Below are positions 1 to 64,000 of a DNA stretch of 64,000 bases, piece by piece. The stretch is from Candidatus Aenigmatarchaeota archaeon. Its GTDB lineage: Archaea; Aenigmatarchaeota; Aenigmatarchaeia; QMZP01; QMZT01. The notes under the pieces were generated by a model. It was not told the origin of the DNA. It made no database searches and was given only the letters and a program-made list of their open reading frames with translations. The DNA lies in NCBI GenBank assembly GCA_026397315.1, contig JAPLVC010000007.1, positions 45,450 through 109,449 of the forward strand, in the 5' to 3' direction. Each line of letters begins with the position of its first letter. Position 1 is the stretch's first letter. The position numbers were made by a program, and so were the translations under genes.

Positions 1-528
1 ATAAAGGATTACATCCAGACATACTCGCCGGACAAGGAAGAACAGAAATGGATAAAGGCGATAATAATGACTGAAAGCGGTTATGTCCATTGCAGCGGTT
101 CGACCGTGGGGGCGTTCGGCTTCATGCAGCTCATGGAAATCGCCGCGAGGGACGTGGGCATAAGCGACAGGTTCGACCCTGAGCAGAACATCGATGGCGG
201 CGTGAGATACTACAGGAAGCTCGTGCAAAAATACGAATCCTACGACGACAAATACGTGCTGGCTGTCGCCAGTTACAACTGCGGCAAGATAGGCACTCTC
301 GTGTCGCAGAACTGCGACGCGCAGAACATATACATCGGCTGCTGGGAAAAGGCCGTCAGGGAGTTCACGCGTGAGAAGGAGTGCCAGGGCAGCGGCGGCA
401 AGGAAACTTACAACTACGTGGACAGGGTAAAGACATGCGTGAAATATTACGAGCAAAACCCGGAATGCTACAACAGTCCGGGCACGGGCAGCTCGTGCCC
501 TAAAAGCAGTGACTGCGGAAACTGGTGA
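1..528 (+). CDS. Lytic transglycosylase (SLT domain) protein, 5'-truncated by window edge
   Basis: SLT catalytic motif region (TESGY...S...GA.G.MQLM) in ORF 67..528; the reading frame is open back to nt 1, so the gene starts upstream of the window. Confidence 0.6.
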   Translation: MKDYIQTYSPDKEEQKWIKAIIMTESGYVHCSGSTVGAFGFMQLMEIAARDVGISDRFDPEQNIDGGVRYYRKLVQKYESYDDKYVLAVASYNCGKIGTLVSQNCDAQNIYIGCWEKAVREFTREKECQGSGGKETYNYVDRVKTCVKYYEQNPECYNSPGTGSSCPKSSDCGNW

Positions 529-531
529 AAT

Positions 532-1314
532 ATGCTTAAAAAAATGAAAGGCGGCATAAGTGAATCGCCATGGACAATCTGGGCAGTCATAATATTCGCG
601 GCCGTCATCGTCGCTGGTTCATTTTTCCTCAATTCGTATTATATCGATTACGCGGCATTTCTGAAAACTCCGCCGGAAAGGCTCAAAGCGCTTGAAGCAA
701 CCAACGCCGTGCGCGGGTGCCTGCTTAACGGGAAGCCTTACGTGACGAAGGACTTTCTCGACGAGAACAGCGGCGAGGACATAGACGACCTGTGCGGCTT
801 CGAGGACCCGGGTACAGAAGCCGACGTCCTTGACACGCAAACCGGCCAGAAGTGGGGTCTGAGCTCGAGTCTGAGCAAAGCGGACCACTCGGTCTGGATT
901 CCGATTGCTTACACAGGTTTTCAGGAAATAACCGATGTCAATTACGCTTTAAGCGGAGAATATGTCATACATGCGAAGTGGCTAGGCGTCGGGGTGCTTA
1001 ACATAAAAGCCAACGACGTCATTTTGGAATTATATCCTTCGGCGCTTTACCCGGGCGGATCAAGCAAGCTTGAAAGCGTCACCTCTTCCAAAGTCAGGGA
1101 ATGGATAGAAAAGCTGGTTGATGCTGACAACCCCGAAGGCACGCAGAAGGCGGACCTGACAGGCATGAACATAATGGCGATAATCCCGTCAGAATACAGT
1201 CTCAAAGAATGCAGTTCGGTTGGCGACCTGCTTTCCCACGAGGCCTGCGTGAAAATGTTTACGGGGGTAAAAGAAATTCATTTAGGGAGACTGAACGTCG
1301 ATGTTACGCTCTAA
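532..1314 (+). CDS. Hypothetical membrane-anchored protein (one N-terminal TM helix)
   Basis: 260-aa ORF tightly packed between the SLT and M23 genes; hydrophobic N-terminus (WTIWAVIIFAAVIVAGSFFL); no recognisable domain. Confidence 0.45.
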   Translation: MLKKMKGGISESPWTIWAVIIFAAVIVAGSFFLNSYYIDYAAFLKTPPERLKALEATNAVRGCLLNGKPYVTKDFLDENSGEDIDDLCGFEDPGTEADVLDTQTGQKWGLSSSLSKADHSVWIPIAYTGFQEITDVNYALSGEYVIHAKWLGVGVLNIKANDVILELYPSALYPGGSSKLESVTSSKVREWIEKLVDADNPEGTQKADLTGMNIMAIIPSEYSLKECSSVGDLLSHEACVKMFTGVKEIHLGRLNVDVTL

Positions 1315-2332
1315 AAATAAAAAGGGGATAGCGGACTTTGCGTTGTTCGTCGTGATAGCGATAGCGGTCGTATCGCTCATACTCGTTGCCAGCTGGCTGG
1401 GAAAGGTGCTTGGCCAGGGTAGGCAGCTAGTCAAAGTCAAGGGAGTGGTGGACGTTTACGTCAACCTTGACGACAAAGGCAGCGAGTTCAGCTTTCTGGA
1501 AGCCAAAAATGGCGATTATGATTTCATGGAAATTCTCGGCGTCGTGGGATCCGGAGCCAAGATAGGAGGCGACCTTAAAGCCCAGATGGAAAATGTGGAA
1601 AAAAGCATCGAAAGGATAAAGAATTCCGACAAGAAAAATTTCTACATATCCGTCATAAGCCCGGAGGGTAAAGTGGTGTATGAGAAGAAAAGCGGCAATC
1701 CGCCGCTCGTCGTGGGAACGGGCGGAGAGGACATACTGCTAAAATGGCCGCTGGACGCCAGCAACTATGAGATAATATCGGGTTTCGGGTGGAGAAAAGA
1801 CCCATTCTCAGGCAAGGACTCGTTCCACGGCGGTATAGACATACCGGGAAATCTGGGAGACCCCGTTTACAGCGCAACGGACGGAACCGTATACAGGACG
1901 GTAAACAATGATGCGGATTTGGGCAATTTTGTCGTTATAAAATACACATCACAAAGGACGAACACGCCGTATTACGTTTATTACGGACACATGCAGGGCT
2001 TTTCCGTAAGAACTGGTGACAGTGTGAAGATCGGAGAGGAGATAGGGAAAGTTGGCTCCACCGGCAAATCACAGGGCCCGCACCTGCATTTCGAGATAAG
2101 AAAAGACAAAAACGGCGACGGCAATTTAGCGCCAGACGCAGAGTCGGTAAACCTCTGCCCGTATCTCACAGGCGCGTCAGGCGGCATTGTCGACTCAAAA
2201 ACTTGCATGAAAAAATGCCCGGTATACGAGAATCCGGACTCATGCGATTCTGATATGACGGTCGTCACGAACAGGTTTGACATACCTGTTCCGGGCGGAA
2301 AGAAAGGCTACGTGGAGCTGATGCTATGGTAA
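1301..2332 (+). CDS. M23 family metallopeptidase (LytM-like), N-terminal TM anchor
   Basis: M23 motifs HGGIDI...D, YYGHM and GSTG...GPHLHFEI; overlaps the upstream gene by 14 nt and the downstream gene by 7 nt (operon). Confidence 0.75.
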   Translation: MLRSKNKKGIADFALFVVIAIAVVSLILVASWLGKVLGQGRQLVKVKGVVDVYVNLDDKGSEFSFLEAKNGDYDFMEILGVVGSGAKIGGDLKAQMENVEKSIERIKNSDKKNFYISVISPEGKVVYEKKSGNPPLVVGTGGEDILLKWPLDASNYEIISGFGWRKDPFSGKDSFHGGIDIPGNLGDPVYSATDGTVYRTVNNDADLGNFVVIKYTSQRTNTPYYVYYGHMQGFSVRTGDSVKIGEEIGKVGSTGKSQGPHLHFEIRKDKNGDGNLAPDAESVNLCPYLTGASGGIVDSKTCMKKCPVYENPDSCDSDMTVVTNRFDIPVPGGKKGYVELMLW

Positions 2333-3492
2333 AATTCAAGGGCATGACGATAAACATCCTCAGCGTAGGCCTGATAATACTCGTTTCCGTGATTCTTTAT
2401 GCGTTCCTCAACCCGCTATCGCAGCCGCATTCGTCTGAATACGCGAAAACGGATATCTATGTCATGAAAAACGCCCTAGATTCGTCCAAAGTCTATTTGA
2501 GGGCGTCTTTCGATTATGCTGTTTACCAGGCGCTTTACGACGTTTCGAGAAAGGGAGGGTTTAGCGACGCCCAAAGCCAGTCCGCATACGCTAACGCTCT
2601 GGCGCCTGTCATATCATGCCAGAAAACCGACAAAAGAATCGGTGAGCCGGAAAAGATAATCGGCTGCGTTCCCGGCGAATACGGATGCCCAGACAGCGAC
2701 GGCAAAGATGCTTACATAAACGAAGGTTACCAGGTAGGCCTCTTGCAATTCCTGCTAAAAGACCTTAAATACGAACTTACCGTTGACTGCAAGTTTGGCA
2801 AGGGCAGCCTGGAAAAACTCAAGGAATTCCAGAAAGACAAAGGCCTTACTGAAAGCGGTTTCCTTGACGACGCCACGACGGAGAAGCTGAAAGAATCCTT
2901 TGCTTACGATAACTGCGGGGATTATTTTTACGGATGCACGAACAGTTTTTCTGCCGTATGGAGCACGGAACTCGCAGAAGACCAGTTCAAAAGTAACATC
3001 AAGAATGAGATCGTAAAAAACATGAACTCATACACGTCAAAAGGATACGTCTTCCTCGACCTTCCAATAACAGGTCTTCCGCAATACAAAACCGACAAGA
3101 TTACGATTTCCGAATCCGGGACTGGATTGAAAGTCTCGCTCAGCGGGGATAACATAAAAATATCAAAGAAAGATGAATATGAAGTCATTGACATAGCGTC
3201 ATCGTCCGACATGGAAAAAATATACGATATAGATGCCTTCGGCATTTACAGGAAAGCAAAAAGCGTATACAACGACATTAAAAGCAAAGGATGCGATGCC
3301 GCAAAAGACGAAACGAAAACTGAAGGCGGATTTAAAACTGAAGTGAAGATCGTGAGCAAGACGACGAACCCTGAATGCTCCGCTAAAGTCAGGGTCTCGG
3401 TGGTGGAAGAAAATCCTAAAAAAGTTCCTGTCTTCAACGGACGTTCCGTATCTTTCGAGCCGGTTAACATGATTTTAATGTTGAATTTGTAA
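2326..3492 (+). CDS. Membrane-anchored protein with peptidoglycan-binding (PG_binding_1-like) domain
   Basis: N-terminal TM helix; the segment DCKFGKGSLEKLKEFQKDKGLTESGFLDDATTEKLKE fits the PGBD consensus (FG..T...v..FQ...GL..dG..g..T...L). Confidence 0.5.
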   Translation: MVKFKGMTINILSVGLIILVSVILYAFLNPLSQPHSSEYAKTDIYVMKNALDSSKVYLRASFDYAVYQALYDVSRKGGFSDAQSQSAYANALAPVISCQKTDKRIGEPEKIIGCVPGEYGCPDSDGKDAYINEGYQVGLLQFLLKDLKYELTVDCKFGKGSLEKLKEFQKDKGLTESGFLDDATTEKLKESFAYDNCGDYFYGCTNSFSAVWSTELAEDQFKSNIKNEIVKNMNSYTSKGYVFLDLPITGLPQYKTDKITISESGTGLKVSLSGDNIKISKKDEYEVIDIASSSDMEKIYDIDAFGIYRKAKSVYNDIKSKGCDAAKDETKTEGGFKTEVKIVSKTTNPECSAKVRVSVVEENPKKVPVFNGRSVSFEPVNMILMLNL

Positions 3493-3655
3493 TGCAGCCA
3501 GCGCTGGGAACGTCCCGCGCATAGATTTGTTTTTCAACCACGTTTCAAACCTTTTAAAAGCGCCGAATTAATGATAAAATAGCCAGGCCAACTGGCGGAA
3601 ACAGGCAACGCATCATGGCAAAAAAGCGACGCGCATGACTTGGGAGGTGCTTAGC

Positions 3656-3982
3656 ATGGCAGAGGAAAACGCTGAGACAAGAAGCGAAGCGAAAGAGAGC
3701 AAATACAGGTTCAGAGAGAACGACAACGTGATATTCGTCGGGAGTAAGCCGACAATGTCATACGTGCTTGCAGTGATGACCCAGTTCTCCGGTGGGACGA
3801 ATGAAGTGCACATCAAGGCAAGGGGGCGTTCTATCTCGAGAGCGGTGGACGTCGTCGAAGTTGTGAAGAACAGGTTCGTCAACACGGCGAAGCACACGAT
3901 AGAGATAGGCACCGAGAAGATGCACGCGGAGAACAACATGGATATCAACGTGTCGACCATCGACATAAAGCTCGTGAAGTAA
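3656..3982 (+). CDS. albA: Chromatin protein Alba
   Basis: Strong similarity to Alba/Sso10b (NVIFVGSKPTMSYVLAVMTQF...HIKARGRSISRAVDVVEVVKNRF); GGAGGTG Shine-Dalgarno-like sequence precedes the internal ATG at 3656 in ORF 3635..3982. Confidence 0.8.
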   Translation: MAEENAETRSEAKESKYRFRENDNVIFVGSKPTMSYVLAVMTQFSGGTNEVHIKARGRSISRAVDVVEVVKNRFVNTAKHTIEIGTEKMHAENNMDINVSTIDIKLVK

Positions 3983-3993
3983 ACCAGCGACTG

Positions 3994-4010
3994 CTTTTTC
4001 TTTTATTTTA
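3994..4010. terminator. T-rich tract between convergent alba and tRNA genes (archaeal oligo-T terminator candidate for both)
   Basis: ctgctttttcttttatttt lies directly after the alba stop; its reverse complement is T-rich directly after the tRNA 3' end. Confidence 0.4.
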
Positions 4011-4052
4011 TCGCCTTGAGCGAAAGCTTTGTCGATGCGAAAATAAAGAAAG

Positions 4053-4241
4053 TGCGGGGGCGGAGAGTCGAACTCCGGAAGGCACTAAGCCACAGGATGG
4101 CTTATGAGGCTTTTTGTTCACAGACACCAGGTCTCGCAACTTAAAGTCCTACCTTAAGTTTGGCAAAGACAGTTCGACAATGATTTTGTTCATTATCTTT
4201 CGCTGTCTTTCCTGCCCCTTTGACCACTCGGGAACCCCCGC
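4053..4241 (-). tRNA. Intron-containing class II tRNA (tRNA-Leu-like, A73 discriminator), about 189 nt with about 105 nt of intronic sequence
   Basis: Minus-strand read: acceptor GCGGGGG/CCCCCGC, D-arm CCC-GAGTGGTCAAAG-GGG (class II Leu-like), T-arm CGGAG-TTCGACT-CTCCG, 15-nt variable arm TGGCTTAGTGCCTTC, A73, no encoded CCA. The putative anticodon stem CAGGA/TCCTG encloses 112 nt; a CTTAAGG loop (anticodon UAA) sits in the middle of that insert. Confidence 0.6.
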
Positions 4242-4289
4242 AATTAGAATTAATTAATCCGGATTAATAAAAAGCAGTTTCGCCAGCGC

Positions 4290-5414
4290 TCACTTTAAGA
4301 ACTTGTCTACCTGTTTCCTCGCGTGCTCCCTCTTCCTTGCGTGCTCGCGCAGAAACGCTTCCATCTTTTCCACGAGAATCTGCTTCAGTTCGCCTGAAAG
4401 CAGCTTGCCGGACTTGTAGTCGTCGTAAATCTGCTGCATCTTCTTGTCGTCGGGCTCGAATTGCGAGTAGAGATACTGGTAGGCGACGTCGATTTCCGGC
4501 ACGCCTCCTTTCTTGCGATGCTCCTCCAGCGTGTCTCGCCCTCCGGAGAAGGCGTATTTCATTATCTTGCTTTTTGCAGTGGCCGGGTCGTCCGTGAGGG
4601 CGATGTAGGAATACGGGTCCGAAGAGCTCATCTTCCCACCCTTGAGGCCCTTGATGAAAACATGATACGTCGACGATGGAAGCACGAAATTGTGCTCCTT
4701 CTCGAAGCGCGCCGCGATGTCCCTGCTTAGGCGTATGTGCGGGTCCTGGTCCGCGCCGACGGGCACGACGACGTGCCTGTAGCCGCCGAATTCAGGCAGC
4801 ATGGGATGGAGGATGTCCGCGACCTGCGTCATGACCGACATTACTTTTCCCGGCGTGATTTCGCCGTAAACGGCCTTCATCTCGTTGAACGTGACCTTCT
4901 TAGCGGCCATGCCGGACAGGCGGTAGAACGCGTTGGCTTTGTCCGGGTCTTTCGAGCGCGCGCTCTGGAAGTAGAAGTCGCAGTTCTTCGGGTCGAGCCC
5001 GAGAGCTATGTAATTGACCAGGTATTCGTTTATCGCGATTTCGCGCAGCTTATCCATGTCGTCTATGCGCATGTTGTATGCCTCGATGTCGGCGACGCAG
5101 ATGAACACCTTCGCTCCGAGCACTTTCTGATGGTAGATTATCTGCTCTGCCAGGATCTTGTGACCGAGATGGAACTTGCCCGAAGGCATAAGCCCCGTGA
5201 GCATGGCGTAACTCTCTTTTCTCGCGAGCGCGTCGAGAATCTTGTCGAAGTCGCGATGGCCGAACACGATGCCTCTTCTCATGAGTAAGTGAGGCTCCTT
5301 CATCCGCTTTAGTAACGGCTCGAACGGCTGGATGCCGAACTCGTCGCGCAGCTTGGCGTAATCCTTCACTTCCATTGATCCCCATGGATTTATTTCAGTT
5401 TTCATTTTCATCAC
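4290..5414 (-). CDS. trpS: Tryptophanyl-tRNA synthetase (archaeal/eukaryotic type)
   Basis: Class I motifs HLGH (GKFHLGHKILAEQ) and KMSSS; archaeal TrpRS-like length (374 aa). Confidence 0.85.
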   Translation of the reverse strand: MMKMKTEINPWGSMEVKDYAKLRDEFGIQPFEPLLKRMKEPHLLMRRGIVFGHRDFDKILDALARKESYAMLTGLMPSGKFHLGHKILAEQIIYHQKVLGAKVFICVADIEAYNMRIDDMDKLREIAINEYLVNYIALGLDPKNCDFYFQSARSKDPDKANAFYRLSGMAAKKVTFNEMKAVYGEITPGKVMSVMTQVADILHPMLPEFGGYRHVVVPVGADQDPHIRLSRDIAARFEKEHNFVLPSSTYHVFIKGLKGGKMSSSDPYSYIALTDDPATAKSKIMKYAFSGGRDTLEEHRKKGGVPEIDVAYQYLYSQFEPDDKKMQQIYDDYKSGKLLSGELKQILVEKMEAFLREHARKREHARKQVDKFLK

Positions 5415-5491
5415 TTGCCGTCATCACAGATAATCTATATTTTGATTCGTTTGTATATATTCTCTCACGGTCCGTTTCAATAACTGCCCGT

Positions 5492-5695
5492 TCAATCCAG
5501 GAATATGCCATAGCCGCCAAAGCTGGAGATGTCAATTCCTCTTCTGCCAAGTTCGCCTTCGATAACTTTCAACTCCGCAAGGTAATTTTCCAGTTTCCGT
5601 CCGGTCGGCCCTTCCACTATAAACCTTCCCTGGATATAACCGCGCCTTTCAAGCATCTGCAAAGTTTCGTTATTGCTGTTATTATCACCTAACAT
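5492..5695 (-). CDS. Hypothetical small protein (67 aa) between trpB2 and trpS
   Basis: Fills the co-directional 314-bp gap; no recognisable motif. Confidence 0.3.
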   Translation of the reverse strand: MLGDNNSNNETLQMLERRGYIQGRFIVEGPTGRKLENYLAELKVIEGELGRRGIDISSFGGYGIFLD

Positions 5696-5728
5696 GTTTA
5701 CACCTCCTTAAGTTTTCTTTGACGCAAC

Positions 5729-7033
5729 TCATAGGCCGAGCATCTCATGGTATCCCGGAAGGTCGAGCAGACCGTGGCCGCTCAGGTTGAATAATATCGT
5801 TTTCCCCTCTTTCGTCTGCTTCGCCGCGAGCGCCTGGTCAATCGCCGCTTTCACCGCGAAGTTCGACTCTGGCGCCGGTATTATGCCTTCGCTCCTCGCG
5901 AATAAGCGGCCGGCTTCGAACGTCTCCTTCTGGTCGTATGCCATTGCCCTGACTATTTTCTTGTTCACCAGCAAGCTAAGCGTCGGGGCGCATCCGTGGT
6001 AGCGCAGCCCTCCGGCATGTATCGCAGGCGGGATAAACTCGCATCCCAGCGTGCACATCTTCAGCAACGGCGTGAGCTTGCCCGTGTCGCCGAAGTCGTA
6101 TTTGTAATCGCCCCTGGTCATGCTCGGCACGACGTCCGGCTCGACTGCGATGAATTCGCAATCACTTTTCCCCGCCAGTTTCTTAGCAATGAACGGGTAG
6201 GCGAGGCCGGCGAAATTCGACCCGCCTCCCACGCAGCCGATTATCACGTCGGGTTTCTCATCGATTTTGTGCAGCTGTTTTTGCGTCTCGAGCCCTATCA
6301 TCGTCTGATGCATGAGCACGTGGTTCAGCACGCTACCCAGCGAATAGTTCGTCTTCGCGTCCTTCGCCGCGACCTCTACCGCTTCCGAAATCGCGATTCC
6401 CAGCGAGCCTGGGGTGTCAGGGAAACGCTCGCGGATTTTCTTCCCGATTTCTGTCGTGTCGCTTGGCGACGCGACCACGTCTGCACCGAACATGCGCATG
6501 AGCATCCTGCGGTATGGCTTCTGTTCATAGCTCACGCGCACCATGTATACTTTGCATTTCATGCCGGTGAAAGCGCAGGCCATCGCTAGCGCCGAGCCCC
6601 ACTGGCCTGCGCCAGTTTCCGTCGTGAGCGTTTCCACCCCCGCCTTCGTCGCATAATACGCCTGAGCAAGAGCGGTGTTCGGCTTGTGCGAGCCAACAGG
6701 CGACAAATCCTCGCGCTTGTAGAATATGCGCACGTCCTCAGGCAGCTTCAATGCGCGCTCAAGCCTCGTCGCCCTGCACAGCGGTCGCGGCCTTCCTATC
6801 TTAAGAAACAGCTCCCTGAGCTCACGGGGAATTTTGACAAAGCGCTCTTCAGCGAATTCCTGCCTTATCAGCTCCTTGCAGAACAAAGGCTCCAGCATTT
6901 CCGGCTTGATTGGCTCGCCGTTGGCCGGGTTCAGCGGCATCGGCAGCGGCTCGGGCAGATCGGGCAGGATGTTATAGAAGTATCTGGGCAATTCTTCCTC
7001 ACACAGGTCGACCCTGTAGCCAGAGTCGGCCAC
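5729..7033 (-). CDS. trpB2: Tryptophan synthase beta-like PLP enzyme, TrpB2 family
   Basis: 434 aa; PLP lysine motif [15 protein letters not shown]; long-form TrpB2-like N-terminus. Confidence 0.85.
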
Positions 7034-7084
7034 CCTTCATATTTTTTTCGTTGATAGCGTTTTCTCTCATACTCACACCTCCTC

Positions 7085-7294
7085 TTAAATGTCTCTACTA
7101 TTGCTCATGAAGTGAAAGAACAGTTTCCCGTTTTCCTTCACGGTTTTGCCGCTATACCTGCCGTTGTCGAAGTCTATACCCTGTATGTAGGTCCTGCCAT
7201 CTGCTCCGGTAAACATGAACCTTGTGTCCGACCCGTACATGCCGAAATCGATATGCTTCGACGTGGCTATCTCGACTTTCCTGCTATCCAGCAT
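7085..7294 (-). CDS. Hypothetical small protein (69 aa)
   Basis: Co-directional ORF upstream of trpB2; no motif. Confidence 0.3.
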   Translation of the reverse strand: MLDSRKVEIATSKHIDFGMYGSDTRFMFTGADGRTYIQGIDFDNGRYSGKTVKENGKLFFHFMSNSRDI

Positions 7295-7306
7295 ACGCTG
7301 ACCTCC

Positions 7307-7501
7307 CTAGTTTTCCTTCATCTTCGCCGACAGCAGCTTGTATGTAAGCGAACCAGCGAAAACTGCGGCCGAAGAGAGCAATATCACGTTCGGTTCGAGC
7401 CCCACAACCACCCCGGCTGCAGATAGCTCTATCGCTTTCATTACCCCGTCTTCCAGGGCTTTCAACAGAAGCCCCTTCTCCCGAATGTTTTTTTGCACCA
7501 T
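7307..7501 (-). CDS. Hypothetical small protein (64 aa)
   Basis: Co-directional small ORF, hydrophobic/Ala-rich; weak call. Confidence 0.25.
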   Translation of the reverse strand: MVQKNIREKGLLLKALEDGVMKAIELSAAGVVVGLEPNVILLSSAAVFAGSLTYKLLSAKMKEN

Positions 7502-7531
7502 ACTTCCCGAAACCCATGTGTTTTTTGCGTC

Positions 7532-7873
7532 TCATGCTTTCTCCTTCGCTATCGTGGTAAGCACAATCCTGCCGACGGCCGTGACCTTCGCAGGTTTGCC
7601 GTAGCCGTTGGTTATCATGCCCACTTCCTTGAGCGAGTTGATGTTCATCCATACAGTCGATTTGGGACAACACAGCTGCTGCGATATTGCATCTACTGCG
7701 GAAGTAATCGTTCTGGAGCCGTGCTGTGCGTCCAGCGCCTTCAGTATCTCGACTTTCTTCGAGTTGAGTATTTTGCTCGAAAGCTTGACCACAGCGTCGA
7801 GAACCTCGTTCACGCTTATGTCGCCACAATCCTCTTTCAGCCCGGAAGTGTAATTAAAAATCATCCCAAACAC
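7532..7873 (-). CDS. Winged helix-turn-helix transcriptional regulator
   Basis: HTH segment ISQQLCCPKSTVWMNINSLKEVGMI typical of archaeal wHTH (MarR/TrmB-like) regulators. Confidence 0.55.
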   Translation of the reverse strand: MFGMIFNYTSGLKEDCGDISVNEVLDAVVKLSSKILNSKKVEILKALDAQHGSRTITSAVDAISQQLCCPKSTVWMNINSLKEVGMITNGYGKPAKVTAVGRIVLTTIAKEKA

Positions 7874-7906
7874 CTTCTTTTTGAAGGAATTCGATTTAGA
7901 AATGGG

Positions 7907-7939
7907 ATGAAGTTTTAGCGCTTAATCCAAAACTTCATC
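7907..7939. promoter_or_regulatory. Perfect 11-bp inverted repeat (GATGAAGTTTT-N12-AAAACTTCATC) upstream of the wHTH regulator gene; operator candidate
   Basis: Read directly from the sequence; lies 34-66 nt upstream of the regulator start codon in the divergent intergenic region. Confidence 0.45.
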
Positions 7940-8130
7940 AAATGCGAATACCTGAAATCGGCCATACTCTGGGCTGAAAGAATCAAAAATTCATTTCCGA
8001 GTACGGTCGATGTTTGCATAATATTTTATTGCGGGCCATGTTTTATAAACGCAGCGTGCAGCATTTTCTGGAGTAAACCATTCGCTAGGCTCCGCGCAAC
8101 ATATTTAACGGAAACCTCGAAATATTAAGC

Positions 8131-8844
8131 ATGAAAAAACCCGCCGGGAAAAAACGGCCTAAGCGAACGAAACAAAACGAACTTGTAAAACCGGACAAGC
8201 GGCCGGAGTTCAGGGACGTGTTCATCGAGAGCCGCGCTTTCAAGACGCTCATCACTTCTGCGATAGAGGTCTACAACCGCGAGACCAATGGCGTCATACT
8301 AGGCAGTAACACCGTCAAGGCGATAAAGGACGAGCGAAAGAAAGTGATCACGATAAAGGAAGTATATCCGTTCCAGACGGAAGAGCGCAAACCATCCGAG
8401 GTTGTGCATGGCAATGTCGCCGCCTTCAAGCGCGTGCTGAGAACGATTGACTCGTTCGACGCTGAAATCATAGGCGGCTATCACTCTCACCCGTTCCCGT
8501 ATTTCAAGGTCAGGCTATCGAAGGGCGATTTTGCGTCGATAAAAGAGGACATAGAGGCCATGATGAAAGTCGGCCACAAGCGCGTCGCCAACGAATGGCT
8601 GGAAATCCTTCTCTCGATAAAAAGGAAAGAATACGCCAAGCCCAGCGGCAGAGAATGGTATATCTGCGACTACATCAAGAAGCTGCGCTGCTACGTGAGG
8701 ACGCAGAAGAAAGTCGGCTGGGACATACTGGTATCGGCTTACTGGATATATCCCAAAAAGCAGGATCCTCAGAAGGCGAAACCGCTCAAGTGGGAGATGG
8801 GCGCGAAAGAAGCCGCGGTCTTCGTGCCGTGGAACCTCGATTAG
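8131..8844 (+). CDS. JAB/MPN (JAMM) domain metalloprotease-like protein
   Basis: JAMM signature E...GGYHSHP...SKGD (HSHP-x8-S-x2-D) plus a basic N-terminus. Confidence 0.55.
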   Translation: MKKPAGKKRPKRTKQNELVKPDKRPEFRDVFIESRAFKTLITSAIEVYNRETNGVILGSNTVKAIKDERKKVITIKEVYPFQTEERKPSEVVHGNVAAFKRVLRTIDSFDAEIIGGYHSHPFPYFKVRLSKGDFASIKEDIEAMMKVGHKRVANEWLEILLSIKRKEYAKPSGREWYICDYIKKLRCYVRTQKKVGWDILVSAYWIYPKKQDPQKAKPLKWEMGAKEAAVFVPWNLD

Positions 8845-8856
8845 TATGGTGGTGTT

Positions 8857-9573
8857 ATGGAATATGTTATTGAAGCATCTGGTTTGACGAAGAAATTTGG
8901 CGCGCTGAAGGCCGTCGATGGTTTGTCACTTTCAATCAAAAAAGGCGAACTGTTCGGCCTACTCGGACCAAATGGCTCAGGCAAAACGACAACTATAAAG
9001 CTGCTGACCGGCCAGCTGAAACCACTGGATGGCCGTGCAAGAGTGATGAATGTAGACGTCCTGAAAAACCCCATAAGGGTAAAGGAGCTTGTAGGTATAA
9101 TCCCGGAGCAGGAGACGCCACCCAGTTTTCTGACTGCGGAAGAGTATCTTAATTTCGTGTGCAAAATAAGGAAAATCGAAAACGCGGAAAATAGATGCAA
9201 AAAATGGCTGAAATTCCTGGAATTCGAGGACCAGAAAGACGTCCTGTGCAAAGACCTGTCCAGGGGAACGAGGCAGAAGCTCATGTTCGCCCAAGCTTTC
9301 ATCCACGAGCCGAAGCTCGCCTTCATCGACGAGCCGCTCATAAACCTTGACCCGGTAATACAGAGAAAAGTGAAGGATTTCCTGCAGGGTTTCGTGAAAA
9401 GGGGCGGGACGATATTCTTCTCCACGCACGTGCTTGAGATAGCCGAGGAGATATGCACCAGGATAGCCATAATAGACAAGGGCAGGATCATTTACGAAGG
9501 CCGGATAAAAGACCTGAAAAGGAAAAAACAGCATCTCGAAGGATTGTTTTTGAAAATGGTGAAAGAGGCCTGA
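8857..9573 (+). CDS. ABC transporter ATP-binding protein
   Basis: Walker A GPNGSGKTT, ABC signature LSRGTRQKL, Walker B FIDEP. Confidence 0.85.
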   Translation: MEYVIEASGLTKKFGALKAVDGLSLSIKKGELFGLLGPNGSGKTTTIKLLTGQLKPLDGRARVMNVDVLKNPIRVKELVGIIPEQETPPSFLTAEEYLNFVCKIRKIENAENRCKKWLKFLEFEDQKDVLCKDLSRGTRQKLMFAQAFIHEPKLAFIDEPLINLDPVIQRKVKDFLQGFVKRGGTIFFSTHVLEIAEEICTRIAIIDKGRIIYEGRIKDLKRKKQHLEGLFLKMVKEA

Positions 9574-10977
9574 ATGTTCGAACTATTAAAGAGCATGATG
9601 AAGGAGGAGTGGCGCTCGCATTCGACGATGTTCGGGAGCATGATGTTTGCCCTTTTCCCCGTAATGATTGCCATTTTCTCATTTGCCGGCTCTTTATTCC
9701 TGCCGCTTTTCACGACTATACTGGCGGCTGACAAAATCGCCCTGCTGGCTCATTATACTTTTGTCATCTTCGGTCTGAGCGTCGGAGCTTTCGGCTTGTC
9801 CGGAAGGGAAATCATCAACAGGCGTTTCGGCCAGGCCAGCCTGATAGCGTACTCTTCAAAAAGCCTGCCTGTATCCGAAAGAAAAATATTCATGAACTTC
9901 TGCGTAAAAGATGTCATCTATTATTTCACATTCTGGATATTGCCATTCATGGCCGGCCTCGCTTTCGCGCTGCCTTTCATGACCGTCAGCCTAGATTACC
10001 TGCTCGTTTTTTCTACTCTTTCGCTCTCGTTTTTCATCGGTCTCTCCGCCATGTTTCTGCTCTCAACGCTTTATGCGCACTCAAGCCGGATTCTATTCGG
10101 CTTGCTGGCCATAATCGGGGTTCCGTTAATTTTTCTGGGTTTATATTTCGGTGTTGACCTGCCAAGCTCGCTGCCTTCATTCTCATTTTTCGTATCGCGC
10201 TCATGGGAAGATCTTGCCTTTGCATTGTTTCTGATAGTCGTCCCTTCAGCCGTATCCCTGGCTTTCCCGAAAATGGACTACCCGGAAAAGAAGAGAATGT
10301 ACAGAAACTCGCTAGCAGGACTTTCAAAAAAACTTGACTTGTTGGGGAACTCTCACTTCATCTCCAAAGACATCATTGACATGCAGAGAAGCGAGGGTGG
10401 CCTTGGAAAAATATTATTTGCTTTCATATTTCCAGTAGCATTTATCTGGGTGCTTCTGTTTGTTTTCCTGAAGTTCGTGCCTATCGCCGATTTCCTGCTG
10501 GTGTTCTCCATTCTATTGGGTGTGCTGGCCTCTTCCATTTACGAATGGCTCACGGAATTTGACATTTTCACCTCATATGTTTTCCTTCCGGTGAAAGTTT
10601 CGACTCTAATGAAAAGTAAAATAAAGGGCTACGCCATCATCAACATCGTCCCGCTTTCAATCCTGTTTTTAACGGCGATATGGCTTAATCAGCTTCAGGA
10701 CCTGGTCATCGCCATGGCGGCATTCCTGTCTGTTTCCTCGTTCACGCTGTCCATCAAAATATACCTGACAGGCCTATATCCTAATATTCTCCTGTACAGC
10801 GCGAAGATATTCGTCATGTTTTTGTTCGCCGCCTCACCGGTGCTGCTGCCCATGATAATTCTTTCCATAATCAATCCCCTATACCTGCTCGCCAGCCCTG
10901 TTTTGATGCTGCTGTCGTTCTACATCATAAAGAAAGGTTTTGCAAAATGGGACAAGACCGAGAGCGTTTACTTCTAG
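9574..10977 (+). CDS. ABC-2 type transporter permease (polytopic membrane protein)
   Basis: 467 aa, many hydrophobic helices; ATGA start/stop overlap with the ATPase gene. Confidence 0.6.
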   Translation: MFELLKSMMKEEWRSHSTMFGSMMFALFPVMIAIFSFAGSLFLPLFTTILAADKIALLAHYTFVIFGLSVGAFGLSGREIINRRFGQASLIAYSSKSLPVSERKIFMNFCVKDVIYYFTFWILPFMAGLAFALPFMTVSLDYLLVFSTLSLSFFIGLSAMFLLSTLYAHSSRILFGLLAIIGVPLIFLGLYFGVDLPSSLPSFSFFVSRSWEDLAFALFLIVVPSAVSLAFPKMDYPEKKRMYRNSLAGLSKKLDLLGNSHFISKDIIDMQRSEGGLGKILFAFIFPVAFIWVLLFVFLKFVPIADFLLVFSILLGVLASSIYEWLTEFDIFTSYVFLPVKVSTLMKSKIKGYAIINIVPLSILFLTAIWLNQLQDLVIAMAAFLSVSSFTLSIKIYLTGLYPNILLYSAKIFVMFLFAASPVLLPMIILSIINPLYLLASPVLMLLSFYIIKKGFAKWDKTESVYF

Positions 10978-11041
10978 GAATTATCCTTGTTCATGCAAAA
11001 TTAAAAACAGAATAAGTTTTTTAACATAAATATGTTGTGAG

Positions 11042-12331
11042 CTAGCGCGTCACTTCTAGCTTGTTGACCGCTTCCAAAAGATCTTTGGCCTTCGCGTTCT
11101 TCTCGAAGTGCTGCCTGACCGGTTCTAGCAACTCGTTCAGGCGCAACGCCACTCCCGATTTCAGATCCATGGGGTGAATTTTGCCCTCGGCATATGCTTT
11201 CTCCAGTCCCGCGTAGCTTTCGAAAGACACGTCGCCTCCGAACTTCTCATGCCTTTTGATGTCAAAAGTCTTGAACTTCTCGAAGATTATGAACTTGCAG
11301 TATTCGAGGATCGGGTTTTCTGCAATCTGTTTCTCCGGGCAGTAAGCCTTGGAAATCTTGCGCTTCACTTCCTCCGGCGAATCGGTCATGAATATCGCGG
11401 AATCGGGCTTCGATTTGCTCATCTTCATGTCGATAGCACGTTCAGTCGCACTAATCACATGCTCAATTTTTATAGATCCGGGGAATAATTTATCATATAA
11501 TATTTTGATTTTTGAGCCATCTGGATAATTATACTCACTAATATTTTTTTTAATGAAGAATTTTTGTTTATCTACAACATCTTCCAAAAAGAACTCATCT
11601 GCTTCTCTATAATATTTAAACCTAGATGCTTTGTTGTAAATATCTAAATCTAGACTATATCTTAAACTAACTACAGGTTCTACTAATCCCATCATCATAT
11701 GGTGAGAGACGATGACCGGCTTCCAGTAGCCGAGCTTCGGGCCGATTTCGCGCGCGAGCACGTTGACCTTGCGCTGGTCCAGGCCGAGCTGGCATATGTC
11801 CGCCTTCAGATGAAAAATGTCCGCGGCCTGCATGCACGGGTAGAGAATCTGCGACGCCTGCTGCACGTCCGCGTCTTTCCGTCCCATTATCTGGCCGCAG
11901 CGGACGATTCTGTTGACAGTCGTGTTGCGCGCCACCTGCATGACCTTCTTCCAGTAGTCGTCGTCTTTCACGTGCCCTGAGGCCCAAACGAATTCTACGT
12001 TATCGGCGTCGAGGCCACACGACTTCCAGACCTCTATGAGGTATTTGCCTACCGTCTGTATGTTCTCGAGATTACCGCCCATCTTGTTGTTCGCCCAGCC
12101 GTGCCAGTCGGCAACCAGCATCTTGAACTTGCAGCCGGCGGAAGTCATTTTGTTTATGTTTATCGCCCGCAGTAGGCCCTGCGCTATGTGGACGTGCCCG
12201 CTCGGCTCGAAGCCATCATACGCTATCGGATGCTTTTTCTCCGCGAGCAGCGCCTTCAGCTCCTCAGGAGTGACTATCTCCCCGCCTTCGCCTACCTGCG
12301 AAACCAGCTCGAAGCGCTTTTCGACATCCAT
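11042..12331 (-). CDS. tyrS: Tyrosyl-tRNA synthetase (archaeal type) carrying an ~80-aa in-frame AT-rich insertion
   Basis: Close match to archaeal TyrRS (FEPSG...ADWH...QLGLDQRKVNVLARE...KMSKS...KFGGD...HPMDLK); 429 aa versus about 306-330 aa typical. Confidence 0.85.
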   Translation of the reverse strand: MDVEKRFELVSQVGEGGEIVTPEELKALLAEKKHPIAYDGFEPSGHVHIAQGLLRAININKMTSAGCKFKMLVADWHGWANNKMGGNLENIQTVGKYLIEVWKSCGLDADNVEFVWASGHVKDDDYWKKVMQVARNTTVNRIVRCGQIMGRKDADVQQASQILYPCMQAADIFHLKADICQLGLDQRKVNVLAREIGPKLGYWKPVIVSHHMMMGLVEPVVSLRYSLDLDIYNKASRFKYYREADEFFLEDVVDKQKFFIKKNISEYNYPDGSKIKILYDKLFPGSIKIEHVISATERAIDMKMSKSKPDSAIFMTDSPEEVKRKISKAYCPEKQIAENPILEYCKFIIFEKFKTFDIKRHEKFGGDVSFESYAGLEKAYAEGKIHPMDLKSGVALRLNELLEPVRQHFEKNAKAKDLLEAVNKLEVTR

Positions 12332-12596
12332 ATGCAGTCACTTAATAGTTTGTTTGATTAGTTAATATTTTTGGACTGAACTTGAAATTGTATATGAGTG
12401 TTTTGCCGGCCAATAATCAGGCCTAAATAAAATACGAATAGAAGTCTTCGCTGCTATCGCTGACAGGGAATGCTATTTTTTTAGCCAGCGAATTTTTGCT
12501 CATGAAACAACCATGCATCGCAGCTATTTAAGCGCGCCGCGCAGGGAAAGCCGGAGCAAAACCGGTTTATTAAAATCGCCCGTGCAATAATTTATC

Positions 12597-12941
12597 ATGG
12601 GCCCATGGGAGACTGCAATAGACTTTTTGTATAAGGCCGGGTTTTTCGCACTACTGACCGCGCTGCTGGTTTTCACGCTGCTTTATTTCCTGCTGTTCAA
12701 CTGGCTGAGGAAAGCGAAGAAGCGCGAGCCCAAGAAATACGAGAAGGCGCTGTTCGTGATTGTCTCGATATTGGCGGCGTCGCTGATATTCATATTCTCC
12801 GTGGGCGAAGCCGCGGCTATCGTGACGACGTATGTCATGGCTGCGATATTCCTTGTCGTGATGTTCTTCTTCATCATGATACTGGCGCTCTCGTTCTTCG
12901 GCAAACCGACATGGAAATTCTGGAAAGTCGCTCCGGGATGA
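12597..12941 (+). CDS. Hypothetical small membrane protein
   Basis: Three predicted TM helices; KK-rich loop. Confidence 0.35.
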   Translation: MGPWETAIDFLYKAGFFALLTALLVFTLLYFLLFNWLRKAKKREPKKYEKALFVIVSILAASLIFIFSVGEAAAIVTTYVMAAIFLVVMFFFIMILALSFFGKPTWKFWKVAPG

Positions 12942-12965
12942 AGATTTTATAAACCGCATGGGTAA

Positions 12966-13886
12966 TTGTGTTGTATGGACAGCGTAAAGGATTATAATAT
13001 CGAAGGCGCGGATTTCGGCAAGCTCGTGAAGCAGATGCGTTTCGCTGGTTTCCAGGCGACGCATCTCGCCGAAGGAGTCGAAATAATCAGGCTCATGCGC
13101 AAGGATAAGGCGACGATATTCCTGACGTTTACGGCAAACATGGTCGCCAGCGGGCTTCGCAGTCTGTTCGCGCGACTCTGCGAGAAGAAAATGGTCGACG
13201 TCATAATAACGACGGGCGGCGCGATAGAGCACGATTTCATCCGTTCGTTCAGGCCTTACCTGCTCGGCGACTTCAACATGGACGACGTGCAGCTGCATAA
13301 AAAGGGAATGAACAGGATAGGCAACATCATCGTCCCGACGGAGCGCTACGTCTTCCTCGAGAAGAAGCTCCAGCCGCTTTTCGCGAAAATGTACAAGCAC
13401 AAGAAATCAACCAGCCCGAGCGAGATAGCAAGGCGTTTGGGAACAATGACCAAAGACAAGAACTCGTTCCTTTACTGGGCTGCTAAAAACAGCATCCCGA
13501 TTTTCTCGCCAGGCATCACGGATTCTGCAATCGGACTCCAGACGTTCTTCTTCAAGCAGGACCATCCGGACTTCGCCATCGACGTCACGGGCGACATGAA
13601 AGCGCTAGCGGACATAACGCTCAACGCGAAGAAGACGGGCGGCATAATCCTTGGCGGAGGCATATCGAAGCACCACGCTCTCGGCGCGAACCTGATGCGC
13701 GGCGGCCTCGACTACGCCGTTTACGTAACGACTTCATCGCCCTGGGACGGCTCGCTTTCCGGCGCGCGGACTAACGAAGCTGTCTCATGGGGCAAGATAA
13801 AGAGCGGCAAAGCCGCCAGGAATCACGTGACCATCGATGGCGACGCGACGATAATTTTCCCTCTGCTGATTCACGAGTTGATTTGA
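12966..13886 (+). CDS. dys: Deoxyhypusine synthase
   Basis: DHS-like length and motifs (VDVIITTGGAIEHD, GLR, IIVP). Confidence 0.75.
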   Translation: MCCMDSVKDYNIEGADFGKLVKQMRFAGFQATHLAEGVEIIRLMRKDKATIFLTFTANMVASGLRSLFARLCEKKMVDVIITTGGAIEHDFIRSFRPYLLGDFNMDDVQLHKKGMNRIGNIIVPTERYVFLEKKLQPLFAKMYKHKKSTSPSEIARRLGTMTKDKNSFLYWAAKNSIPIFSPGITDSAIGLQTFFFKQDHPDFAIDVTGDMKALADITLNAKKTGGIILGGGISKHHALGANLMRGGLDYAVYVTTSSPWDGSLSGARTNEAVSWGKIKSGKAARNHVTIDGDATIIFPLLIHELI

Positions 13887-13905
13887 TCGGACTCTGGTTG
13901 TTTGT

Positions 13906-14442
13906 ATGCTGGTTATTCTGCTCGCGGCTCTGGCCGCAGGTTTTCTGACGAAGTTCACCGACCTGATAGTAGACAAGGACATAAAGGCAGACAAGCGCAT
14001 CGCTTACGTCACCGGACCGCTTTACGGCCTGGCCATCGCATACGTGATGACAACCGAACCATCGCTAGCTCCGCTAGGGGTTGCCCTGACACTCGCAGTA
14101 ATTATAACGCGCAAGATAGACAGACTTCCTCATACGCTGGGTATAGCCGCGCTGGCCGCAGGCCTGGTCGCGATGGGCTTCCACGGCGCGGACGTTTTAC
14201 AAGTAGCGGTATTCCTGCTCGCAGGCATCGGCGATGAAATAGGCAACAGCCTTGCGGACAAGGGAAAAATCAAAGGCATACCGGCGAAGCTGCTCAAGTC
14301 GAGACTCATGTTCATCGAGCCCGTCGCTTTCGCCGTCTCGCTTCTGACAGGCCAGTGGATAATATTCTCGGGCATCGTATGCTTCGACGCTGCTTACCAG
14401 ATGACGACAAGGTTCGCCAGAAAGAGCAAGCAGCTTAAATAG
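13906..14442 (+). CDS. Hypothetical membrane protein
   Basis: Multiple hydrophobic helices; no motif. Confidence 0.4.
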   Translation: MLVILLAALAAGFLTKFTDLIVDKDIKADKRIAYVTGPLYGLAIAYVMTTEPSLAPLGVALTLAVIITRKIDRLPHTLGIAALAAGLVAMGFHGADVLQVAVFLLAGIGDEIGNSLADKGKIKGIPAKLLKSRLMFIEPVAFAVSLLTGQWIIFSGIVCFDAAYQMTTRFARKSKQLK

Positions 14443-14499
14443 ACGCGCGCACATTTAACTAAATTCAGCCAATTATTAACTGTTCCGATTCGTAATGAT

Positions 14500-15759
14500 G
14501 TGTTTTGCATGATTGATATACGTTTCCTCGGTGGTTGCAGGGAAGTAGGCAGGATGGGCATGCTCGTCGATACGGGAGCCGAAAAATTCCTGTGGGAATA
14601 CGGCATAAACGTGGAGAACTGGGGCAAGCCCATAAAGCCGGAGATAAACTTCGACGGAGTTTTCGTCTCGCACGCGCATCTAGACCACTCCGGGCTTCTG
14701 CCGCAGATATACAGGGAGGGATACGAGGGCATGCTCTACAGTGACCCTACGACCATCGACCTGCTATCGATACTGCTCCGCGACTCGCTGAAGATACAAA
14801 AGAGCGAATGCAACGACATCGATTTTTTCATGGAAGACATAAAGCACCTCGAGCGCAACGCATCGTTCCTGAAGGCAGGCGAGACGCAGGACTTCACGCT
14901 TTCCAACGTGAGCTTCCACAACGCCGGCCACATTCCCGGGAGCGTCACAACTCTTCTCGAGAGCCGTGGGAAGCGCGTCCTCTTCACGGGCGACATAAAG
15001 TTCCAGGGAACCCAGCTCATGAACGGCGCTGACACCAATTTCCAAAACATAGACGTGCTCATCTCGGAATCGACTTACTCCTACACGAACCATCCCGACA
15101 GGACCGTCATAGAGAACGGTCTTAGAAAAACGGTGCAGAGAACCATATACGGCGGCGGCGTGTGCCTGATACCGGCGTTCGCTGTTGGCAGGACGCAGGA
15201 GATACTGCTCAACCTTAGCGACCTCGGCGTCCCAATATATCTGGACGGCATGGGTGTGCGCGCGACTGAAGCGATACTGCGCCACGCGAAAAGCATCAAG
15301 GATTACAAAAAGCTGAGCAACGCGTTCTCGCGTGCCCACAAGGTGACGAGAGGCAGCGAACGCGACAGGATAATAGAAAAGCCGTGCGCCATCATCACGA
15401 CAGCAGGCATGCTCAACGGCGGCCCGATACTGAGCTACCTTTCGAAACTGCATGGCAGGGAGGACTGCTCGCTCGTCATGACCGGATACCAGGTGCCCGG
15501 CACGGGCGGAAGGAATCTCATGGAAACCGGCAGGTTCGTGAGCGGCGAAATCGACGTGAGGCCGAGGATGCGCATAGAGTTCCTTGACTTCTCGGCTCAC
15601 ACGGACCACGACCATCTCATAGAATTTTACAAAAAGGTGAGGCCGAAGAAAATCGTCCTCGTGCACGGCGAGAAGACCGAGGAGTTCGCGAAAGAGCTGA
15701 ACGGCATGGGCTTCAACGCGGTCGCGCCCAAGAACGGCGACACTCTCAGGATAGACTGA
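14500..15759 (+). CDS. Metallo-beta-lactamase / beta-CASP ribonuclease (aCPSF2-like)
   Basis: HAHLDHSG motif, beta-CASP architecture, 419 aa. Confidence 0.75.
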   Translation: MFCMIDIRFLGGCREVGRMGMLVDTGAEKFLWEYGINVENWGKPIKPEINFDGVFVSHAHLDHSGLLPQIYREGYEGMLYSDPTTIDLLSILLRDSLKIQKSECNDIDFFMEDIKHLERNASFLKAGETQDFTLSNVSFHNAGHIPGSVTTLLESRGKRVLFTGDIKFQGTQLMNGADTNFQNIDVLISESTYSYTNHPDRTVIENGLRKTVQRTIYGGGVCLIPAFAVGRTQEILLNLSDLGVPIYLDGMGVRATEAILRHAKSIKDYKKLSNAFSRAHKVTRGSERDRIIEKPCAIITTAGMLNGGPILSYLSKLHGREDCSLVMTGYQVPGTGGRNLMETGRFVSGEIDVRPRMRIEFLDFSAHTDHDHLIEFYKKVRPKKIVLVHGEKTEEFAKELNGMGFNAVAPKNGDTLRID

Positions 15760-15764
15760 TCACT

Positions 15765-16241
15765 TTACGAAGGATTCGGCACAATAAGTTCTTCAGAGCC
15801 GAATTGTTCTTCCCCAACAAGGAAATCGTGTGGGAAGTCTCCGCGTGAAATTTTTTTCATCAAATATTCTATGGCGCAGGTTGCATGGGCTTCTGCGAAA
15901 GGCGGGGATTGCATGTCCGGATATTTAATGTTTTTTAAAATGTTTTCGGCAATTTCCCTTTCGTGTTTTTTCACGAAGGGAATCAGTTTTTCCGCATTTT
16001 TCTTGTTGAAACCCAAATCATTTCTTACAGAAAATCCTTGAATCACTTTGACCGTGTGCTCCAAGAGTTTTGATATATAAACAGCGTCTGCCTCATTTTT
16101 AATCAATGGCAGTTCATTGCCTAGAACGAAAAAACTGTAAAAATCAGCGCAAGTGGGCGGGCCTGCATATGCCTTGTTCGAACAAAATGCTATCTTATAT
16201 TTTTCGTTCCATCGGCACAGTTTGCAATAATCTGATAGCAT
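15765..16241 (-). CDS. Hypothetical protein (158 aa)
   Basis: Convergent with the beta-CASP gene; no motif recognised. Confidence 0.4.
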   Translation of the reverse strand: MLSDYCKLCRWNEKYKIAFCSNKAYAGPPTCADFYSFFVLGNELPLIKNEADAVYISKLLEHTVKVIQGFSVRNDLGFNKKNAEKLIPFVKKHEREIAENILKNIKYPDMQSPPFAEAHATCAIEYLMKKISRGDFPHDFLVGEEQFGSEELIVPNPS

Positions 16242-16341
16242 AATTCATCACTTAGTTTACTGTGAAATAGATACGAAATTAACTTTAAATTGACATGGTT
16301 TTGCATCGGGCTATTTAATTTCGAGCGGGCCAATATTAAAC

Positions 16342-17385
16342 ATGATTGTAATTCCTGGTGAGTATGGCAGCGGGTCGGGAACGATAGTCAGGCTCGCAAC
16401 CGCATTTTCTGCGCTAACCGGAAAGCCGATAAAAATAACCGACATACGCGCGAAGCGTCCGAACCCGGGCCTGCGCCACCAGCATATCGAAGCGCTGAGG
16501 GCGATAGCGAAACTGAGCGGCGGAAAATTGAAAGGCGATGAAGTCGGCTCAAAGGAAATAGAGTTCACGCCAAAGAAAGTGAAGGGCGGAACTATTGACG
16601 TGGCGATAGAGACTGCCGGCTCCATAGGCCTGCTTGCTTATGCTGTCATGATTCCAGCTCTTTGCGCTTCCGGGAAAACGATTCTCAGGATAAAGGGCGG
16701 GTCCACCGCTAGTTTATGGGCGCCGCCGGTCTACTACATGGAAAACGTGCTGTTTCCGACGCTCGCGAAGATGGGAATCGACGCGAAATTCACCATAAAC
16801 ATGCATGGTTTTTTCCCCAAAGGCGGAGCAGACGTCGTGTTCGAGATAAGCCCCGCGAAGAAAGTCGCTCCCATAGTCATGAAGGAAGCCGGAGACGTCG
16901 AAACGATAACAGGCTTATCTATCGCATCGAATGACCTGAAATCCAGGAACGTAGCCGAACGGCAAATCGCCGGCTACCGCAGGATAATAAGGAAGGAGAA
17001 AGGCGTCGACATAAAACCGTTATACGTTAACGCCGCTTCGACCGGCTCGGCTTTCGTTGTCTGGGCCAAAACGACGACCGGATGCATTCTGTCGGGAGAC
17101 CACGTGGGCGAAGAGAAGAAGCCTGCCGAAGTCGCCGGAGAAGAAGCGGCATTCAAGCTGAAAGAAGAGATGGATTACAAATCGACCGTGGGCTTCCAGC
17201 TCGCGGACCAGCTCATTCCCTTCATGGCGCTCGCGTCCGGCAAATCAGAAATTCTCGTGCCGGAGCTTACGGATCACGTGAAGACGAACATATGGCTTTG
17301 CGAAAAGTTCCTCGGCTCGAAATTCGTCACCAAAGAGAACGGCGAGAATTTCAGGGTTTCCTGTTCCGGCCGCGCGTCAAAATAA
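16342..17385 (+). CDS. rtcA: RNA 3'-terminal phosphate cyclase
   Basis: N-terminus GEYGSGSGTIVRLATAFSALTGKPIKITDIRAKRPNPGLRHQHIEALRA matches the RtcA family. Confidence 0.8.
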   Translation: MIVIPGEYGSGSGTIVRLATAFSALTGKPIKITDIRAKRPNPGLRHQHIEALRAIAKLSGGKLKGDEVGSKEIEFTPKKVKGGTIDVAIETAGSIGLLAYAVMIPALCASGKTILRIKGGSTASLWAPPVYYMENVLFPTLAKMGIDAKFTINMHGFFPKGGADVVFEISPAKKVAPIVMKEAGDVETITGLSIASNDLKSRNVAERQIAGYRRIIRKEKGVDIKPLYVNAASTGSAFVVWAKTTTGCILSGDHVGEEKKPAEVAGEEAAFKLKEEMDYKSTVGFQLADQLIPFMALASGKSEILVPELTDHVKTNIWLCEKFLGSKFVTKENGENFRVSCSGRASK

Positions 17386-17959
17386 AAATAACCGCGGCTA
17401 GAGCTAGCGTCACGGTAAAGCTTTCTACGGCCAGAATGTTTTTGTATGTGTCAGGCACCCTGGTCAACGTGCCTAGGAAATAATCGAAAAAATTGTTCAC
17501 CAGCAATATCGCCATCACAATGAGCGCGTGTTTTATTTTCGGCCTCATTTGGGGGATGAGCGTCACGCCTTCGACGACCATGCCCAGGTGCAGGAAGACG
17601 TTGATTACGCCTATGAACGGGTCGAGCGGGTCCGGCGACGTGACGTAGCTTTTCCAGTAAAGCGCTATCGCCGCCACGGTCCAGAGGCCGTATTCGATGA
17701 GATACGCTCCGGCAAGGCATTTCAGGGATTCCGGCGCTTTACGACGGAAATAGAAAAGCGCGCACACTATCGCGATCATCAGCACCGAAAGCGGCGAATC
17801 TATGATGATTATCCAGAGCGACGGATTCGAATTCATGAGCTGCGGCCAGTAAAACCACAGACCGACGAAAAAGCCGAGGACGTTGGCGAACACGAGAAAT
17901 GCTAGCGCACGCTTGTCACTGAAGACTAACTCTGAAAAACGCGAAAGCTTCTGCATCAT
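17351..17959 (-). CDS. Hypothetical polytopic membrane protein
   Basis: 202 aa with 5-6 hydrophobic helices. Confidence 0.5.
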   Translation of the reverse strand: MMQKLSRFSELVFSDKRALAFLVFANVLGFFVGLWFYWPQLMNSNPSLWIIIIDSPLSVLMIAIVCALFYFRRKAPESLKCLAGAYLIEYGLWTVAAIALYWKSYVTSPDPLDPFIGVINVFLHLGMVVEGVTLIPQMRPKIKHALIVMAILLVNNFFDYFLGTLTRVPDTYKNILAVESFTVTLALAAVIFILTRGRNRKP

Positions 17960-18429
17960 GCCTTACCTATGTCCTTTATAGGGACGCCGCCGACCAGCGC
18001 GCCGGGTGGAACGCTCCTGTTGACCAGCGAGTATGCTGCAATCTTCGCATCGTCGCCTATTTCGACGCCCGCGAGAATCATGGTGAGCGAGCCGACAAGG
18101 ACGTTGCTGCCTATCTTTACCCGGCCTTTCTTGTACTGATTGTGGTGGAACTCGTGAGTGACTATGGTCGTGAAAGAGCCTATGGTGCAGTTGTCGCCTA
18201 TTTCTATCATCTCCGGGAAGAAAATGTCGAAATTCGTGCCGTATATGCGCACGTTCCTGCCTATCTTGATGCCGGCCTTCCTGTAGAGCCTGTTCTTGAG
18301 CCTGATGTCGGGCATGTACTTGCACGCGGTTATTATTATGAAGTTGCGGAGAACACGAACGGGATTGCGTATCTTGCCCCACTCGCTCAGCGACAATCCC
18401 TCTTCAGGGAAGCGGAAGCATGAAATCAT
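17956..18429 (-). CDS. Hexapeptide-repeat (left-handed beta-helix) acetyltransferase
   Basis: Repeats IGxxxxIGxxxxIG (IGRNVRIYG, IGDNCTIGS, IGSNVLVGS, IGDDAKIAA); start moved to the internal Met, giving a 4-nt overlap with the upstream gene. Confidence 0.7.
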   Translation of the reverse strand: MISCFRFPEEGLSLSEWGKIRNPVRVLRNFIIITACKYMPDIRLKNRLYRKAGIKIGRNVRIYGTNFDIFFPEMIEIGDNCTIGSFTTIVTHEFHHNQYKKGRVKIGSNVLVGSLTMILAGVEIGDDAKIAAYSLVNRSVPPGALVGGVPIKDIGKA

Positions 18430-18677
18430 TCTTTTCTTGTATTTGTCCTCTTCTGCCATAGTACTTTACCTTCCATGCGCACTTCAACAATCCTGTGGTT
18501 CGGTATGTGAGTCTCGCGGCCGTTATCTTTATAGTGGAAGTGCGACCTTTTTAATTCCGTCACGTTCGCGCCGGATACCGTCTTCACGTCGCCGGGCGCG
18601 CCCCTATGGACGAACGTTATTTCCGCCTTCGCGAGCGCGCCTGTCCACTTGAGCCTGTTGAGCGTCTCGAAGGCCAT
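18426..18677 (-). CDS. Small conserved archaeal protein (possibly UPF0248/DUF504-like)
   Basis: 83 aa, basic; family assignment is from memory only. Confidence 0.35.
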   Translation of the reverse strand: MAFETLNRLKWTGALAKAEITFVHRGAPGDVKTVSGANVTELKRSHFHYKDNGRETHIPNHRIVEVRMEGKVLWQKRTNTRKE

Positions 18678-18715
18678 GTTTATTTTTGTCCCGGGGAATT
18701 AAATCCTTGGGAGCG

Positions 18716-18841
18716 TCAGAACTCGAAATAAACGCTGAGAGCGTCGCTCTTGCCGCATCTCGGGCATGCGCTGGCGGGCTTGAAAACTATGCCGCACTTG
18801 TTGCACATCCTCTTCTCGACCAACGCTTTTTCCCGGCTCAT
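18716..18841 (-). CDS. Zn-ribbon mini-protein (41 aa, CxxC-x13-CxxC)
   Basis: Manual minus-strand translation MSREKALVEKRMCNKCGIVFKPASACPRCGKSDALSVYFEF; below the ORF-track cutoff; in an operon with flanking minus-strand genes. Confidence 0.45.
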   Translation of the reverse strand: MSREKALVEKRMCNKCGIVFKPASACPRCGKSDALSVYFEF

Positions 18842-18881
18842 GAAAACAATCCTTTATTTCTTTGCGCGCCGGCTTAAAAAA

Positions 18882-19595
18882 TCATTCCTCGTCTTTGATG
18901 ACTTTTATTGCGAGCGTGCCGAGGTCTATGGAAATTATTTTCGCGTTCCCCGGGTTGACGCACAGCGTGCGCCCTATCTTCTGCTTCATGCTTTTCGAAA
19001 CTCCCGGCGACTCGTGGATGTGGCCGTGCAGCGTCAGCATCGGCTGCGCGTCCTCGATGAACCTGCGTATAGCTTCGCTGCCTTTATGCTCGCCGTTGTG
19101 GAGCATGTCCAGCTTCGTCCCCAGCGGCGGCGCGTGGAAGACGAATATCATCTTTTCCATATCGAGCCTGGATGACATCGCCTTCAGCTCCGTGTATATT
19201 TCCTCTTCGGTTTTCTCCCAGTCTTTCAGCAGGAACGGCGTGGGATTTATGTAAGGATATCCTGCGATGGTCCATTCTTTATGTCTGTAAGACTTCCTGT
19301 GAAGCAGCATCGCCGTCCTGAGCTTGCCTGCCTTTTTCAATATTTTGAAATTCGCCTCGAAATCGTCGTTGCCCATCATGATGAAGACGGGCTTCTTGGC
19401 CTGCTTCTTGAATTCTTTCAGGCGCGGGGTCAGGTAGAACTGGAGGAAAAATGCCTGGCCGCTCGGGTTCACGCCGGAAGTGATGTCGCCGCCGAATACG
19501 ATGGCGTCTATATCGCTAGCTCTCGCAAGCTCGAACACGCGCTCGTATACCTTGACGATACCATGGACGTCCGTCACGTAGAGAATTTTCGTCAT
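18882..19595 (-). CDS. Calcineurin-like metallophosphoesterase
   Basis: MPP motifs DVHG, GGDITS, GNDDFE, HAPP, GHIHE. Confidence 0.7.
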   Translation of the reverse strand: MTKILYVTDVHGIVKVYERVFELARASDIDAIVFGGDITSGVNPSGQAFFLQFYLTPRLKEFKKQAKKPVFIMMGNDDFEANFKILKKAGKLRTAMLLHRKSYRHKEWTIAGYPYINPTPFLLKDWEKTEEEIYTELKAMSSRLDMEKMIFVFHAPPLGTKLDMLHNGEHKGSEAIRRFIEDAQPMLTLHGHIHESPGVSKSMKQKIGRTLCVNPGNAKIISIDLGTLAIKVIKDEE

Positions 19596-19617
19596 AGAAT
19601 CACAACTGAGATATTAG

Positions 19618-19728
19618 TGGACTCGTCGGGATTTGAACCCGAGGCCTCTTGGATGCGAACCAAGCGCTCTCTAGCGACTGAAGCAGGCGAACCTGCTTCC
19701 ATCGAAATTACCACTGAGCTACGAGCCC
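19618..19728 (-). tRNA. tRNA-Ala (anticodon CGC) with a 39-nt intron at a non-canonical position in the D-loop
   Basis: Minus-strand read: GGGCTCG-TA-GCTC-AGTGGTA-[intron ATTTCGATGGAAGCAGGTTCGCCTGCTTCAGTCGCTAGA]-GAGC-G-CTTGG-TTCGCAT-CCAAG-AGGCC-TCGGG-TTCAAAT-CCCGA-CGAGTCC-A. The G3:U70 Ala identity pair is present and there is no encoded CCA. The intron forms an 8-bp hairpin with a TTCG tetraloop. Confidence 0.75.
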
Positions 19729-19754
19729 GTGTCAAACATTATCTTATTATTCAG

Positions 19755-19763
19755 TATATATAA
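19755..19763 (-). promoter_or_regulatory. TATA box (TTATATATA on the minus strand) about 27-35 nt upstream of the tRNA-Ala 5' end
   Basis: A/T-rich box at canonical archaeal spacing; lies in the divergent intergenic region shared with the LigD_N-like gene. Confidence 0.5.
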
Positions 19764-19771
19764 CTTAAATT

Positions 19772-20137
19772 ATGCCCGTTTTCGTAGTCCACGAGCATAA
19801 CGCTTCGCGCCTCCACTGGGACCTCCGCCTGGAGATGGACGGCGTGCTGAAATCGTGGGCCGTTCCGAAGGAGCCGCCGTTGGAAGCGAATGTCAAACGC
19901 CTCGCGATACAGGTGGATGACCACGCTCTTTCTTATGGGAAATTCGAAGGTGTCATTAAAGAAGGGTATGGTGCCGGCACCGTGAAAATCTGGGATAATG
20001 GAACGTATGAAATCGTGGACAAGAAACCTGATAAAATCGTTTTCAAGATTAGCGGCAGGAAGATGCGCGGGGAATACGTCCTGCTGAAATTCAAAAAAGC
20101 CGACGAAAAGGAATGGCTGCTTTTCAGGAAAGAATGA
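19772..20137 (+). CDS. LigD N-terminal domain (3'-phosphoesterase-like) stand-alone protein
   Basis: ASRLHWDLRLEMDGVLKSWAVPKEP...DHALSYGKFEG...GYGAGTVKIWDNGTY matches the LigD_N domain consensus. Confidence 0.6.
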   Translation: MPVFVVHEHNASRLHWDLRLEMDGVLKSWAVPKEPPLEANVKRLAIQVDDHALSYGKFEGVIKEGYGAGTVKIWDNGTYEIVDKKPDKIVFKISGRKMRGEYVLLKFKKADEKEWLLFRKE

Positions 20138-20183
20138 CAAAGTTGGTAAATACTTTTTCTAAAAATATCTGTTTTTAAAAAAA

Positions 20184-20648
20184 TTGATTGACTACATGTT
20201 TAAACATAGGTTATTATTACTACAATTCCAGAAATCATTAATGACCAAGATAATTTATCTCGACACCAACATCTATCTAGATTATTATTTTGATAGACAT
20301 GGATCTAAAAGAGCATTTGATATAATATTTTTTCGAGCACCAAATTGTGAATTCAAAATAGTTGTTTCAGATTGGGTTCTGCGAGAACTTGAACTTAATG
20401 GAATTGGTTCAAAAGAAATGAAAACACTTTTCAGTAGAATTTCTGAAAATAAAAAATTGGTTACAATTTTTACAGAAAAACCAAAGGACATAGACGATGC
20501 GAAAAAAATATCATCGGATCATTTTCAAGATCCATTACATGTGATTCTCGCTAAGAAGGGTGGCGCTGAAATATTAATAACAAGAAATGTACAAGATTTC
20601 AACTGTTGTAGGCATCTTTTAGATATCAAGTTTCCTGAAGATATTTGA
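20184..20648 (+). CDS. PIN-domain-like putative nuclease
   Basis: N-terminal IIYLDTNI and C-terminal AEILITRNVQDF resemble PIN signatures; AT-rich. Confidence 0.45.
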   Translation: MIDYMFKHRLLLLQFQKSLMTKIIYLDTNIYLDYYFDRHGSKRAFDIIFFRAPNCEFKIVVSDWVLRELELNGIGSKEMKTLFSRISENKKLVTIFTEKPKDIDDAKKISSDHFQDPLHVILAKKGGAEILITRNVQDFNCCRHLLDIKFPEDI

Positions 20649-21791
20649 TGTATCTTCCTTCGCAAATTCTTCAGCTATTTTTCTTCTTTCATCTTTCGTA
20701 GTCTTCTTCTCTTCAATTATTTTCATCAAAGTCCTGTATTTTTCAAATTCTTTAAACTCAGTTTCTTTCAATTCATCAACTTTGCACAGATCTCTCAAAT
20801 AAGAAACGTATTCAATCGCTAACCTTTCATTTATTATGAAATAAATATCAAGATATGATTTGAGCGTGTTTTTGTCATAACCAATTTTTAAAAGACTTTC
20901 AAAAAGATTATATGTGGTTATCATATCCCACACAATTCGCATAGTGTCTAGTATTTCTGTCCTCAATTCGTTTATTTCATCAGATTTCATAGTTTTTAGC
21001 ATGTAAATTGTAGTTGAAATAAAATCATTCAATATCTTTGCAGCATTTTCAGTTTCCTCATTTAATTTAAAATTAAATCCAATCTCCATTAGAATATCTC
21101 TTATTTTCAATTTGTTTTCATCATTTAATTCAATAATACCAAAATTTTTCTCAAATTCAAACTGTCTGAGATAGAGTAAATTTTTAGATTTTATATATTG
21201 TCCCTTTCTCATATACACCGAATTGTGATCTTTTTCTTTCTCAACTATTCTATTTATGCATTCGTTTATCTCACTCTCATTTTTAACGGACGTGTAACTA
21301 TAATCCTTTGTTGGGTCATATAATTTTAAGCAAAGTTCACCGAACCTGTACCAAACTAATGGTACATCTAGATTACATTCCTGTACTATATCTACAAGTA
21401 ATTTTTGAACTTGTGTTTTGTTAGGATAATAAGTCGTCTTCTCTTTCCAAGTTTCTCTAATTTTCATAAAAAGGAAATTTACTAAATTATCTTGTTCCGA
21501 CTTAATCGGTATTCCGAAAAGCGTTCCTGAATTTTTTTCGGGAGAACTTGTGCAAGATTTCAAAGTGAAAACTCTTTTGTTTCCTTCTGCTCTCTCAACA
21601 GCGATTCCGGATTCTTCTAGCATCTCCAAATATTTGCGCACACTATCCCATGTCGTTCCGGTTTCGCCGGCAACTTCATAAATAGATTTGGGGCCTTTTT
21701 TCAGGGATTCGATGACAGATTGAACAACTTCGCGGCTGGTCTTCTTGGCACTACCCCTGCCAGTTGTCATGTTAATAATATTGGTAACCAT
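20619..21791 (-). CDS. Hypothetical 390-aa protein with N-terminal winged HTH and long helical C-terminal region
   Basis: wHTH segment KSIYEVAGETGTTWDSVRKYLEMLEESGIAVERAEGNKRVFTL; the remainder is K/E/I/N-rich with no known motif; convergent with the PIN-like gene, overlapping it by 30 nt. Confidence 0.45.
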   Translation of the reverse strand: MVTNIINMTTGRGSAKKTSREVVQSVIESLKKGPKSIYEVAGETGTTWDSVRKYLEMLEESGIAVERAEGNKRVFTLKSCTSSPEKNSGTLFGIPIKSEQDNLVNFLFMKIRETWKEKTTYYPNKTQVQKLLVDIVQECNLDVPLVWYRFGELCLKLYDPTKDYSYTSVKNESEINECINRIVEKEKDHNSVYMRKGQYIKSKNLLYLRQFEFEKNFGIIELNDENKLKIRDILMEIGFNFKLNEETENAAKILNDFISTTIYMLKTMKSDEINELRTEILDTMRIVWDMITTYNLFESLLKIGYDKNTLKSYLDIYFIINERLAIEYVSYLRDLCKVDELKETEFKEFEKYRTLMKIIEEKKTTKDERRKIAEEFAKEDTSNIFRKLDI

Positions 21792-21907
21792 ATTTAAATA
21801 TCACCATATCAGCATAGACTAATTTTAAATAAGTAGAATGAATAAAAGCTTTATATACTTAATTGCAAATACTATATAGTTATTTGAGTATAGTAATGGA
21901 GGTAAAA

Positions 21908-22180
21908 ATGAGAAGAATCGTTAAAAGAGTAGTGGATGGCGATACTTTGGAAGTTAATCGTAATATAAATGGGACTAGATTTGTAAGACTCGCCAATGTA
22001 AACGCACCCGAAAGGCATCAATTTGGTGGAAGAACAGCGACAAAAACATTAACCGGCCTTGTAGGCGGTAGATCGATAACACTAACTCCTGTAGCAAGGG
22101 ACGTTTATGGAAGAGTAGTCGCCGAAGTCAGATGTGGAAGACAAAGTATCAATCGTAAAATGAAGAAAAGAGGATATTAA
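21908..22180 (+). CDS. Short thermonuclease (SNase)-like protein
   Basis: VVDGDTLEV...VRLANVNAPE resembles the SNase catalytic core (DGDT...R...D.PE); GGAGGT RBS precedes the internal ATG of ORF 21863..22180. Confidence 0.5.
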   Translation: MRRIVKRVVDGDTLEVNRNINGTRFVRLANVNAPERHQFGGRTATKTLTGLVGGRSITLTPVARDVYGRVVAEVRCGRQSINRKMKKRGY

Positions 22181-22202
22181 AAATATATCAAGGGAGGAAA
22201 TC

Positions 22203-22355
22203 ATGATAAAAATAATCGCTATAGCAACAGGACTCGCAGCTGTACTTGGACTTGGTAGCATTCTTCTTTCAAGTCTAGGCAATAATACTTGGCCTGTATT
22301 TTTGTTTGCAGCAATATTTGTTTTTTTAATCGGTATACTCGTTAAAAAAATATAA
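22203..22355 (+). CDS. 50-aa membrane peptide (MIKIIAIATGLAAVLGLGSILLSSLGNNTWPVFLFAAIFVFLIGILVKKI)
   Basis: Manual translation; GGGAGGA RBS 6 nt upstream; two hydrophobic helices; below the ORF-track cutoff. Confidence 0.35.
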   Translation: MIKIIAIATGLAAVLGLGSILLSSLGNNTWPVFLFAAIFVFLIGILVKKI

Positions 22356-22440
22356 TAAGATAAAAAACACCCATTGAAAAACATTTTGTTAGATTTGATA
22401 ATTAAATCGTATTTTAACCAGAACGACAAAATATTTTCTT

Positions 22441-22977
22441 ATGATTGACATTTACACGCTCGTCGAGGCCGTGTGGATTCTGTGGCCGGCGTACGGGGCG
22501 AACGGCCTGTGCATGCTCGCGCATGGGAAGCGGGTCATCGATGGCGGACGCATGTGGCGCGGCAAACAGATTTTTGGCCCGGGCAAGACATGGGAAGGTC
22601 TGCTGTTCGGCGTGTTCGTTGGCGCGCTCGTCGGGACGATTCAGATGCTCGCTTACCCGTTCCTGCCATGGGAGCTTTCCCCGGTCGCGCTTTCGCTGGT
22701 CCCCATGACGCCGCTCACGGGCGCGCTCATAGGCCTGGGCGCGCTGCTCGGCGACATAGGCGGCTCGTTCATAAAGCGACGCCTGGGCATCGCGCGAGGC
22801 AAACCAGCGCCAATCCTGGACCAGCTCGATTTCATAGCGGGAATGCTGATTGTGCTGGCGTTCGTGTATCCGCTGAAATGGGAATGGGTCGTGATATTGG
22901 CGATAATGACGCCGGTCTTCCACCTGCTGGCGAACAGGATAGCCTACATACTGAAGCTCAAGAACGTGCCTTATTAG
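22441..22977 (+). CDS. carS: CDP-archaeol synthase
   Basis: DUF46/CarS-like signature ANGLCMLAHGKRVIDGG...GPGKTWEGLLFG in a 178-aa membrane protein. Confidence 0.7.
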   Translation: MIDIYTLVEAVWILWPAYGANGLCMLAHGKRVIDGGRMWRGKQIFGPGKTWEGLLFGVFVGALVGTIQMLAYPFLPWELSPVALSLVPMTPLTGALIGLGALLGDIGGSFIKRRLGIARGKPAPILDQLDFIAGMLIVLAFVYPLKWEWVVILAIMTPVFHLLANRIAYILKLKNVPY

Positions 22978-22998
22978 AAAGATAAAAAATTACTCAAT

Positions 22999-23217
22999 TT
23001 ACTTCTTTTTTGCGAGCCTGATTAATTTTTTGACCTTGGAAGCCTTGCTCTTGTTGCTGGGGCCCCTGCCTTTGTTCTTCACGTGCTTTAATTTTTTATG
23101 CGTCTTGTGCACCTTTTTCTTCAGCGGTTTCCTGGAAACTTTTTTTCTTTTGACCATCTGCATCCCTGATAAACAAATAGCTGACAACTGGACTCGGTGA
23201 AAGAGTTCCTCAAACAA
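22999..23217 (-). CDS. Lysine-rich highly basic small protein
   Basis: MVKRKKVSRKPLKKKVHKTHKKLKHVKNKGRGPSNKSKASKVKKLIRLAKKK; looks like a nucleic-acid-binding or ribosomal-like protein; family unknown. Confidence 0.3.
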   Translation of the reverse strand: MFEELFHRVQLSAICLSGMQMVKRKKVSRKPLKKKVHKTHKKLKHVKNKGRGPSNKSKASKVKKLIRLAKKK

Positions 23218-23651
23218 CCATCGATTGCATTCTTAACCTACCGACGTGCTTTAGAGGTGATCTCATTCGCGCCATACAGAAGCTTAACAAGCGCAGGTTT
23301 CGTGCGGTGAGTTATAGTCCAGACACCACATTAATGGCTGAGCGCCTGACAGAGGCCTATATGGACACATCCTTTTCAGGACAACCGAAATGTCCTGTCA
23401 GCAGAGATAATTATATGATGTGATATATATATTTATCTGACTACTTATTGGTCAATAAAACACAACGCATTTAAAGTAAAAAACGATATGCATCGACCAA
23501 TAAATTCCGGCTAATAGCGATTTTTTATTTTTCCAAAATATATAATCCAAAAGTTAAATTCGTTATAAACACATAATAGCGCTTCCTGTTTAAATATTTA
23601 TGCGTTATTCAATTTGTTTTTTAACCACGATTGTAAAATATTATTGTCTTT

Positions 23652-24248
23652 ATGCAGGGGAAGTTCATCGTCTTTGAGGGAATCGATAAGTCGGGCAAGC
23701 ACACGCAATCGCGCATGCTCTTCGAATACCTGCGCAGACGCGGAGAGCGGGTGATGTATACTGAAGAGCCGACTGCGGACAACCCCGCCGGGCGCGCTAT
23801 AAAGGATTGGTTGGCAGGAAAGTTCGAGCTGAAGAGCGGCGAGGCGATAACGCTTTTGTATACTGCTGACAGATACGAACATCTTAAACAAACGATACTG
23901 CCGTCGCTGGAAAAAGGCATGACGGTGATTTCGGACCGATACTTCTATTCGACAATCGCCTACGAGTCGGCGATATTCAACGTCGACCCGAAATGGATAC
24001 GCGAGCTGCACGAGAAGGCACGCAGGCCGGACGTCGTGATATTCATCGACATCGCGCCGGAGATATCGCTCAAGCGGCGACGCGCCCGCCCGGACGACAG
24101 GCTGGAGAAGGTCGAACTTCTTACTAAGGTCAGGGAAGCATACAAGAAGATGATGGATGAAGAGCGTTTCTTCACCGTCGACGGGAACCGGACGAAAGAG
24201 GACGTCTTTGCCGACGTGAAAAAAATCATCGACAGAATTTTGGCCTGA
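23652..24248 (+). CDS. tmk: Thymidylate kinase
   Basis: P-loop FEGIDKSGKHTQ, DRY motif; 198 aa. Confidence 0.8.
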   Translation: MQGKFIVFEGIDKSGKHTQSRMLFEYLRRRGERVMYTEEPTADNPAGRAIKDWLAGKFELKSGEAITLLYTADRYEHLKQTILPSLEKGMTVISDRYFYSTIAYESAIFNVDPKWIRELHEKARRPDVVIFIDIAPEISLKRRRARPDDRLEKVELLTKVREAYKKMMDEERFFTVDGNRTKEDVFADVKKIIDRILA

Positions 24249-24334
24249 AACGTCTCCTGCCCAACAGGCCGGATTGAAAGTGACGTAAAAACCAATAAAT
24301 ACAAAGACTGGTAAAATTAGGTTATCTGAGGCGT

Positions 24335-25087
24335 ATGTTCTCAAAGGTTTTCATCGCATGGAAGAGGGATTACGGCGAGCAGATTGTTCTGAGGGTATGC
24401 TCCATACTGCGCGAAGCGGGCGTACCATACGCGTTTCACGAGCCGGAAGACTGCGATTTCGCGATAACGGTCGGCGGCGACGGCACGGTTCTCATGTTCC
24501 AGTCATCGCTGGAATGTCCCATTCTCGGCATAAACCCGGGCAAGTCTGTAGGCTTTTACACGACAGCGAATGCCAGGGACTTCGAGGCTAAACTGAAAAG
24601 GCTGCTTAACGGGAAAGAGGGCAAGGACTATTTCATCAGGGAGTTCACCAGGATAGAGGCAATGCTGAACAGGAAGCTTCTGCCTTTCAGAGCGCTCAAC
24701 GAAATCCTCGTTTCACCCATATTCGTCAGGAGAATGCTGAACTCCAGCCTGGAAACAGGTGGCAGGAAATCGTTCGAAAGAAACTCGGGCATACTGGTTT
24801 ACACGCCGAGCGGCTCAAACGCCTTCGCCAAATCAACCGGTGCGAAGCCACTGGGCACGAACGGCCATTTCGGCGTGGCTGCAATCGCTCCGTACGCCGG
24901 AAGACTGAAGAAAAACATCGTCCTGGACAAGGGTCATGTCATGATAACATGTCTCAACGACGAAGGCGAAGTCTGCTTCGACGGCCAGGAAGACCAGGTC
25001 TCCCGCATAAAAGAGAATGACGTCATCTTCGCGAGGAAGAGCGACAAGCCTGCCAAAATCGTCTGCTTCTCAAAAAAGAAAGCGTGA
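24335..25087 (+). CDS. nadK: NAD kinase
   Basis: GGDGT motif, NEILV motif, about 250 aa. Confidence 0.8.
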   Translation: MFSKVFIAWKRDYGEQIVLRVCSILREAGVPYAFHEPEDCDFAITVGGDGTVLMFQSSLECPILGINPGKSVGFYTTANARDFEAKLKRLLNGKEGKDYFIREFTRIEAMLNRKLLPFRALNEILVSPIFVRRMLNSSLETGGRKSFERNSGILVYTPSGSNAFAKSTGAKPLGTNGHFGVAAIAPYAGRLKKNIVLDKGHVMITCLNDEGEVCFDGQEDQVSRIKENDVIFARKSDKPAKIVCFSKKKA

Positions 25088-25123
25088 AGCGCCGGAAAAC
25101 AATGGCGCGTTCTGTAAATCAAA

Positions 25124-26413
25124 TCAGTATCTTCTGCCGCGACTTTCGCTTCTGCTGTGGCCTGACGGGCTGCGGTAGCCGCCATGGCTTCCGCCGCGAT
25201 GGCCTTCGTGGCCTCCGCGACCGTATCCGCTGCTGCGTTGGCCGTAGCGCTGGCCCTGGTGACCTTCCCTGCGCTCGCGGCCTGCGTGCGGGTTGAACGG
25301 AATCCTTCTGAAGTCGGGTCGCTCGCCAGCAACTATGTTCATCTCCGGGTTTTCGCGCAATATGCGGCGGAAATTATCGTAGTCGCCGTCGGACAGTATC
25401 GTTATCGCGAGACCTGATTTGCCTGCGCGCGCGGTCCTGCCAACCCTGTGGATGTAGTCATCGCGTTTCTCCGGAACGTCGTAGTTGAACACGTGCGTTA
25501 TGCCCTTTATATCAAGGCCGCGGGAGGCGACATCAGTAGCGATGAGCACTTGCACTTGGCCTGCGTGCGTCTCGCCTATTATGCGCTCTCGCTTGTTCTG
25601 CTCGAGGCCGCCGTGTATCACTTTGGCGTCGATTCCCTGTATCTGCAGGTTCTTCGCCACAGCATCCGCTGTGTGTCGCCTTCCGCAGAATACGAGAGCG
25701 AGCTTCGGCTTCTCATGCTGCAAAAGGTGCACGAATAACGAGAACTTCTCGTTCTCCTGCACATCGTAATATATTTGGTGTAGCAGTTCCGGCTTCACGT
25801 GACGTTCGGTCTCTATGCTGACCGGTTTCTCCATGTAACGCTGGCTTATGCGGAAGACCGGACCGGGCATCGTGGCGCTGAAAAGCATCGTCTGTCGTTG
25901 TCGCGACGTGTGGCGGATTATGCGCTCGACGTCGTCGATGAAACCCATGTCCAGCATGCGATCCGCTTCGTCGAGGACGAGATATTTCACGTGCGACAGG
26001 TTTATAGTCCTGCGTTCGAGGTGGTCCAGTAACCTGCCAGGCGTTCCTACCACAATGCTCGCTGTTTTAAGCGCCTGTATCTGCGACTCGATGGGCACGC
26101 CTCCGTAGACGCTCGCGACCTCGGCCATCCTGTAGTCCGTCAGCTTGACGAACTCCTTCATTATCTGGTTTGCCAGCTCCCTCGTCGGCGTTACTACCAG
26201 CGCCTGGACACCCTTGCCATGCTCCACCTTTTCTATGATGGGTATCGCAAAAGCAAGCGTTTTCCCGGAGCCGGTTTCCGACTGGGCTATGACATCCTTC
26301 CCCTCTTTTATGAGGGGTATGCACTCCTTCTGTATAAGCGTCGGCTTCTCGAAGCCCGCCTTCTTGAGAATATCAAGTATTCTCGGTTCTATTCCTAATT
26401 TTTCAAATGACAT
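25124..26413 (-). CDS. DEAD-box ATP-dependent RNA helicase with Gly/Arg-rich C-terminal tail
   Basis: Q motif, AQSETGSGKT, PTRELA, DEAD, SAT, HRVGRTARAG motifs. Confidence 0.85.
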   Translation of the reverse strand: MSFEKLGIEPRILDILKKAGFEKPTLIQKECIPLIKEGKDVIAQSETGSGKTLAFAIPIIEKVEHGKGVQALVVTPTRELANQIMKEFVKLTDYRMAEVASVYGGVPIESQIQALKTASIVVGTPGRLLDHLERRTINLSHVKYLVLDEADRMLDMGFIDDVERIIRHTSRQRQTMLFSATMPGPVFRISQRYMEKPVSIETERHVKPELLHQIYYDVQENEKFSLFVHLLQHEKPKLALVFCGRRHTADAVAKNLQIQGIDAKVIHGGLEQNKRERIIGETHAGQVQVLIATDVASRGLDIKGITHVFNYDVPEKRDDYIHRVGRTARAGKSGLAITILSDGDYDNFRRILRENPEMNIVAGERPDFRRIPFNPHAGRERREGHQGQRYGQRSSGYGRGGHEGHRGGSHGGYRSPSGHSRSESRGRRY

Positions 26414-26674
26414 CTATATCACTCCTTTTAAGCATGTAAACTTTTTGCAGTAAACGTTGTTTACTTGGGTTTACAGTTGTCAAAGACGAAAACAGAATTA
26501 GTATTCATCGCCAAGAGGCGGATGATCCCAACGCCGTTTTTCGCATTGTGCTTTGTTAATTAATATAGTGCATATTTATAAAGGTTAAAGCCTGCCTATC
26601 CCGCCTGGTCCGGCCATGGCGACGAACGCGACTACTGACGGGCTGGACTCAGTTTTTATATCAGAATAGACTAT

Positions 26675-27523
26675 TTGTATATTATTATGAACAAGGTTCT
26701 GAATTTTCTCATCCACAGCAACATATATCTTGGCCTGAGCGCGAGCGCGGTCGCGTATCTCTGCATGGTCCTGCTCGGCATGCCCATATACTGGCAGCCC
26801 ATGGTCATCGCGTTCTGTGTCACGTTCTTCCTCTACAGCCTTAACAGATATACCGACATGGAGGAAGACAGGATAAACTACCCCGACAGGGTCAAGTTCA
26901 TCAAGAGCAGCGGCAAACCAGTCTTTTACTTTTCAGCCGCCCTTTACGCGTTCTCGCTCTACCTGGCGTTCACCAACAGCATAGCCAGCTTCATGATAGC
27001 GCTCGCGCCGTTCATACTGGTCTTCTCCTACAGCGTCATCCGCCTGAAGAAGCTGCTGATATTCAAGAACCTTATAGTCGCCTTCGGCTGGGCCATGGTC
27101 GCTTTTCTCGCGCTTTCCTACACGCACCCTGTGAGCTATTTCGAGCCGCTGAGCATGTCGGTGTTCATGTTCTTCTTCATACGCGTGCTCATAGACACCG
27201 TCGCTTTCGACGCCCAGGACGTGGAGGGCGACAAGGTCAGTCGAGTAAGAACGATAGCCAACACCTTCGGCATCACCAAGGTCAAGACCATATGCCACGC
27301 GCTCAACATCTTCATGATAGTGTTCTTCCTGCTCGCGTGGAATTTTGACATCAGCAACATGCCCATCACGGCGAACCTGATAATCATCTGGTCGTTCCTT
27401 TACATGTTCATGATAAACCGCTTCGGCGTCAAAGGGGTAACGGACGTGATATCGGAAGGCGAGCTCATTCTCCTGGGGATTGTCGTCTTCGCCATCCAGA
27501 ACGCCCAAGCGCTTCTGCTGTAA
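26675..27523 (+). CDS. UbiA-superfamily prenyltransferase-like membrane protein
   Basis: About 8 TM helices; Asp/Glu-rich motifs NRYTDMEEDRIN and DAQDVEGDK resemble the two UbiA Asp-rich motifs; assignment tentative. Confidence 0.45.
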   Translation: MYIIMNKVLNFLIHSNIYLGLSASAVAYLCMVLLGMPIYWQPMVIAFCVTFFLYSLNRYTDMEEDRINYPDRVKFIKSSGKPVFYFSAALYAFSLYLAFTNSIASFMIALAPFILVFSYSVIRLKKLLIFKNLIVAFGWAMVAFLALSYTHPVSYFEPLSMSVFMFFFIRVLIDTVAFDAQDVEGDKVSRVRTIANTFGITKVKTICHALNIFMIVFFLLAWNFDISNMPITANLIIIWSFLYMFMINRFGVKGVTDVISEGELILLGIVVFAIQNAQALLL

Positions 27524-27542
27524 AAACGGTTAAAAAAACTGT

Positions 27543-28520
27543 TCAACATAACGTGCTCAGCGGACATGCCAGACATTTGTCCTTTGCCGTTTCCATTCTA
27601 GTCAAAAGCTCTTTCATACTCGTGCGCGGGTCGCCGATTTTTACAATGCCTTCACAACAGCTGAAAACGCCGTAAGGGTTCAGTGAGATGTAAGTCTTTA
27701 TGTCGCCGGGGCCGAATGGCACCAGCTTCTTCTCGTCTCTGAACCTTTTGCCGTATTTTGCCGCGACTATCCTCTTCATTTCTTCGCTGGGCAGCATCAG
27801 CGAGTCGTCTATCGTCCTGCGCGATATGGTCTTTGAAAGCGTCATGGCGCCTTTCATCTCCCTGTTTGAATACGGGAAGGTCAGATTTAGCCTTATCCTG
27901 CGGTCCACGTCTCTTTTCAGCTCGTCCTCGAAGTCAGCCAGCCTGTTCGCATTGCCTTTGGTCACTATCGTTCTGACCTTCACCCCTTCGCATCCGAGCT
28001 CGTATGCCCGCCTGCAGAACCCGACTGCTTTCTCATACGTACCTTTGCCCCTGTTCCATTCGTGGTGGTCTTTGGGGCCGTCTATGGAAACGTGGAACGT
28101 CACGTTGTTCAGCCTTTCGAACTCGTCCAGCCTGTCTATGGTCCCGTTGGTGACGATGAAGTGCTTCACTCCCCGGCCAACGACTCCCTTCATGAACCAA
28201 GCGCTCAGGCTGTTGATGACTTCCGGGAATTTGGCGTGCAGGAAGATCTCCCCGGTCCCGCACCAGAAAACGCCGAAACCGAGCCTTCTTTCCCTGCCGA
28301 ATCTCCCGACAAAATCGACAAGCGCATCTTTCGATATTTCCTTCCGCCCCTTGCCGTTAATGACGTTGGAATAGCACATCCTGCATTTCAGATTGCAGGC
28401 GGATATGGGCTCTACGTAGAGGCCGCGTCTCTCAATGACGACCCTTTTCTCCATGACATTAGTTGCCGTTCTGATTTTATAAAAATCCCCTTCCAGAAAG
28501 ATATATATAGGCCCGGGCAA
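27543..28520 (-). CDS. Radical SAM protein with C-terminal SPASM/twitch-like Cys cluster
   Basis: CNLKCRMCY (CxxxCxxC) near the N-terminus; C-terminal SCCEG...CLACPLSTLC; the true start is probably the internal MEKRVV. Confidence 0.7.
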   Translation of the reverse strand: MPGPIYIFLEGDFYKIRTATNVMEKRVVIERRGLYVEPISACNLKCRMCYSNVINGKGRKEISKDALVDFVGRFGRERRLGFGVFWCGTGEIFLHAKFPEVINSLSAWFMKGVVGRGVKHFIVTNGTIDRLDEFERLNNVTFHVSIDGPKDHHEWNRGKGTYEKAVGFCRRAYELGCEGVKVRTIVTKGNANRLADFEDELKRDVDRRIRLNLTFPYSNREMKGAMTLSKTISRRTIDDSLMLPSEEMKRIVAAKYGKRFRDEKKLVPFGPGDIKTYISLNPYGVFSCCEGIVKIGDPRTSMKELLTRMETAKDKCLACPLSTLC

Positions 28521-28538
28521 TTATATAACAGGATTTCT

Positions 28539-28865
28539 ATGAACAAGGAAACAATCGGTAGATATGCATTTATCATTGGATTAGTGATATCAGTGATAGC
28601 CGGTTTCGTAAGCCTTGGGACAACGGGCCTTGCAGCTCTTGTCGTTCTGGGACTCATAGTCGGGTTCCTTAACGTGACGGGCGAAGAGGTTCAGAAGTTC
28701 CTTTTAGGCACGGTTGCGCTTATGCTTGTGGGCCAGGGTCTTCATTCCGTGATGGCCACGGTTCCGCTGGTGCCGGATATACTTGCGGCATTCGTCTCAT
28801 TCGTGGCAGGCGCAGCACTGATAGTGGCACTCAAGGAAGTCTACACGATAACCAAATCCAAGTAA
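28539..28865 (+). CDS. Hypothetical small membrane protein (108 aa)
   Basis: Start set to the internal ATG after the convergent rSAM gene; 3 TM helices. Confidence 0.4.
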   Translation: MNKETIGRYAFIIGLVISVIAGFVSLGTTGLAALVVLGLIVGFLNVTGEEVQKFLLGTVALMLVGQGLHSVMATVPLVPDILAAFVSFVAGAALIVALKEVYTITKSK

Positions 28866-28954
28866 ATGCACAAGGGGAAAAACAAAACAATCAAACCCTT
28901 TCTTTTTTCTTTTATTTTATACCATCCAGGCGTCAGTTTGCCGTTTCTGTCCGT

Positions 28955-30385
28955 TTATCCGAAAAGGAAGAACTCGATTGCTAGCGTAACGCATGCAACG
29001 AGCAGGACTAGCGGCGTGACTATGAGGCCCAGTTTCGCGAAGCTGCGGTAGTTGATGTGCTGGTCCTTGTCCCTCAGTATCTTAATCCACATTATGCCTG
29101 CCAGGGCGCCGATGAGCGTGATGTTCGCGCCCAGATTGCTGCCGATTATGAGAGAGAATATCGAGGCGAGCTTCGTGCTGGCAGGCAGGGCGAACTGCGA
29201 ACTCTCGGTTATCTTGGTGAAAAGCACGGTCATGGGCTGGTTGTTGACAAGGTTCGCGGTGAACGCTGAAAGGAAGCCCATGGAGATGGTCGCGGCGAAT
29301 ACGTTGAAAGAAAGCGCGGTTATGAGCGTTGCGGCCGCGTCGGTCACGCCGGCGACCACGAGCGCCTCGACCATGATAAATGAGCAGAAGAGGAATGGGA
29401 TGATTTTCCACGGTATGTGGTCCGCTATGAAGTGCAGGCGGAACTCGTATATCTTCGTCGCCTGGCGGTGGACGTAATGCTTGAACACGCGGAAATACGT
29501 CAGGTGCTCCTTGGAATATTCATCGAAAGCTATGGCCGCGTCATAAGTGAACAGAGCGAGCGCGAAGAACAAAGCGACGACCCACATCTCCAGCCCGAGT
29601 AACGGCGACACGAAAAGCGTTGCTAGCGTAAGACAGAACGTGCCGAAAGTGACGTAGGCGCATCTCCTGTCCTTCAGGAAATGTTTCGGGTCTATGTCCT
29701 TCGGGATGACGAACCTTATGCTGACGCTTTTGCTGAAGACCAGGTACAGGAGAGCCAGGCACGTAAGGCCGGCAGCTATGGTTGGAAACAGCATCCATGC
29801 AGAGTATTCGATGATGCCGATGCCGCTCGCCGAGGCGGCTATGATGTTCGTGGGATTGCCCACGTAAAGGCACATGCTCCATATGTTCGCGGCGAAGAAC
29901 TCCGCCACGAGGTAAGGAAGCACCCGTATCTTCGCATGCTTTCCGAAGTAGAAGATTATCGGCGTGAGCGTGAGGATGACTATGTCATTTGATGTGAAAA
30001 GCGTGATGAAGCCGCTGAGGAAGTAAAAGTAAAAGAACAGCTTACGTCCGTCGCCTCCCGAGCGCAGCACTATCCTGAGCGCCAGGTATTCGAAGAAACC
30101 GGTGCTGTCGAGCGATATCGCTATGTAGGCGACTGCCATGAAGAGGACGATTATCGTGAACGGGCTGAAGCCCGGGCGGCCGACCAGCGACGAGAAAGCC
30201 TGGCCCGGCGTCAATACGCCTGCGATCAGTATTATGAGCACGCCGAGCACGCTGCCAAAAACGTAATCCAGCGTTATTTCTCTTCCGCCGAGAAACGGCA
30301 GGCCGGGAGGCAGACGGAATGATACTGGCCTGGCTATGAAGAAAATCGCGATGGCAAAAGCCAGCAGCACGAAAAGTAGGCTCAT
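28955..30385 (-). CDS. Anion permease of the ArsB/NhaD/citrate-transporter superfamily
   Basis: 476 aa polytopic; TSNDIV and GNPTN motifs. Confidence 0.6.
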   Translation of the reverse strand: MSLLFVLLAFAIAIFFIARPVSFRLPPGLPFLGGREITLDYVFGSVLGVLIILIAGVLTPGQAFSSLVGRPGFSPFTIIVLFMAVAYIAISLDSTGFFEYLALRIVLRSGGDGRKLFFYFYFLSGFITLFTSNDIVILTLTPIIFYFGKHAKIRVLPYLVAEFFAANIWSMCLYVGNPTNIIAASASGIGIIEYSAWMLFPTIAAGLTCLALLYLVFSKSVSIRFVIPKDIDPKHFLKDRRCAYVTFGTFCLTLATLFVSPLLGLEMWVVALFFALALFTYDAAIAFDEYSKEHLTYFRVFKHYVHRQATKIYEFRLHFIADHIPWKIIPFLFCSFIMVEALVVAGVTDAAATLITALSFNVFAATISMGFLSAFTANLVNNQPMTVLFTKITESSQFALPASTKLASIFSLIIGSNLGANITLIGALAGIMWIKILRDKDQHINYRSFAKLGLIVTPLVLLVACVTLAIEFFLFG

Positions 30386-30522
30386 GTATTAATTTTGCCG
30401 CCGGCCGATAAAAAGCCCGCCGCATATGACGCATCGAAAACTTTAAATTGCCCGGCCCGATAATTCTCTCAAGCAAATTAGACTTGAGACGATAGAATAA
30501 GTTTTATGCTTGGGGTAAACGC

Positions 30523-31971
30523 ATGGACAGGCTGAAAAAGAAAGTGGCGCTCACATTCGACGACGTCCTTTTAGTGCCCAGAAGGTCGGCTGTGCTACCT
30601 AAAGACGTGGACACTCGTACGAGACTCACGAAGCGCATAGGCCTGAACATACCCATCATGAGCGCCGCGATGGACACGGTGACGGAATCCCAGATGGCCA
30701 TCATGCTTGCCAAAGAGGGCGGCATGGGCATCATACATAAGAACATGTCTGTTGAGGAGCAGGCGTCCGAGGTCGAGCATGTCAAGAAGTTCGAGTCCGG
30801 CGTCATACGCAACCCCATCACGCTCAGACCCGAAGACACGATGGGCAAGGTCAGAGAGATGATAAACAAGACCGGCATCGGCAGCTTCGTCGTAGTGGAG
30901 AAGAACAAAGTGGTCGGCATCCTCACCAGCAGGGACATGTGGTTCAGGAACGACCCGAACGAGAAGGTGCGCGACGTAATGACGAAGAAGCCGATAACCA
31001 TACAAAAGCCGGATACGGATTACGCCATCATGATAATGAACCAGCACAAGATAGAGAAGCTTCCCATCGTTGATGCTGCCGGGCGGCTGAAAGGCCTGAT
31101 AACCATAGCCGACCTCAAGAAACGCGAGGAGTTTCCGCACTCTGCGAAAGATCGCGAGGGACGATTGATTGTGGGCGGCGCGATAGGACCTTTCGACATG
31201 AAGCGCGCGGAAGCGCTGGTGAACGCAGGCGTAGACTTGATAGCCGTCGATACGGCGCACGGCCACACGGAGAACGTCATAAAGACTGTCAGACAGCTGA
31301 AAAAGGCATATGATATTGACATTATAGCGGGCAACGTCGCCACAAGGGAAGGGACGCTTGACCTGATATCAGCCGGAGCCGACGCCATCAAGGTCGGCAT
31401 GGGACCCGGTTCGATATGCACGACCAGGATAATCGCGGGCATAGGCGTTCCGCAGATAACCGCGGTGCAGGAATGCGCCAAGGCTGCGGAAAGACACAAG
31501 ATTGCAGTCATAGCGGACGGCGGCATAAAGAACTCGGGCGATATTGCGAAAGCGATTGCAGCAGGCGCGCGCGTCATCATGATAGGCTCGCTTTTCGCCG
31601 GCACCGAGGAAGCGCCTGGCGAAGTCGTCTACCGCGGCGGCAGGAAATACAAGAAATACAGGGGCATGGGCTCCATCAATGCGATGAAGCTCGGCTCGAA
31701 AGACCGTTACGCGCAAGCCGACGCTAGCAAATTCGTGCCAGAAGGCGTGGAAGGCATGGTGCCTTACAGGGGGACTGTTTCTGAAATCGTCTTCCAGATG
31801 GTCGGTGGCCTGCGCTCTTCGATGGGCTACTGCGGATGCGCGAACATAGACGAGATGCGCAGGAAAGCGAGGTTCATAAGGATAACCAAAGAGGGCATCA
31901 AGGAGTCGCACCCGCACGACGTCATAATCACGGACGAGGCGCCGAACTACTGGAGCGGCCCCGAGGTCTGA
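30523..31971 (+). CDS. guaB: IMP dehydrogenase (with CBS pair)
   Basis: GPGSICTTR active-site loop, CBS domains, 482 aa. Confidence 0.9.
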   Translation: MDRLKKKVALTFDDVLLVPRRSAVLPKDVDTRTRLTKRIGLNIPIMSAAMDTVTESQMAIMLAKEGGMGIIHKNMSVEEQASEVEHVKKFESGVIRNPITLRPEDTMGKVREMINKTGIGSFVVVEKNKVVGILTSRDMWFRNDPNEKVRDVMTKKPITIQKPDTDYAIMIMNQHKIEKLPIVDAAGRLKGLITIADLKKREEFPHSAKDREGRLIVGGAIGPFDMKRAEALVNAGVDLIAVDTAHGHTENVIKTVRQLKKAYDIDIIAGNVATREGTLDLISAGADAIKVGMGPGSICTTRIIAGIGVPQITAVQECAKAAERHKIAVIADGGIKNSGDIAKAIAAGARVIMIGSLFAGTEEAPGEVVYRGGRKYKKYRGMGSINAMKLGSKDRYAQADASKFVPEGVEGMVPYRGTVSEIVFQMVGGLRSSMGYCGCANIDEMRRKARFIRITKEGIKESHPHDVIITDEAPNYWSGPEV

Positions 31972-32003
31972 TTGCTTTTATTGCCGGAAGGAAATGTATT
32001 AAT

Positions 32004-32816
32004 ATGACATCACCAAAGGAAACCTTTCTCGACGAGAAGATTCTGAAAATGCTCGCAGGCAGCGGCAGGCCAATGAAGGCCGCGCAGCTCATGCTCAAAG
32101 ACGGCGAAATAGACTGCATGCAGGACTACGCGAACACCGTCTCGATAAAGCGGCTTGGATACAACGACCACGGCCCGGTCCACATGAGAAAGGTCGTCAT
32201 AAACGCGCTGGCCATGCTGGACCTGCTCAACAAGGCGGGCATAAAGCTGAACAGCGAGAAGGAAGGCTCTGGCTCGTTCGAAGACAGCAAAATCGCAGTT
32301 ATGCTGGCATCGTTCCTGCACGACATAGGCATGTGCGTCGGGCGAGAAAAGCATGAAAACGTTTCCGCCATGTTCGCCCTTCCTGTCATTGACAAGCTTC
32401 TTTCGCAGGTATACAAGGATGACGTCGAGAAGCGCATCGCCGTCCGTTCGATGGTCATCGAGGGGATTCTCGGCCACATGGGCGGCCAGAGAATAGAGTC
32501 GCTCGAGGCTGGGGTGATTCTTATAGCGGATGGCTGCGACATGGAAAAGGGCCGCGCGCGCATCCCCATGAAAATCGGAGAGTCGAAAGAGGGCAAGATG
32601 GGCGACATCCACAAGTATTCTTCGTCATCGATAGAGAAAGTCACGATAGACAGGGGCGATAAACGCGCGATAAGGATAACGATCGAGATGGACTCGCCCG
32701 TTGGTTTCTTCCAAGTGGAAGAAGTTTTGCTGAAAAAGATAAACTCAAGTCCCGTGAAGCCGTACATCGAACTTTTTGCCGGCGTCACGGGCCAGAAGAT
32801 GAAGTGCTATCTCTAG
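32004..32816 (+). CDS. HD-domain phosphohydrolase
   Basis: H...HD motif (LASFLHDIGM); start set to the ATG after the guaB stop. Confidence 0.55.
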   Translation: MTSPKETFLDEKILKMLAGSGRPMKAAQLMLKDGEIDCMQDYANTVSIKRLGYNDHGPVHMRKVVINALAMLDLLNKAGIKLNSEKEGSGSFEDSKIAVMLASFLHDIGMCVGREKHENVSAMFALPVIDKLLSQVYKDDVEKRIAVRSMVIEGILGHMGGQRIESLEAGVILIADGCDMEKGRARIPMKIGESKEGKMGDIHKYSSSSIEKVTIDRGDKRAIRITIEMDSPVGFFQVEEVLLKKINSSPVKPYIELFAGVTGQKMKCYL

Positions 32817-32870
32817 CGATTGGCAGTTTAAACGGCTCTTTCAAGGTTATTAAACCTGTTTACAAACTAA

Positions 32871-34175
<1,305 letters not shown>

Positions 34176-34288
34176 AAAGTAGTTTTTGTTCTTTTCATTT
34201 CATTAAATCACGATACTATCGCAATATTATCCGGTGTATCCCGAATAAAATCTGAGTGTATTAAATAGGATGCTGACAATATTTAATC

Positions 34289-34594
34289 ATGAAAATGTTC
34301 GTTTCGATATTTTTTGCTATTTTTGTCATTTTGGTGGTGTCATCATCAGGATGCATTAATTCTGCGTATGAAGGTACATTACTGTATCAGAAAGCGGACG
34401 CCAACAAATGTGAAGCGTATTACATAGTAATCAAAGAAAAGCCATATGAGATAAACACAACTTTGGTTGGTGATTTGGATGATTATGTCAACAAGAGTGT
34501 TAGGATCAGGGGTGAATTGATTACTCGCACAGCGCTGAAAAAATGCTTATTTGAAACCACGATTAACGCAGCTGATATTCAGCTTATTGATTAA
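34289..34594 (+). CDS. Hypothetical small secreted/lipoprotein-like protein
   Basis: Signal-peptide-like N-terminus ending SSSGC; AT-rich. Confidence 0.35.
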   Translation: MKMFVSIFFAIFVILVVSSSGCINSAYEGTLLYQKADANKCEAYYIVIKEKPYEINTTLVGDLDDYVNKSVRIRGELITRTALKKCLFETTINAADIQLID

Positions 34595-34669
34595 ACAGAT
34601 TCTGGTTCATACTTATATTTCATCGGATATCAGGACTTCCTGCAAGGCAATGTTAAGTTCTGTTAAAAA

Positions 34670-36595
34670 TCATTTACTTTCTTTATGCTTGTTTATTGCT
34701 ATGCGCAACTCGCTCATTACGACCGTGGTGTCTATCTTGCCGCGGACCTGCTGCATGACCAGGCCGAGAAGAATCTTTTCCCCGCGCTCGTCGCCGATCA
34801 GCTCGCTGTTTTTGTCAAGCGTCTTGATGATAATGAGTTTCAGATCTTCGATAGTCAGTTCGATTATCTTCGTCTTGCGGATCGCCTGCTCTGCCGATAA
34901 TTCCGGCTCTTTCGCAATCGCTTTCAGCACGTCTGGAATCGCTTCCTTCGCCAGTTTGCCATCCTTCAACTTATTTAATATTTCCGAGAAATGGTGCTCT
35001 TCGAGCTTCTCGACAGCGACACCGCTTCTTTTTAGATACGGTAGTGTAGAAATCAAAATTGTAGAAACTATTTTTGGGTCATAACCATCATCTATAAGTT
35101 TCTCGAAAAGTTTATGCTTACCAGATTTTATAATTTGTTTTAATATCTCGTCGCTTATCTTTAGTTTTTTGACTGATGCACCATCTTTAATCTGTAGTTT
35201 TTCTGTTAGATTCAACGTTATCCTTTTGCCTTTATCCTCTAAAAGTTCCGGTAGATTTTTTCTTATCGCGGCCAGCCTGGCGTGCGTTATCCTTATGGGC
35301 GGCACGTCGGTTTCCGGGTAAAGTCTCGCCGCTCCGGGCAGCGGGCGCATGTATTCCGTCTCGCCTGTGTCGAGCGCTTTCCTCACTTCCGTCGGAACGC
35401 CGACAACGAGCTGGTTTATGCGCTCTGCGACAATAGCCATTGTCTTCTCGACTGCTTTTTCCTCACCAACCGCTATTATCAGAGTGTCTCCATGGCCGGC
35501 TTTCATTTCATGCCTCAGCTTCTCGAAATCCTTCGTTAGTTTATACTTCTCCAGCTCTTCGTCGCTGTGGATTATGCCTTTCATTTCCGATTTCGCCCTC
35601 ACGTAATTGGCTACTTCATTGCCCAGCGTGCGTGTAGGCGTAATCTGCCTTTTCAAATAACCAGCGAAATCAGGGACGAGTATCGCGTACGTGGTCTTGT
35701 CTTTCGTTATCTTGGACTCTGAATCCTTGAAAATATGGGATACATGAACGACTTTCGGCTTGACTGGTTTGAAGCCTGCCTTATGCAGATCCTTCTTTAT
35801 CTCAATCAGACTCGCCTGCCTGAGCGCCTCGTTCTCAACGAATTTAGGAATCATGCGCAGCTCCTGCGCGCCCTTTATCTCCACTCGCGCGCCGCCCTCT
35901 ATCGATACGTTTACGTCTTGGCGGATCGTGCCGAGGCCGCGCTTCACCTTTTCAGTCGAGCGGACTATCATGCCCAGCATCTCAGCGACCTCGCGCGCTT
36001 GTTCCGGCGTGCGTATGTCGGGCGACGTCCCAATCTCGACGAGCGGGATGCCAAGCCTGTCGAGGCCGTAGAACACGCGATTTCCATCGCGCCCCATTAT
36101 CTGGCAGCTTTCCTCCTCAAGGCAGATGTTCTCGATGCCCACTTCACCGAAGCTCGTCTTCATCTTGCCGCGGAGTCCGGCGACCGACGTCCGCTGGAAG
36201 CCGGAAGTGTTCGAACCGTCGAGGACCGTTTTTCTCATCACGTGTATTTCCTCAGGCACTTCGCATTTCAGCATCTCGGCCACGGTAAGGACGATATCTA
36301 ACGCTTCCGAATTCATGTTGCCCGGAGGCTCCTCGTCCAGCTCGATAAGGCAGGACTCTTCGGGATAAACCCGGTAGACGAATTCGACCCCTTTCGCGAC
36401 CTCTCCCAGCGCGGCGATGTCTATCTCGCCCGTTTCACCGGCGACGACGCGCAGCTTGCGCGCTACCTCCAGCGACGGCTTCGCTTCGGAGAAGCGCGAC
36501 CTGCACATGCAGAACAGCTTGTGTTGAGTCTCGAGCTGTTGGTGAATCTCGATGCCGCATTTCAGCCCGAGCTTTGAATAATCGAGTTCACTCAT
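34670..36595 (-). CDS. gatE: Glutamyl-tRNA(Gln) amidotransferase subunit E
   Basis: Archaeal GatE N-terminus (GLKCGIEIHQQL), 641 aa; overlaps gatD by 8 nt. Confidence 0.85.
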   Translation of the reverse strand: MSELDYSKLGLKCGIEIHQQLETQHKLFCMCRSRFSEAKPSLEVARKLRVVAGETGEIDIAALGEVAKGVEFVYRVYPEESCLIELDEEPPGNMNSEALDIVLTVAEMLKCEVPEEIHVMRKTVLDGSNTSGFQRTSVAGLRGKMKTSFGEVGIENICLEEESCQIMGRDGNRVFYGLDRLGIPLVEIGTSPDIRTPEQAREVAEMLGMIVRSTEKVKRGLGTIRQDVNVSIEGGARVEIKGAQELRMIPKFVENEALRQASLIEIKKDLHKAGFKPVKPKVVHVSHIFKDSESKITKDKTTYAILVPDFAGYLKRQITPTRTLGNEVANYVRAKSEMKGIIHSDEELEKYKLTKDFEKLRHEMKAGHGDTLIIAVGEEKAVEKTMAIVAERINQLVVGVPTEVRKALDTGETEYMRPLPGAARLYPETDVPPIRITHARLAAIRKNLPELLEDKGKRITLNLTEKLQIKDGASVKKLKISDEILKQIIKSGKHKLFEKLIDDGYDPKIVSTILISTLPYLKRSGVAVEKLEEHHFSEILNKLKDGKLAKEAIPDVLKAIAKEPELSAEQAIRKTKIIELTIEDLKLIIIKTLDKNSELIGDERGEKILLGLVMQQVRGKIDTTVVMSELRIAINKHKESK

Positions 36596-37964
36596 TCAAT
36601 CCCTCTGCAGAAAAAGCATCCGCCTGCGTGCGCGGTGTGATTTCACCCGCGTAGCTGGTAAGCATCATTTCCCTGATTTTCTCCATGCTCTTTGTTTTTC
36701 CCAGAACCCACATAAGCTTGACGTACGCCGTCTCGCTGGTCATGTCTTCACCGGGAATGGCTTTCGCTTCTGTGAACAATTTGCGCAGGTTCGTGTAAAC
36801 ATAAGGATTGACGCGACCGAATATCGTCTGGGACGTGATGACAAAAGGGATAGTCTCGGCATGCTTTCCTATGGCGAGCGTCCACGGCTTCTTAGCCACG
36901 TCCGTCGGCACGTGGCCCATGCCCGTCCCTTCGATCACGAAGCCCTTGACGCCGTTCTTGACGTGGAAATCGATTACTTTCGGGTCCGCGCCTGGATAGA
37001 CTTTCAGCAGCGCTACCTCGGGTTCGATCTTCGCATCCACTTCCACGTGTTTTTTGTCATCCCTCTTCCTGTAATTTTTGTTTAGTATCTCAACCCTGCC
37101 GCTGTGATAAATTTTAGCCAGCGCCGGCTCGTTTATGGGTCGGAAAGCGTCTCGCCTGGTCGTGTGCATCTTGCGCACCTTCGTGCCGCGGATGAAATGG
37201 CAGTAGTCGTCGCTCGTGCTGCCGTGCATGCAAGTCCCGACCTCGGCGATGTCCGACACGGCAACGTGGGCTGCGCAAATGAGATTCATGCCCGCGTCGC
37301 TGGAACCGCGGTCGCTTGACCTCTGCGCCCCGACGAGCACGACTGGTTTGTGCAGGTTCTGCAGGAAGAATGAAAGCGCGGCCGCAGTGTAGTGAAGCGT
37401 GTCGGTGCCGTGCGTGATTATCACGCCTTTTTTGCCCGCGTTCAGCTCTTTCGCCACTTCTCTCGCCAGGTGCTGCCAGTCCTCCGGGTCGAGGTCTTCG
37501 CTCATCTTCTTCATGGGCGAGAACATTTCGAGATTGACAATATGGGAAAGCTCCGGAATGTTGTGCAGCAGCTCCTTCGGGTTCTCGACGGCGTATACGC
37601 CGCCAGTCCTGTAGTCGACGCGCGAGGCAATCGTCCCTCCCGTCGAAATGAGAGCGACGTGCGGCTTGTTTGCATCGAAAGCGATCTCAAGCAGCTCTTT
37701 GCTAGTCCTGCCAAATTCGTACTTCGCTTCATCAGCGACGTCTTTTGGCTCCCTGATATGAGACCTGGATATATTTGCATCCGTTATGTCGATGCCTATG
37801 TTGTAGCCGCTGTCCAGTTTTACCAGAACCGTTTTCTCGTCGCCGTGAGACGTTTTCGGCATGAGCAGGCCCTCGTAGCTCTTGCTTCCCTTTTCCACGA
37901 GAATCCTGTCGCCGACGCTTATTTTGCCGTGGTCCAGAATTTTCTGTATTTCATGGGAATACAT
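36588..37964 (-). CDS. gatD: Glutamyl-tRNA(Gln) amidotransferase subunit D (asparaginase-like)
   Basis: Asparaginase-fold motifs (ISTGGTIAS, ITHGTDT); operon with gatE. Confidence 0.85.
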   Translation of the reverse strand: MYSHEIQKILDHGKISVGDRILVEKGSKSYEGLLMPKTSHGDEKTVLVKLDSGYNIGIDITDANISRSHIREPKDVADEAKYEFGRTSKELLEIAFDANKPHVALISTGGTIASRVDYRTGGVYAVENPKELLHNIPELSHIVNLEMFSPMKKMSEDLDPEDWQHLAREVAKELNAGKKGVIITHGTDTLHYTAAALSFFLQNLHKPVVLVGAQRSSDRGSSDAGMNLICAAHVAVSDIAEVGTCMHGSTSDDYCHFIRGTKVRKMHTTRRDAFRPINEPALAKIYHSGRVEILNKNYRKRDDKKHVEVDAKIEPEVALLKVYPGADPKVIDFHVKNGVKGFVIEGTGMGHVPTDVAKKPWTLAIGKHAETIPFVITSQTIFGRVNPYVYTNLRKLFTEAKAIPGEDMTSETAYVKLMWVLGKTKSMEKIREMMLTSYAGEITPRTQADAFSAEGLNE

Positions 37965-38010
37965 AATTAGATATTGCGCGCGCCGGATTAAAATATTATT
38001 TTATTTAAAA

Positions 38011-38886
38011 TCACAGAGGACGCGCCGCTTTTAGATCTCTATAATGGTTTACATAGCCTTCTCTGCCGCCTAAAGTGGAACGTTCTGCCGCTTGAATTGC
38101 CTCCCTGTATTTTCCCATATCAGATAGACAAAGTGAAAGACGATAAAACGCTGGCATGTTCAAATCATCCAATTCCGTTGCTTTTTTGAAAAACCTGGCG
38201 GCCGTTTTATAATTTTTTTTATTGTCCCAATAAACGCCTACTTTAAAATAGATGTTTGCCAGAAGCTGGTCGTTGCTCAGCGGCAAGTCAAAAATTCCAT
38301 TCGAAAGTTCTTTTTGCGTATATTCATTTACGTCTTTAGTTGGCGCACCAAAAAATCCGCCGTTTGATTGAAAATTAAATTGATTTCCGTCTTTGTCAAT
38401 ATATCTCACGTAAAAATGTGATTCACTTTTACCTCTACATCTGACACCATACAACCACATGCCTTCAATGTCGGCAAGATCGAGATAAAGATACGAAGAT
38501 GTATCGCAATCGAGAGCGTTTTTTTTAAACCCTTCGGAAAGCATAAGGATATCCGCATCATCCGGGTTGAAAACGAAATTGAATGGTTTATCTTTCAGTA
38601 TGTTGTATATGACGGGTAGGTTTTCTGGCCCTATATCCGGCTTGTATTTCTCATGAAAAACTTTTCTGAGCCTGTGCAGCTTTTCAACCGCTCCATGATA
38701 GTCAAAGTCATAATCTGTGCATGTTCGCTCAATGTAAAGCGTTTTCTCGCCAAAACCGTTTAAATTATTCAAGAAGGAGTCATTCATGACCGATGCCCTA
38801 TCGCCGCGTGTGCTGAGCATGTCAAATCCCAAAGCAGCTCCGCCCGCCAGCTTCAATGCGGTCCCTATGAAATTTCTCCTTTTCAT
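38011..38886 (-). CDS. TAT-signal secreted protein with C-terminal TPR-like region, paralog A
   Basis: Twin-arginine motif MKRRNFIGTALKLAGGAALG at the internal Met; shares the SEGF..LDCDTSS.LYLD.ADIE core and TPR-like tail with the adjacent paralog. Confidence 0.5.
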   Translation of the reverse strand: MKRRNFIGTALKLAGGAALGFDMLSTRGDRASVMNDSFLNNLNGFGEKTLYIERTCTDYDFDYHGAVEKLHRLRKVFHEKYKPDIGPENLPVIYNILKDKPFNFVFNPDDADILMLSEGFKKNALDCDTSSYLYLDLADIEGMWLYGVRCRGKSESHFYVRYIDKDGNQFNFQSNGGFFGAPTKDVNEYTQKELSNGIFDLPLSNDQLLANIYFKVGVYWDNKKNYKTAARFFKKATELDDLNMPAFYRLSLCLSDMGKYREAIQAAERSTLGGREGYVNHYRDLKAARPL

Positions 38887-38945
38887 CGAGAATACGATTG
38901 CGGCAAGTCTTTTAACCGGTGATTGTACTGTAAAAATTGCCTTAT
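38850..38945. repeat. Tandem duplication: 5' leader and signal-peptide region of paralog A is about 85% identical to 39815..39910 of paralog B
   Basis: gaaatttctccttttcatcgagaatacgattgcggcaagtcttttaac compared with gaaatttctcctattcatcgaaaatacggttgcggcaagttttttaac. Confidence 0.6.
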
Positions 38946-39850
38946 CTGGGGCCGTAAGCCATATTAGCGATGCGATACAGTCGGATGTAATTTTTGACAA
39001 ATTCTGGTCTGCGTCCAAGCGTGGATTTGGCCGCGGCTTCAAGGGCTTCACCATATTCCTCTGCATTTTCCAAAGACACGGAAAGCATGAAATGCGCGTT
39101 CACGTTTCTTCTATCCAATTCTGCCGCTTTTTTGAAAAACCCGGCGGCCTTCCTGTAGCATTCCGTGTTGCCAAAGCCCGCCCAGTTCAAACCTATGTTA
39201 TAGTAAATCTCAGAAACGCATTCCCGCCTGCTCAGCGTTCTTCGATAAACGCCGCATTTCACTTCTTTTTTCGCGGGCGAATTCATTTCCGCTTTTGTCG
39301 GCGAACCGGGCGGTCCCGCCCATCCAAAATATCCCCGATTGGATTGATAGTCTTCATATCCGCCGCCGTAATTAATCCATCTTATGTGAAAATGCTGCCC
39401 TTTGGTGCCTCTCGTTTTCACGCCAAAAACGGGCATGTGTTCGATATCGGCGACGTCAAGGTACAAAAAGCTGCTGGTATCGCAATCGAGCATCCCTTTT
39501 TCAAAACCTTCGCTCAGAAGAAGCACTCCATCTTCACTACCGTTGAAAACAAAGCTGAAAGGCTTTTCCCGGAGGGTCCTGTAAATCGTGTGGAGGTTTT
39601 TCGAACCGATGTGCGGGTCATACCTCTTGTGTATGACGTCTCTGAATCTTGACAGTTTATCCATTGCAGCATCGAAAACGAACTCACGCGGCGTGTTTCG
39701 TTTTTCAAGGGCAATTGCGTTCTCCGCGAACCCTTTCGCGCCGCTCTCATAAATGCCGGTTTCTGCATCGCGGCCGTAGCTTCCTATGGAAGGGAGCGCT
39801 AAAGACGCGGCGGCTAAAGCCACATCTTTTATGAAATTTCTCCTATTCAT
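38942..39850 (-). CDS. TAT-signal secreted protein with C-terminal TPR-like region, paralog B
   Basis: MNRRNFIKDVALAAASLALP twin-arginine signal; paralog of 38011..38886. Confidence 0.55.
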   Translation of the reverse strand: MNRRNFIKDVALAAASLALPSIGSYGRDAETGIYESGAKGFAENAIALEKRNTPREFVFDAAMDKLSRFRDVIHKRYDPHIGSKNLHTIYRTLREKPFSFVFNGSEDGVLLLSEGFEKGMLDCDTSSFLYLDVADIEHMPVFGVKTRGTKGQHFHIRWINYGGGYEDYQSNRGYFGWAGPPGSPTKAEMNSPAKKEVKCGVYRRTLSRRECVSEIYYNIGLNWAGFGNTECYRKAAGFFKKAAELDRRNVNAHFMLSVSLENAEEYGEALEAAAKSTLGRRPEFVKNYIRLYRIANMAYGPR

Positions 39851-39902
39851 CGAAAATACGGTTGCGGCAAGTTTTTTAACGGATGTTTGTGCTAGAAACC
39901 GG

Positions 39903-41453
39903 CTAGAAGTCCATTATTTTCAGCTGGCCGCGCTTCGGCTTTCTCGCACCAGAAGACTCTTCCTTCATCTCGTGCAGAGTGCGCTTCATTACGCCCTCTT
40001 TCTTCTGCGCGGTCCAGTAATACGCCTCGTCGCGCGTGCGCCTGGCGATGAGTATGACTATCCTGCCGACCTTCGTTCGTCCCACTCGTCCGCGCCGCTG
40101 TATCGAACGTATCTCGGAAGGCACGGGCTCGTAGAAAATAGCCAGTTCCATTTCCGGGATATCGATACCTTCTTCTCCGATCGAGGTCGTGACCAGCACG
40201 TTGTATGTGCCTTCCTTGAAGTCCTGTATGCGCTGCTTCTGCTCGAGCTGGGACATTCCCTCCTTCTGCCCCATGAACTCGCCCGGCACCGCGCCTTCGA
40301 CTGAAGCGAGCGACTTCACGATCTCCCTGACCATTTCCCTGTAATTCGCGAATATGATGATTTTGGAATCGGGCTTGCCGCGCAGCTGGCTGCTGACGAG
40401 CTCGCTGAGCTTGCCGATTTTGGGGTGCTTCCTTCCATCGGCCTCGAGCGCCTGGGCGAGCTCCATCGCTTTCTCGACCTTCTTGTCGCGCAATACGCTT
40501 TTCGACGACCTGGCCTTGTCCGACGACAGCTTCCTGAAGTAATTCCATAGCGACGTTATGCCCTGCGTTTCCAGAAGGCCCAGCGCGTGCTCGATTTTTA
40601 TGGCCTGCGCTACCAGCGAGACGCCCCAGAACTTCGTGTAGTCATGCGTCGGGCTCTGCATCAATTTTTGTTGTAACATTAGCAGGTCGCGCTTGCTTAT
40701 GATGCCGACGGGCTTCCTGAAGCCGACCTTGTGCAGTTTTTCGAGCCTTTCCATGTACGCGCGCTTGAGCGAATCGCGCAATCCCAAAAAATCGTCGGGC
40801 AGATCGACGTATACCCATTCCATCTTTTTCTCCTGAACCCACGACTCGACGTCATCGTCGCTCTCGGTGCGTATCTCCACGTCGCGTATGCCGAGGTTGT
40901 CCATTATCTCCTTTATCTTTGCTTTCGTCCCGCCAGGCGATGCCGTCAGTCCGAGTATCCTCTTGTTCTTAGCCTGTTCCGCATACGCCTTGGCTATGAA
41001 CGGATAAGCGTAGTCGCCAATCGAATGGTGCGCTTCATCGAAGACGAGGAGCGAAAAATCGGCGAGGTTTATGCGCCCCTCGGTCAGGTCGTTCTCTATC
41101 GTCTGAGGCGTGGCGAATATGATGCTTGCGCTTTTGTAAACCTCCTGCCTGCTCTCGGGCTTCATCTTGCCCGTGACCAGCACGAACGCTTCATCGGGCA
41201 GATCTATCACGCGCCTGAAAGAATGCAGATGCTGCTCGGTCAGCGGCCTTGTCGGAGCCATGACCAGAACTTTCGAGCCGGGGAACTTCTGCAGCCGGAA
41301 TACCGCCAGCACTATCGCTATGGGAGTCTTGCCCAATCCCGTTGGCAATACGCAGAGCAGGTCGCTAGCGACTGCGCGGCCGAGTATCGCTTCCTGATAC
41401 AGGCGCGACTCAAGCGTGTCCTTCTTTATCATCACATGCTCGATGAAAGCCAT
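39903..41453 (-). CDS. Hef/ERCC4-like superfamily 2 helicase (helicase domains only)
   Basis: RLYQ, PTGLGKT, DEAHH, GLTASPG, QRRGRVGR motifs; 516 aa with no nuclease domain. Confidence 0.7.
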   Translation of the reverse strand: MAFIEHVMIKKDTLESRLYQEAILGRAVASDLLCVLPTGLGKTPIAIVLAVFRLQKFPGSKVLVMAPTRPLTEQHLHSFRRVIDLPDEAFVLVTGKMKPESRQEVYKSASIIFATPQTIENDLTEGRINLADFSLLVFDEAHHSIGDYAYPFIAKAYAEQAKNKRILGLTASPGGTKAKIKEIMDNLGIRDVEIRTESDDDVESWVQEKKMEWVYVDLPDDFLGLRDSLKRAYMERLEKLHKVGFRKPVGIISKRDLLMLQQKLMQSPTHDYTKFWGVSLVAQAIKIEHALGLLETQGITSLWNYFRKLSSDKARSSKSVLRDKKVEKAMELAQALEADGRKHPKIGKLSELVSSQLRGKPDSKIIIFANYREMVREIVKSLASVEGAVPGEFMGQKEGMSQLEQKQRIQDFKEGTYNVLVTTSIGEEGIDIPEMELAIFYEPVPSEIRSIQRRGRVGRTKVGRIVILIARRTRDEAYYWTAQKKEGVMKRTLHEMKEESSGARKPKRGQLKIMDF

Positions 41454-41498
41454 AGTAATAGATTCACCAGAGGCTTATTATTTTAACGAGAATAAAAA

Positions 41499-42446
41499 TC
41501 AGCGGCTGAGCCACGGATACGCCTTCTTCACTCTGCGTATGAATTCGCCATGCTTGTGCGCGCCGAGTTCCGATATGACGCCGCTAATCATGTCAGGCCG
41601 TATGAGCTCGAAACACGGATTCGCTACTTTAACGCCGCGCGGCGCGGCGGGCCATACTTCCTTCGGACTGCGGCACTCGACTCCTTCCCCTTTTCCGCGC
41701 AGGTTGTCTGCATCGTATTTCCACGCGTCGCCGCAAACGTAAAGAGGCAGTTTGTGTTCGCTAGCGACGGACGCGAACATGCCGGAGCCGATCTTGTTGT
41801 ATACGCCGTCGCTGGTGAGCGCGTCGAAACCGATGAAAGCAACGTCACATTTTGCCAGCGCGACGCTCGCAGCAGAATCGACGAAATGCGTGACCTTTAT
41901 GCCGGCTTTGGACAGCTCTTGTGCCATCTTCCTGCCCTGAAACAACGGCCGCGCTTCCGTGTTGTAAACCTCGAAGCGCTTGCCCTGCTGCTTCGCTTTT
42001 TTGAGTATGCGCATGACCGTCGACGAATGGCAATGGGTGAAAATGATCATGCCGCTTTTGATTTTTTTAGCGGCTTCTTCAGCTATCGCCTCCTGCGCTT
42101 TTTCCATATGGGCCAGCGCCTCTGCGCGGGCACGGCTGAAATCTTTCCTGAGTTTTACGACGTCTTTGCTGCCAGCCACCAGAGAACTGGTGATGTAATT
42201 GAGGGCGTTCCTCATGAGCGGTTCTGTCGGACGGGTGGCGAAAAGCTCGCGCTTCGAGTTGTCGAGTTCGCACAAAAGTATTCTGCACGATTTGGCTTTC
42301 GAATTCGAAAATCTGCATGCCAGCGCCCTGACAGACGCTATAGCAACGCTCTCCGCGCCCTGGATATTTATGGCCTTTATGTCGCGGACTATCCTCTCGA
42401 AATCGTCCATATTAAGAAATTGCCGAGCCGGCTTATTACCTTTCAA
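41499..42446 (-). CDS. eIF-2B alpha/beta/delta family protein (translation initiation factor 2B-like / R15P isomerase family)
   Basis: 315 aa; Rossmann-like core GMIIFTHCHSSTV...VDSAASVALAKCDVAFIGFDALTSDG typical of the IF-2B family. Confidence 0.65.
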   Translation of the reverse strand: MKGNKPARQFLNMDDFERIVRDIKAINIQGAESVAIASVRALACRFSNSKAKSCRILLCELDNSKRELFATRPTEPLMRNALNYITSSLVAGSKDVVKLRKDFSRARAEALAHMEKAQEAIAEEAAKKIKSGMIIFTHCHSSTVMRILKKAKQQGKRFEVYNTEARPLFQGRKMAQELSKAGIKVTHFVDSAASVALAKCDVAFIGFDALTSDGVYNKIGSGMFASVASEHKLPLYVCGDAWKYDADNLRGKGEGVECRSPKEVWPAAPRGVKVANPCFELIRPDMISGVISELGAHKHGEFIRRVKKAYPWLSR

Positions 42447-43033
42447 TCTTTGATCTTTGGTTTATCATCTTTCGCCGGCTTGACCTTGAGCCCGATGCTT
42501 TGGAGCCGTTTCCTGAAGTTGTTAAGCGCAGTGTTGATGTCCTCGAGGCTGCGGCCGCCCGTGCAGATTATCTTGCCGGAACCGAACAGCAGGAACGCCG
42601 TTCTCGGACTCTTCATCCTGTAAACGAGGCCGGGGAACTGCTCTGGCTCGTACTCCACTTCCTCGAGAGACATGGCTATTTCCTCGAGCATGAGCCTCGG
42701 CTTGACATCGATTTTCGTCGACGCGACGATGTTCTCGATGGTTATGTTGAACTTGGTCGGCATGGCCGTTCCCGTCTTCTTTATGTCCAGAACGATTTTC
42801 CTCATGGCTTCTTTCGACATGGCTATGCTTTTCGCTCCGGTGCACACGATTTTACCGGAAGAGAATATCAGCGCCGCTGCGCGCGGGTCCTTTATCCTGT
42901 ACACAAGGCCCGGGAACTGCTCTGGCTCGTACTCGGTATTCTCCATCTTTTCGACGAGCTTGTTGAGCACTATTCTTTTGCCCAAAACGGCAAACGCCAC
43001 GACGTTTTCGACTTTAATATGAAATTCTACCAT
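42443..43033 (-). CDS. tbp: TATA-box binding protein
   Basis: Two direct TBP repeats (ENVVAFAVLGKRIVLNKL... and ENIVASTKIDVKPRLMLEEI...); 196 aa. Confidence 0.85.
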   Translation of the reverse strand: MVEFHIKVENVVAFAVLGKRIVLNKLVEKMENTEYEPEQFPGLVYRIKDPRAAALIFSSGKIVCTGAKSIAMSKEAMRKIVLDIKKTGTAMPTKFNITIENIVASTKIDVKPRLMLEEIAMSLEEVEYEPEQFPGLVYRMKSPRTAFLLFGSGKIICTGGRSLEDINTALNNFRKRLQSIGLKVKPAKDDKPKIKD

Positions 43034-43096
43034 AGAAATGCACCTTTAATTAATTATAGAGCATAAGTCACATAAATACTCTTTATAAACCCCTTC

Positions 43097-44374
43097 TCAT
43101 TTGCCGTGCCTGAAAAGAAGCTGCTGTTTAGCGTTTTTCTGGGCGCCGCTCTCCTTCTCCCGGAGCCTGGAAACAAGTTCAATAGCTCTATCGGTTTTCC
43201 CTTCAACGAGCAACTCGAACACGCCATCGAACGTCTTCGGGTCGAGGCCTGCCTTGACTAGGTTCTCGGCAAGTATTTTCCTGCCCATCTCCTCGACCGA
43301 GAGCTTATGCTCCTCGAGAGTTTTAGTCGGAAGCGACTCGCTATCGACAGTCGCCTTTCTTATGGAAAGAATCGCCTTGCCTCCGAACTTCATTTCCATG
43401 TCAGGCGCTAGCGTATCCCTGACTTTCCCTTTCAAGTCGATTCTTATGAGCGGCTTCTTGTCGTGCTTTTCCGCGAGTATTCGCTCCAGTTCCTTCTCGA
43501 CTGCTTCATGCGTCGGATTCTCGAACGTCCGGACATACGTTTTCCTCTGGTTTTCCAGCTCGACCCAGTATATGCTCATGCCGTTCGCCTCGAACGTTTT
43601 TTTCGCTTTCGGCGCGTCGCTGGTTATGTCGCGCACTGAAGTCTCGGCTATCCAGAATCCCTTCGGCTTTTCCGATTCTTCCTTCAGCTGCGTGGGGAAA
43701 AGCGAGCCTGAAAGGAGGAACGGCTTTCCCGCATAATCGGCCTGCTTCGCCTCGTGTATGTGGCCGTTGACATACAAATCGAAGCCCTTCGGCAGTTTAT
43801 GCATGTCCAGCGTGTGCTGCGCGTAAAGGAACTGCGCGATCGACTGGTGGAGGACGAATATGTTGAAGCAGCCGTGCTCGGGCGCGGCGCTCCAGTTGGA
43901 CAATACGCTTTCCGCATACTGGTCAGGCACGCCAGAAAGCCCGTGTATCGCGATGCGTTCGCCGTCCTTCTCGAATATGACGCCGTTGCAGTGGAGGTAA
44001 ACCACGAAGCCCGCCTTCTCAAGCGCTTCTACGGGATTCAGCAGTCCTTTGGTCCGCCGCTCGTGCGTGCCGTGTATCGCGACGATAGGGATGCCCATCA
44101 GCGCGGTCTCGGGAACCTTGGAAATGTCCTTGCCGATGCCTTGGATGAGCTTTATGTCGTTCTGGCGCAGAAGAAGGGGTATCATCAGCTCCATCGCTTT
44201 TGTGAGCGTCTCGGCATCCGGGTCGCGCGTGTCGAAGAGGTCGCCCGCGAATATCGCCAGGTCGCAGTCCTTCGCTTTATCGACCGCCTCGTGGAAGGCG
44301 TCGTACGGGTCATTCGCCCGTTCTCCGCCCGCTCCGTAGCCGAAATGGAAATCCGACATTATCGCGATTCTCAT
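43097..44374 (-). CDS. mre11: Mre11-like DNA repair metallophosphoesterase
   Basis: Motifs SDFH, GDLFD, HGTHE, HGL, GHIHE; 425 aa; no rad50 adjacent. Confidence 0.7.
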   Translation of the reverse strand: MRIAIMSDFHFGYGAGGERANDPYDAFHEAVDKAKDCDLAIFAGDLFDTRDPDAETLTKAMELMIPLLLRQNDIKLIQGIGKDISKVPETALMGIPIVAIHGTHERRTKGLLNPVEALEKAGFVVYLHCNGVIFEKDGERIAIHGLSGVPDQYAESVLSNWSAAPEHGCFNIFVLHQSIAQFLYAQHTLDMHKLPKGFDLYVNGHIHEAKQADYAGKPFLLSGSLFPTQLKEESEKPKGFWIAETSVRDITSDAPKAKKTFEANGMSIYWVELENQRKTYVRTFENPTHEAVEKELERILAEKHDKKPLIRIDLKGKVRDTLAPDMEMKFGGKAILSIRKATVDSESLPTKTLEEHKLSVEEMGRKILAENLVKAGLDPKTFDGVFELLVEGKTDRAIELVSRLREKESGAQKNAKQQLLFRHGK

Positions 44375-44491
44375 GGAATGTATTTGACTCTGTTAATTAA
44401 ATTTCTGATTTGATAATTGCGGGAAGAAATGCTGGGAAAAGCTGCTTATTTAAAATTTAACCACAAGAATGAAGAAAGCGGAGGTGTGCTG

Positions 44492-44839
44492 ATGCCTGTA
44501 AAATTAGTTACGGATGACAATACCAACGGAGTCGTACCGATTCTTATAGAATTGTATAAAGGCGCTGGTAAAAACCCTCAATATATTTACACTGGCGTGG
44601 ACGGAATCGTCCCTAAAAATTACGATGAAGGGCAAATAATGGACTGGAAGACGGGAGAAACGCTCGCGACAATAGGCCTTCCCGGAAATTTACCGCCCGA
44701 GCTCAAAAGGAATTATCTGCCATCCAATTCAAGAATTGTAGAAATTAACCCGGAAATCGACAAGGAAGGCGACGTTTTTCAGGGATTGGTAAAAAGGCTG
44801 TTGGGCAGGAATGTATTCGTGGATGCCGCGATGTGCTAA
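44492..44839 (+). CDS. Hypothetical small protein (115 aa)
   Basis: GGAGGTG RBS 6 nt upstream of the internal ATG; no TM or signal peptide; AT-richer block. Confidence 0.35.
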   Translation: MPVKLVTDDNTNGVVPILIELYKGAGKNPQYIYTGVDGIVPKNYDEGQIMDWKTGETLATIGLPGNLPPELKRNYLPSNSRIVEINPEIDKEGDVFQGLVKRLLGRNVFVDAAMC

Positions 44840-44908
44840 TTTCACGGATAGTTAACAATATAAATCTTTCACTATTAGTAAATAATAACACAATCGAGGA
44901 GGATGCTT

Positions 44909-45109
44909 ATGCCAGTAAAAAAATATCAGGGTCAGGATGTTGCAAAACCCGTGGAAATGAATCCTTACCTTTCGCCTGCACCTGGTTGCATGACACAAAT
45001 ATCCAATTACTTAGCGGAAAATATTTCTGGCGGATGGCCGCCAAAGACGAAAATACAAACAAATATGCAAGAAATTCAGACAGAAACAGTAGAAACAATT
45101 GCGCCGTGA
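44909..45109 (+). CDS. Hypothetical small protein (66 aa)
   Basis: GAGGAGGA RBS; N-terminus MPVK like the preceding ORF. Confidence 0.3.
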   Translation: MPVKKYQGQDVAKPVEMNPYLSPAPGCMTQISNYLAENISGGWPPKTKIQTNMQEIQTETVETIAP

Positions 45110-45143
45110 CGTAATTAGGATCTAAAAAAGAGGTGGATGTAAT

Positions 45144-45389
45144 ATGAGTAATGAGAAAGTCACTGTTCAAAAAATATTAAATTATCTTAAAATGAAAGGT
45201 TATAACCCAGAAAAGTGTTACATGGGAGTTCATCCCCAAATTGGTGGAGTTGTTTGTGAGGCAGACGCTACAATAATAGCAACTCTAAGTGAAATAGAAG
45301 CATCGCCTGAAAAAACATTTAAATCCAAAGGCCTCTCCGCATCAGGACAACTGGAAGGCGGACAACCACACGATGTCATAGGCTGTTAA
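45144..45389 (+). CDS. Hypothetical small protein (81 aa)
   Basis: AGAGGTGGA RBS; 4-nt convergent overlap with the kae1 stop. Confidence 0.35.
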   Translation: MSNEKVTVQKILNYLKMKGYNPEKCYMGVHPQIGGVVCEADATIIATLSEIEASPEKTFKSKGLSASGQLEGGQPHDVIGC

Positions 45390-46381
45390 TTTTTAAGCCA
45401 AGATATCTCCACGTCGTCCGTGCGCCAGCGCGGGTCTATGCCGGCATCTTCCGGCTTTATTTTTTGTCCCGGTTTATTAGCGAGTATCCCAGTCCAGCTA
45501 ATCATGGCGCCGTTGTCGCCAGCGAACTCGCGGGGCACGACCTTAAATCGCGCGTTACGCTCCTCGCACATTTTATTTAGCATTTCCTGAAGGCGCATGT
45601 TCGCCGCGACGCCGCCCGTCAGAAGGACCTGGTCCTTGCCGAGATGCGCCAGTGCGCGCTCGGTGACTTCCGTCAGCATGGAAAAGAAGACTTCCTGCAT
45701 CGAATAACATATGTCTTCCAGTGGCTCGCCTTTCTGGTGTTTTCTTATGCATTCGGTAACGATGCCGGAGAAGGAAAGGTCCATTCCCTTGACGACGTAC
45801 GGGAGCTCCGTCCATTTGCCGTTCTTGGCGAGTTGCTCTATCTTCGGCGCCTGCGGGAAGTCGAGGCCGACCTCGCGGCCGAACTTGTCCAGCGCGTTTC
45901 CGACGCCGATGTCCATGCATTCGCCAAAGACTCTGTACTTGCCTTCCGCGAAAGAGATTATCTGAGTGTTGCCACCGGAAACGTAAACGACGACCGGGTT
46001 CTCGAAGCCGCACGTGAGCCTTCCGATTTCAATATGCGCTATGCAATGGTTGACAGGCACTAGCGGCACCGAATGCTTTTCTGCCAATTCCTTTGCTAGT
46101 TCGGCTCCCTTGTGCAGGCACGGCGGCAGGCCGGGCCCGCGCGAATACGCGATCAGCCCGATGTCTTCGATTTTCAGGTTCGCTTTCTCCAGCGCCGCGC
46201 TGAGGACGGAATGCTTCGCTTCTTCGTGATGCTTGCCCGCGTCCATGGGTATTATGCCCCAGCCAGCTTTTGGTTTGTAAATCGAGCGCTCGTTAGCTAG
46301 CACTTTCCCTTTATCATCGCATATGCCGATGCCGAACGTGTGCGCGGTCGCCTCGATGCCCAAGCAAATCATGAATCTCAA
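45386..46381 (-). CDS. kae1: tRNA N6-adenosine threonylcarbamoyltransferase Kae1
   Basis: Kae1/TsaD family N-terminus MICLGIEATAHTFGIGI, His metal-site motifs; 331 aa. Confidence 0.85.
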   Translation of the reverse strand: MRFMICLGIEATAHTFGIGICDDKGKVLANERSIYKPKAGWGIIPMDAGKHHEEAKHSVLSAALEKANLKIEDIGLIAYSRGPGLPPCLHKGAELAKELAEKHSVPLVPVNHCIAHIEIGRLTCGFENPVVVYVSGGNTQIISFAEGKYRVFGECMDIGVGNALDKFGREVGLDFPQAPKIEQLAKNGKWTELPYVVKGMDLSFSGIVTECIRKHQKGEPLEDICYSMQEVFFSMLTEVTERALAHLGKDQVLLTGGVAANMRLQEMLNKMCEERNARFKVVPREFAGDNGAMISWTGILANKPGQKIKPEDAGIDPRWRTDDVEISWLKN

Positions 46382-46425
46382 TTGTCTTCCGTGCTTATAA
46401 AAAAGGGCGCGGCCAAAAGGATAAT

Positions 46426-46689
46426 ATGACGCCGCTTGAAATCGAAATCCTGGGCTACATCGCGGGCGGTATAATAGCCGTCGCTCTGATTCCCCAGGTC
46501 ATAAAATCGTGGCGCACCAAATGCACCAAAGACATCTCTGTCGCGTGGACTTTGTTCTATCTGGCGGGGCTCGTGTTTTTCGAGATATACGCTATAGGCA
46601 TAACCAGCATACCGTTGATGATAACCAATGTAATAGAAATAGCGCTCACCGGTTCACTGCTTTACATGGAGTTCAGGTACGGCAGGTGA
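46426..46689 (+). CDS. Hypothetical small membrane protein (87 aa)
   Basis: Three hydrophobic helices. Confidence 0.3.
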   Translation: MTPLEIEILGYIAGGIIAVALIPQVIKSWRTKCTKDISVAWTLFYLAGLVFFEIYAIGITSIPLMITNVIEIALTGSLLYMEFRYGR

Positions 46690-46741
46690 ACTGGAAACAA
46701 GTTATAAACAGTATAGTACATACATTAAAGAGCGATAGCTT

Positions 46742-48451
46742 ATGATTTCAAATGAACCATTACCTGAAGGGCAGCAATACGACGTCATAATCGTGACCGG
46801 CGATGCGTACGCAGACCACCCGCTATGCGGCGCGGCCGTGATTGCGCGCGTCCTTGAAGACAAAGGTTATACCGTCGGCATAATAGAGACGCCCGACTGG
46901 CTCAGGGACAGCGAGTTCACCAAGCTCGGCGAGCCGCGCCTTTTCTTCGGCATAACAGCCGGCGCGATGGACAGCATGATTGACAACTACACGCCGCTGA
47001 TAAAGGAGCGCGAGGACGACGAGCACAGGCGCTACATCCCGCGCAAGCCCGACCGCGCGATAATAGTCTACGCGAACATGATACGGCGCAACTACAAGAA
47101 AACGCCGCTCGTTCTCGGAGGCGTCGAGTCGTCGCTTCGCCGCTTCGCGCATTTCGATTACTGGAGCAACAAACTCAGGCGTTCGCTTCTGCCCGAGTCG
47201 CGCGCGGACATACTGGCTTACGGGAACGCCGAGCATGCAGTCGTCGAGATAGCGAGACGCATCGAAAGCGGTAAGCCGCTCGACGGCATCGAAGGGACGT
47301 GCGTCGCCAGAAACGTCGCGCCTCACGGTTTCAAGACCATGCCCAGTTTCGACGAAGTCTCAGCAGACAAGAAAAAATTCTGCAGGATGCAAATCATGAT
47401 AAACAATGACGACTATCTTGCGCAGAAAACCGGGGACAAGTTCATCCTGCAATACAAGAGCCATCGTTATACGACGGAGGAACTGGACCATGTTTACGAA
47501 CTGCCATATTCGCGCGACATTCCCGAAAATGCAGATTATCTGAGGGGCATGCAGTTCAGCGTCGTGACGCACAGGGGTTGCATAGGCAACTGCAGCTTCT
47601 GTTCGATAGCGCTGCATCAGGGCACGCGCATCGTCTCGCGCTCGGAGGCTTCGATACTGCGCGAGATTGCTTTGCTGACACAACACAAGGATTTCAAGGG
47701 ATATATCGACGACCTCGGCGGACCGTCGGCGAACATGTACGGCATGGACTGCCGCGCATGCAGACGCAATTGCATGGTATGCGACCACCTTGACCGCAGC
47801 CATGCGAAGCTTATCATGCTCATGGAGAAAGCGAGACAGATACCCGGCGTGAAAAAGATATTCGTGCGCTCGGGCATACGCTACGACCTTGCCCTCGAAT
47901 CGAGGCAATACATAAAAGAGATATCGAAGTATCACGTATCAGGCTATCTTAAAATCGCTCCGGAGCACTGCAGCCCGCACGTTTTGAAGCTCATGAACAA
48001 GCATCTTCCTGGAGCGCTCGACAAATTCGTCTCCATTTTCAAAGAGATAAACAATTCCACAGGTCAGACGCTGAAATACTACGTCATAGCCGCCCATCCG
48101 GGCAGCACGCAGAAGGAAAACGAGGAGCTCAGGAAATTCATAGAGAAGGTCGGCAGAGACGCTATAGTACAGACTTTCACTCCCACGCCGATGAGCCTGA
48201 GCACCTGCATGTATTATACTGGCATGGACCCGAAGACGTTGCAGCCGGTATACGTGCCGCGCGGCTTCAGGGACAAGAAGGAACAAAAGACGGAACTGCT
48301 GGACGCGATGCGCGGCTTCACGAAACGCAGGCAGGACCACAAGTCTGGGCACGGCTTTCGCCAAGGCCCGCAGAGAGGCGGCGGCCAGAAGTTTCAGGTG
48401 CGCCGCAAAGGACGCGGCCGCCATGGCGGCAGGACCAATAAAATGTTTTAA
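46742..48451 (+). CDS. YgiQ-family (UPF0313) radical SAM protein
   Basis: N-terminal YgiQ domain (DVIIVTGDAYADHP) and CIGNCSFCS radical SAM cluster; 569 aa with a basic tail. Confidence 0.75.
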   Translation: MISNEPLPEGQQYDVIIVTGDAYADHPLCGAAVIARVLEDKGYTVGIIETPDWLRDSEFTKLGEPRLFFGITAGAMDSMIDNYTPLIKEREDDEHRRYIPRKPDRAIIVYANMIRRNYKKTPLVLGGVESSLRRFAHFDYWSNKLRRSLLPESRADILAYGNAEHAVVEIARRIESGKPLDGIEGTCVARNVAPHGFKTMPSFDEVSADKKKFCRMQIMINNDDYLAQKTGDKFILQYKSHRYTTEELDHVYELPYSRDIPENADYLRGMQFSVVTHRGCIGNCSFCSIALHQGTRIVSRSEASILREIALLTQHKDFKGYIDDLGGPSANMYGMDCRACRRNCMVCDHLDRSHAKLIMLMEKARQIPGVKKIFVRSGIRYDLALESRQYIKEISKYHVSGYLKIAPEHCSPHVLKLMNKHLPGALDKFVSIFKEINNSTGQTLKYYVIAAHPGSTQKENEELRKFIEKVGRDAIVQTFTPTPMSLSTCMYYTGMDPKTLQPVYVPRGFRDKKEQKTELLDAMRGFTKRRQDHKSGHGFRQGPQRGGGQKFQVRRKGRGRHGGRTNKMF

Positions 48452-48499
48452 AACCGCGAACCGAATTAGGAATATCAAAACCCTTTTGTATGGTGTTTT

Positions 48500-49813
48500 A
48501 TGATAAAGGTCCTGCTTATCGGCAACGGTGCGAGGGAACACGCGATTGCGGAGGCTATACGCCGTTCTCCGCAGCCGCATAAACTTTATTCTTTCATGAA
48601 ATCCAACAACCCAGGGATTCGCACGCTCTCTGAGAAATGCGAGCTGGGCGATTACAATGATATGGAAAAGCTTTCCTCGTTCGCGAAAAACGTCGGAGCG
48701 GACGTCTGCGTTGTCGGCCCCGAGGCGCCGCTGGATTACGGGGCGGTAGACGCGCTCGCGAAGATTGGCGTGCCGTCCGTGGGACCTGTCAAAGAGCTGG
48801 CGAAACTCGAGACGTCGAAAGCGTTCACCCGCAATCTGGCCAGAAAATACAGAATACCCGGTTCGCCTGCATTCGAAATTTTCAGGGACATGGACGGTGT
48901 AAAGGAATTTCTGCAATCGCTGGATTCTTTCGTCGTCAAGCCTGACGGCCTGACTGGCGGCAAGGGCGTCATGGTCCACGGAGAGCATCTGAAAGACGTT
49001 AGCGACGCGCTGCGCTACTGCGAAAGCGTCCTACGTTCTCACGCGTCTGTCATAATTGAAGAGAAACTCGAAGGCGAAGAATTCTCGTTGCAGAGCTTCA
49101 CCGACGGGCGTTTTGTTCTCGATTGCCCGCCCGCGCAGGATCACAAAAGAGCATATGCGAACGACGAAGGCCCTAACACGGGCGGCATGGGCTCATATTC
49201 ATGCGCCGACCATCTGCTGCCGTTCATCAGGAAAAGCGACCTTGAGGAGGCGCATCGCATAACCGAGCTTTTCGCGAGGGCCATCGAAAAGGAGCACGGC
49301 AAGCTTTACGTGGGTGTGATGTATGGCGGCTTCATGGTAACGCGCGACGGCGTAAAGCTGTTGGAATACAACGCGCGCCTCGGAGACCCGGAGACGATGA
49401 ACGTGCTGCCGATACTCAGCAGTGATTTCATAGATTTATGTTTCGGTATCACGAACGGTGCACTAGCGAAAACGAAGGCCGAGTTCGATAAGAAGGCGAC
49501 CGTATGCAAATACGTGGTGCCTCAGGGTTATCCTGACAATCCGGTGAAAGGGGAGAAAATCGAGCTCGGCGCAGCAGCGGGAGCGAAAGTGTATTACGCA
49601 TCGGTGGACCAGAAGCCGGACGGCCTTTACATGAGCGGTTCGAGAGCGGTTGCATTCGTAGGCATATCGCACGACTTCGCGGAAGCCGAGAGGCTCGCTG
49701 AAGAAGCGGTGAAGTCAGTGAAAGGGAAAGTGTTCCACAGGCCGGACATAGGCACCCAGGCGCTTCTGGACAAGCGCGTGCGCCACATGGAAATGATAAG
49801 AGGTAAAAAATGA
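48500..49813 (+). CDS. purD: Phosphoribosylamine--glycine ligase
   Basis: ATP-grasp PurD family; N-terminus MIKVLLIGNGAREHAIAEAI. Confidence 0.9.
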   Translation: MIKVLLIGNGAREHAIAEAIRRSPQPHKLYSFMKSNNPGIRTLSEKCELGDYNDMEKLSSFAKNVGADVCVVGPEAPLDYGAVDALAKIGVPSVGPVKELAKLETSKAFTRNLARKYRIPGSPAFEIFRDMDGVKEFLQSLDSFVVKPDGLTGGKGVMVHGEHLKDVSDALRYCESVLRSHASVIIEEKLEGEEFSLQSFTDGRFVLDCPPAQDHKRAYANDEGPNTGGMGSYSCADHLLPFIRKSDLEEAHRITELFARAIEKEHGKLYVGVMYGGFMVTRDGVKLLEYNARLGDPETMNVLPILSSDFIDLCFGITNGALAKTKAEFDKKATVCKYVVPQGYPDNPVKGEKIELGAAAGAKVYYASVDQKPDGLYMSGSRAVAFVGISHDFAEAERLAEEAVKSVKGKVFHRPDIGTQALLDKRVRHMEMIRGKK

Positions 49814-50655
49814 CAGCCAGGATAATGGACGGCAGGAGGCTTTCGACCAGGATAATTTCAGATCTCAAGAAGAAGGTCGGGATTTTGTCGAAGAAAGGCA
49901 TCGTCCCGAGGCTGGATATCATTCTTGTCGGAGAGGACAACGCCTCGAAAATCTACGTGAGTAACAAGATACGCACATCAGAGCAAATCGGGATAAAAGG
50001 CGAACTGCACAAGTTCCCAGAGAAAACCAGCAAGGAGAAAATAATCAGGGAGATAAAGAAGCTCAATGCGAACGAGAAAGTCCACGGCATACTGGTCCAG
50101 CTGCCGCTGCCGCAGCATCTTGACGAGCAGGAAATAGTGGATAAGATAGAGCCTTCCAAAGACGTCGACGGCCTCACGACATACAGCATAGGCAGGCTCA
50201 CAACTGGAAACGCCAACTTCGAGTCGTGCACGCCGAAAGGCATAATCAGGCTCATTGAAAACGAAAAGATAAAGATCGAGGGAAGAAACGCTGTCGTGAT
50301 CGGCAGGAGCAATATAGTGGGCAAGCCCATTTCGCTCATGCTGCTCAGGCGAAACGCGACAGTCACGATATGCCACTCGAAAACAAAGCAGCTTCAGGAG
50401 CACACGAAAAACGCCGACATAATAATCGCGGCCGTGGGCAGGGCCAATTTCCTGAAGGAAGCGATGGTCAAGAAAGGAGCTATCGTGATTGACGTGGGTA
50501 TGAACCGCGACGGAGGCAAAATAGCAGGCGACGTGGATTTCGATAAAGTAAAATTCAAAGCCTCTTACATCACACCAGTTCCTGGCGGCGTCGGTCCCAT
50601 GACGGTCGCGATGCTCATGGAGAACACGCTGAAGGCGGCTAGGGCAAAACTCTGA
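49810..50655 (+). CDS. folD: Methylenetetrahydrofolate dehydrogenase/cyclohydrolase
   Basis: FolD motifs (ILVGEDNASKIYV, PLPQHL, GRSNIVGKP, PVPGGVGPMT); overlaps purD by 4 nt. Confidence 0.9.
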   Translation: MTARIMDGRRLSTRIISDLKKKVGILSKKGIVPRLDIILVGEDNASKIYVSNKIRTSEQIGIKGELHKFPEKTSKEKIIREIKKLNANEKVHGILVQLPLPQHLDEQEIVDKIEPSKDVDGLTTYSIGRLTTGNANFESCTPKGIIRLIENEKIKIEGRNAVVIGRSNIVGKPISLMLLRRNATVTICHSKTKQLQEHTKNADIIIAAVGRANFLKEAMVKKGAIVIDVGMNRDGGKIAGDVDFDKVKFKASYITPVPGGVGPMTVAMLMENTLKAARAKL

Positions 50656-51054
50656 TTTTAGCTGTAGATATCTTTTAAATTATTTTACTCGTTAAAAGTG
50701 AAGATGGGAAGAAATAACAACAGGATGTTTGTAAACAACGTTCCTAAACCAGAGGAACCACGTGCTACTGAATCCCCAGATTCGCATACATAGCGGGTTA
50801 GAGTGGCCCATAAAGGAATAGGCAGAGCATTGGCGGAACAGACTAATGGTGAGTATAATCCCGGAGATAACACGGTTACAACCGGTTATATAACCAAAGA
50901 AAAGATGCAACTTCTCAATAAGTATTACGGACCTGAAATAAGAAAATACAAGTTACAGATGTGATTGTTTTCAAATTATCGGAAAATTAATTTTTAAAAG
51001 ACAAAAACAATTTGGAATTATGTATAATAATTATTTGTGAGCGGGAGGGTTAAC

Positions 51055-51669
51055 ATGACTGTCAAGATTGGTGTGATTGGGTCGACGAAGGGAACGGACA
51101 TGCAGGCGGTAATAGACGCTATCGCCCGCAAGCAGCTGGACGCGAAAATCGTCTGCGTCCTTTCGAACAAGGAGGACGCATATATTCTCGAGCGGGCGAA
51201 GGACAACGGCATAGACTCGATATTCCTCGACTACGAGGGCGACAAGCGCGTCCTGTTCGATAAGGCGGCGGCGCATGAGTTTGACCAGCGCGGCGTCGAA
51301 CTCATCCTGCTCATCGGTTACATGAAAATACTTTCGCCGTGGTTCTGCACCCACTACGAGAACAGGATAATGAACATCCATCCGTCGCTTCTCCCGCTGT
51401 TCTCGGGGGGCAAGGATGTCAATATTCATGAGGAAGTGCTCAAGCTCGGCCTCAAGGTCACCGGGTGCACGCTGCACTTCGTTACGCCGGAAGTCGACCA
51501 CGGGCCGATAATAATGCAGTTGCCCGTGCCAGTCGAGGATATCGACACGCCCGAGTCGCTCAAGGGGAAAGTGCAGGCGGCCGAGCAGGCAGTCATACTC
51601 GAGGCGATAAGGCTTTACGGCGAAGGCAAGATCAAGGTCGAGGGGAATAAAGTGAGGCTTTTAAAATGA
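51055..51669 (+). CDS. purN: Phosphoribosylglycinamide formyltransferase
   Basis: PurN fold; GGGAGGG RBS before the ATG at 51055. Confidence 0.85.
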   Translation: MTVKIGVIGSTKGTDMQAVIDAIARKQLDAKIVCVLSNKEDAYILERAKDNGIDSIFLDYEGDKRVLFDKAAAHEFDQRGVELILLIGYMKILSPWFCTHYENRIMNIHPSLLPLFSGGKDVNIHEEVLKLGLKVTGCTLHFVTPEVDHGPIIMQLPVPVEDIDTPESLKGKVQAAEQAVILEAIRLYGEGKIKVEGNKVRLLK

Positions 51670-53240
51670 AGATAAAGCGCGCCCTGATTTCCGTAACGGA
51701 AAAGAAAGGCATAGTCGAATTTGCCAGGGCGCTGGAAAATCTGGGCGTCGAGATTATTTCTACGGGCGGCACAACCAAGGTTCTCAAAGAGAACGGCGTC
51801 AGGATTATTCCCATTGAAGATTTCACAGGCCTGCCGGAAATGATGGACGGGCGCGTCAAAACGCTCCACCCGAAGATCCACGGCGGCATACTGGCTGTCA
51901 GGGAAAACAAGGCCCACATGGACCAAGCTTCCGGGCACGGCATACGCATGATAGACCTCGTCGTCGTCAATCTCTACCAGTTCAGCAAGACAGTCGAGGA
52001 TGAGAACGTGGCCAGCGAAAAGGCGATTGAGAACATCGATATCGGCGGCCCGGCGCTCGTACGCTCGTCTGCCAAGAACTACAAGGACGTCGTCATAGTC
52101 ACCGATCCGCAAGATTACGCCAAAGTGCTGGAACAGATAAAAAGGAGCGGAGACGTCGACATGAATACGCGGCAGTCGCTCGCTCTCAAGGCGTTCAGGA
52201 TGACGAGCGATTACGACGGTGAAATCGACCGCTTCTTCAGCAAGCGCTTCCACGGCGAAGACGTCGTGAGGATGCGCTTCTCCGGCGGCAGACCGCTCCG
52301 CTACGGCGAGAACTGGCACCAGAAGGCGAAGATTTATGCTCAAGACGGCTCATTCTCACTGGCGAGCGCGAAACAGCTCCACGGCAAAGAGATGTCATAC
52401 AACAACTATCTAGATGCCGAGAGCGCGCTCGAAGCCTCGTCGGACATGATGCCCACGAAAAGCGCGGGCGCGGTAATAGTGAAACACACGAACCCTTGTG
52501 GCTACGCGACCGGCGCGTCCCTGCGCGAGGCGCTGGAGCACGCATGGAGCGGCGATCCAGTATCCGCTTTCGGCGGCGTGATAGCTCTGAATAGAACCAT
52601 GGACAGGGAAACCGCGGAATTCCTGAAGGACAAGTTCATCGAGATAATAATCGCACCGGCTTTCGATGAGAAAGCCATGGAAATTCTGAAAGAAAAGAAG
52701 AACCTGCGCTTGCTCGAGACAGGAGAGCTGACGCCAGAGACGAAGCATCACAGGTTCATAACAGGCGGCCTGCTGGTGCAGGACAGGGACTCTGGTTATG
52801 CAAACAAGAGCGAGTTCAAGACCGTGACCAAAATAGAGTTCCCGGAAAATAAAAAAGACACAGCGCTCTTCGCGTGCCTGGCGTGCAAGCACACAAAATC
52901 GAATGCGATAGTAATCGCGCGCGAATACAAACCGGGCCTGTATCATGTGATAGGCATGGGCGCGGGCCAGCCCAACCGCGTCACGTCGCTGAAGATTGCA
53001 TTAAAAAAAGCCAAGGAAAATCTCGGAGCGATGAAACTTGCCGAGCATGAGATTGCTAACTGCGTTCTCGCTAGCGATTCCTTCTTCCCGTTCCCCGACT
53101 CTATAGAGGAAGCGTGCAAACACGGCATCCGCTTCATCGTCCAGCCCGGAGGCTCGGTCAAGGACGGCGAAATCATAGAAACGTGCAACCTCCACGGCAT
53201 AGCGATGGTTTTCACGGGACGGCGCATGTTCAGGCACTGA
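51666..53240 (+). CDS. purH: Bifunctional AICAR transformylase / IMP cyclohydrolase
   Basis: MGS-like N-terminus (ALISVTEKKGIVEFAR) and AICARFT domain; 524 aa; 4-nt overlap with purN. Confidence 0.9.
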   Translation: MKIKRALISVTEKKGIVEFARALENLGVEIISTGGTTKVLKENGVRIIPIEDFTGLPEMMDGRVKTLHPKIHGGILAVRENKAHMDQASGHGIRMIDLVVVNLYQFSKTVEDENVASEKAIENIDIGGPALVRSSAKNYKDVVIVTDPQDYAKVLEQIKRSGDVDMNTRQSLALKAFRMTSDYDGEIDRFFSKRFHGEDVVRMRFSGGRPLRYGENWHQKAKIYAQDGSFSLASAKQLHGKEMSYNNYLDAESALEASSDMMPTKSAGAVIVKHTNPCGYATGASLREALEHAWSGDPVSAFGGVIALNRTMDRETAEFLKDKFIEIIIAPAFDEKAMEILKEKKNLRLLETGELTPETKHHRFITGGLLVQDRDSGYANKSEFKTVTKIEFPENKKDTALFACLACKHTKSNAIVIAREYKPGLYHVIGMGAGQPNRVTSLKIALKKAKENLGAMKLAEHEIANCVLASDSFFPFPDSIEEACKHGIRFIVQPGGSVKDGEIIETCNLHGIAMVFTGRRMFRH

Positions 53241-53247
53241 AAGATTA

Positions 53248-54576
53248 TTAAAAAAGTTCTTCACAGAAAGCGTTTACTGCTTCTTTCATGTCTGGCTGTT
53301 TCACGTAAAGGTTTATGGCAGGTCCCGCCACGTCGACCTGGGAGGATATGACTATGTTTATGCCTCTTTTGCCGAGTATTCCGGTGAGAAAAGACGTCGT
53401 CCCGGGAATGTCTTTCATCGCATCTCCCGTAAGGCCGATGCCTCCTAATGTTCTGGAACTCACTTCTGGCTCGTGGCCCAGTTTTTCCAGGTGGTTCTTC
53501 AACAGTGCGGCATAATCATCTTCATGGCCTCCGTGGTTTTGCATCACGACGCAAAGCTCGTTGGCAGGCATGACAGTCTCGAATGTGCTGTTGTCGCCCT
53601 CGTCAAGTTCATCTATTATCTTGCGGTAATAGCTCCTTATGTTGCTGTCCCGCACGTCTATGAGCAAAAAGTTGCCTGCTGAAATGACAGCGACAGGATG
53701 CTCTCGGGTGGTCCCGGATTCACTGGAAATGACAGTCGATCCGTCGTTTTCCATGCTTTTGACAACTATCATGAGGCCGGCATTCTTCGATATCTCCACT
53801 GCTTTCGGATGGATGACTTTCGCTCCTCTCCATGTTATCTGGCCCGCCTCGCCGTAGCTCAGCTTGGGAACAATATCGGTCTTGCAGAATTCCGGCTCGA
53901 CCCTGTATATGCCGGGAACCTCTTTTATTATTTCGTACCTTTGCGCGCCAAGCGCGCGGGAAACCAGCGCGCCCGTGATGTCAGTGCTGTTGCGTCCCAT
54001 GAGCTTGTATTTGCCGTTGTCGACGTGGCTTCCCACGTAGCCTCCGACTATCCTGACTGACTTGGATTTACGCGCGAGGTTTTTATTTATCCGCTGGATA
54101 GAAGCATTCACGAGTGGAAGGCCGTTGAAATTGACGCACACGCCCGCTTCGCAGCCGTCCGTGTAGGAGGCACAAATCCCTCTCAAACCAAGCGCATGGC
54201 GGAGCAGGATGCCGGAATGGTTTTCCCCAAGCGCAAGGAACCTGTCGTAATCGCGCTCTGCTAGAATGCCTTCCATGAGCGAAAGCTCCTTCTCAATTTC
54301 TTTAACTGCCAGTTTTCTTTCCATCCCATCGGCAACATTCTCTAATATTTGATTGTAATTTGCATGAAGTTCTCCCTTTAGGTCGCCGATTTTCCTCCTG
54401 CCGTCCATTGAATCGATGAGAAGGTTGCTGACACCAGACGGAGCAGAAACGACCGCCACGGGCGAATAGCCGTCGTTTATCTGGCGGGATAAGTATTCAG
54501 CGGCGCTGGTGAAGCCATGGTAATCTTTGAAAGCGGAACCGCCGAACTTGTCGCAAACGACATTTGGCCTTGGCAT
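53248..54576 (-). CDS. Aspartate kinase-like amino-acid kinase with C-terminal ACT domains
   Basis: KFGGS N-terminal motif, amino-acid-kinase fold, tandem ACT-like C-terminus. Confidence 0.6.
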   Translation of the reverse strand: MPRPNVVCDKFGGSAFKDYHGFTSAAEYLSRQINDGYSPVAVVSAPSGVSNLLIDSMDGRRKIGDLKGELHANYNQILENVADGMERKLAVKEIEKELSLMEGILAERDYDRFLALGENHSGILLRHALGLRGICASYTDGCEAGVCVNFNGLPLVNASIQRINKNLARKSKSVRIVGGYVGSHVDNGKYKLMGRNSTDITGALVSRALGAQRYEIIKEVPGIYRVEPEFCKTDIVPKLSYGEAGQITWRGAKVIHPKAVEISKNAGLMIVVKSMENDGSTVISSESGTTREHPVAVISAGNFLLIDVRDSNIRSYYRKIIDELDEGDNSTFETVMPANELCVVMQNHGGHEDDYAALLKNHLEKLGHEPEVSSRTLGGIGLTGDAMKDIPGTTSFLTGILGKRGINIVISSQVDVAGPAINLYVKQPDMKEAVNAFCEELF

Positions 54577-54729
54577 TTTATATGCTTATAGAGAATATTA
54601 TTTAAGTATTTTTATAACTGATGGTTATACTTATTTCTTATCATAAATATGTCAAGAAGGAGTAACCGCTTCGACTTCACCGGCACGTGTATGTTCAAGC
54701 ATTAAAAACGCGGCGCGATTATTTCTCTT

Positions 54730-56049
54730 ATGAATTATGCCGAGGCGACGGGTTACATACAGCGACTGAACAAGTTTGGCATGAAGCTCGGCCTTGAAAG
54801 GGTGGAAAGGCTTCTGGAACTTTTGGGAAATCCGCAGAAGAGCTTTCGCTCCATTCTTGTGGGCGGCACGAGCGGCAAGGGCTCGACGACAGTCATGATT
54901 GGCTCCGTGCTGCGCGAGGCGGGTTACAGGACAGGCGTCTTCGTCAAGCCGCATCTCTCGGATTTCAGGGAAAGAATCTCCGTCGACGGCAAAATGATTC
55001 CGGAAAGCGATTTTGTCAGGCTGGTTGGAAAAATAAAGCCGCTCGCCGAGAGGATGAGCGTCGAAAGCGAGGGACCGACTTTTTTCGAATTCATCACGGC
55101 GGTCGCTTTCGAGTATTTCTGCGAGCAGCGCGTGCAGTTCGCTGCGGTCGAAGTGGGGCTCGGAGGCAGACTGGACGCGACCAACACGCTCATCCCGGAC
55201 GTGTGCATCATAACGCATGTCTCGCTGGAGCACACGAACATACTCGGCGATACTGTTGAAAAAATCGCCCGCGAGAAGGCGGGCATAATAAAGCGAGGCT
55301 GCGTCCTGGTCACGGCGGACAAAAACAAGGACGTCTTACGCCTGCTGGAAAAAACCTGCGCCGAAAGGGGGGCGAAATTCCTCAGGGCGCCGGAAATAAG
55401 GAACGCGATTTCCACTTCAGCAGGGAATGAATTCATATTCGAAGGCGAGAGTATTTTCGTGGCGCTGGCCGGAAGGTTTCAGCTCGAAAACATTGCGTGC
55501 GCGCTGGCGGCGATTCGCTCGCTCGGCGAAATTCCCGTAAAAGCGATAAAGAAAGGCCTCGCGAATACGAAATGGCCCGGGCGTTTCGAGCTTGTAAGCA
55601 AACGGCCTTTCGTGCTTCTGGACGGGGCGAAAGACGTTGCTTCGACGAGGAGCCTGACCGGTTCGCTGAACCTGATAAAATACAACAAGCTCTACACGGT
55701 CTTCGGCGTTTCGGACGACAAGCTCTTTCCGGAGATGTTGCGCGAGCTAGCTGGCGCGACGGACTTTTTCATTTTCACGAAGCACAAGATGCTTAACAGG
55801 GGCGTCGAGCCTTCGGAACTCGCGCGCTACGCCGGGAAACAAAATAAAAACTTCATAATTGTAAACGACGTCAAGGACGCTGTGAGAAAGGCGATGAAGC
55901 TCGCCGGCAAAAATGACCTCGTGCTTGTGACAGGCTCGCTTTTCACGGTCGGGGAAGCGAGAGAGATATGGTTCAGAAAAAAATCCAGGATGGGGCGCGA
56001 GTTCAACGAAAACGTTAAGGTCGCTACCGAAAGAAATCGGCAGTTTTAA
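54730..56049 (+). CDS. folC: Folylpolyglutamate synthase / dihydrofolate synthase (Mur ligase family)
   Basis: VGGTSGKGST P-loop, Mur-ligase middle and C-terminal domains. Confidence 0.75.
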   Translation: MNYAEATGYIQRLNKFGMKLGLERVERLLELLGNPQKSFRSILVGGTSGKGSTTVMIGSVLREAGYRTGVFVKPHLSDFRERISVDGKMIPESDFVRLVGKIKPLAERMSVESEGPTFFEFITAVAFEYFCEQRVQFAAVEVGLGGRLDATNTLIPDVCIITHVSLEHTNILGDTVEKIAREKAGIIKRGCVLVTADKNKDVLRLLEKTCAERGAKFLRAPEIRNAISTSAGNEFIFEGESIFVALAGRFQLENIACALAAIRSLGEIPVKAIKKGLANTKWPGRFELVSKRPFVLLDGAKDVASTRSLTGSLNLIKYNKLYTVFGVSDDKLFPEMLRELAGATDFFIFTKHKMLNRGVEPSELARYAGKQNKNFIIVNDVKDAVRKAMKLAGKNDLVLVTGSLFTVGEAREIWFRKKSRMGREFNENVKVATERNRQF

Positions 56050-56073
56050 TATGGCTCAGAATAAATATAAAAC

Positions 56074-56568
56074 ATGAAAAAGGTTCACGCTGTTGCAATA
56101 CCTCTGGTCATTATCGCTATATTTGCTGTTGTGATATTTTTCACGCCGCTTTTCATTTTCCACGCAGTAAGCACGGATAAAAGTGTATATTCACCCGGAG
56201 AAAAGGTTTTGATTGCATCCTCTGATTTCGGATTCGGAATGTATTGCACATGTCAAAACCCGCAGCTGGAAATCTACCGTTTTGCTGATGAAAAATGGGA
56301 GAAGATTCCACACAATCCGCCTTTGGGGATCTATCAATGCGTGAATGAGACATTGTATCATTCGAGTGCAATGATGTGTGACACTATATTCTGTCAGACA
56401 AAGGTGGTTGAAGAGCGTTTTGAATACGGATGGTACGCGCAAATCTTCAGAGGCGAGGAAAGGACCTGCGGCAACAAAACATACACTTATTATGATAAAG
56501 TTGACGCTCAGAAAGGGACTTACAAAGCAAAATATGGTATGGCAGAAGCTGTTTTTGAAATTATCTGA
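56074..56568 (+). CDS. Hypothetical membrane-anchored Cys-rich extracellular protein
   Basis: N-terminal TM helix; 8 Cys; AT-rich. Confidence 0.35.
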   Translation: MKKVHAVAIPLVIIAIFAVVIFFTPLFIFHAVSTDKSVYSPGEKVLIASSDFGFGMYCTCQNPQLEIYRFADEKWEKIPHNPPLGIYQCVNETLYHSSAMMCDTIFCQTKVVEERFEYGWYAQIFRGEERTCGNKTYTYYDKVDAQKGTYKAKYGMAEAVFEII

Positions 56569-57168
56569 TTACTTCTTCTTGGCCTTCAGAAACTTGAAGC
56601 AGTTGACCACGCCTTTCTCGGTTACTATCTTGTGCACTTTGACGTCCATCTTGTTGGATGGTATCTCGTGCACAAGCTGGAAATCGTATCCCAGCGCTAT
56701 GACCGGCACCCCCTTGCTTATCTTCTTGAGGAACCTGTCGTAGAATCCCGTTCCGTAACCGACTCTGTTGCCGTATTTATCGAACGCTATGCCAGGCACT
56801 ATAACCAGATCGACGCTTTTTATGTCCATCTGGTGCAGGTGCTTGGGCTCAGGTATGCCGAATGAACCCGGTGAAAGGTCGTTCAGGTTGTCGAGCTCGG
56901 ACAGAAGCAGCTTTTTGTTTTTCACGTCAGCCAAAGGCACAAGTATCTTTTTCCCCTTGGTAAGGGATTCTGAAATCATGTCGTATGTCCTCACTTCGCC
57001 CCTGACTGAAACGTAGAAGAGGATTGTTTTTGCGCTCTTGTATTCAGGAAGCTCCATGAGTCTTTTCTTTATGGCCTCGTCTTTCGGTTGTTTGATGTCG
57101 CCTTTCTGCGTGGACCTCCTGGTGAGTATGTCCCTTCTTATTATATCTTTAGGATAAAGCCATGCCAT
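56569..57168 (-). CDS. 5-formyltetrahydrofolate cyclo-ligase
   Basis: MTHFS family motifs (ILFYVSVRGEV, VPGIAFDKYGNRVGYGTGFYDRFL). Confidence 0.75.
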   Translation of the reverse strand: MAWLYPKDIIRRDILTRRSTQKGDIKQPKDEAIKKRLMELPEYKSAKTILFYVSVRGEVRTYDMISESLTKGKKILVPLADVKNKKLLLSELDNLNDLSPGSFGIPEPKHLHQMDIKSVDLVIVPGIAFDKYGNRVGYGTGFYDRFLKKISKGVPVIALGYDFQLVHEIPSNKMDVKVHKIVTEKGVVNCFKFLKAKKK

Positions 57169-57263
57169 ATTACTTACATATTATGTCAATCAGTTAAAAA
57201 GCATGATGTTCTGAAAGAAAACTTTTATTGTCTGGCCTTATATATAATTTATTCGGTGAACGC

Positions 57264-57746
57264 ATGTGGGTTGTGGGAGTCGGTTACAAGCATGAGCATA
57301 GGGACCCTGCAGGTGAGAACGCGAAGGCTGACATACTTGGCCTGGGGTCTTATGACGTGAAAAACGTCAAGACGCTGCAGACATACGTTATCGACGGCGA
57401 TCTGGAAAGCGGCGACGCCGAACGTATAGGCAGGGAGCTGCTAGCCGATGGAGTAATACAATATTTCAAATTCAGTCATTTCTCGGATGACGGCAGTCAC
57501 GCGGCCTTCGCTAGTGCGTCAAACGCATGGATAGTCGAAGTGTTCTTCAGGCCGGGCGTCATGGACCCTGTCGGCCTCTCCGTCGCTAGCGCTATAAGCG
57601 TTCTCGGCGTGAAGAGTGTAAGGTCTGTGAGAACCGGCACCACTTACGTGATAGAGGGCGACCTGAGCGAAAGCGAGGTAAAGGCGATTTGCGAAAAATG
57701 CCTGGCCAACGACCTGATACAGACGTATGCTTACAGGAGAATCTGA
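57264..57746 (+). CDS. purS: PurS, tandem-duplicated (two fused PurS domains)
   Basis: Both halves match PurS (VIDGDLESGDAERIGRELLADGVIQ and VIEGDLSESEVKAICEKCLANDLIQ). Confidence 0.7.
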   Translation: MWVVGVGYKHEHRDPAGENAKADILGLGSYDVKNVKTLQTYVIDGDLESGDAERIGRELLADGVIQYFKFSHFSDDGSHAAFASASNAWIVEVFFRPGVMDPVGLSVASAISVLGVKSVRSVRTGTTYVIEGDLSESEVKAICEKCLANDLIQTYAYRRI

Positions 57747-57747
57747 A

Positions 57748-60102
57748 ATGGATGCGAGACACATAGAATTGCTCGGCAAAAGCGACACTGAATTGCTGGA
57801 AATATCCCGCATGTTCATGCTGGCGCTCAATCTGGAAGAGATGCAGAAGGTGCAGGATTATTTCAAGCGACACGGCCGCAACCCGACGGACATAGAGCTG
57901 GAGACGTTCGCCCAAACATGGTCGGAACACTGCGTGCACAAGACGTTCCGCGGCAACATAGAATACAACGGGCAGAAGATAAACAACCTCCTGAAATCCT
58001 ACATAATCAAGGCGACCAATGACCTGCGAATGCCCTGGTGCGTGCACGTTTTCGAGGACAACGCGGGCATCGTCGAGTTCAACGACAAGCACAACATCGC
58101 GGTGAAAGTCGAGACTCACAACCATCCGAGCGCGCTGGATCCTTACGGAGGAGCGGGCACCGGCTCAGGCGGCGTTTTCCGCGACGTCATGGGCGTCGGG
58201 GCGAAGCCGATCATGTCAACGGACATATTGTTTTTCGCGCCGCCGGATTACCCGCACGACAAGCTTCCGAAAGGCGTTCTTCATCCGAAGCGCCTGATGA
58301 AAGGCGTCGTGGCCGGCATCCGCGACTATGGCAACAGGATGGGCATCCCGACGGCGAATGGCGGATTCGGATTTCACGAAGGTTATGTGGGCAACCCGCT
58401 CGTTTATGCCGGTTGCCTGGGCATAATGCCGAAGGAAAAATACGTGCGCGACGCGAAACCGGGAGATAAGATAGTGCTCGCAGGCGGGCGCACAGGACGT
58501 GACGGAATACACGGCGTAACGTTCGCCTCGCTGGAGCTTTCGACTGACTCGAAGAAAACGTCGAGCGGAGCGGTGCAGATAGGCAACGCCATCGAGGAGA
58601 AGCGCGTGCTCGACGGACAGCTGAAGGCGAGGGACGTCCGAGACGTCCCGCTCTATTCGGCCATCACCGATTGCGGAGGCGGAGGATTGTCATCGGCGAT
58701 TGGCGAGATGGGCAAAAAAACCGGTGCCAGGGTATGGCTGGACAAGGTCCCGCTCAAATACGATGGTCTCGAGCCGTGGGAGATTTGGATTTCAGAGGCG
58801 CAGGAAAGGATGCTTCTCGCCGTACCTGAAGAAAACGTCGCAGAAGTGCTGGAGATTTTCAGGGAGGAGAACACGGAAGCGAATGTAATAGGCGAATTCA
58901 CCAGTGACAAAAAGCTCACGCTCATGTTCAACGACAAAACTATCGGAGAGCTCGACATGGGATTCCTGCACGACGGCTTTCCGAAAGCCGAGAAGAAAGC
59001 CGTGCTTAAAATAAGCGAAAAGAAGGATCCTGACCTGCAGGACCAGAAGGATTTCGGTATGGACGTGAAAGCGCTTCTTTCTTCACCGACCATTGCGAGC
59101 AAGGAATGGGTCATACGCCAATACGACCATGAAGTGCAGGCGAAGACTGTGATAAAGCCGATACAGGGCCTCGGCGGACCCGGAGACGCATGCGTGCTCA
59201 GGCCGATATACGACGAATGGAAAGGGGTAGTCGTCTCGAACGGTTATAATCCCAGGTTTTCCGGCAATCCCTACAACATGGCGCTGTCCGCGATAGACGA
59301 AGCGATGCGCAACAACGTCTGCTGCGGAGGGCGCCGCATAGCGCTGCTAGACAACTTCTCATGGGGCAACCCCGAAAAGCCCGACCGGCTTGGAGCGCTC
59401 GTTGAGGCTGTGAAAGCCTGCCACGACGGTTCGTTAGCGTTTTGCGCGCCTTTCATTTCCGGCAAGGATTCCCTTTACAACGAATACAGCCTAGGCGGGG
59501 CGAAAGACACGATTTCCATCCCGTATACGCTCGTTATTACTGCGGTCGGCATAATACCCGACGTGCGCAAGGCCGTGACCATGGACCTTAAGATGGCAGG
59601 CAATCCCGTTTACATGGTCGGCGAGACGAAAGACGAGATGGACGGCTCACATTATTACATGATAAAGCACGTTGATGGCGGAACGGTTCCTGGCGTTGAC
59701 CTAGCGAAGGCGAAGGAAAGCATGGATTCGCTAGTCGAAGCGATGGACGCTGGTTTGGTCCGCGCGTGCCACGACTGCTCGGAAGGAGGACTAGCCGTCG
59801 CAGCCGCGGAGATGTGCTTCGCCGGCGGCCTCGGCATGAGAATCGACCTAGACAATGTTCAGCAGAAATGCATCGTTAAAAATCACAAGCTGCTGTTCTC
59901 GGAGAGCAACTCCCGCTTCCTGGTCGAAGTTGCCAAAGGCAAGGAGGACGAGTTCGAGAATCTAATGGGCTCTCATGTTTCGAGAATAGGAGAAGTGACG
60001 CAGCGCAATAATCTGCTTGTCGCCGGCCTGAACGGCAGGGCTATAATAGACGAGGATATCGACGATCTCAGGAAAGCGTGGAGGAAGACTTTCGACTGGT
60101 GA
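57748..60102 (+). CDS. purL: Phosphoribosylformylglycinamidine synthase subunit II
   Basis: PurL/AIR-synthase-related domains; about 780 aa. Confidence 0.9.
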   Translation: MDARHIELLGKSDTELLEISRMFMLALNLEEMQKVQDYFKRHGRNPTDIELETFAQTWSEHCVHKTFRGNIEYNGQKINNLLKSYIIKATNDLRMPWCVHVFEDNAGIVEFNDKHNIAVKVETHNHPSALDPYGGAGTGSGGVFRDVMGVGAKPIMSTDILFFAPPDYPHDKLPKGVLHPKRLMKGVVAGIRDYGNRMGIPTANGGFGFHEGYVGNPLVYAGCLGIMPKEKYVRDAKPGDKIVLAGGRTGRDGIHGVTFASLELSTDSKKTSSGAVQIGNAIEEKRVLDGQLKARDVRDVPLYSAITDCGGGGLSSAIGEMGKKTGARVWLDKVPLKYDGLEPWEIWISEAQERMLLAVPEENVAEVLEIFREENTEANVIGEFTSDKKLTLMFNDKTIGELDMGFLHDGFPKAEKKAVLKISEKKDPDLQDQKDFGMDVKALLSSPTIASKEWVIRQYDHEVQAKTVIKPIQGLGGPGDACVLRPIYDEWKGVVVSNGYNPRFSGNPYNMALSAIDEAMRNNVCCGGRRIALLDNFSWGNPEKPDRLGALVEAVKACHDGSLAFCAPFISGKDSLYNEYSLGGAKDTISIPYTLVITAVGIIPDVRKAVTMDLKMAGNPVYMVGETKDEMDGSHYYMIKHVDGGTVPGVDLAKAKESMDSLVEAMDAGLVRACHDCSEGGLAVAAAEMCFAGGLGMRIDLDNVQQKCIVKNHKLLFSESNSRFLVEVAKGKEDEFENLMGSHVSRIGEVTQRNNLLVAGLNGRAIIDEDIDDLRKAWRKTFDW

Positions 60103-60118
60103 AGCGAAAAAAGGTGTC

Positions 60119-60874
60119 ATGATGGTAAAGACTTTGGTGCTAAGGGCTGACGGGACAAATTGCGATGAAGAGACTGCGTACGCGTTCCATCTTGCTGGTT
60201 CGCACGCGGACAGGGTCCACATAAACGAGCTCATAAAAGGAAAGAAGTCGCTGGACGATTACCAGATACTGGCCATCCCCGGCGGCTTCGCTCACGGCGA
60301 CGACGTCGCATCCGGAAAAATACTTGCAAATCTCATAAGGTTCAAGCTCAACAAGGATTTTGTAAAATTCATAGAAAGCGGCAAGCTGGTCATAGGCATA
60401 TGCAACGGCTTCCAGGCGATAGTCAAAGCAGGACTGCTTCCTGCGTTCGGAGGTTTTGGCAACCAGGAGGCGACTCTGGCGGCGAATGACTCCGGCTACT
60501 TCATTGACAAATGGGTCACGCTTAATCACGTCAACAAGGGCAAATGCGTCTTCACGAAGGGTATGAAAAGCGAAATTTTCGTGCCCATAAACCACGCCGA
60601 AGGCAAGTTCATAGCGTCTTCGGAGATACTGCATTCGCTAGAGACGAATGACCAGGTTGTTTTCACATATAAGGACAACCCCAACGGCTCGATGAACTCG
60701 ATTGCCGGCATATGCAACACGCAGGGCAATGTGTTCGGGCTTATGCCGCACCCGGAAAAATTCGTATCGAAATACACGCACCCGTTCTGGACGCGCGATA
60801 AATGGCTCCCAGAGGAAGGCGACGGCCTGGCGATATTCAGGAACGCGGTGAATTATGCCAAGAAGAAATTCTGA
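60119..60874 (+). CDS. purQ: Phosphoribosylformylglycinamidine synthase subunit I (glutaminase)
   Basis: Class I glutamine amidotransferase; GICNGFQ catalytic Cys; 251 aa. Confidence 0.9.
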   Translation: MMVKTLVLRADGTNCDEETAYAFHLAGSHADRVHINELIKGKKSLDDYQILAIPGGFAHGDDVASGKILANLIRFKLNKDFVKFIESGKLVIGICNGFQAIVKAGLLPAFGGFGNQEATLAANDSGYFIDKWVTLNHVNKGKCVFTKGMKSEIFVPINHAEGKFIASSEILHSLETNDQVVFTYKDNPNGSMNSIAGICNTQGNVFGLMPHPEKFVSKYTHPFWTRDKWLPEEGDGLAIFRNAVNYAKKKF

Positions 60875-61005
60875 CCCACGACCGGCTCATTTCTTAACCT
60901 TTGAAGCGACTTCTCCGGCGAAGCCCCGTGAGGAAAGCAGGACAGAAAAATATTTAAACCACGTCAACAGAATAATGAATTAAATATAAGACAGGAGAAG
61001 ATAAA

Positions 61006-61182
61006 ATGGCATTTAGAGAAAGACGTTTCGACGAAAGATCGGAAAGAAGAGACTTCAGACCACGCGAGATGCACAAGGCTGTTTGTTCTGAGTGCGGAAA
61101 AGAGTGCGAAGTCCCGTTCAAGCCCACGGATGGCAGACCGGTTTTCTGCAGAGACTGCTTCGCAAAAAAGAGAAGGTTCTAA
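61006..61182 (+). CDS. Zn-ribbon mini-protein (58 aa; CSECGKEC...CRDC)
   Basis: Manual translation MAFRERRFDERSERRDFRPREMHKAVCSECGKECEVPFKPTDGRPVFCRDCFAKKRRF; AGGAGA RBS; below the ORF-track cutoff. Confidence 0.5.
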   Translation: MAFRERRFDERSERRDFRPREMHKAVCSECGKECEVPFKPTDGRPVFCRDCFAKKRRF

Positions 61183-61299
61183 GTTGGTTAAACACGGGAC
61201 CATTGCAGAAATTTAATTTGGTTAGTTTTTACTTTATTTTTCCAAAATTTTCCAAAAATCAGATTTCAGAGGCGATTTCAAGCCGTGCGCTCACTGTTC

Positions 61300-62649
61300 T
61301 CAAATAGCTATCGCTATGAAAGAGCAGATGAATATGGCTGCTATGGAAACGAGCAGGCCAGCCTTCAGCAGATCCCTCAGCTTGACGTAGTTCGTAGAAT
61401 ACGCTATGGTTGTAGGCGGCGTCCCGCTGGGCATTATGAAGTCGAGCGAGACTCCGACGCCCGCGAGCATCGCTAGCATCCGCGGGTTTATGCCAGTCGC
61501 TACTGCGAGCGGTATCATCATCGGCACGATTACCGAAGCGGCTGCCGTGTTGCTGGCGAACGCTGTGAGAGCGACGCCGAAGGTTATTATGACTAACGCT
61601 ATTAGTAACGCTCCCTGCCCGGATATTATGTTGCCTATCGCATTCGCCATAGTCACGTCGAGGGCGGAAGCGTGCATGGCAAACCCTAGCGAAATGCCGC
61701 CTCCTATCAGGATGAGCGAAGGCCAGTCTATCTTCTTGAAATCGTCGCCTTTCAGCAGCCCCAGGCCGAACAAAAGGAAAACCGGCACGAGGGAAATGGT
61801 GCCTATGTCCATTTTATGTATCTCCGTCGTGACCCAGAGCATGATGGTAATCGCGAATATTGCCAGGACTTTCTTTTGGTCCATGTTAAGCTTCCTCTTG
61901 TTCTCCTGCATGTTTATCTTCTTCACTTCCGGCTTGAACAGGAAAGTGAGGATTATGAAAGTCGAGCAGATTAGCGCCACCATCATGGGAAAGCCGTAAT
62001 ACGTCCAGTCCATGAAGCCGAAAGAATAGCCTGCCTGGTTCAGGAATTTCGCCACGAGCACGTTGGGCGTGCTGCCAACCATTGTACCCAGGCCGCCGAT
62101 GGTCGCAGCGAAGCCAATGCCGAGGACGAGCGACTTGCCGAAGCTGGATTTGCCGGGCAGCATCTTGTTGCTCTTGAGTATGATGAGGCCGATGGGCATC
62201 ATCATGGCGGCGGCGGCCGAATTAGCCATCCACATCGATATGAAAGCCGTCACTCCTATCATGCTGAAAAGGACGATGCGCGGGCTTGAGCCGCGGTGCA
62301 CGAGCTTGTGGCCTATGTATTCGTCGACCTTGTATTTGCTCAGGGCGAGTGCTATGACGAAACCGCCGAGCACGAGCACGACGACGGAATCGAAGAACGG
62401 AGAGAACGCCTCCGCCGGTTTAAAGCCGCCGAATATGACTAGCAGGAAAGGTATGAACAGCGCGGTTATGTGAAGGGGAACTATTTCCGAAAGCCACATG
62501 AAGAGGGCGGTGAACGTTATGGTGAAGACGATTTGCTGAGGCGAACCGAAGCCGAGAAAATAAGACGACAGAGCAGTTGAGAACAAAATGCCTGCAATCA
62601 CAAACAGTATCTTCTTGGCAATGCTCCACGTGGGAATCTCGTGACGCAT
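61300..62649 (-). CDS. DASS/SLC13-type anion:sodium symporter family permease
   Basis: 449 aa polytopic; SGTPPT motifs typical of the DASS family. Confidence 0.6.
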   Translation of the reverse strand: MRHEIPTWSIAKKILFVIAGILFSTALSSYFLGFGSPQQIVFTITFTALFMWLSEIVPLHITALFIPFLLVIFGGFKPAEAFSPFFDSVVVLVLGGFVIALALSKYKVDEYIGHKLVHRGSSPRIVLFSMIGVTAFISMWMANSAAAAMMMPIGLIILKSNKMLPGKSSFGKSLVLGIGFAATIGGLGTMVGSTPNVLVAKFLNQAGYSFGFMDWTYYGFPMMVALICSTFIILTFLFKPEVKKINMQENKRKLNMDQKKVLAIFAITIMLWVTTEIHKMDIGTISLVPVFLLFGLGLLKGDDFKKIDWPSLILIGGGISLGFAMHASALDVTMANAIGNIISGQGALLIALVIITFGVALTAFASNTAAASVIVPMMIPLAVATGINPRMLAMLAGVGVSLDFIMPSGTPPTTIAYSTNYVKLRDLLKAGLLVSIAAIFICSFIAIAI

Positions 62650-62713
62650 ATTATTATTTTGGGAGCCACAGATAATAAGATATTTTCTTAAGCAGGGCGG
62701 TCAAAGGTATATC

Positions 62714-63160
62714 ATGACTAAGAAATCCGGGAAGCCATCTAAAGCTGCCAGTTCTGAAACCATCTCAGACATCTTCGAGAACTACGCCAGGGAAAAAATA
62801 CAGGTGCCGTGGGAGCTTAGGATTGACACGAAAATCGCCGCGGCAGTCTCGGCTGTCGCCGCCCTGTTATTATTTGGAACGTTCGTTTACCACTTCATGG
62901 AGAACTGGAGCTGGATTCAGGCGTTCTATTTTTCAGTCACGACGCTGACCACCGTCGGTTATGGCGACATACACCCGACCACCGACCTGTCGCGGCTTTT
63001 CACAGCAGGATACATCCTGACGGGCGTCGCGATAGTGCTTGCGTCGCTGGAAATAATAGGCTCGACCTACATCACCAGACGAGAGACTCAGATACTGCTG
63101 AAAAAACAGAAATACGAAAGTGAAAGGACGAAAAGGAAAAAGCAGCGGCAAAACTTATAA
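62714..63160 (+). CDS. Two-TM potassium channel (KcsA-like)
   Basis: Selectivity filter TTVGYGD between two TM helices. Confidence 0.75.
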   Translation: MTKKSGKPSKAASSETISDIFENYAREKIQVPWELRIDTKIAAAVSAVAALLLFGTFVYHFMENWSWIQAFYFSVTTLTTVGYGDIHPTTDLSRLFTAGYILTGVAIVLASLEIIGSTYITRRETQILLKKQKYESERTKRKKQRQNL

Positions 63161-63226
63161 AACACGCGCCGAAAAGATTAGTATAATTGTTTTGCGCCGT
63201 TGGATGGCGGCGCCTGGGGTGATGGG

Positions 63227-63655
63227 ATGAAAGTTCTTATAATTTGCGGCAGCGAATCCGACCTTGAAATCGCCAGGAAGGCGGAGGACATACTCAAGAA
63301 GAACAAGATTGCCTTCGATATCCGCGTCTCGTCCGCCCACCGCGATCCGGAGGGAACCAGAAAGATCGTTAAGTCGACCGACGCGGACGTCATAATCGCC
63401 GTAGCCGGCCTTGCGGCCGCGTTACCAGGGTTTGTCGCGTCGATGACACATAAGCCCGTGATAGGCGTGCCTGTCGGAGTCAAGCTCGGTGGTCTCGACG
63501 CACTGCTTTCCATGATGCAGATGCCGTCGGGCGTGCCAGTCGCGACGGTTTCCATAGACGGTGGTAAAAATGCTGCAATATTAGCTATGGAAATATTGGC
63601 TCTAAAGGATGAAAATATCAGAAAGAAACTTATAAAATATAGAAGATTGAAATGA
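63227..63655 (+). CDS. purE: N5-carboxyaminoimidazole ribonucleotide mutase
   Basis: PurE fold (MKVLIICGSESD...SAHR...VIIAVAG...PVIGVP); the ORF track starts at a TTG at 63200, but the ATG at 63227 is more likely. Confidence 0.8.
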   Translation: MKVLIICGSESDLEIARKAEDILKKNKIAFDIRVSSAHRDPEGTRKIVKSTDADVIIAVAGLAAALPGFVASMTHKPVIGVPVGVKLGGLDALLSMMQMPSGVPVATVSIDGGKNAAILAMEILALKDENIRKKLIKYRRLK

Positions 63656-64000
63656 TAGATGAAAAAACTTTACAAGAATGGACCGAATTATATAATATCG
63701 GTTGGGGTTCATACAAAATTGCTAAGAAATATGGCATTTCTATTCCTACCGTGCAAAAATATTTAAGAAAAGTTGGTATATTTAATGGGATTAGGACGCG
63801 AGACGCACGTATCAAAAATTTTGATAGTATGGCCAAAGAGAAGAATTGTATTGTGATAAAAGGTGATATATCTGACAATGAAAAAAGATGTGATCTGAGA
63901 TTTTCTCTCGGAAATCTTGACGGGGTGAAAATTGTTCCCAGATTTGATAAAGGATTTAAAAAAGTCCTTTTAATACCCAACAAAAATGGCCGCAAACTAT
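63652..64000 (+). CDS. Hypothetical HTH-containing protein, AT-rich, 3'-truncated by window edge
   Basis: Manual translation MIDEKTLQEWTELYNIGWGSYKIAKKYGISIPTVQKYLRKVG...; ATGA overlap with the purE stop; not in the ORF track on this strand. Confidence 0.4.
   Translation, partial: MIDEKTLQEWTELYNIGWGSYKIAKKYGISIPTVQKYLRKVGIFNGIRTRDARIKNFDSMAKEKNCIVIKGDISDNEKRCDLRFSLGNLDGVKIVPRFDKGFKKVLLIPNKNGRKL

What the first reader, a model, noticed from the sequence alone, without database searches (positions are those of the whole stretch)
19618..19728. tRNA-Ala(CGC) with a 39-nt intron inside the D-loop (non-canonical position)
Removing 39 nt between the D-loop (AGTGGTA) and the 3' D-stem strand (GAGC) leaves a perfect 72-nt tRNA-Ala with the G3:U70 identity pair and anticodon CGC. 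D-loop introns are rare and confined to particular archaeal lineages. They require a BHB-tolerant splicing endonuclease and can serve as a taxonomic marker. The intron folds into an 8-bp hairpin with a TTCG tetraloop.
Basis: seen in the sequence. Interest (0 to 1): 0.6.

Follow-up and report, generated by a model that had tools for sequence, protein, structure and literature searches.

The report
Archaeal tRNA-Ala gene with D-loop intron
This is a real alanine tRNA gene of a tiny uncultured archaeon (Aenigmarchaeota), interrupted by a 39-base intron in its D-loop that has the textbook cutting signal for the archaeal splicing enzyme; this kind of intron is already known, but relatives show it being gained, lost and apparently moved within the same gene.

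Summary
Confirmed. On the minus strand, 19728..19618 encodes a 111-nt pre-tRNA-Ala(CGC). Removing 39 nt gives a perfect 72-nt cloverleaf with G3:U70 and A73. The exon-intron junctions form the only strict bulge-helix-bulge (hBHBh') motif in the precursor: D-stem, 4-bp helix AGUG:CGCU, 3-nt bulges GU|A and AG|A, and 3-bp helix AUU:AGU. Shuffled introns reach this motif in 0.4% of trials.

The window comes from a Candidatus Aenigmarchaeota MAG. Four relatives keep a 20/21 intron in the syntenic orthologous gene, with compensatory changes in the BHB helices. An intron-less orthologue with almost the same exons scores 69 bits as a full tRNA.

Position 20/21 is a published non-canonical intron site, and D-loop introns have been spliced in vitro, so this is a new member of a known kind. 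Splicing here is inferred, not shown.

The added value is comparative. Across 13 orthologous loci the gene has no intron, a D-loop intron, a T-loop intron, both, or an anticodon-loop plus a T-loop intron. The window's intron core also aligns gap-free with T-loop (59/60) introns of relatives, which suggests intron transposition. It is a poor taxonomic marker.

The parts
19618..19728 (-). Pre-tRNA-Ala(CGC) gene, 111 nt; no CCA encoded
   Evidence: Sequence. The spliced product folds as a perfect 72-nt tRNA-Ala. The intron-less orthologue L089, which differs at 4 positions, scores 69.3 bits full-length against Rfam tRNA.
19710..19728 (-). 5' exon: tRNA positions 1-20 (acceptor 5' strand, U8 A9, D-stem 5' strand GCUC, D-loop AGUGGU)
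   Evidence: BHB register p=19.
19671..19709 (-). 39-nt intron at tRNA position 20/21 (AAUUUCGAUGGAAGCAGGUUCGCCUGCUUCAGUCGCUAG)
   Evidence: The only register with a 4-bp central helix, two 3-nt bulges and both flanking helices. Homologous introns at the same site in L099, L096 and L064.
19618..19670 (-). 3' exon: tRNA positions 21-73 (A21, D-stem 3' strand GAGC, anticodon arm, variable loop, T arm, acceptor 3' strand, A73)
19712..19715 (-). BHB central helix, exon strand AGUG (tRNA 14-17)
   Evidence: Pairs with CGCU at 19676..19673. The U:G pair becomes U:A in L064.
19673..19676 (-). BHB central helix, intron strand CGCU
19709..19711 (-). 5' bulge G-U|A; predicted cleavage after the second bulge nucleotide (19710|19709)
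   Evidence: BHB geometry. The cleavage position within the bulge is taken from established knowledge of the BHB motif.
19670..19672 (-). 3' bulge A-G|A; predicted cleavage 19671|19670
   Evidence: BHB geometry.
19706..19708 (-). h' helix, 5' strand AUU; pairs with AGU at 19679..19677
   Evidence: All three pairs covary among the five sequences: AUU:AGU, ACU:AGU, AUU:AAU, CAA:UUG, CUU:AGG.
19677..19679 (-). h' helix, 3' strand AGU
19680..19699 (-). Intron core hairpin GAAGCAGG-UUCG-CCUGCUUC
   Evidence: Pair probabilities >=0.975. The same core is found in D-loop introns of L099 and L096 and in T-loop introns of L092, L088 and L094.
19655..19657 (-). Anticodon CGC
19756..19763 (-). TATA-like box TTATATAT, ending 28 nt upstream of the mature 5' end; probable archaeal promoter (inferred)
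   Evidence: Read from the sequence. The upstream region is nearly invariant in L064, L086, L087, L088, L089 and L099, and a TTTATATA box is present in all orthologous loci.

Best explanation
This is a functional tRNA-Ala(CGC) gene of a Candidatus Aenigmarchaeota (DPANN) archaeon, carrying one protein-spliced BHB intron of 39 nt at the non-canonical D-loop position 20/21.

Inferred pathway: the gene is transcribed from the TATA-box promoter about 30 nt upstream. In the precursor the D-stem (GCUC:GAGC) stacks on a 4-bp helix between D-loop nucleotides 14-17 (AGUG) and the 3' end of the intron (CGCU). That helix is flanked by two 3-nt bulges (GU|A and AG|A) and closed by a 3-bp intron helix (AUU:AGU) that carries the 8-bp UUCG hairpin.

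The archaeal splicing endonuclease EndA recognises this hBHBh' motif and cuts after the second nucleotide of each bulge. The tRNA ligase RtcB then joins U20 to A21, and probably circularises the intron. End trimming and CCA addition complete the 72-nt tRNA.

Shown here: the gene, the cloverleaf, the motif, its conservation and its covariation. Inferred: transcription, cleavage and ligation.
For: 1. The spliced product is a perfect cloverleaf with the Ala identity elements G3:U70 and A73. The intron-less orthologue L089 has the same exons apart from 4 positions, two of which are a compensatory pair, and scores 69.3 bits over the full Rfam tRNA model. The unspliced window gene scores only 29.3 bits, and only partially.

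2. The precursor has one strict BHB, in exactly the register that restores the tRNA. Shuffled introns achieve this in 0.4% of trials.

3. Orthologous genes sit at the same syntenic place, upstream of the metallophosphoesterase gene and in most relatives directly after the LigD_N gene. L099, L096 and L064/L086/L087 carry a 20/21 intron of 40-44 nt with the same geometry (L099 has 3 of the 4 central pairs; the others all 4). On the BHB columns 96.4% of cells are paired, against 29-49% when partners are slid. All three h' pairs change on both sides, and no shuffle in 500 reaches the observed covariation score.

4. The host is archaeal. The flanking protein is 100% identical to a Ca. Aenigmarchaeota MAG protein. 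The window also encodes GatD, Kae1, deoxyhypusine synthase and CDP-archaeol synthase.

5. Position 20/21 is listed among known archaeal non-canonical intron sites (PMC4090602). D-loop introns of M. kandleri tRNA-Glu (20b/21) and A. pernix tRNA-Thr have been cut in vitro by archaeal EndA (PMC5829648).
Against: - There is no RNA evidence of splicing.
- ViennaRNA's minimum-energy fold of the isolated precursor (-49.0 kcal/mol) prefers an extended intron hairpin (CGAU:GUCG) over the BHB model (-40.6). It gives the BHB central pairs a probability below 0.01.
- That rival extension is not conserved in L096, and nearest-neighbour models penalise 3-nt bulges that the enzyme stabilises.
- In L099 one central-helix pair is a G.G mismatch.
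- No EndA or RtcB gene was found among the 30 window ORFs scanned, so the enzymes are assumed to lie elsewhere in the genome.
- The covariation alignment was built by me on the BHB register and has only 5 sequences.
Confidence: 0.9

Rival explanations
1. The intron is not only a passive interruption. Its core (CG..GAAGCAGR-loop-YCUGCUUC..GU) is a mobile or duplicating element that has moved between the D-loop (20/21) and the T-loop (59/60) of the tRNA-Ala(CGC) gene within Aenigmarchaeota. After each move, only the few terminal bases that must pair with the local exon were re-fitted. This complements the best explanation rather than replacing it.
For: - D-loop introns (window, L099, L096) and T-loop introns (L092, L088, L094) of orthologous genes align without gaps over a core of about 27 nt, with 17 invariant columns. 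They differ at the 3' end: CGCU pairs with D-loop AGUG, and UGAA pairs with T-loop UUCA.
- Local alignment scores are 20-35 for 8 of the 9 D-loop/T-loop pairs (the window against L088 and L094 scores only 11 and 13). The background of 280 comparisons with introns from other phyla has mean 10.2, sd 2.6 and maximum 18.
- Using the 5' halves only, so that hairpin arms are not counted twice, 3-22 of 20,000 shuffles reach the best scores.
- L099 D-loop and L088 T-loop hairpins share 19 of 21 nt including the loop, and the two differences form a compensatory pair.
- Intron states are patchy on a flanking-gene tree.
- The same hairpin occurs once outside any tRNA, in L092.
- Intron transposition has been proposed for Thermoproteales (Fujishima 2010, as cited in PMC4033280 and PMC4090602).
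Against: - The similarity rests mainly on one short hairpin, and about nine pairs were tested.
- Convergence on a stable or protein-bound hairpin is not excluded.
- Only the tRNA-Ala(CGC) locus was sampled, so spread to other tRNA genes is untested.
- The tree is a single-gene neighbour-joining tree.
- No mechanism is known.
Confidence: 0.5
2. The gene is a tRNA pseudogene, inactivated by a 39-nt insertion and not spliced.
For: Standard gene finders do not recognise it as a complete tRNA. No RNA data are available. The CGC isoacceptor could in principle be dispensable if a UGC isoacceptor reads GCG.
Against: - The exons carry no defect of any kind.
- They are 100% identical to those of relatives whose four-fold degenerate sites are only 68% identical to the window's.
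- The insertion sits in a strict BHB, whose chance expectation is 0.4%.
- The BHB is maintained by compensatory changes in relatives.
- The promoter region is conserved.
Confidence: 0.04
3. ARAGORN's call is right: an intron-less 75-nt tRNA-Ala at 19619..19693, whose 5' half lies in what is here called the intron.
For: ARAGORN reports it with and without its intron option.
Against: - That model has G.U/U.G and unpaired positions in the acceptor stem.
- It has U3:G70 instead of G3:U70, a 3-bp D-stem, no GG in the D-loop and no U8.
- Its 5' half is not conserved in L064, whereas the upstream 19-nt exon is identical in all close relatives.
- Intron-less orthologues use the upstream exon.
Confidence: 0.01
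4. The insertion is an assembly or chimera artefact.
For: The window comes from a metagenome-assembled genome.
Against: The same intron type, 80-85% identical, sits at the same site in independent assemblies from other samples (L099, L096). A different intron sits at the same site in three further assemblies: L064, L086 and L087.
Confidence: 0.01

Closest known systems
[quoted passage not shown]
   Same: The intron is short and lies in the D-loop. It is bounded by a bulge-helix-bulge motif in which D-loop nucleotides pair with the 3' end of the intron, and removing it restores a standard cloverleaf.
   Different: The motif here is a strict hBHBh', because the 7-nt D-loop puts the central helix directly on the D-stem. 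The M. kandleri example is a relaxed HBh'. The host is an Aenigmarchaeota (DPANN) MAG rather than a cultured Cren- or Euryarchaeote. Nothing here has been tested biochemically.
tRNA intron transposition and rapid intron gain in Thermoproteales (Fujishima et al. 2010; Sugahara et al. 2008; as summarised in PMC4033280 and PMC4090602)
   Same: Similar intron sequences are found at different tRNA positions, and closely related genomes differ in intron content.
   Different: Here the related introns sit at two positions (20/21 and 59/60) of orthologous copies of one gene in a DPANN clade, and only one locus was sampled. The Thermoproteales case concerns many different tRNA genes within genomes.
Intron presence/absence heterogeneity in Caldiarchaeum subterraneum populations (PMC3293823)
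   Same: tRNA gene disruption varies among close relatives in nature.
   Different: The lineage is different. I read only the title and abstract of that paper, so the comparison goes no further than this.
Canonical archaeal tRNA intron at 37/38
   Same: The same BHB signal, and presumably the same EndA/RtcB machinery.
   Different: The position differs. One relative, L094, has an anticodon-loop intron in the orthologous gene, but the window gene does not.

Membership tests
Archaeal endonuclease-spliced (BHB) tRNA intron | Removing the insert restores a complete, canonical tRNA. | tested here: met
   The product is a 72-nt cloverleaf with all stems perfect, G3:U70 and A73. A near-identical intron-less orthologue scores 69.3 bits against Rfam tRNA.
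Archaeal endonuclease-spliced (BHB) tRNA intron | Two 3-nt bulges separated by a 4-bp helix at the exon-intron junctions, with the splice sites at symmetric positions in the bulges. | tested here: met
   H=4, h=4, h'=3 at p=19/q=59, which is unique in the precursor; 844 of 200,000 shuffles reach this. The motif is conserved with covariation in relatives. Thermodynamic folding alone does not predict it.
Archaeal endonuclease-spliced (BHB) tRNA intron | The host is an archaeon (or eukaryote) that encodes the splicing endonuclease EndA and the ligase RtcB. | tested here: inconclusive
   The archaeal (Aenigmarchaeota) origin is shown. No EndA or RtcB was found among 30 window ORFs, and the rest of the genome was not available.
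Archaeal endonuclease-spliced (BHB) tRNA intron | The intron is excised and the exons are ligated in vivo or in vitro. | not testable with these tools
   No transcriptome or biochemistry is available.
Non-canonical intron at position 20/21 | The splice junction lies between tRNA nucleotides 20 and 21 of the D-loop. | tested here: met
   Exon 1 ends at U20 (AGUGGU) and exon 2 begins at A21. The position is listed as known in PMC4090602.
Self-splicing group I / group II intron in a tRNA gene | A catalytic RNA core of hundreds of nucleotides; in tRNA genes these introns sit in the anticodon loop. | tested here: not met
   The insert is 39 nt and lies in the D-loop. No Rfam intron family matches even at E<=1.
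Split or permuted tRNA gene | The tRNA halves are encoded at separate loci or in reversed order. | tested here: not met
   Both exons are contiguous and colinear within 111 nt.

The most novel reading that the evidence does not exclude
The intron core is a small mobile RNA or DNA element. In Aenigmarchaeota it has transposed between the D-loop (20/21) and the T-loop (59/60) of the tRNA-Ala(CGC) gene. The hairpin core was kept, and only the 4-nt strand that pairs with the local exon was re-targeted. I found no report of this outside Thermoproteales in a limited literature search. The orthologous series (no intron, D-loop only, T-loop only, both, anticodon-loop plus T-loop) would provide the 'snapshots of intron insertion' that reviewers of the field have asked for (PMC4033280).
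Probability: 0.45. Interest if true: 0.55.

Novelty: new member of a known kind. Interest (0 to 1): 0.35.

Why it matters
For annotation: this tRNA is mis-called by ARAGORN and barely reaches the Rfam threshold, and the orthologue in L064 is missed altogether. DPANN genomes annotated with standard tools will therefore seem to lack, or to have a defective, tRNA-Ala(CGC).

For biology: the intron itself is ordinary. The orthologous locus in related Aenigmarchaeota, however, is a compact natural series of intron gain, loss and probable relocation. One conserved hairpin core appears at two different tRNA positions. That makes the unsolved question of how BHB introns spread directly addressable by comparative genomics and simple in vitro assays.

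The data also show that a D-loop intron is not a dependable taxonomic marker.

Tried and rejected
- **ARAGORN intron options.** Running with -i, and with -i0,60 -io, on the locus only repeats the wrong 75-nt call. ARAGORN looks for introns in the anticodon loop only.
- **Rfam at E<=1 over the whole window.** This found no further or hidden tRNA fragments, only one weak sR2 C/D-box hit.
- **Thermodynamic folding as a BHB test.** The MFE structure prefers an extended intron hairpin. I set this aside as evidence against the BHB because the extension is not conserved in L096 and the BHB pairs covary.
- **'The close relative L064 carries an unrelated, replaced intron'.** The two introns are no more alike than shuffles (22 matches against 21.3 +/- 2.0). 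But four-fold sites are only 59-68% identical, so near-neutral drift cannot be excluded on identity alone. L064's intron also shares a 12-nt run (TACGAAAGAAGC) with L092's T-loop intron (score 24). I therefore do not claim replacement.
- **'L099's tRNA cassette was horizontally transferred because its promoter equals the window's'.** L095 and L100 have similar promoters and the single-gene tree is weak, so this was not pursued.
- **Bacterial hits of the genome scan.** These are truncated tRNA fragments followed by a full tRNA, not introns.
- **Search for EndA/RtcB in the window.** None was found among 30 ORFs.
- **The metagenome scan.** The exon-specific pattern returned only two contigs, both of the L064 type.

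Full report
**1. What is in the sequence**

The finding lies on the minus strand. Read 5'->3' from 19728 to 19618, the 111 nt are:

GGGCUCG UA GCUC AGUGGU | AAUUUCGAUGGAAGCAGGUUCGCCUGCUUCAGUCGCUAG | A GAGC G CUUGG UUCGCAU CCAAG AGGCC UCGGG UUCAAAU CCCGA CGAGUCC A

- With the 39 nt removed, ARAGORN folds the remaining 72 nt as tRNA-Ala(cgc). It has 7-, 4-, 5- and 5-bp stems without a mismatch, G3:U70 and A73.
- On the genomic sequence ARAGORN calls a different 75-nt gene (19619..19693). That call has a defective acceptor stem, U3:G70 and a 3-bp D-stem, and the intron option does not help.
- Rfam's tRNA model matches only positions 7-64, at 29.3 bits against a threshold of 29.
- A relaxed Rfam scan of the whole window finds no other tRNA.

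**2. The splicing signal**

Archaeal tRNA introns are defined by a bulge-helix-bulge motif: two 3-nt bulges on opposite strands, separated by a 4-bp helix. Cleavage falls after the second nucleotide of each bulge; that detail is established knowledge rather than a result here (reviews PMC4090602, PMC6379350).

I scanned every possible pair of junctions in the precursor. Exactly one gives a strict motif:

| Element | Sequence |
|---|---|
| h (D-stem) | GCUC:GAGC |
| H (central helix) | AGUG (tRNA 14-17) : CGCU (intron 3' end) |
| Bulges | G-U\|A and A-G\|A |
| h' | AUU:AGU, followed by a 6-nt bulge and the UUCG hairpin |

- This register is one of the three that restore the same tRNA. It places the intron at 19709..19671, between U20 and A21.
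- Of 200,000 shuffled introns, 844 (0.4%) give H=4 and h'>=3 in a product-preserving register.
- ViennaRNA on the naked precursor prefers a different local fold: an extended hairpin at -49.0 kcal/mol against -40.6 for the BHB model. I weigh this lightly. The extra pairs are not conserved in relatives, and the motif is one that the enzyme binds.

**3. Where the window comes from**

- The adjacent metallophosphoesterase (18882..19595, minus strand) is 100% identical to a protein of a Candidatus Aenigmarchaeota MAG on a 166-kb contig. Its next relatives are also Aenigmarchaeota/Aenigmatarchaeota.
- Other window genes fit a DPANN archaeon: GatD, Kae1, deoxyhypusine synthase, a CDP-archaeol synthase-like protein and murein-lytic domains.
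- No EndA or RtcB was found among the 30 ORFs scanned.

**4. Orthologues**

The tRNA gene lies just upstream of the metallophosphoesterase gene in all relatives examined, and in most of them directly downstream of a LigD_N phosphoesterase gene. The intergenic sequences, parsed, give the following. Percentages are metallophosphoesterase amino-acid identity to the window.

| Locus | Identity | Introns |
|---|---|---|
| window | - | D-loop 39 nt |
| L064/L086/L087 | 87-89% | D-loop 44 nt |
| L099 | 65% | D-loop 40 nt |
| L096 | 62% | D-loop 40 nt + T-loop 49 nt |
| L090 | 66% | D-loop 60 nt (19/20) + T-loop 106 nt |
| L097 | 61% | D-loop 30 nt (19/20) + T-loop 22 nt |
| L088 | 77% | T-loop 38 nt only |
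| L092 | 65% | T-loop 38 nt only |
| L095, L100 | 64-65% | T-loop 47 nt only |
| L094 | 64% | anticodon-loop + T-loop 38 nt |
| L089 | 75% | none |
| L098 | 65% | none |

- L089's intron-less gene differs from the window's spliced product at four positions, two of which are a compensatory pair. It scores 69.3 bits over the full Rfam model, and L098 scores 65.9.
- The L064-type contigs are 82-92% identical to the window in the flanking genes, with four-fold sites 68% identical. The exons are 100% identical, and the promoter and downstream spacer are identical but for one or two bases.

**5. Comparative support for the BHB**

The four Aenigmarchaeota 20/21 introns and one Woesearchaeota example with the same 7-nt D-loop (L059) all fit the same geometry. 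I built length-matched constructs of the BHB columns and counted pairs on them.

- 96.4% of cells are paired, against 29-49% when partners are slid by 1-3 columns.
- All three h' pairs show changes on both sides (A-U/C-G; U-G/U-A/C-G/A-U; U-A/A-U).
- The U16:G pair of the central helix becomes U:A in L064 and L059.
- No shuffle in 500 reaches the observed covariation score.
- Caveats: there are only five sequences, the register was chosen by me, L099 has one G.G mismatch in H, and L059 has one mismatch.

**6. How common this is**

A pattern scan of one genome per species for tRNA-Ala with an 18-48-nt insert after G18-G19 returned 85 stretches. About 37 are archaeal D-loop inserts. They come from Woesearchaeota/Nanoarchaeia, Aenigmatarchaeota, Jord-/Freyarchaeia, Thermoproteati/Marsarchaeota, Nitrososphaeria and a Methanosarcinales MAG, and most have a 4-bp central helix.

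The bacterial hits are truncated tRNA fragments in front of a full gene.

The literature already covers this kind of intron:
- 20/21 and 59/60 are listed among known non-canonical positions (PMC4090602).
- In vitro cleavage of D-loop introns is documented (PMC5829648, PMC3241643).
- DPANN lineages are noted to have many disrupted tRNA genes (PMC5829648).

The finding is therefore a new member of a known kind.

**7. The unexpected part**

The window's intron is clearly homologous to the D-loop introns of the more distant L099 and L096 (local scores 51 and 32). It is barely alignable to that of its closest relative L064 (score 11).

The D-loop family also resembles the T-loop (59/60) introns of L092, L088 and L094.
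- Scores are 20-35 for 8 of the 9 D-loop/T-loop pairs, against a background of 10.2 +/- 2.6 (maximum 18, n=280) with introns of other phyla. For the window's own intron only the L092 comparison (23) exceeds the background; against L088 and L094 it scores 11 and 13.
- The six introns align gap-free over the core, with 17 invariant columns.
- L099 (D-loop) and L088 (T-loop) share 19 of 21 hairpin nucleotides, including the loop, and the two differences are a compensatory pair.
- The alignment breaks down exactly where the intron must pair with its exon: CGCU opposite AGUG in the D-loop, and UGAA opposite UUCA in the T-loop.
- Tests on the 5' halves alone give 3-22 of 20,000 shuffles for the best pairs.
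- A single-gene tree shows both intron types scattered.
- The same hairpin occurs once outside a tRNA, in L092/L093 (about 0.04 expected by chance).

I read this as probable intron transposition or duplication, of the kind proposed for Thermoproteales (PMC4033280). I hold it at about even odds, because it rests on one short hairpin at one locus.

**8. Verdict**

Three corrections apply:
- The gene is on the minus strand.
- The splice register is 19709..19671.
- The motif is strict, so no special endonuclease tolerance is implied for this intron. The relatives' T-loop introns, which have no or only one h' pair adjacent to the central helix, may need it.

The intron is polymorphic within the clade and widespread across archaeal phyla, so it is a weak taxonomic marker. 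Splicing, the enzymes and any mobility remain inferred.

Noticed in passing
window 20138..22404: A 2.27-kb segment is absent from the close relatives L064, L086 and L087, where the LigD_N and CarS-like genes are about 14 nt apart. It carries a PIN-domain ORF (20184-20648 +), a 390-aa ORF with a weak DUF7342 match (20619-21791 -) and a staphylococcal-nuclease-like ORF (21863-22180 +). More distant relatives have an unrelated 307-aa ORF at the same spot. This is a variable hot spot about 400 nt from the tRNA gene, possibly a small mobile or defence islet.
   Followed up: partly
window 14500..20137: The tRNA gene sits in a neighbourhood rich in RNA-end enzymes, conserved in relatives whether or not the tRNA has introns. 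It comprises a beta-CASP RNase (14500-15759), RNA 3'-phosphate cyclase RtcA (16342-17385), an MJ1316-domain protein (18426-18677), a metallophosphoesterase (18882-19595) and a LigD_N 3'-phosphoesterase (19772-20137). The domain names come from orthologous loci. No link to the intron is shown.
   Followed up: partly
L092 1514..1534 (same in L093): The intron core hairpin (GACGCAGG-UUUCA-CCUGCGUC) occurs once outside any tRNA gene, just 3' of a 307-aa ORF. About 0.04 such matches are expected by chance in the 1.45 Mb (both strands) searched. It could be a terminator or a mobile palindromic element related to the introns.
   Followed up: no
L088, L092, L094, L095, L096, L097, L090, L100 (tRNA-Ala T-loop): T-loop introns at 59/60 of 22-106 nt have a 4-bp central helix (3 in L097) on the T-stem. 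Apart from L097 they have no, or only one, adjacent h' pair, so the motif is relaxed. There are at least two sequence families: L088/L094/L092 and L095/L100/L096. L094 also has a long anticodon-loop intron.
   Followed up: partly
L008, L020, L033, L039, L040, L045, L047, L055, L056, L058, L059, L062, L073 (genome scan hits): Many Woesearchaeota/Nanoarchaeia tRNA-Ala genes with a D-loop insert also diverge right after GGGUUCRAA. This suggests a second intron in the T-loop, as in the Aenigmarchaeota relatives.
   Followed up: no
L046 (contig labelled Coxiellaceae bacterium): It carries an archaeal-type tRNA-Ala with a D-loop BHB intron (H=4, h'=6). The contig is probably mis-binned.
   Followed up: no
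window 63849..63900 (+): A weak match to the archaeal C/D-box sRNA family sR2, at 24.8 bits against a threshold of 42 (E=0.24). This is probably chance.
   Followed up: no
window 67..3492: A cluster of murein-directed domains in an archaeon: SLT transglycosylase, M23 peptidase and a peptidoglycan-binding domain. This may reflect a DPANN lifestyle that involves a bacterial cell wall, or horizontal acquisition.
   Followed up: no

Follow-up and report, generated by a model that had tools for sequence, protein, structure and literature searches.

The islet of low G+C that lies between LigD_N and carS in this Aenigmatarchaeota genome is an insertion, compositionally foreign and accessory, and its core is a conserved two-gene module consisting of a PIN gene and a convergent partner gene. 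We consider it reasonably probable that the islet was acquired horizontally and encodes a VapBC-like module for addiction or defence, its two genes arranged tail to tail, together with an operon for a mini-SNase and a 50-aa peptide (pep50). A preliminary description of the locus had proposed a defence system, a toxin-antitoxin (TA) module or a mobile-element remnant. For the pair formed by the PIN protein and its winged helix-turn-helix (wHTH) partner TA is the best-supported of these readings, whereas neither a named defence system nor a plasmid or virus remnant was supported. The window referred to below is the whole stretch of DNA analysed, 64 kb in length; features are listed in Table 1.

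Table 1. Features of the islet and its genes (positions in the window)
Feature	Position	Strand	Description	Basis
Inserted AT-rich islet	20138..22403	.	2.27 kb	G+C and comparison with relatives
Palindrome ATGTTTAAACAT	20196..20207	+	TTTAAA core; putative TATA-type promoter/operator of the PIN gene	Conservation
PIN-domain (VapC-fold) protein	20241..20648	+	135 aa; putative RNase toxin	Pfam, homologues, AF2, Foldseek
3'-end overlap of PIN and partner genes	20619..20648	.	30 nt, opposite strands	ORF coordinates
wHTH partner	20619..21791	-	390-aa ORF; putative antitoxin and regulator	Homologues, Pfam, PDB, AF2
C-terminal tail	20622..20771	-	Residues 341-390; putative PIN-neutralising segment	AF2, hhalign
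Central body	20772..21524	-	Residues 90-340; second small helix/beta-hairpin unit and helical bundle	
Winged helix-turn-helix domain	21558..21740	-	Residues 18-78	
Palindrome ATATTTAAATAT	21790..21801	-	Putative TATA box/operator of the wHTH gene	Kept in L055, L020, L017
CTTTATATAC box and inverted repeat TACTATA...TATAGTA	21849..21895	+	Conserved, upstream of SNase-pep50	Kept in L055, L020
Mini-SNase	21908..22180	+	90 aa; alternative start 21896 (94 aa)	Pfam SNase, phrog_452
pep50	22203..22355	+	50-aa two-helix hydrophobic peptide	22 nt downstream of SNase gene

Composition and boundaries of the islet

In 300-nt windows, G+C falls from approximately 0.50-0.57 to 0.25-0.35 between about 20000 and 22450. 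The islet as a whole has a G+C of 0.31 vs 0.50 for the window. In 500-nt windows (mean 0.504, sd 0.059) it is the largest segment of low G+C in the 64 kb and also the deepest, with a minimum of 0.258 or approximately -4 sd. Codon composition follows the same pattern: GC3 is 0.21 for PIN, 0.30 for wHTH, 0.26 for SNase and 0.18 for pep50, compared with 0.63-0.78 for LigD_N, carS, Tmk, NADK, DEAD and others. The flanking genes are housekeeping genes of host composition. The sharp drop across the four ORFs and the host composition of LigD_N and carS, both previously judged by eye, are thus confirmed by the sliding windows and GC3 that had been proposed as a check, and composition is not uniform. 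The four ORFs are present as described, and their assignment as PIN-like, N-terminal wHTH and SNase proteins is upheld.

Junction alignments with relatives place the left edge directly after the LigD_N stop codon. The right edge is at approximately 22405, where the carS upstream sequence conserved in relatives resumes, and the final 36 nt or so 5' of carS belong to this conserved region and lie outside the insertion. In L003, the closest relative, with a carS 92% identical to that of the window, LigD_N and carS are separated by just 51 bp, and we regard the islet as an insertion because of this. The spacer is 54 bp in L004 and 8 bp in L008. The presence/absence comparison that had been suggested was made between LigD_N and carS, and the islet is missing in these three relatives. 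Some relatives have a 309-aa gene after LigD_N; its assignment as a LigD polymerase/primase found no Pfam support and was dropped. An Rfam scan of 19400-23800 gave nothing beyond the tRNA, and RNA folding of 23205-23410 gave no significant structure (z -0.3 and -1.6).

The PIN protein and its convergent partner

The PIN protein matches Pfam PIN_3 with an E value of 2.6e-5, under the gathering score, and its profile gave a weak match to PDB sequences (E 0.01). All homologues agree with a start at ATG 20241, which is most likely the correct one and gives 135 aa. Residues D8, S43, D97 and H100 are invariant in the 27 homologues, and E49 and T114 nearly so. The fourth acidic position is variable in the clade, the window protein having N116 with D119. 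The AF2 model has a pLDDT of 92.7, and its best Foldseek matches are VapC toxins (TM 0.58-0.69, probability 1.0), followed at lower rank by Utp24/Nob1-type PINs. The LigD_N stop codon and the PIN start codon are 103 nt apart, and no co-directional upstream antitoxin candidate for PIN was found in the window. Upstream of the gene, the palindrome ATGTTTAAACAT may act as promoter or operator; GTTTAAACAT is kept upstream of the PIN genes in L017, L020 and L023.

The wHTH partner is full length and conserved, with 333 cluster representatives at E<=1e-3. Its gene probably starts at M8 (21770), which gives a protein of 383 aa. A profile of the 67-member family, searched against Pfam and PDB sequences, was recognised at the N-terminal wHTH alone. 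The AF2 model has a pLDDT of 81.7, dropping to 47-67 in the tail, which is predicted to be disordered. The palindrome ATATTTAAATAT is found approximately 20-25 nt upstream of the M8 ATG and could serve as TATA box or operator, in which case the mRNA would be leaderless. A motif in the protein (KTQxQK...GWYxYG), which we took to point to a Panacea/DUF4065 (SocA-type) antitoxin domain, was followed up and rejected, as neither sequence nor structure gave a qualifying match to DUF4065.

The two genes are convergent and overlap by 30 nt, as the preliminary description had noted and the ORF coordinates confirm. A PIN alignment was used to scan metagenomes for related loci; every PIN-anchored locus was obtained through a single motif, YLDTN[IV]YL, and the survey thus describes one PIN clade. 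In 27/27 assessable loci the 3' end of the PIN gene meets a convergent ORF, which overlaps it by 4-48 nt in 25 and is separated from it by 8-26 nt in the other two. The partner is a 361-401-aa wHTH protein, an RHH protein of about 90 aa or a peptide of about 50 aa. Its N-terminus is DNA-binding in 25/27 loci (wHTH in 8, RHH-like in 17, the latter with weak RHH_1, RHH_8 and CopG_antitoxin matches), and tail-only peptides without a DNA-binding domain make up the remaining 2. One C-terminal tail is common to all partner forms: in an hhalign comparison, residues 360-390 of the wHTH protein matched the C-terminal ends of the short RHH partners at 45% identity (probability 93.3%, E 2.6e-7). Distant members of the wHTH family without a convergent PIN also lack the tail. 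These tail-less relatives, which share the wHTH and body, precede a co-directional, weakly PIN_12-like gene, and this is the canonical antitoxin-then-toxin order. The four genes had been described as one combination; the comparison retains the PIN/partner pair as conserved and sets the SNase-pep50 operon apart as accessory. A literature search found no relevant report on DUF7342 or on protein TA pairs with convergent or tail-to-tail genes.

The mini-SNase and pep50 genes

The third gene matches Pfam SNase with an E value of 2.4e-8 (34.8 bits vs a gathering cut-off of 21), and phrog_452, an endonuclease family, with an E value of 4.4e-15. The Pfam match covers profile positions 2-73 of 107 and stops before the C-terminal helices of a complete domain. 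The gene had earlier been called truncated, which is not borne out. All 31 homologues are 79-104 aa long and end at the same point, and the protein is, judged by its family, a conserved short form (mini-SNase) and not a pseudogene. Conserved in the family are DGDT, R, P-E and Y-G-R, including residues D10/D12, R27, E35 and R69; the position equivalent to D40 is mostly Asn. These motifs correspond to D19/D21, R35, P42/E43 and Y85/R87 of SNase. The mini-SNase thus has the OB-fold core motifs of staphylococcal nuclease (PF00565), but it ends after the beta-barrel, without the C-terminal helices with Y113/Y115, and differs further in the mostly Asn D40 position and in having no signal peptide.

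A homologue of pep50 follows the SNase gene in L055 (90% identity), and another is found in L020/L021 (67% identity), there divergently upstream of the wHTH gene. Searches of Pfam, PADLOC and PHROG gave no family match for pep50. The CTTTATATAC box and the TACTATA...TATAGTA repeat upstream of the operon may have a regulatory function.

Comparison with known systems and proposed mechanism

VapBC systems are type II TA systems in which a PIN-domain VapC toxin is paired with an RHH, AbrB, PHD or HTH VapB antitoxin. The islet module resembles them in having a small PIN protein of VapC fold whose acidic residues are conserved, and in a partner that combines an N-terminal DNA-binding domain (here a wHTH) with a conserved, probably disordered C-terminal tail, which it has in common with the RHH partners. 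The short partners are RHH proteins of approximately 90 aa, as is classical VapB, and the module is patchy in distribution and compositionally foreign. It differs in gene organisation. VapBC genes form a co-directional bicistronic operon, usually with the antitoxin first and with one autoregulated promoter, whereas the genes of the module are convergent in 27/27 loci, with a 3' overlap in the islet, and each must have its own promoter. The partner in the window is also about four times the size of VapB and has an extra body of 250 residues. This departure from type II operon organisation counts against the TA reading, as do the PIN_3 match under the gathering score with its weak PDB counterpart, the variable fourth acidic residue and a partner body beyond what a simple antitoxin needs.

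Convergent transcripts that overlap at their 3' ends are known from the type I TA loci txpA/RatA and bsrG/SR4 of B. subtilis, and in both arrangements the two RNAs could pair. Those loci pair a non-coding RNA antitoxin with a small membrane-peptide toxin, whereas the islet module encodes two conserved proteins and its overlap is coding on both strands. Restriction-modification (RM) gene pairs also occur in tail-to-tail arrangement and are likewise two-gene, separately promoted addiction-type modules, but their proteins and mechanism are unrelated.

We suggest that the islet is a recent accessory acquisition that entered the 50-bp spacer between LigD_N and carS in an Aenigmatarchaeota genome. 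In brief, the 135-aa PIN protein would be an Mg2+-dependent RNase toxin, and the 383/390-aa partner would neutralise it by laying its C-terminal tail, approximately 30-50 residues that are disordered when alone, over the active site. The N-terminal wHTH would bind the module's palindromic promoter elements, which are centred on TTTAAA, and regulate transcription, each gene being expressed from a separate promoter. The convergent, overlapping transcripts may add antisense or transcriptional-interference coupling, giving the overlap a regulatory role, and the helical body between wHTH and tail may serve in sensing or oligomerisation. The SNase-pep50 operon would be accessory cargo travelling with the closest relatives of the module. 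The module as a whole would have an addiction or defence function.

Alternative explanations

The PIN/wHTH pair could instead be ancestral at the LigD_N-carS junction and lost in most relatives, with low G+C reflecting gene-specific constraint. L017, L018 and L019 hold the pair at the same junction and in the same orientation, and the modules of the window and L017 share 67-71% DNA similarity; because of the shared junction in L017 we have kept an old insertion with repeated loss under consideration. We nevertheless find it improbable, as it requires losses in L003, L004, L005, L006, L007, L008 and L009, and vertical descent would hardly preserve a GC3 of 0.2-0.3 where the genome's GC3 is near 0.7. 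The L017 copy is nearly host-like in G+C, module proteins are much more diverged, at 51-55% identity vs 73-76% for flanking proteins, and the module is also found at unrelated sites: homologues of the islet genes lie between IleRS and His_Phos_1 in L020/L021 and beside a different downstream gene in L055. Another conceivable origin is a plasmid or virus that integrated with tRNA-Ala as its attachment site and has since decayed; the wHTH protein would then have served its replication or regulation, and the nucleases would be leftover cargo. Low G+C, the many nucleases, the match of SNase to a phage endonuclease family and a tRNA gene approximately 400 bp away would fit, yet we regard this origin as very unlikely. 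The islet does not adjoin tRNA-Ala as had been thought: LigD_N (19772-20137), of host composition, intervenes, the islet lies 5' of the tRNA, and tRNA and LigD_N are neighbours even in relatives without the islet. No integrase domain, whose absence had already been remarked on, and no Rep motif was found among the islet proteins. The suggested search for att-like repeats, which combined a repeat search with a blastn-short comparison of the window and the tRNA region, gave no tRNA-derived att or direct repeats and only chance-level matches of 12-13 nt, the best being 12 nt, inverted and outside the tRNA. We have thus rejected a tRNA-targeting integrative element. The wHTH protein had no homologues in the viral contigs, phage records and plasmid records scanned, and in the sampled contexts the four genes are never found beside an integrase with att repeats or on a circular element. 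A candidate target-site duplication, 'TGATTGAC...TACA' at the PIN ORF start and the carS start, was considered separately and dismissed as chance because, for an att core, the conserved sequence upstream of carS would have to be on the other side.

As to function, the module could be an abortive-infection or antiviral system in which the body of the wHTH partner detects some component of a virus and in response frees or activates the PIN RNase, with mini-SNase and peptide as further effectors. Besides patchy distribution and low G+C, this is suggested by genomic context, in that relatives adjoin type I/II RM, Cas4 and PD-(D/E)xK genes, an integrase, and an island with type I RM, RadC and Bro-N, L057 has a CRISPR-like array alongside, and a mini-SNase homologue is found within an RM/TraC-TraG region; moreover, the 250-residue partner domain is superfluous for simple neutralisation. 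We consider such a system rather unlikely. PADLOC-DB 2.0, searched as had been advised, gave no significant system match, only weak wHTH-level matches (Csa3, E of about 1e-3) and a partial SNc match (E 3.7e-4), with none for PIN and pep50. The flanking genes in the window are housekeeping genes, and in most relatives the partner is a minimal RHH or tail-only form without a sensor domain. It should be noted that this reading overlaps with the TA reading and does not exclude it. Finally, PIN could be a housekeeping RNA-processing nuclease and wHTH a neighbouring transcription factor, their overlap having arisen as the genome was compacted. Overlapping genes are common in the compact genomes of DPANN archaea, some PIN proteins act in RNA processing, and Utp24/Nob1-type PINs are among the lower-ranked Foldseek matches. 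This is extremely improbable, since the closest relatives lack the pair, the partner co-varies with PIN between widely differing genomic contexts, and even where its N-terminal domain is swapped the tail is kept. Conservation of the tail also reaches well past the overlapped codons and holds where the overlap is just 4 nt.

Implications

More tentatively, and with distinctly less confidence than in the TA reading of the islet itself, we speculate that the PIN clade represents a class of tail-to-tail protein TA modules with separately promoted genes, in which an obligatory 3' overlap supplements neutralisation by antisense or interference effects, the antitoxin is modular, the large form is a ligand- or virus-responsive switch, and which accounts for a sizeable hidden share of DPANN systems. 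In such a class, the common PIN-binding tail would be joined to nothing, to an RHH, or to a wHTH with a sensor-like body of 250 residues. To our knowledge, prediction tools and surveys for type II TA systems assume co-directional gene pairs. A VapC-like clade whose partners are always convergent would thus be missed by them, and counts of TA and defence systems in DPANN archaea would be too low.

For annotation, the analysis makes three corrections: the nuclease had been called 'truncated', the link to the tRNA is spurious, and the starts of two genes are revised. The partner series of tail, RHH with tail, and wHTH with body and tail lets added antitoxin domains be compared, and the obligatory 3' overlap makes it possible to test whether protein and antisense control are combined in an archaeal system. 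Recognisable defence systems are reportedly few in DPANN archaea (PMC12988326). If our proposal is true, tail-to-tail modules have escaped TA finders that expect co-directional operons, and they may make up a considerable, so far hidden share of the accessory genome in DPANN archaea.

Convergent partners of the PIN genes

We assessed the gene converging on the PIN 3' end (the partner; in the window, the wHTH protein) in 27 distinct loci, all with sequence past the PIN stop codon, drawn from two sources, the surroundings of PIN homologues that sequence searches had found and a metagenome scan run with a PIN alignment. Four other loci were left out; three stop at a contig edge and one has a partial PIN match. 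An opposite-strand ORF abuts the PIN 3' end in 27 of 27 loci, overlapping it by 4-48 nt in 25 and lying 8 and 26 nt away in the other two. Convergent overlap is clade-wide, which implies separate promoters and overlapping transcripts. The partner is a long wHTH-type protein (361-401 aa) in 8 loci, a short protein (74-104 aa) in 17 and tail-only (48-50 aa) in 2. Short partners have N-termini such as KLIHLRLPEKLYKE...QEFIKESLR, with weak matches to RHH_1, RHH_8 and CopG_antitoxin. Locus L029 (L numbers denote loci on related or homologue-bearing contigs) holds two convergent pairs in tandem, the first with a tail-only 48-aa partner and the next with an RHH-type partner overlapping PIN by 8 nt.

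A search with the body of the window partner (Table) against solved structures found nothing similar apart from generic bundles. When the profile of the long family is compared with that of the short partners, the alignment is confined to the final 33 columns on both sides (probability 93.3%, E 2.6e-7, 45% identity), with the tail consensus K.lt.eER.k...ef.....sd.F[RK].[fy]Gl. Dual coding does not explain this conservation, since it reaches far past the overlapped codons and holds even at a 4-nt overlap.

The tail is missing from two distant wHTH family members, in L058 and L060, whose profile matches stop near position 340. Downstream of each lies a co-directional gene encoding 214 or 237 aa. 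The two products are 28% identical (E 9e-17); one carries the annotation DUF8169 and matches PIN_12 weakly (E 0.0025). The body is therefore also paired with a nuclease-like gene, in canonical toxin-antitoxin (TA) order, and these loci may represent a second TA or defence family, one that uses this body in canonical gene order. The L058 island also carries type I restriction enzyme, RadC, Bro-N and nucleotidyltransferase genes.

Composition and gene content of the islet

The preliminary description reported four ORFs, a 30-nt convergent PIN/wHTH overlap and a sharp drop in G+C, all of which we recovered. G+C is 0.50-0.57 in the flanks and 0.25-0.35 at approximately 20000-22450 (300-nt windows). 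Across the 64-kb window (mean 0.504, sd 0.059, 500-nt windows), no other low-G+C stretch is as long as the islet (2.6 kb below 0.40) or reaches as low a value (0.258). GC3 is 0.21 for PIN, 0.30 for wHTH, 0.26 for SNase and 0.18 for pep50, against 0.63-0.78 in nine neighbouring genes. The other short low-G+C segments of the window (0.37-0.40) may be AT-rich intergenic regions or additional small insertions.

The PIN, wHTH and SNase domain calls were likewise supported by Pfam: PIN_3 at E 2.6e-5, below the gathering score, an N-terminal wHTH, and SNase at E 2.4e-8 covering profile positions 2-73 of 107. The two hydrophobic helices of pep50 gave no Pfam match, nor a match in other domain and protein-family searches, and PADLOC and NCBIfam searches of the islet proteins added nothing significant. 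An NCBI protein of a Candidatus Aenigmarchaeota MAG, encoded on a 166-kb contig, matches the wHTH protein at 100% identity. A word-indexed search gave 7 clusters of wHTH homologues; a profile search without word index raised this to 333 cluster representatives, mainly full-length proteins of 320-390 aa.

The mini-SNase is 79-104 aa in 31 of 31 homologues, which retain DGDT, R27, P34-E35 and Y67-G-R69. Their counterparts in SNase are D19/D21, R35, P42/E43 and Y85/R87; at the position of the Ca2+ ligand D40 most homologues have Asn, and the chain stops after the OB barrel. In L052, the gene for a homologue (69% identical) is flanked within a small operon by a 57-aa ORF and a YdjM-family membrane hydrolase gene, with N6/N4 methyltransferase, restriction-enzyme helicase and TraC/TraG-like ATPase genes on both sides.

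The ATATTTAAATAT palindrome fits a TATA box for a leaderless wHTH mRNA, a placement that agrees with the 383-aa NCBI gene call. Both palindromes, each centred on TTTAAA, are candidate operators that a dimeric wHTH protein could bind.

Features of the islet, its surroundings and compared loci (window positions unless a locus or residues are named)
Feature	Position	Strand	Remarks
tRNA-Ala(CGC)	19619-19735	-	~40-nt insertion in D-loop, stable hairpin
tRNA 5' acceptor and D-stem half	~19718-19735		GGGCTCGTAGCTCAGTGG
Palindrome ATGTTTAAACAT	20196-20207		34 nt upstream of PIN ATG; conserved in L017, L020, L023
PIN	20241-20648	+	
wHTH partner	20619-21791	-	390-aa ORF; probable start M8 at 21770 (383 aa)
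Similar palindrome ATATTTAAATAT	21790-21801		~20-25 nt upstream of wHTH M8 ATG; conserved in L055, L020, L017
CTTTATATAC box and inverted repeat			upstream of SNase-pep50 genes
Mini-SNase	21908-22180	+	
pep50	22203-22355	+	50-aa hydrophobic peptide
carS-Tmk insertion	22978-23634		657 bp, G+C 0.37
54-aa ORF	22999-23163	-	very basic, Lys/Arg-rich, GC3 0.65
Other low-G+C segments	11201-11700, 15801-16400, 34101-34700, 37901-38800, 44701-45400, 50601-51100		
Partner: wHTH, ArsR-like	residues 18-78		AF2 model
Partner: small helix/beta-hairpin unit	residues 98-154		AF2 model
Partner: helical bundle	residues 172-335		AF2 model
Partner: C-terminal tail	residues 341-390		AF2 pLDDT 47-67, >90 in body
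Tandem pairs	L029 5001-6494		
Tail-only partner of first pair	L029 5385-5531		
Tail-less wHTH relatives	L058 3001-4707, L060 1506-3300		
Mini-SNase operon	L052 4818-5634		
CRISPR-like array	L057 2813-4038 (= L056 4154-5503)		exact 31-33-nt repeats, ~66 nt spacing
307-311-aa protein	L005 9072-10004, L007 1379-2302, L009 507-1442, L017 9614-10543		directly after LigD_N

Insertion site and neighbouring spacers

Relatives by carS are Aenigmatarchaeota MAGs, and tblastn synteny showed a kept backbone of membrane protein, acetyltransferase, metallophosphatase, [tRNA-Ala], LigD_N, carS, Tmk, NAD kinase and DEAD helicase. The islet is absent from the closest relative, L003 (carS 92%, DEAD 96% identical), and from L004 and L008, in which LigD_N and carS are 51, 54 and 8 bp apart, respectively. 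Junction alignment places its edges at 20138, the first base past the LigD_N stop codon, and approximately 22403; the 36 nt preceding the carS ATG are conserved carS upstream sequence, outside the insertion. The suggested tie to tRNA-Ala fails, because no target duplication, inverted repeat or tRNA-derived repeat was found flanking the islet, domain searches agree that it has no integrase, LigD_N intervenes, and relatives without the islet retain the tRNA-LigD_N adjacency.

For this tRNA, the ARAGORN and Rfam calls cover no more than the 3' part (19619-19693 and 19625-19678). Taken whole, the 117 nt fold as a cloverleaf (-48.8 kcal/mol, z -2.9) whose D-loop contains the insert, probably a non-canonical archaeal tRNA intron. 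At the equivalent place in L005 and L008 the tRNA-Ala(CGC) is uninterrupted and 72-74 nt long; ARAGORN made no call there in L003 and L004.

A second, smaller insertion separates carS from Tmk, a gap of 31-40 bp in L003, L005, L007 and L008. Its 54-aa ORF has no family match, and approximately 430 nt of it gave no ORF, Rfam match or significant folding. The LigD_N|carS, carS|Tmk and Tmk|NADK spacers hold differing cargo among relatives L003-L013 and L017: a CorA gene at Tmk|NADK (L003), a 4.8-kb low-G+C block at carS|Tmk with an 855-aa helicase/methyltransferase-like ORF (L004), an AAA_14/DUF4143 ATPase (L009), two membrane or unknown ORFs of G+C 0.32 (L011), and ABC-transporter genes at carS|Tmk with a cupredoxin gene at LigD_N|carS (L017). 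The three spacers behave as insertion hot spots. A conserved 307-311-aa protein without a Pfam family, absent in the window, L003, L004 and L008, may function together with the stand-alone LigD_N phosphoesterase.

Nature of the module

The islet genes occur in at least three genomic contexts. In L017/L018/L019 the wHTH protein is 55% identical and the convergent PIN overlap is 33 nt; the pair lies at the LigD_N|carS junction with different extra genes, and the L017 module differs little in G+C from its flanks. In L020/L021 (wHTH 51%, PIN 64% identical) the pair has an IleRS-type tRNA synthetase gene on one side and a His_Phos_1 gene on the other, G+C is 0.34-0.41 against approximately 0.5 in the flanks, and a pep50 homologue (67%) is divergent, upstream of the wHTH gene. 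L055 DNA is 80% identical to window 21667-22347 (wHTH 5' end, SNase 83%, pep50 90%) and beyond pep50 runs into an unrelated Zn-ribbon gene. A CRISPR-like array in L057 begins approximately 330 nt past a wHTH/PIN module. Occurrence of the islet genes in several contexts fits a mobile accessory module, but not decisively, as the L017 copy occupies the window's own junction; an ancestral locus with repeated loss is less well supported, as is a plasmid or virus remnant.

The best-supported reading of the PIN/partner pair is a VapBC-like module. The PIN RNase would be the toxin, neutralised by the C-terminal tail of the DNA-binding partner, and the module would have arrived by horizontal transfer, with insertion into a housekeeping spacer. 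D8, S43, D97 and H100 do not vary across 27 PIN homologues, and E49 and T114 are nearly invariant; the best Foldseek matches of the AF2 model (pLDDT 92.7) are VapC toxins of Shigella, M. tuberculosis, Rickettsia and Pyrococcus, and PcrIIC1 (TM 0.58-0.69). A housekeeping role for this nuclease is less well supported. It is plausible that the large partner has a defence (abortive-infection) role, which would extend the TA reading. The proposed mode of action is that of VapBC, a PIN toxin with a DNA-binding antitoxin, but the convergent pair lacks the co-directional operon, one defining feature of VapBC, and we therefore do not class it as canonical VapBC.

A literature search of incomplete coverage found no description of DUF7342 or of convergent or tail-to-tail protein TA pairs, of which an earlier description is possible; nor does the pair appear in recent surveys covering archaeal dark matter and archaeal defence. 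The islet itself is ordinary; what is unusual is the conserved tail-to-tail layout, together with a modular and very large putative antitoxin.

What the first reader, a model, noticed from the sequence alone, without database searches (positions are those of the whole stretch)
38011..39910. Tandem duplicated genes for TAT-exported proteins with a shared DCDTSS core and C-terminal TPR-like region
Two adjacent paralogs carry twin-arginine signals (RRNFI), a conserved central block (LLLSEGF..LDCDTSS.LYLD.ADIE...HF.IR.I...GYFG) and TPR-like tails. Their 5' leaders and signal-peptide coding regions are still about 85% identical at the nucleotide level, which points to a recent duplication. I cannot place them in any known family. 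Exported, duplicated and diverging proteins are candidates for surface or interaction functions.
Basis: seen in the sequence. Interest (0 to 1): 0.5.

Follow-up and report, generated by a model that had tools for sequence, protein, structure and literature searches.

The report
Exported transglutaminase-fold enzymes with TPR tails
Two neighbouring genes of an Aenigmarchaeota archaeon encode proteins with export signals that have the fold of E. coli YchA/SirB1 and of menin but, unlike YchA, keep a cysteine-histidine pair, and they sit in a genome slot whose content differs sharply between close relatives.

Summary
Two tandem paralogs lie on the minus strand: A at 38942-39850 (302 aa) and B at 38011-38886 (291 aa). 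They are 41% identical. Both start with M-x-RRNFI, share an LDCDTSS...HF core and end in TPR repeats.

- The duplication is not recent. Synonymous sites between A and B are saturated.
- The conserved 5' end is a 69-nt direct repeat, 86% identical. The same block lies in front of all five close family genes in three genomes. It looks like a leaderless archaeal promoter plus the twin-arginine codons.
- The proteins can be placed. Direct Pfam searches find only TPR. Profile searches, hhalign and a confident AlphaFold model put them in the transglutaminase-like + TPR superfamily (Pfam Transglut_core2; E. coli YchA/SirB1).
- Menin is the only full-length structural match.

Unlike YchA, every member of this branch keeps Asp-Cys and His at the catalytic positions, and most members have export signals.

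Best reading: an exported thiol enzyme acting on peptide or isopeptide bonds, with substrate binding by the TPR module.

New finding: the slot between the Hef-like helicase and GatD holds deeply divergent family members in closely related genomes.

Activity, substrate and the presence of a Tat translocase are untested.

The parts
38942..39850 (-). Gene A: 302-aa precursor made of a twin-arginine signal, a transglutaminase-fold domain and a TPR tail
   Evidence: ORF list. Identical to NCBI protein P0001, named 'twin-arginine translocation signal domain-containing protein', Candidatus Aenigmarchaeota. AF2 model pLDDT 84.5.
38011..38886 (-). Gene B: 291-aa paralog with the same architecture (start at the internal ATG 38886, not 39066)
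   Evidence: Identical to NCBI protein P0003, 291 aa.
39830..39844 (-). Codons for RRNFI (aa 3-7) of A, the twin-arginine motif
   Evidence: TIGR01409 23.8 bits against a cut-off of 16.7. R3, R4 and F6 are invariant in 8 Aenigmarchaeal homologs.
38866..38880 (-). Codons for RRNFI (aa 3-7) of B
   Evidence: TIGR01409 14.7 bits, just below the cut-off. Same invariant RR-x-F.
39320..39730 (-). A residues 41-177: N-terminal helical part plus transglutaminase-like alpha/beta core. Cys123 is at 39482-39484, His153 at 39392-39394, Asn171 at 39338-39340.
38960..39235 (-). A residues 206-297: TPR module, five helices
38416..38508 (-). B catalytic segment from Cys127 (38506-38508) to His157 (38416-38418)
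   Evidence: Positions derived from the BLASTP alignment and the alignment.
39830..39898 (-). Copy 1 of the 69-nt direct repeat: upstream region of A with the TATA-like TTAAAAAA (39872-39879), 22-29 nt before the ATG, plus the first 21 coding bases
   Evidence: the repeat finder, sequence, conserved in five genes of three genomes. The leaderless promoter is an inference from the spacing.
38866..38934 (-). Copy 2 of the direct repeat: upstream region of B with TTAAAAGA (38908-38915). The oligo-T run that follows A's stop codon (38932-38936) overlaps its upstream end.

Best explanation
A and B are separately transcribed genes. Each has its own TATA-like box about 25 nt before the ATG, which suggests a leaderless mRNA, and each is followed by an oligo-T run. 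Each encodes a precursor of about 300 aa with three parts: a twin-arginine signal peptide, a transglutaminase-fold (papain-like) domain and a short TPR module. They form a divergent branch of the superfamily that holds E. coli YchA/SirB1 (Pfam Transglut_core2 + TPR). The overall shape is that of menin, a transglutaminase-like 'thumb' packed against a TPR 'palm'. Unlike YchA, this branch keeps the Asp-Cys and His of the catalytic centre and is targeted out of the cytoplasm. Proposed mechanism (inferred): the protein folds in the cytoplasm and is exported by the Tat route to the outer face of the membrane or the cell envelope. The TPR and thumb groove then holds a peptide segment of an envelope or partner-cell protein, and the thiolate-imidazolium pair attacks an amide or isopeptide bond. 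The activity could be that of a protease, isopeptidase, amidase or transglutaminase. The slot between the Hef-like helicase and GatD holds one or two such genes, and its content changes far faster than its flanks. That pattern fits selection for diversity on an extracellular interaction protein. Shown here: architecture, homology, conservation of Cys and His, signal motif, synteny, locus variability. Inferred: export route, catalysis, substrate, the reason for the variability.
For: Homology. A profile search of 1.84 billion representatives finds three homologs of about 300 aa (E 1e-42 to 1e-47) and more distant ones with the same core plus TPR. Four of the distant ones pass the Pfam gathering score for Transglut_core2: 25.2 to 29.8 bits against 23.5. 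Core-only hhalign gives 99.3%, E 1.8e-20. hhalign against E. coli YchA, which RefSeq names 'transglutaminase-like/TPR repeat-containing protein', gives 88.9%, E 2.4e-6 over 209 columns spanning the whole architecture.
Catalytic centre. D122, C123 and H153 are invariant in 19 sequences. YchA has Ala and Gln at these columns.
Export. RR-x-F is invariant in 8 homologs. TIGR01409 is passed by A, P0002, P0005, P0008, P0084 and P0124. Bacterial and distant relatives carry signals that look Sec-type or lipoprotein-type by eye.
Locus. The same helicase|GatD position is used in five related contigs. Flanking genes have dN about 0.03. Orthologs of A have dN 0.13. B against the gene in the same slot has dN about 0.5 with saturated synonymous sites, and the divergence has sharp edges. 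A second clade shows the same pattern: flanks with dS 0.18 against a gene with 33% aa identity.
Against: No Pfam, NCBIfam or PDB sequence model hits the core of A or B directly, so membership rests on transitive and profile-profile evidence. B's signal scores just below the TIGR01409 cut-off, and Pfam TAT_signal does not reach its threshold for either protein. No TatA or TatC was seen in the window by crude scans, and the rest of the genome could not be searched. The column of the third catalytic residue is Gln or His in this clade and Glu in distant members, not the canonical Asp. Model coordinates could not be inspected, so the Cys-His geometry is unverified. The best-known relatives of this fold, YchA and menin, are not enzymes.
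Confidence: 0.6

Rival explanations
1. The proteins are exported but not catalytic. They act as peptide-binding adaptors or scaffolds, as menin does and YchA/SirB1 presumably does. The conserved Cys and His would serve in structure or ligand binding.
For: The closest structural match (menin) and the named relative (YchA) are not known enzymes. The third triad position is not the canonical Asp.
Against: D-C and H are invariant in 19 sequences that are otherwise only 18-40% identical, exactly at the catalytic positions of the fold, while YchA has lost both. Such retention is hard to explain without chemistry at that site.
Confidence: 0.2
2. The proteins are not Tat substrates. The RR-x-F N-terminus would be a Sec signal, an uncleaved membrane anchor or a cytoplasmic helix, because this reduced genome may lack a Tat translocase.
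For: No Tat components were found in the 64-kb window. B scores below the TIGR01409 cut-off and Pfam TAT_signal is sub-threshold. These are the only two RR-signal ORFs in the window.
Against: RR-x-F followed by an Ala/Gly/Leu-rich stretch is invariant across 8 homologs whose following linker is not conserved. Six family members pass TIGR01409. Relatives in other phyla have other N-terminal segments that look like export signals, so an extracytoplasmic location seems to be a family trait.
Confidence: 0.15
3. Asp-Cys...His forms a metal or cofactor site. This would be the reason for using the Tat route, and the protein would be a redox or metal-handling factor rather than a hydrolase.
For: Outside haloarchaea, Tat substrates include proteins that must bind a cofactor before export (PMC6098224). 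Asp, Cys and His are typical metal ligands.
Against: The residues fall exactly on the catalytic Cys and His positions of the transglutaminase fold. No second Cys or His is conserved to complete a site.
Confidence: 0.05
4. One reading: a recent tandem duplication whose 5' ends have not yet diverged.
For: A 69-nt direct repeat, 86% identical, at the two gene starts.
Against: Synonymous sites between A and B are saturated (pS 0.75), as deep as between any two lineages of the family. The same block precedes orthologs in other genomes, including the single-copy locus L002. A related genome carries an A-type ortholog (80% aa identity) in the same position, so the paralog lineages predate the split of these genomes.
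Confidence: 0.02

Closest known systems
E. coli YchA / SirB1 family (Pfam PF13369 Transglut_core2 followed by TPR; RefSeq name 'transglutaminase-like/TPR repeat-containing protein')
   Same: The same order of parts: a helical N-terminal part, a transglutaminase-like alpha/beta core and a TPR tail, aligned over 209 columns. Distant relatives of A and B pass the Pfam threshold.
   Different: YchA starts without a twin-arginine motif or an evident signal peptide (by eye). It has Ala and Gln where A and B have Cys123 and His153. A and B themselves do not reach the Pfam model. The function of YchA is itself poorly known.
Menin (PDB 3re2, 5ddc, 4gpq)
   Same: The only full-length structural match: a transglutaminase-like 'thumb' plus a TPR 'palm' that form a peptide-binding pocket.
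   Different: Menin is eukaryotic and nuclear, about twice as long, and acts as a scaffold. Sequence identity is 12-13%, and no sequence-level relation was detected.
Catalytic transglutaminase-fold thiol enzymes (transglutaminases, PNGase, the pseudomurein endoisopeptidases PeiW/PeiP, vasohibin-type proteases). From my own knowledge; not compared here.
   Same: Cys at the N-terminus of a helix and His on the following beta-strand, both strictly conserved.
   Different: No sequence model of these families hits A or B. The third residue is Gln, His or Glu rather than Asp. The fused TPR module and the Tat signal are not typical of them.
Twin-arginine (Tat) substrates of archaea
   Same: An N-terminal M-x-RRNF-I motif followed by a mildly hydrophobic Ala/Gly/Leu stretch. 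TIGR01409 is passed by A.
   Different: Outside haloarchaea the known Tat substrates include cofactor-binding proteins (PMC6098224). A cofactor-less hydrolase-like protein with TPR repeats would be an unusual client. The translocase was not shown for this genome.

Membership tests
Transglut_core2 + TPR superfamily (YchA/SirB1-like) | The query proteins themselves match Pfam PF13369 above the gathering score | tested here: not met
   For A and B, and for the five close cores, only TPR models and a weak Peptidase_C39 hint (E 0.17) are found.
Transglut_core2 + TPR superfamily (YchA/SirB1-like) | Homology of the core to proteins that do match PF13369, independent of the TPR part | tested here: met
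   Core-only hhalign gives 99.3%, E 1.8e-20. P0084, P0094, P0097 and P0124 score 25.2-29.8 bits against a cut-off of 23.5.
Transglut_core2 + TPR superfamily (YchA/SirB1-like) | Profile-level similarity to the name-giving protein E. coli YchA over the whole architecture | tested here: met
   hhalign of A7 against YchA: probability 88.9%, E 2.4e-6, 209 columns. This is moderate rather than overwhelming, because the template is a single sequence.
Transglut_core2 + TPR superfamily (YchA/SirB1-like) | A transglutaminase-like alpha/beta core packed against a C-terminal TPR array | tested here: met
Catalytically active transglutaminase-fold / papain-like thiol enzymes | Conserved nucleophile Cys at the N-terminus of a helix and His on the adjacent strand | tested here: met
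   C123 and H153 are invariant in 19 sequences. Both residues are lost in YchA.
Catalytically active transglutaminase-fold / papain-like thiol enzymes | A third polar residue (Asp or Asn) that orients the His | tested here: inconclusive
   The aligned column is Gln or His in the close clade and Glu in most of the distant members. N171 is invariant only among the 8 Aenigmarchaeal proteins. The 3D geometry could not be read.
Catalytically active transglutaminase-fold / papain-like thiol enzymes | Demonstrated thiol-dependent activity | not testable with these tools
   Needs biochemistry.
Tat (twin-arginine) substrates | An RR-x-F-[LI] motif and h-region recognised by a curated signal model | tested here: met
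   Met for A only. TIGR01409: A 23.8 bits (pass, cut-off 16.7), B 14.7 bits (just below). Homologs P0002, P0005, P0008, P0084 and P0124 pass. Pfam TAT_signal is sub-threshold.
Tat (twin-arginine) substrates | TatA and TatC encoded in the same genome | not tested
   Only the 64-kb window was available. Crude motif and transmembrane scans found none there. Literature searches gave nothing for Aenigmarchaeota.
TPR repeat proteins | Matches to TPR models | tested here: met
Polymorphic toxin / effector-immunity loci | A conserved N-terminal trafficking part, unrelated C-terminal toxin folds, and an adjacent immunity gene | tested here: not met
   All variants keep the same fold. There is no small partner ORF next to A or B in the window. 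A co-varying small ORF exists only in the second clade.

The most novel reading that the evidence does not exclude
The helicase|GatD slot of these Aenigmarchaeota may be a cassette-like, population-level hypervariable locus. Under this reading, ancient alleles of an exported thiol enzyme are swapped by recombination, or differentially retained from an array. The conserved roughly 65-nt promoter and twin-arginine start block would serve as one homology arm and GatD as the other. The enzyme would act on the envelope of a host or partner cell, making it an arms-race or partner-specificity determinant of a DPANN symbiont. It would also be a catalytically live, secreted ancestor-like form of the otherwise inactive YchA and menin type of scaffold.
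Probability: 0.25. Interest if true: 0.7.

Novelty: new variant of a known kind. Interest (0 to 1): 0.45.

Why it matters
The transglutaminase-like + TPR architecture is widespread, from E. coli YchA/SirB1 to the tumour suppressor menin, but its original biochemical role is obscure because the studied members have lost the catalytic residues. A branch that keeps the Cys-His pair and is sent outside the cell offers a direct way to ask what this two-domain machine does. For DPANN archaea, which are thought to depend on contact with other cells, very few candidate surface effectors are known. An exported enzyme in a fast-changing genomic slot is a concrete candidate for such a role. The value is still that of a lead, since nothing about activity or substrate has been shown.

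Tried and rejected
- Direct Pfam and NCBIfam scans of A, B and the five cores found only TPR, the Tat signal and noise.
- PDB sequence searches with the single protein and with core profiles gave nothing for the core.
- The first AF2 run, with a 5-sequence alignment, was unusable: pLDDT 41.8.
- The word-indexed protein searches returned very few proteins: 2, 4 and 1. The exhaustive representative search was needed, and it was swamped by TPR hits.
- The afdb50 fold library was unavailable.
- The BFVD search gave one uncharacterised Solivirus protein (TMq 0.48) and otherwise TPR or noise.
With the 5-sequence alignment it found one close genome and bacterial relatives of the core.
- The metagenome scans, one for the conserved promoter DNA and one for the protein patterns, both found nothing.
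- A search for Tat components in the window, by a TatA motif and by multi-TM ORFs, found none.
- Literature searches on the Tat pathway in Aenigmarchaeota or DPANN and on transglutaminase-like proteins in DPANN found nothing relevant.
- I considered a 5' RNA hairpin or palindrome at the RR-N/E-F codons. I dropped it, because the Asn/Glu-Phe codon pairs are reverse complements of each other by nature.
- I considered a polymorphic-toxin locus and rejected it for the window: same fold in all variants and no immunity-like ORF.
Full report
**1. What is there**

The window is archaeal. The region is flanked by GatE and GatD on one side and by a Hef-like helicase, an eIF-2B-like protein and TBP on the other. 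Public copies of the two proteins are labelled Candidatus Aenigmarchaeota.

Two genes lie head to tail on the minus strand.
- A is at 38942-39850 and encodes 302 aa.
- B is at 38011-38886 and encodes 291 aa.

B's ORF extends to 39066 and would then overlap A. The internal MKRRNFIG start at 38886 reproduces the deposited 291-aa protein exactly.

A and B are 41% identical (E 3e-74). The 5' similarity is a 69-nt direct repeat, 86% identical.

**2. Family placement**

Direct scans see only TPR repeats and, for A, the TIGR01409 twin-arginine signal.

Close relatives are extremely rare.
- Among 5.8 billion clustered proteins I found only A and B themselves, a tandem pair (P0002 and P0004) on an ENA Aenigmatarchaeia contig, and a single gene (P0005) in another Aenigmatarchaeota MAG.
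- The species-representative genomes hold only that same MAG as a close relative.
- The JGI metagenome collection holds none.

An exhaustive profile search adds three homologs of about 300 aa (E 1e-42 to 1e-47). It also adds a set of distant proteins with the same LDCD...PxHxFVRW...NWET core followed by more TPR repeats.
- Four of these pass the Pfam gathering score for Transglut_core2.
- With all TPR sequence removed, the core of the close family aligns to the core of the distant set at 99.3% probability, E 1.8e-20.
- The 19-sequence profile aligns to E. coli YchA over 209 columns, from the N-terminal helices through the TPR part (88.9%, E 2.4e-6). RefSeq names YchA 'transglutaminase-like/TPR repeat-containing protein'.

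With the 19-sequence alignment AlphaFold gives a confident model (pLDDT 84.5, pTM 0.83). An earlier 5-sequence run was useless.

**3. What distinguishes this branch**

Across 19 sequences that are mostly 18-40% identical to A, only four positions are invariant: Asp122, Cys123, His153 and Gly200.
- In the model Cys123 opens a helix and His153 sits in the following beta-hairpin. This is the arrangement of the nucleophile and base in transglutaminase-fold and papain-like enzymes (my own knowledge of the fold).
- E. coli YchA has Ala and Gln at these two columns.
- The column that corresponds to the third triad member is Gln or His in the close clade and Glu in most of the distant members. Asn171 is invariant only among the eight Aenigmarchaeal proteins. 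That point stays open.

The second distinction is location.
- RR-x-F is invariant in the eight Aenigmarchaeal proteins, while the linker behind the signal is the least conserved part.
- TIGR01409 is passed by A and by five homologs. B (14.7 bits) and P0004 (16.4 bits) fall just below the 16.7 cut-off.
- By eye, several distant archaeal relatives combine an RR motif with a lipobox-like Cys, and bacterial relatives (Solimonas, Bdellovibrionales) have N-termini that look like Sec signals.

Export therefore seems to be a trait of the whole Cys/His-retaining branch. Whether this genome has a Tat translocase could not be tested. None is visible in the window, and the literature searches were uninformative.

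**4. The duplication and the conserved 5' block**

Between A and B the proportion of synonymous differences is 0.75, which is saturated, and dN is 0.56. The duplication is old.

The conserved block lies in front of all five close genes in three genomes, including the single-copy locus. It covers about 50 nt upstream of the ATG plus the first 21 coding bases.
- It contains TTAAAAAA (TTAAAAGA for B) 22-29 nt before the ATG. That spacing is what one expects for an archaeal TATA box of a leaderless mRNA. This is an inference and was not measured.
- Each gene is followed by an oligo-T run.

In L001 the spacer in front of the second copy still carries a decayed copy of the last codons of the helicase gene: ATGATGGACTTCTGG against ATAATGGACTTCTAG. 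This scar shows that the duplicated unit began inside the 3' end of the helicase gene.

**5.

The family gene sits between the Hef-like helicase and GatD in the window, L001 and L002 and, with an 88-aa ORF after the helicase, in L003. L004 and L008 show it directly upstream of GatD, but those contigs end before any helicase gene. The slot holds one or two copies.

| Comparison | Amino-acid identity | dS or pS | dN |
|---|---|---|---|
| GatD among window, L001 and L002 | 93% | dS 0.6-0.85 | 0.03 |
| Helicase, window vs L002 | 96% | dS 0.48 | 0.03 |
| A vs its ortholog P0002 | 80% | dS 0.73 | 0.13 |
| P0004 vs P0005 | 77% | dS 0.79 | 0.13 |
| B vs P0004 or P0005, which hold the same GatD-proximal position | 44% | pS 0.72-0.77 (saturated) | about 0.5 |

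Sliding nucleotide identity between the window and L001 runs as follows:
- about 90% in the helicase gene,
- about 80% in A,
- 88% at B's promoter,
- about 50% through B,
- back to 85-91% from B's stop codon into GatD.

A second clade repeats the pattern.
- Two contigs from one sample have GatD 98% identical (dS 0.18).
- They carry P0008 and P0007, which are 33% identical with saturated synonymous sites.
- Between them there is again an island of about 65 nt of near-identity at the promoter and start.
- The P0008 arrangement is confirmed on a 1.1-Mb contig.

Synonymous sites are saturated inside the gene but not in the flanks. Faster amino-acid change alone cannot explain that. Either old alleles are exchanged by recombination, or different members of an ancestral array were kept in different lineages. 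I could not decide between the two.

**6. Mechanism**

The best-supported reading is an exported transglutaminase-fold thiol enzyme whose TPR module, together with the thumb domain, holds a peptide substrate. The bond attacked would be an amide or isopeptide bond.

My confidence in the parts:

| Claim | Confidence |
|---|---|
| Fold and superfamily | about 0.9 |
| Extracytoplasmic location | about 0.7 |
| Export by Tat specifically | about 0.6 |
| Real catalysis | about 0.6 |
| Substrate | unknown |

The rivals are a non-catalytic binding protein, a non-Tat or cytoplasmic protein, and a metal site. They are listed with their tests.

**7. Verdict**

This is a real feature that was described correctly. 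It is misread as recent, and it can be placed in a known superfamily.

It is a new variant of a known kind. It matters mainly as a catalytically intact, exported relative of YchA and menin-type proteins, and as a variable extracellular candidate in a DPANN archaeon.

Interest is moderate.

Noticed in passing
window 19619-21800: A low-GC patch (GC 0.31 in 20001-22000, against about 0.5 elsewhere) lies next to a tRNA-Ala gene (19619-19693). It holds a PIN-domain ORF (20184-20648, sub-threshold Pfam matches) and a 390-aa ORF with a weak DUF7342 match (20619-21791). It may be a small integrated or foreign island.
   Followed up: partly
L003 5688-5954 and L008 2-172: In the second clade a small ORF (88 aa in L003, no Pfam hit on record, no evident signal by eye) lies just upstream of the transglutaminase/TPR gene and diverges together with it between two otherwise 92-100% identical haplotypes. 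It could be a cognate partner such as a chaperone or inhibitor. The window has no equivalent.
   Followed up: partly
window 38167-38203 and 39113-39149: A second short island of nucleotide identity between A and B: 37 nt, 89% identical, encoding AA(G/R)FFKKA(A/T)ELD in the first TPR. It stands out against saturated synonymous sites elsewhere. It could be a small gene-conversion tract or a codon-level constraint.
   Followed up: no
L001 4753-4831: The spacer in front of the second copy (P0004) keeps a decayed copy of the last codons of the helicase gene. This scar marks the 5' boundary of the tandem duplication unit.
   Followed up: partly
L003 6894-8306; L001 2269-3797: GatD in L003 is called as a truncated 301-aa product, although the DNA is 95-100% identical to L004, where it is complete. 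The helicase gene in L001 is split into two ORFs. Both are probably assembly indels rather than biology.
   Followed up: partly
window 34289-34594: A small ORF of 101 aa with a hydrophobic N-terminus ending in SSSGC, which looks like a signal with a lipobox, and no Pfam match. It may be another exported protein close to the locus.
   Followed up: no
L011, L013, L014 (Solimonas soli, Pirellulales, Bdellovibrionales): Bacterial proteins share the DCDTS...H.FVRW...NWET core plus TPR repeats, and two of them have N-termini that look like Sec signals. Pfam does not assign Transglut_core2 to the two that were scanned. The Cys/His-retaining branch therefore spans both domains and is largely unannotated.
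   Followed up: partly
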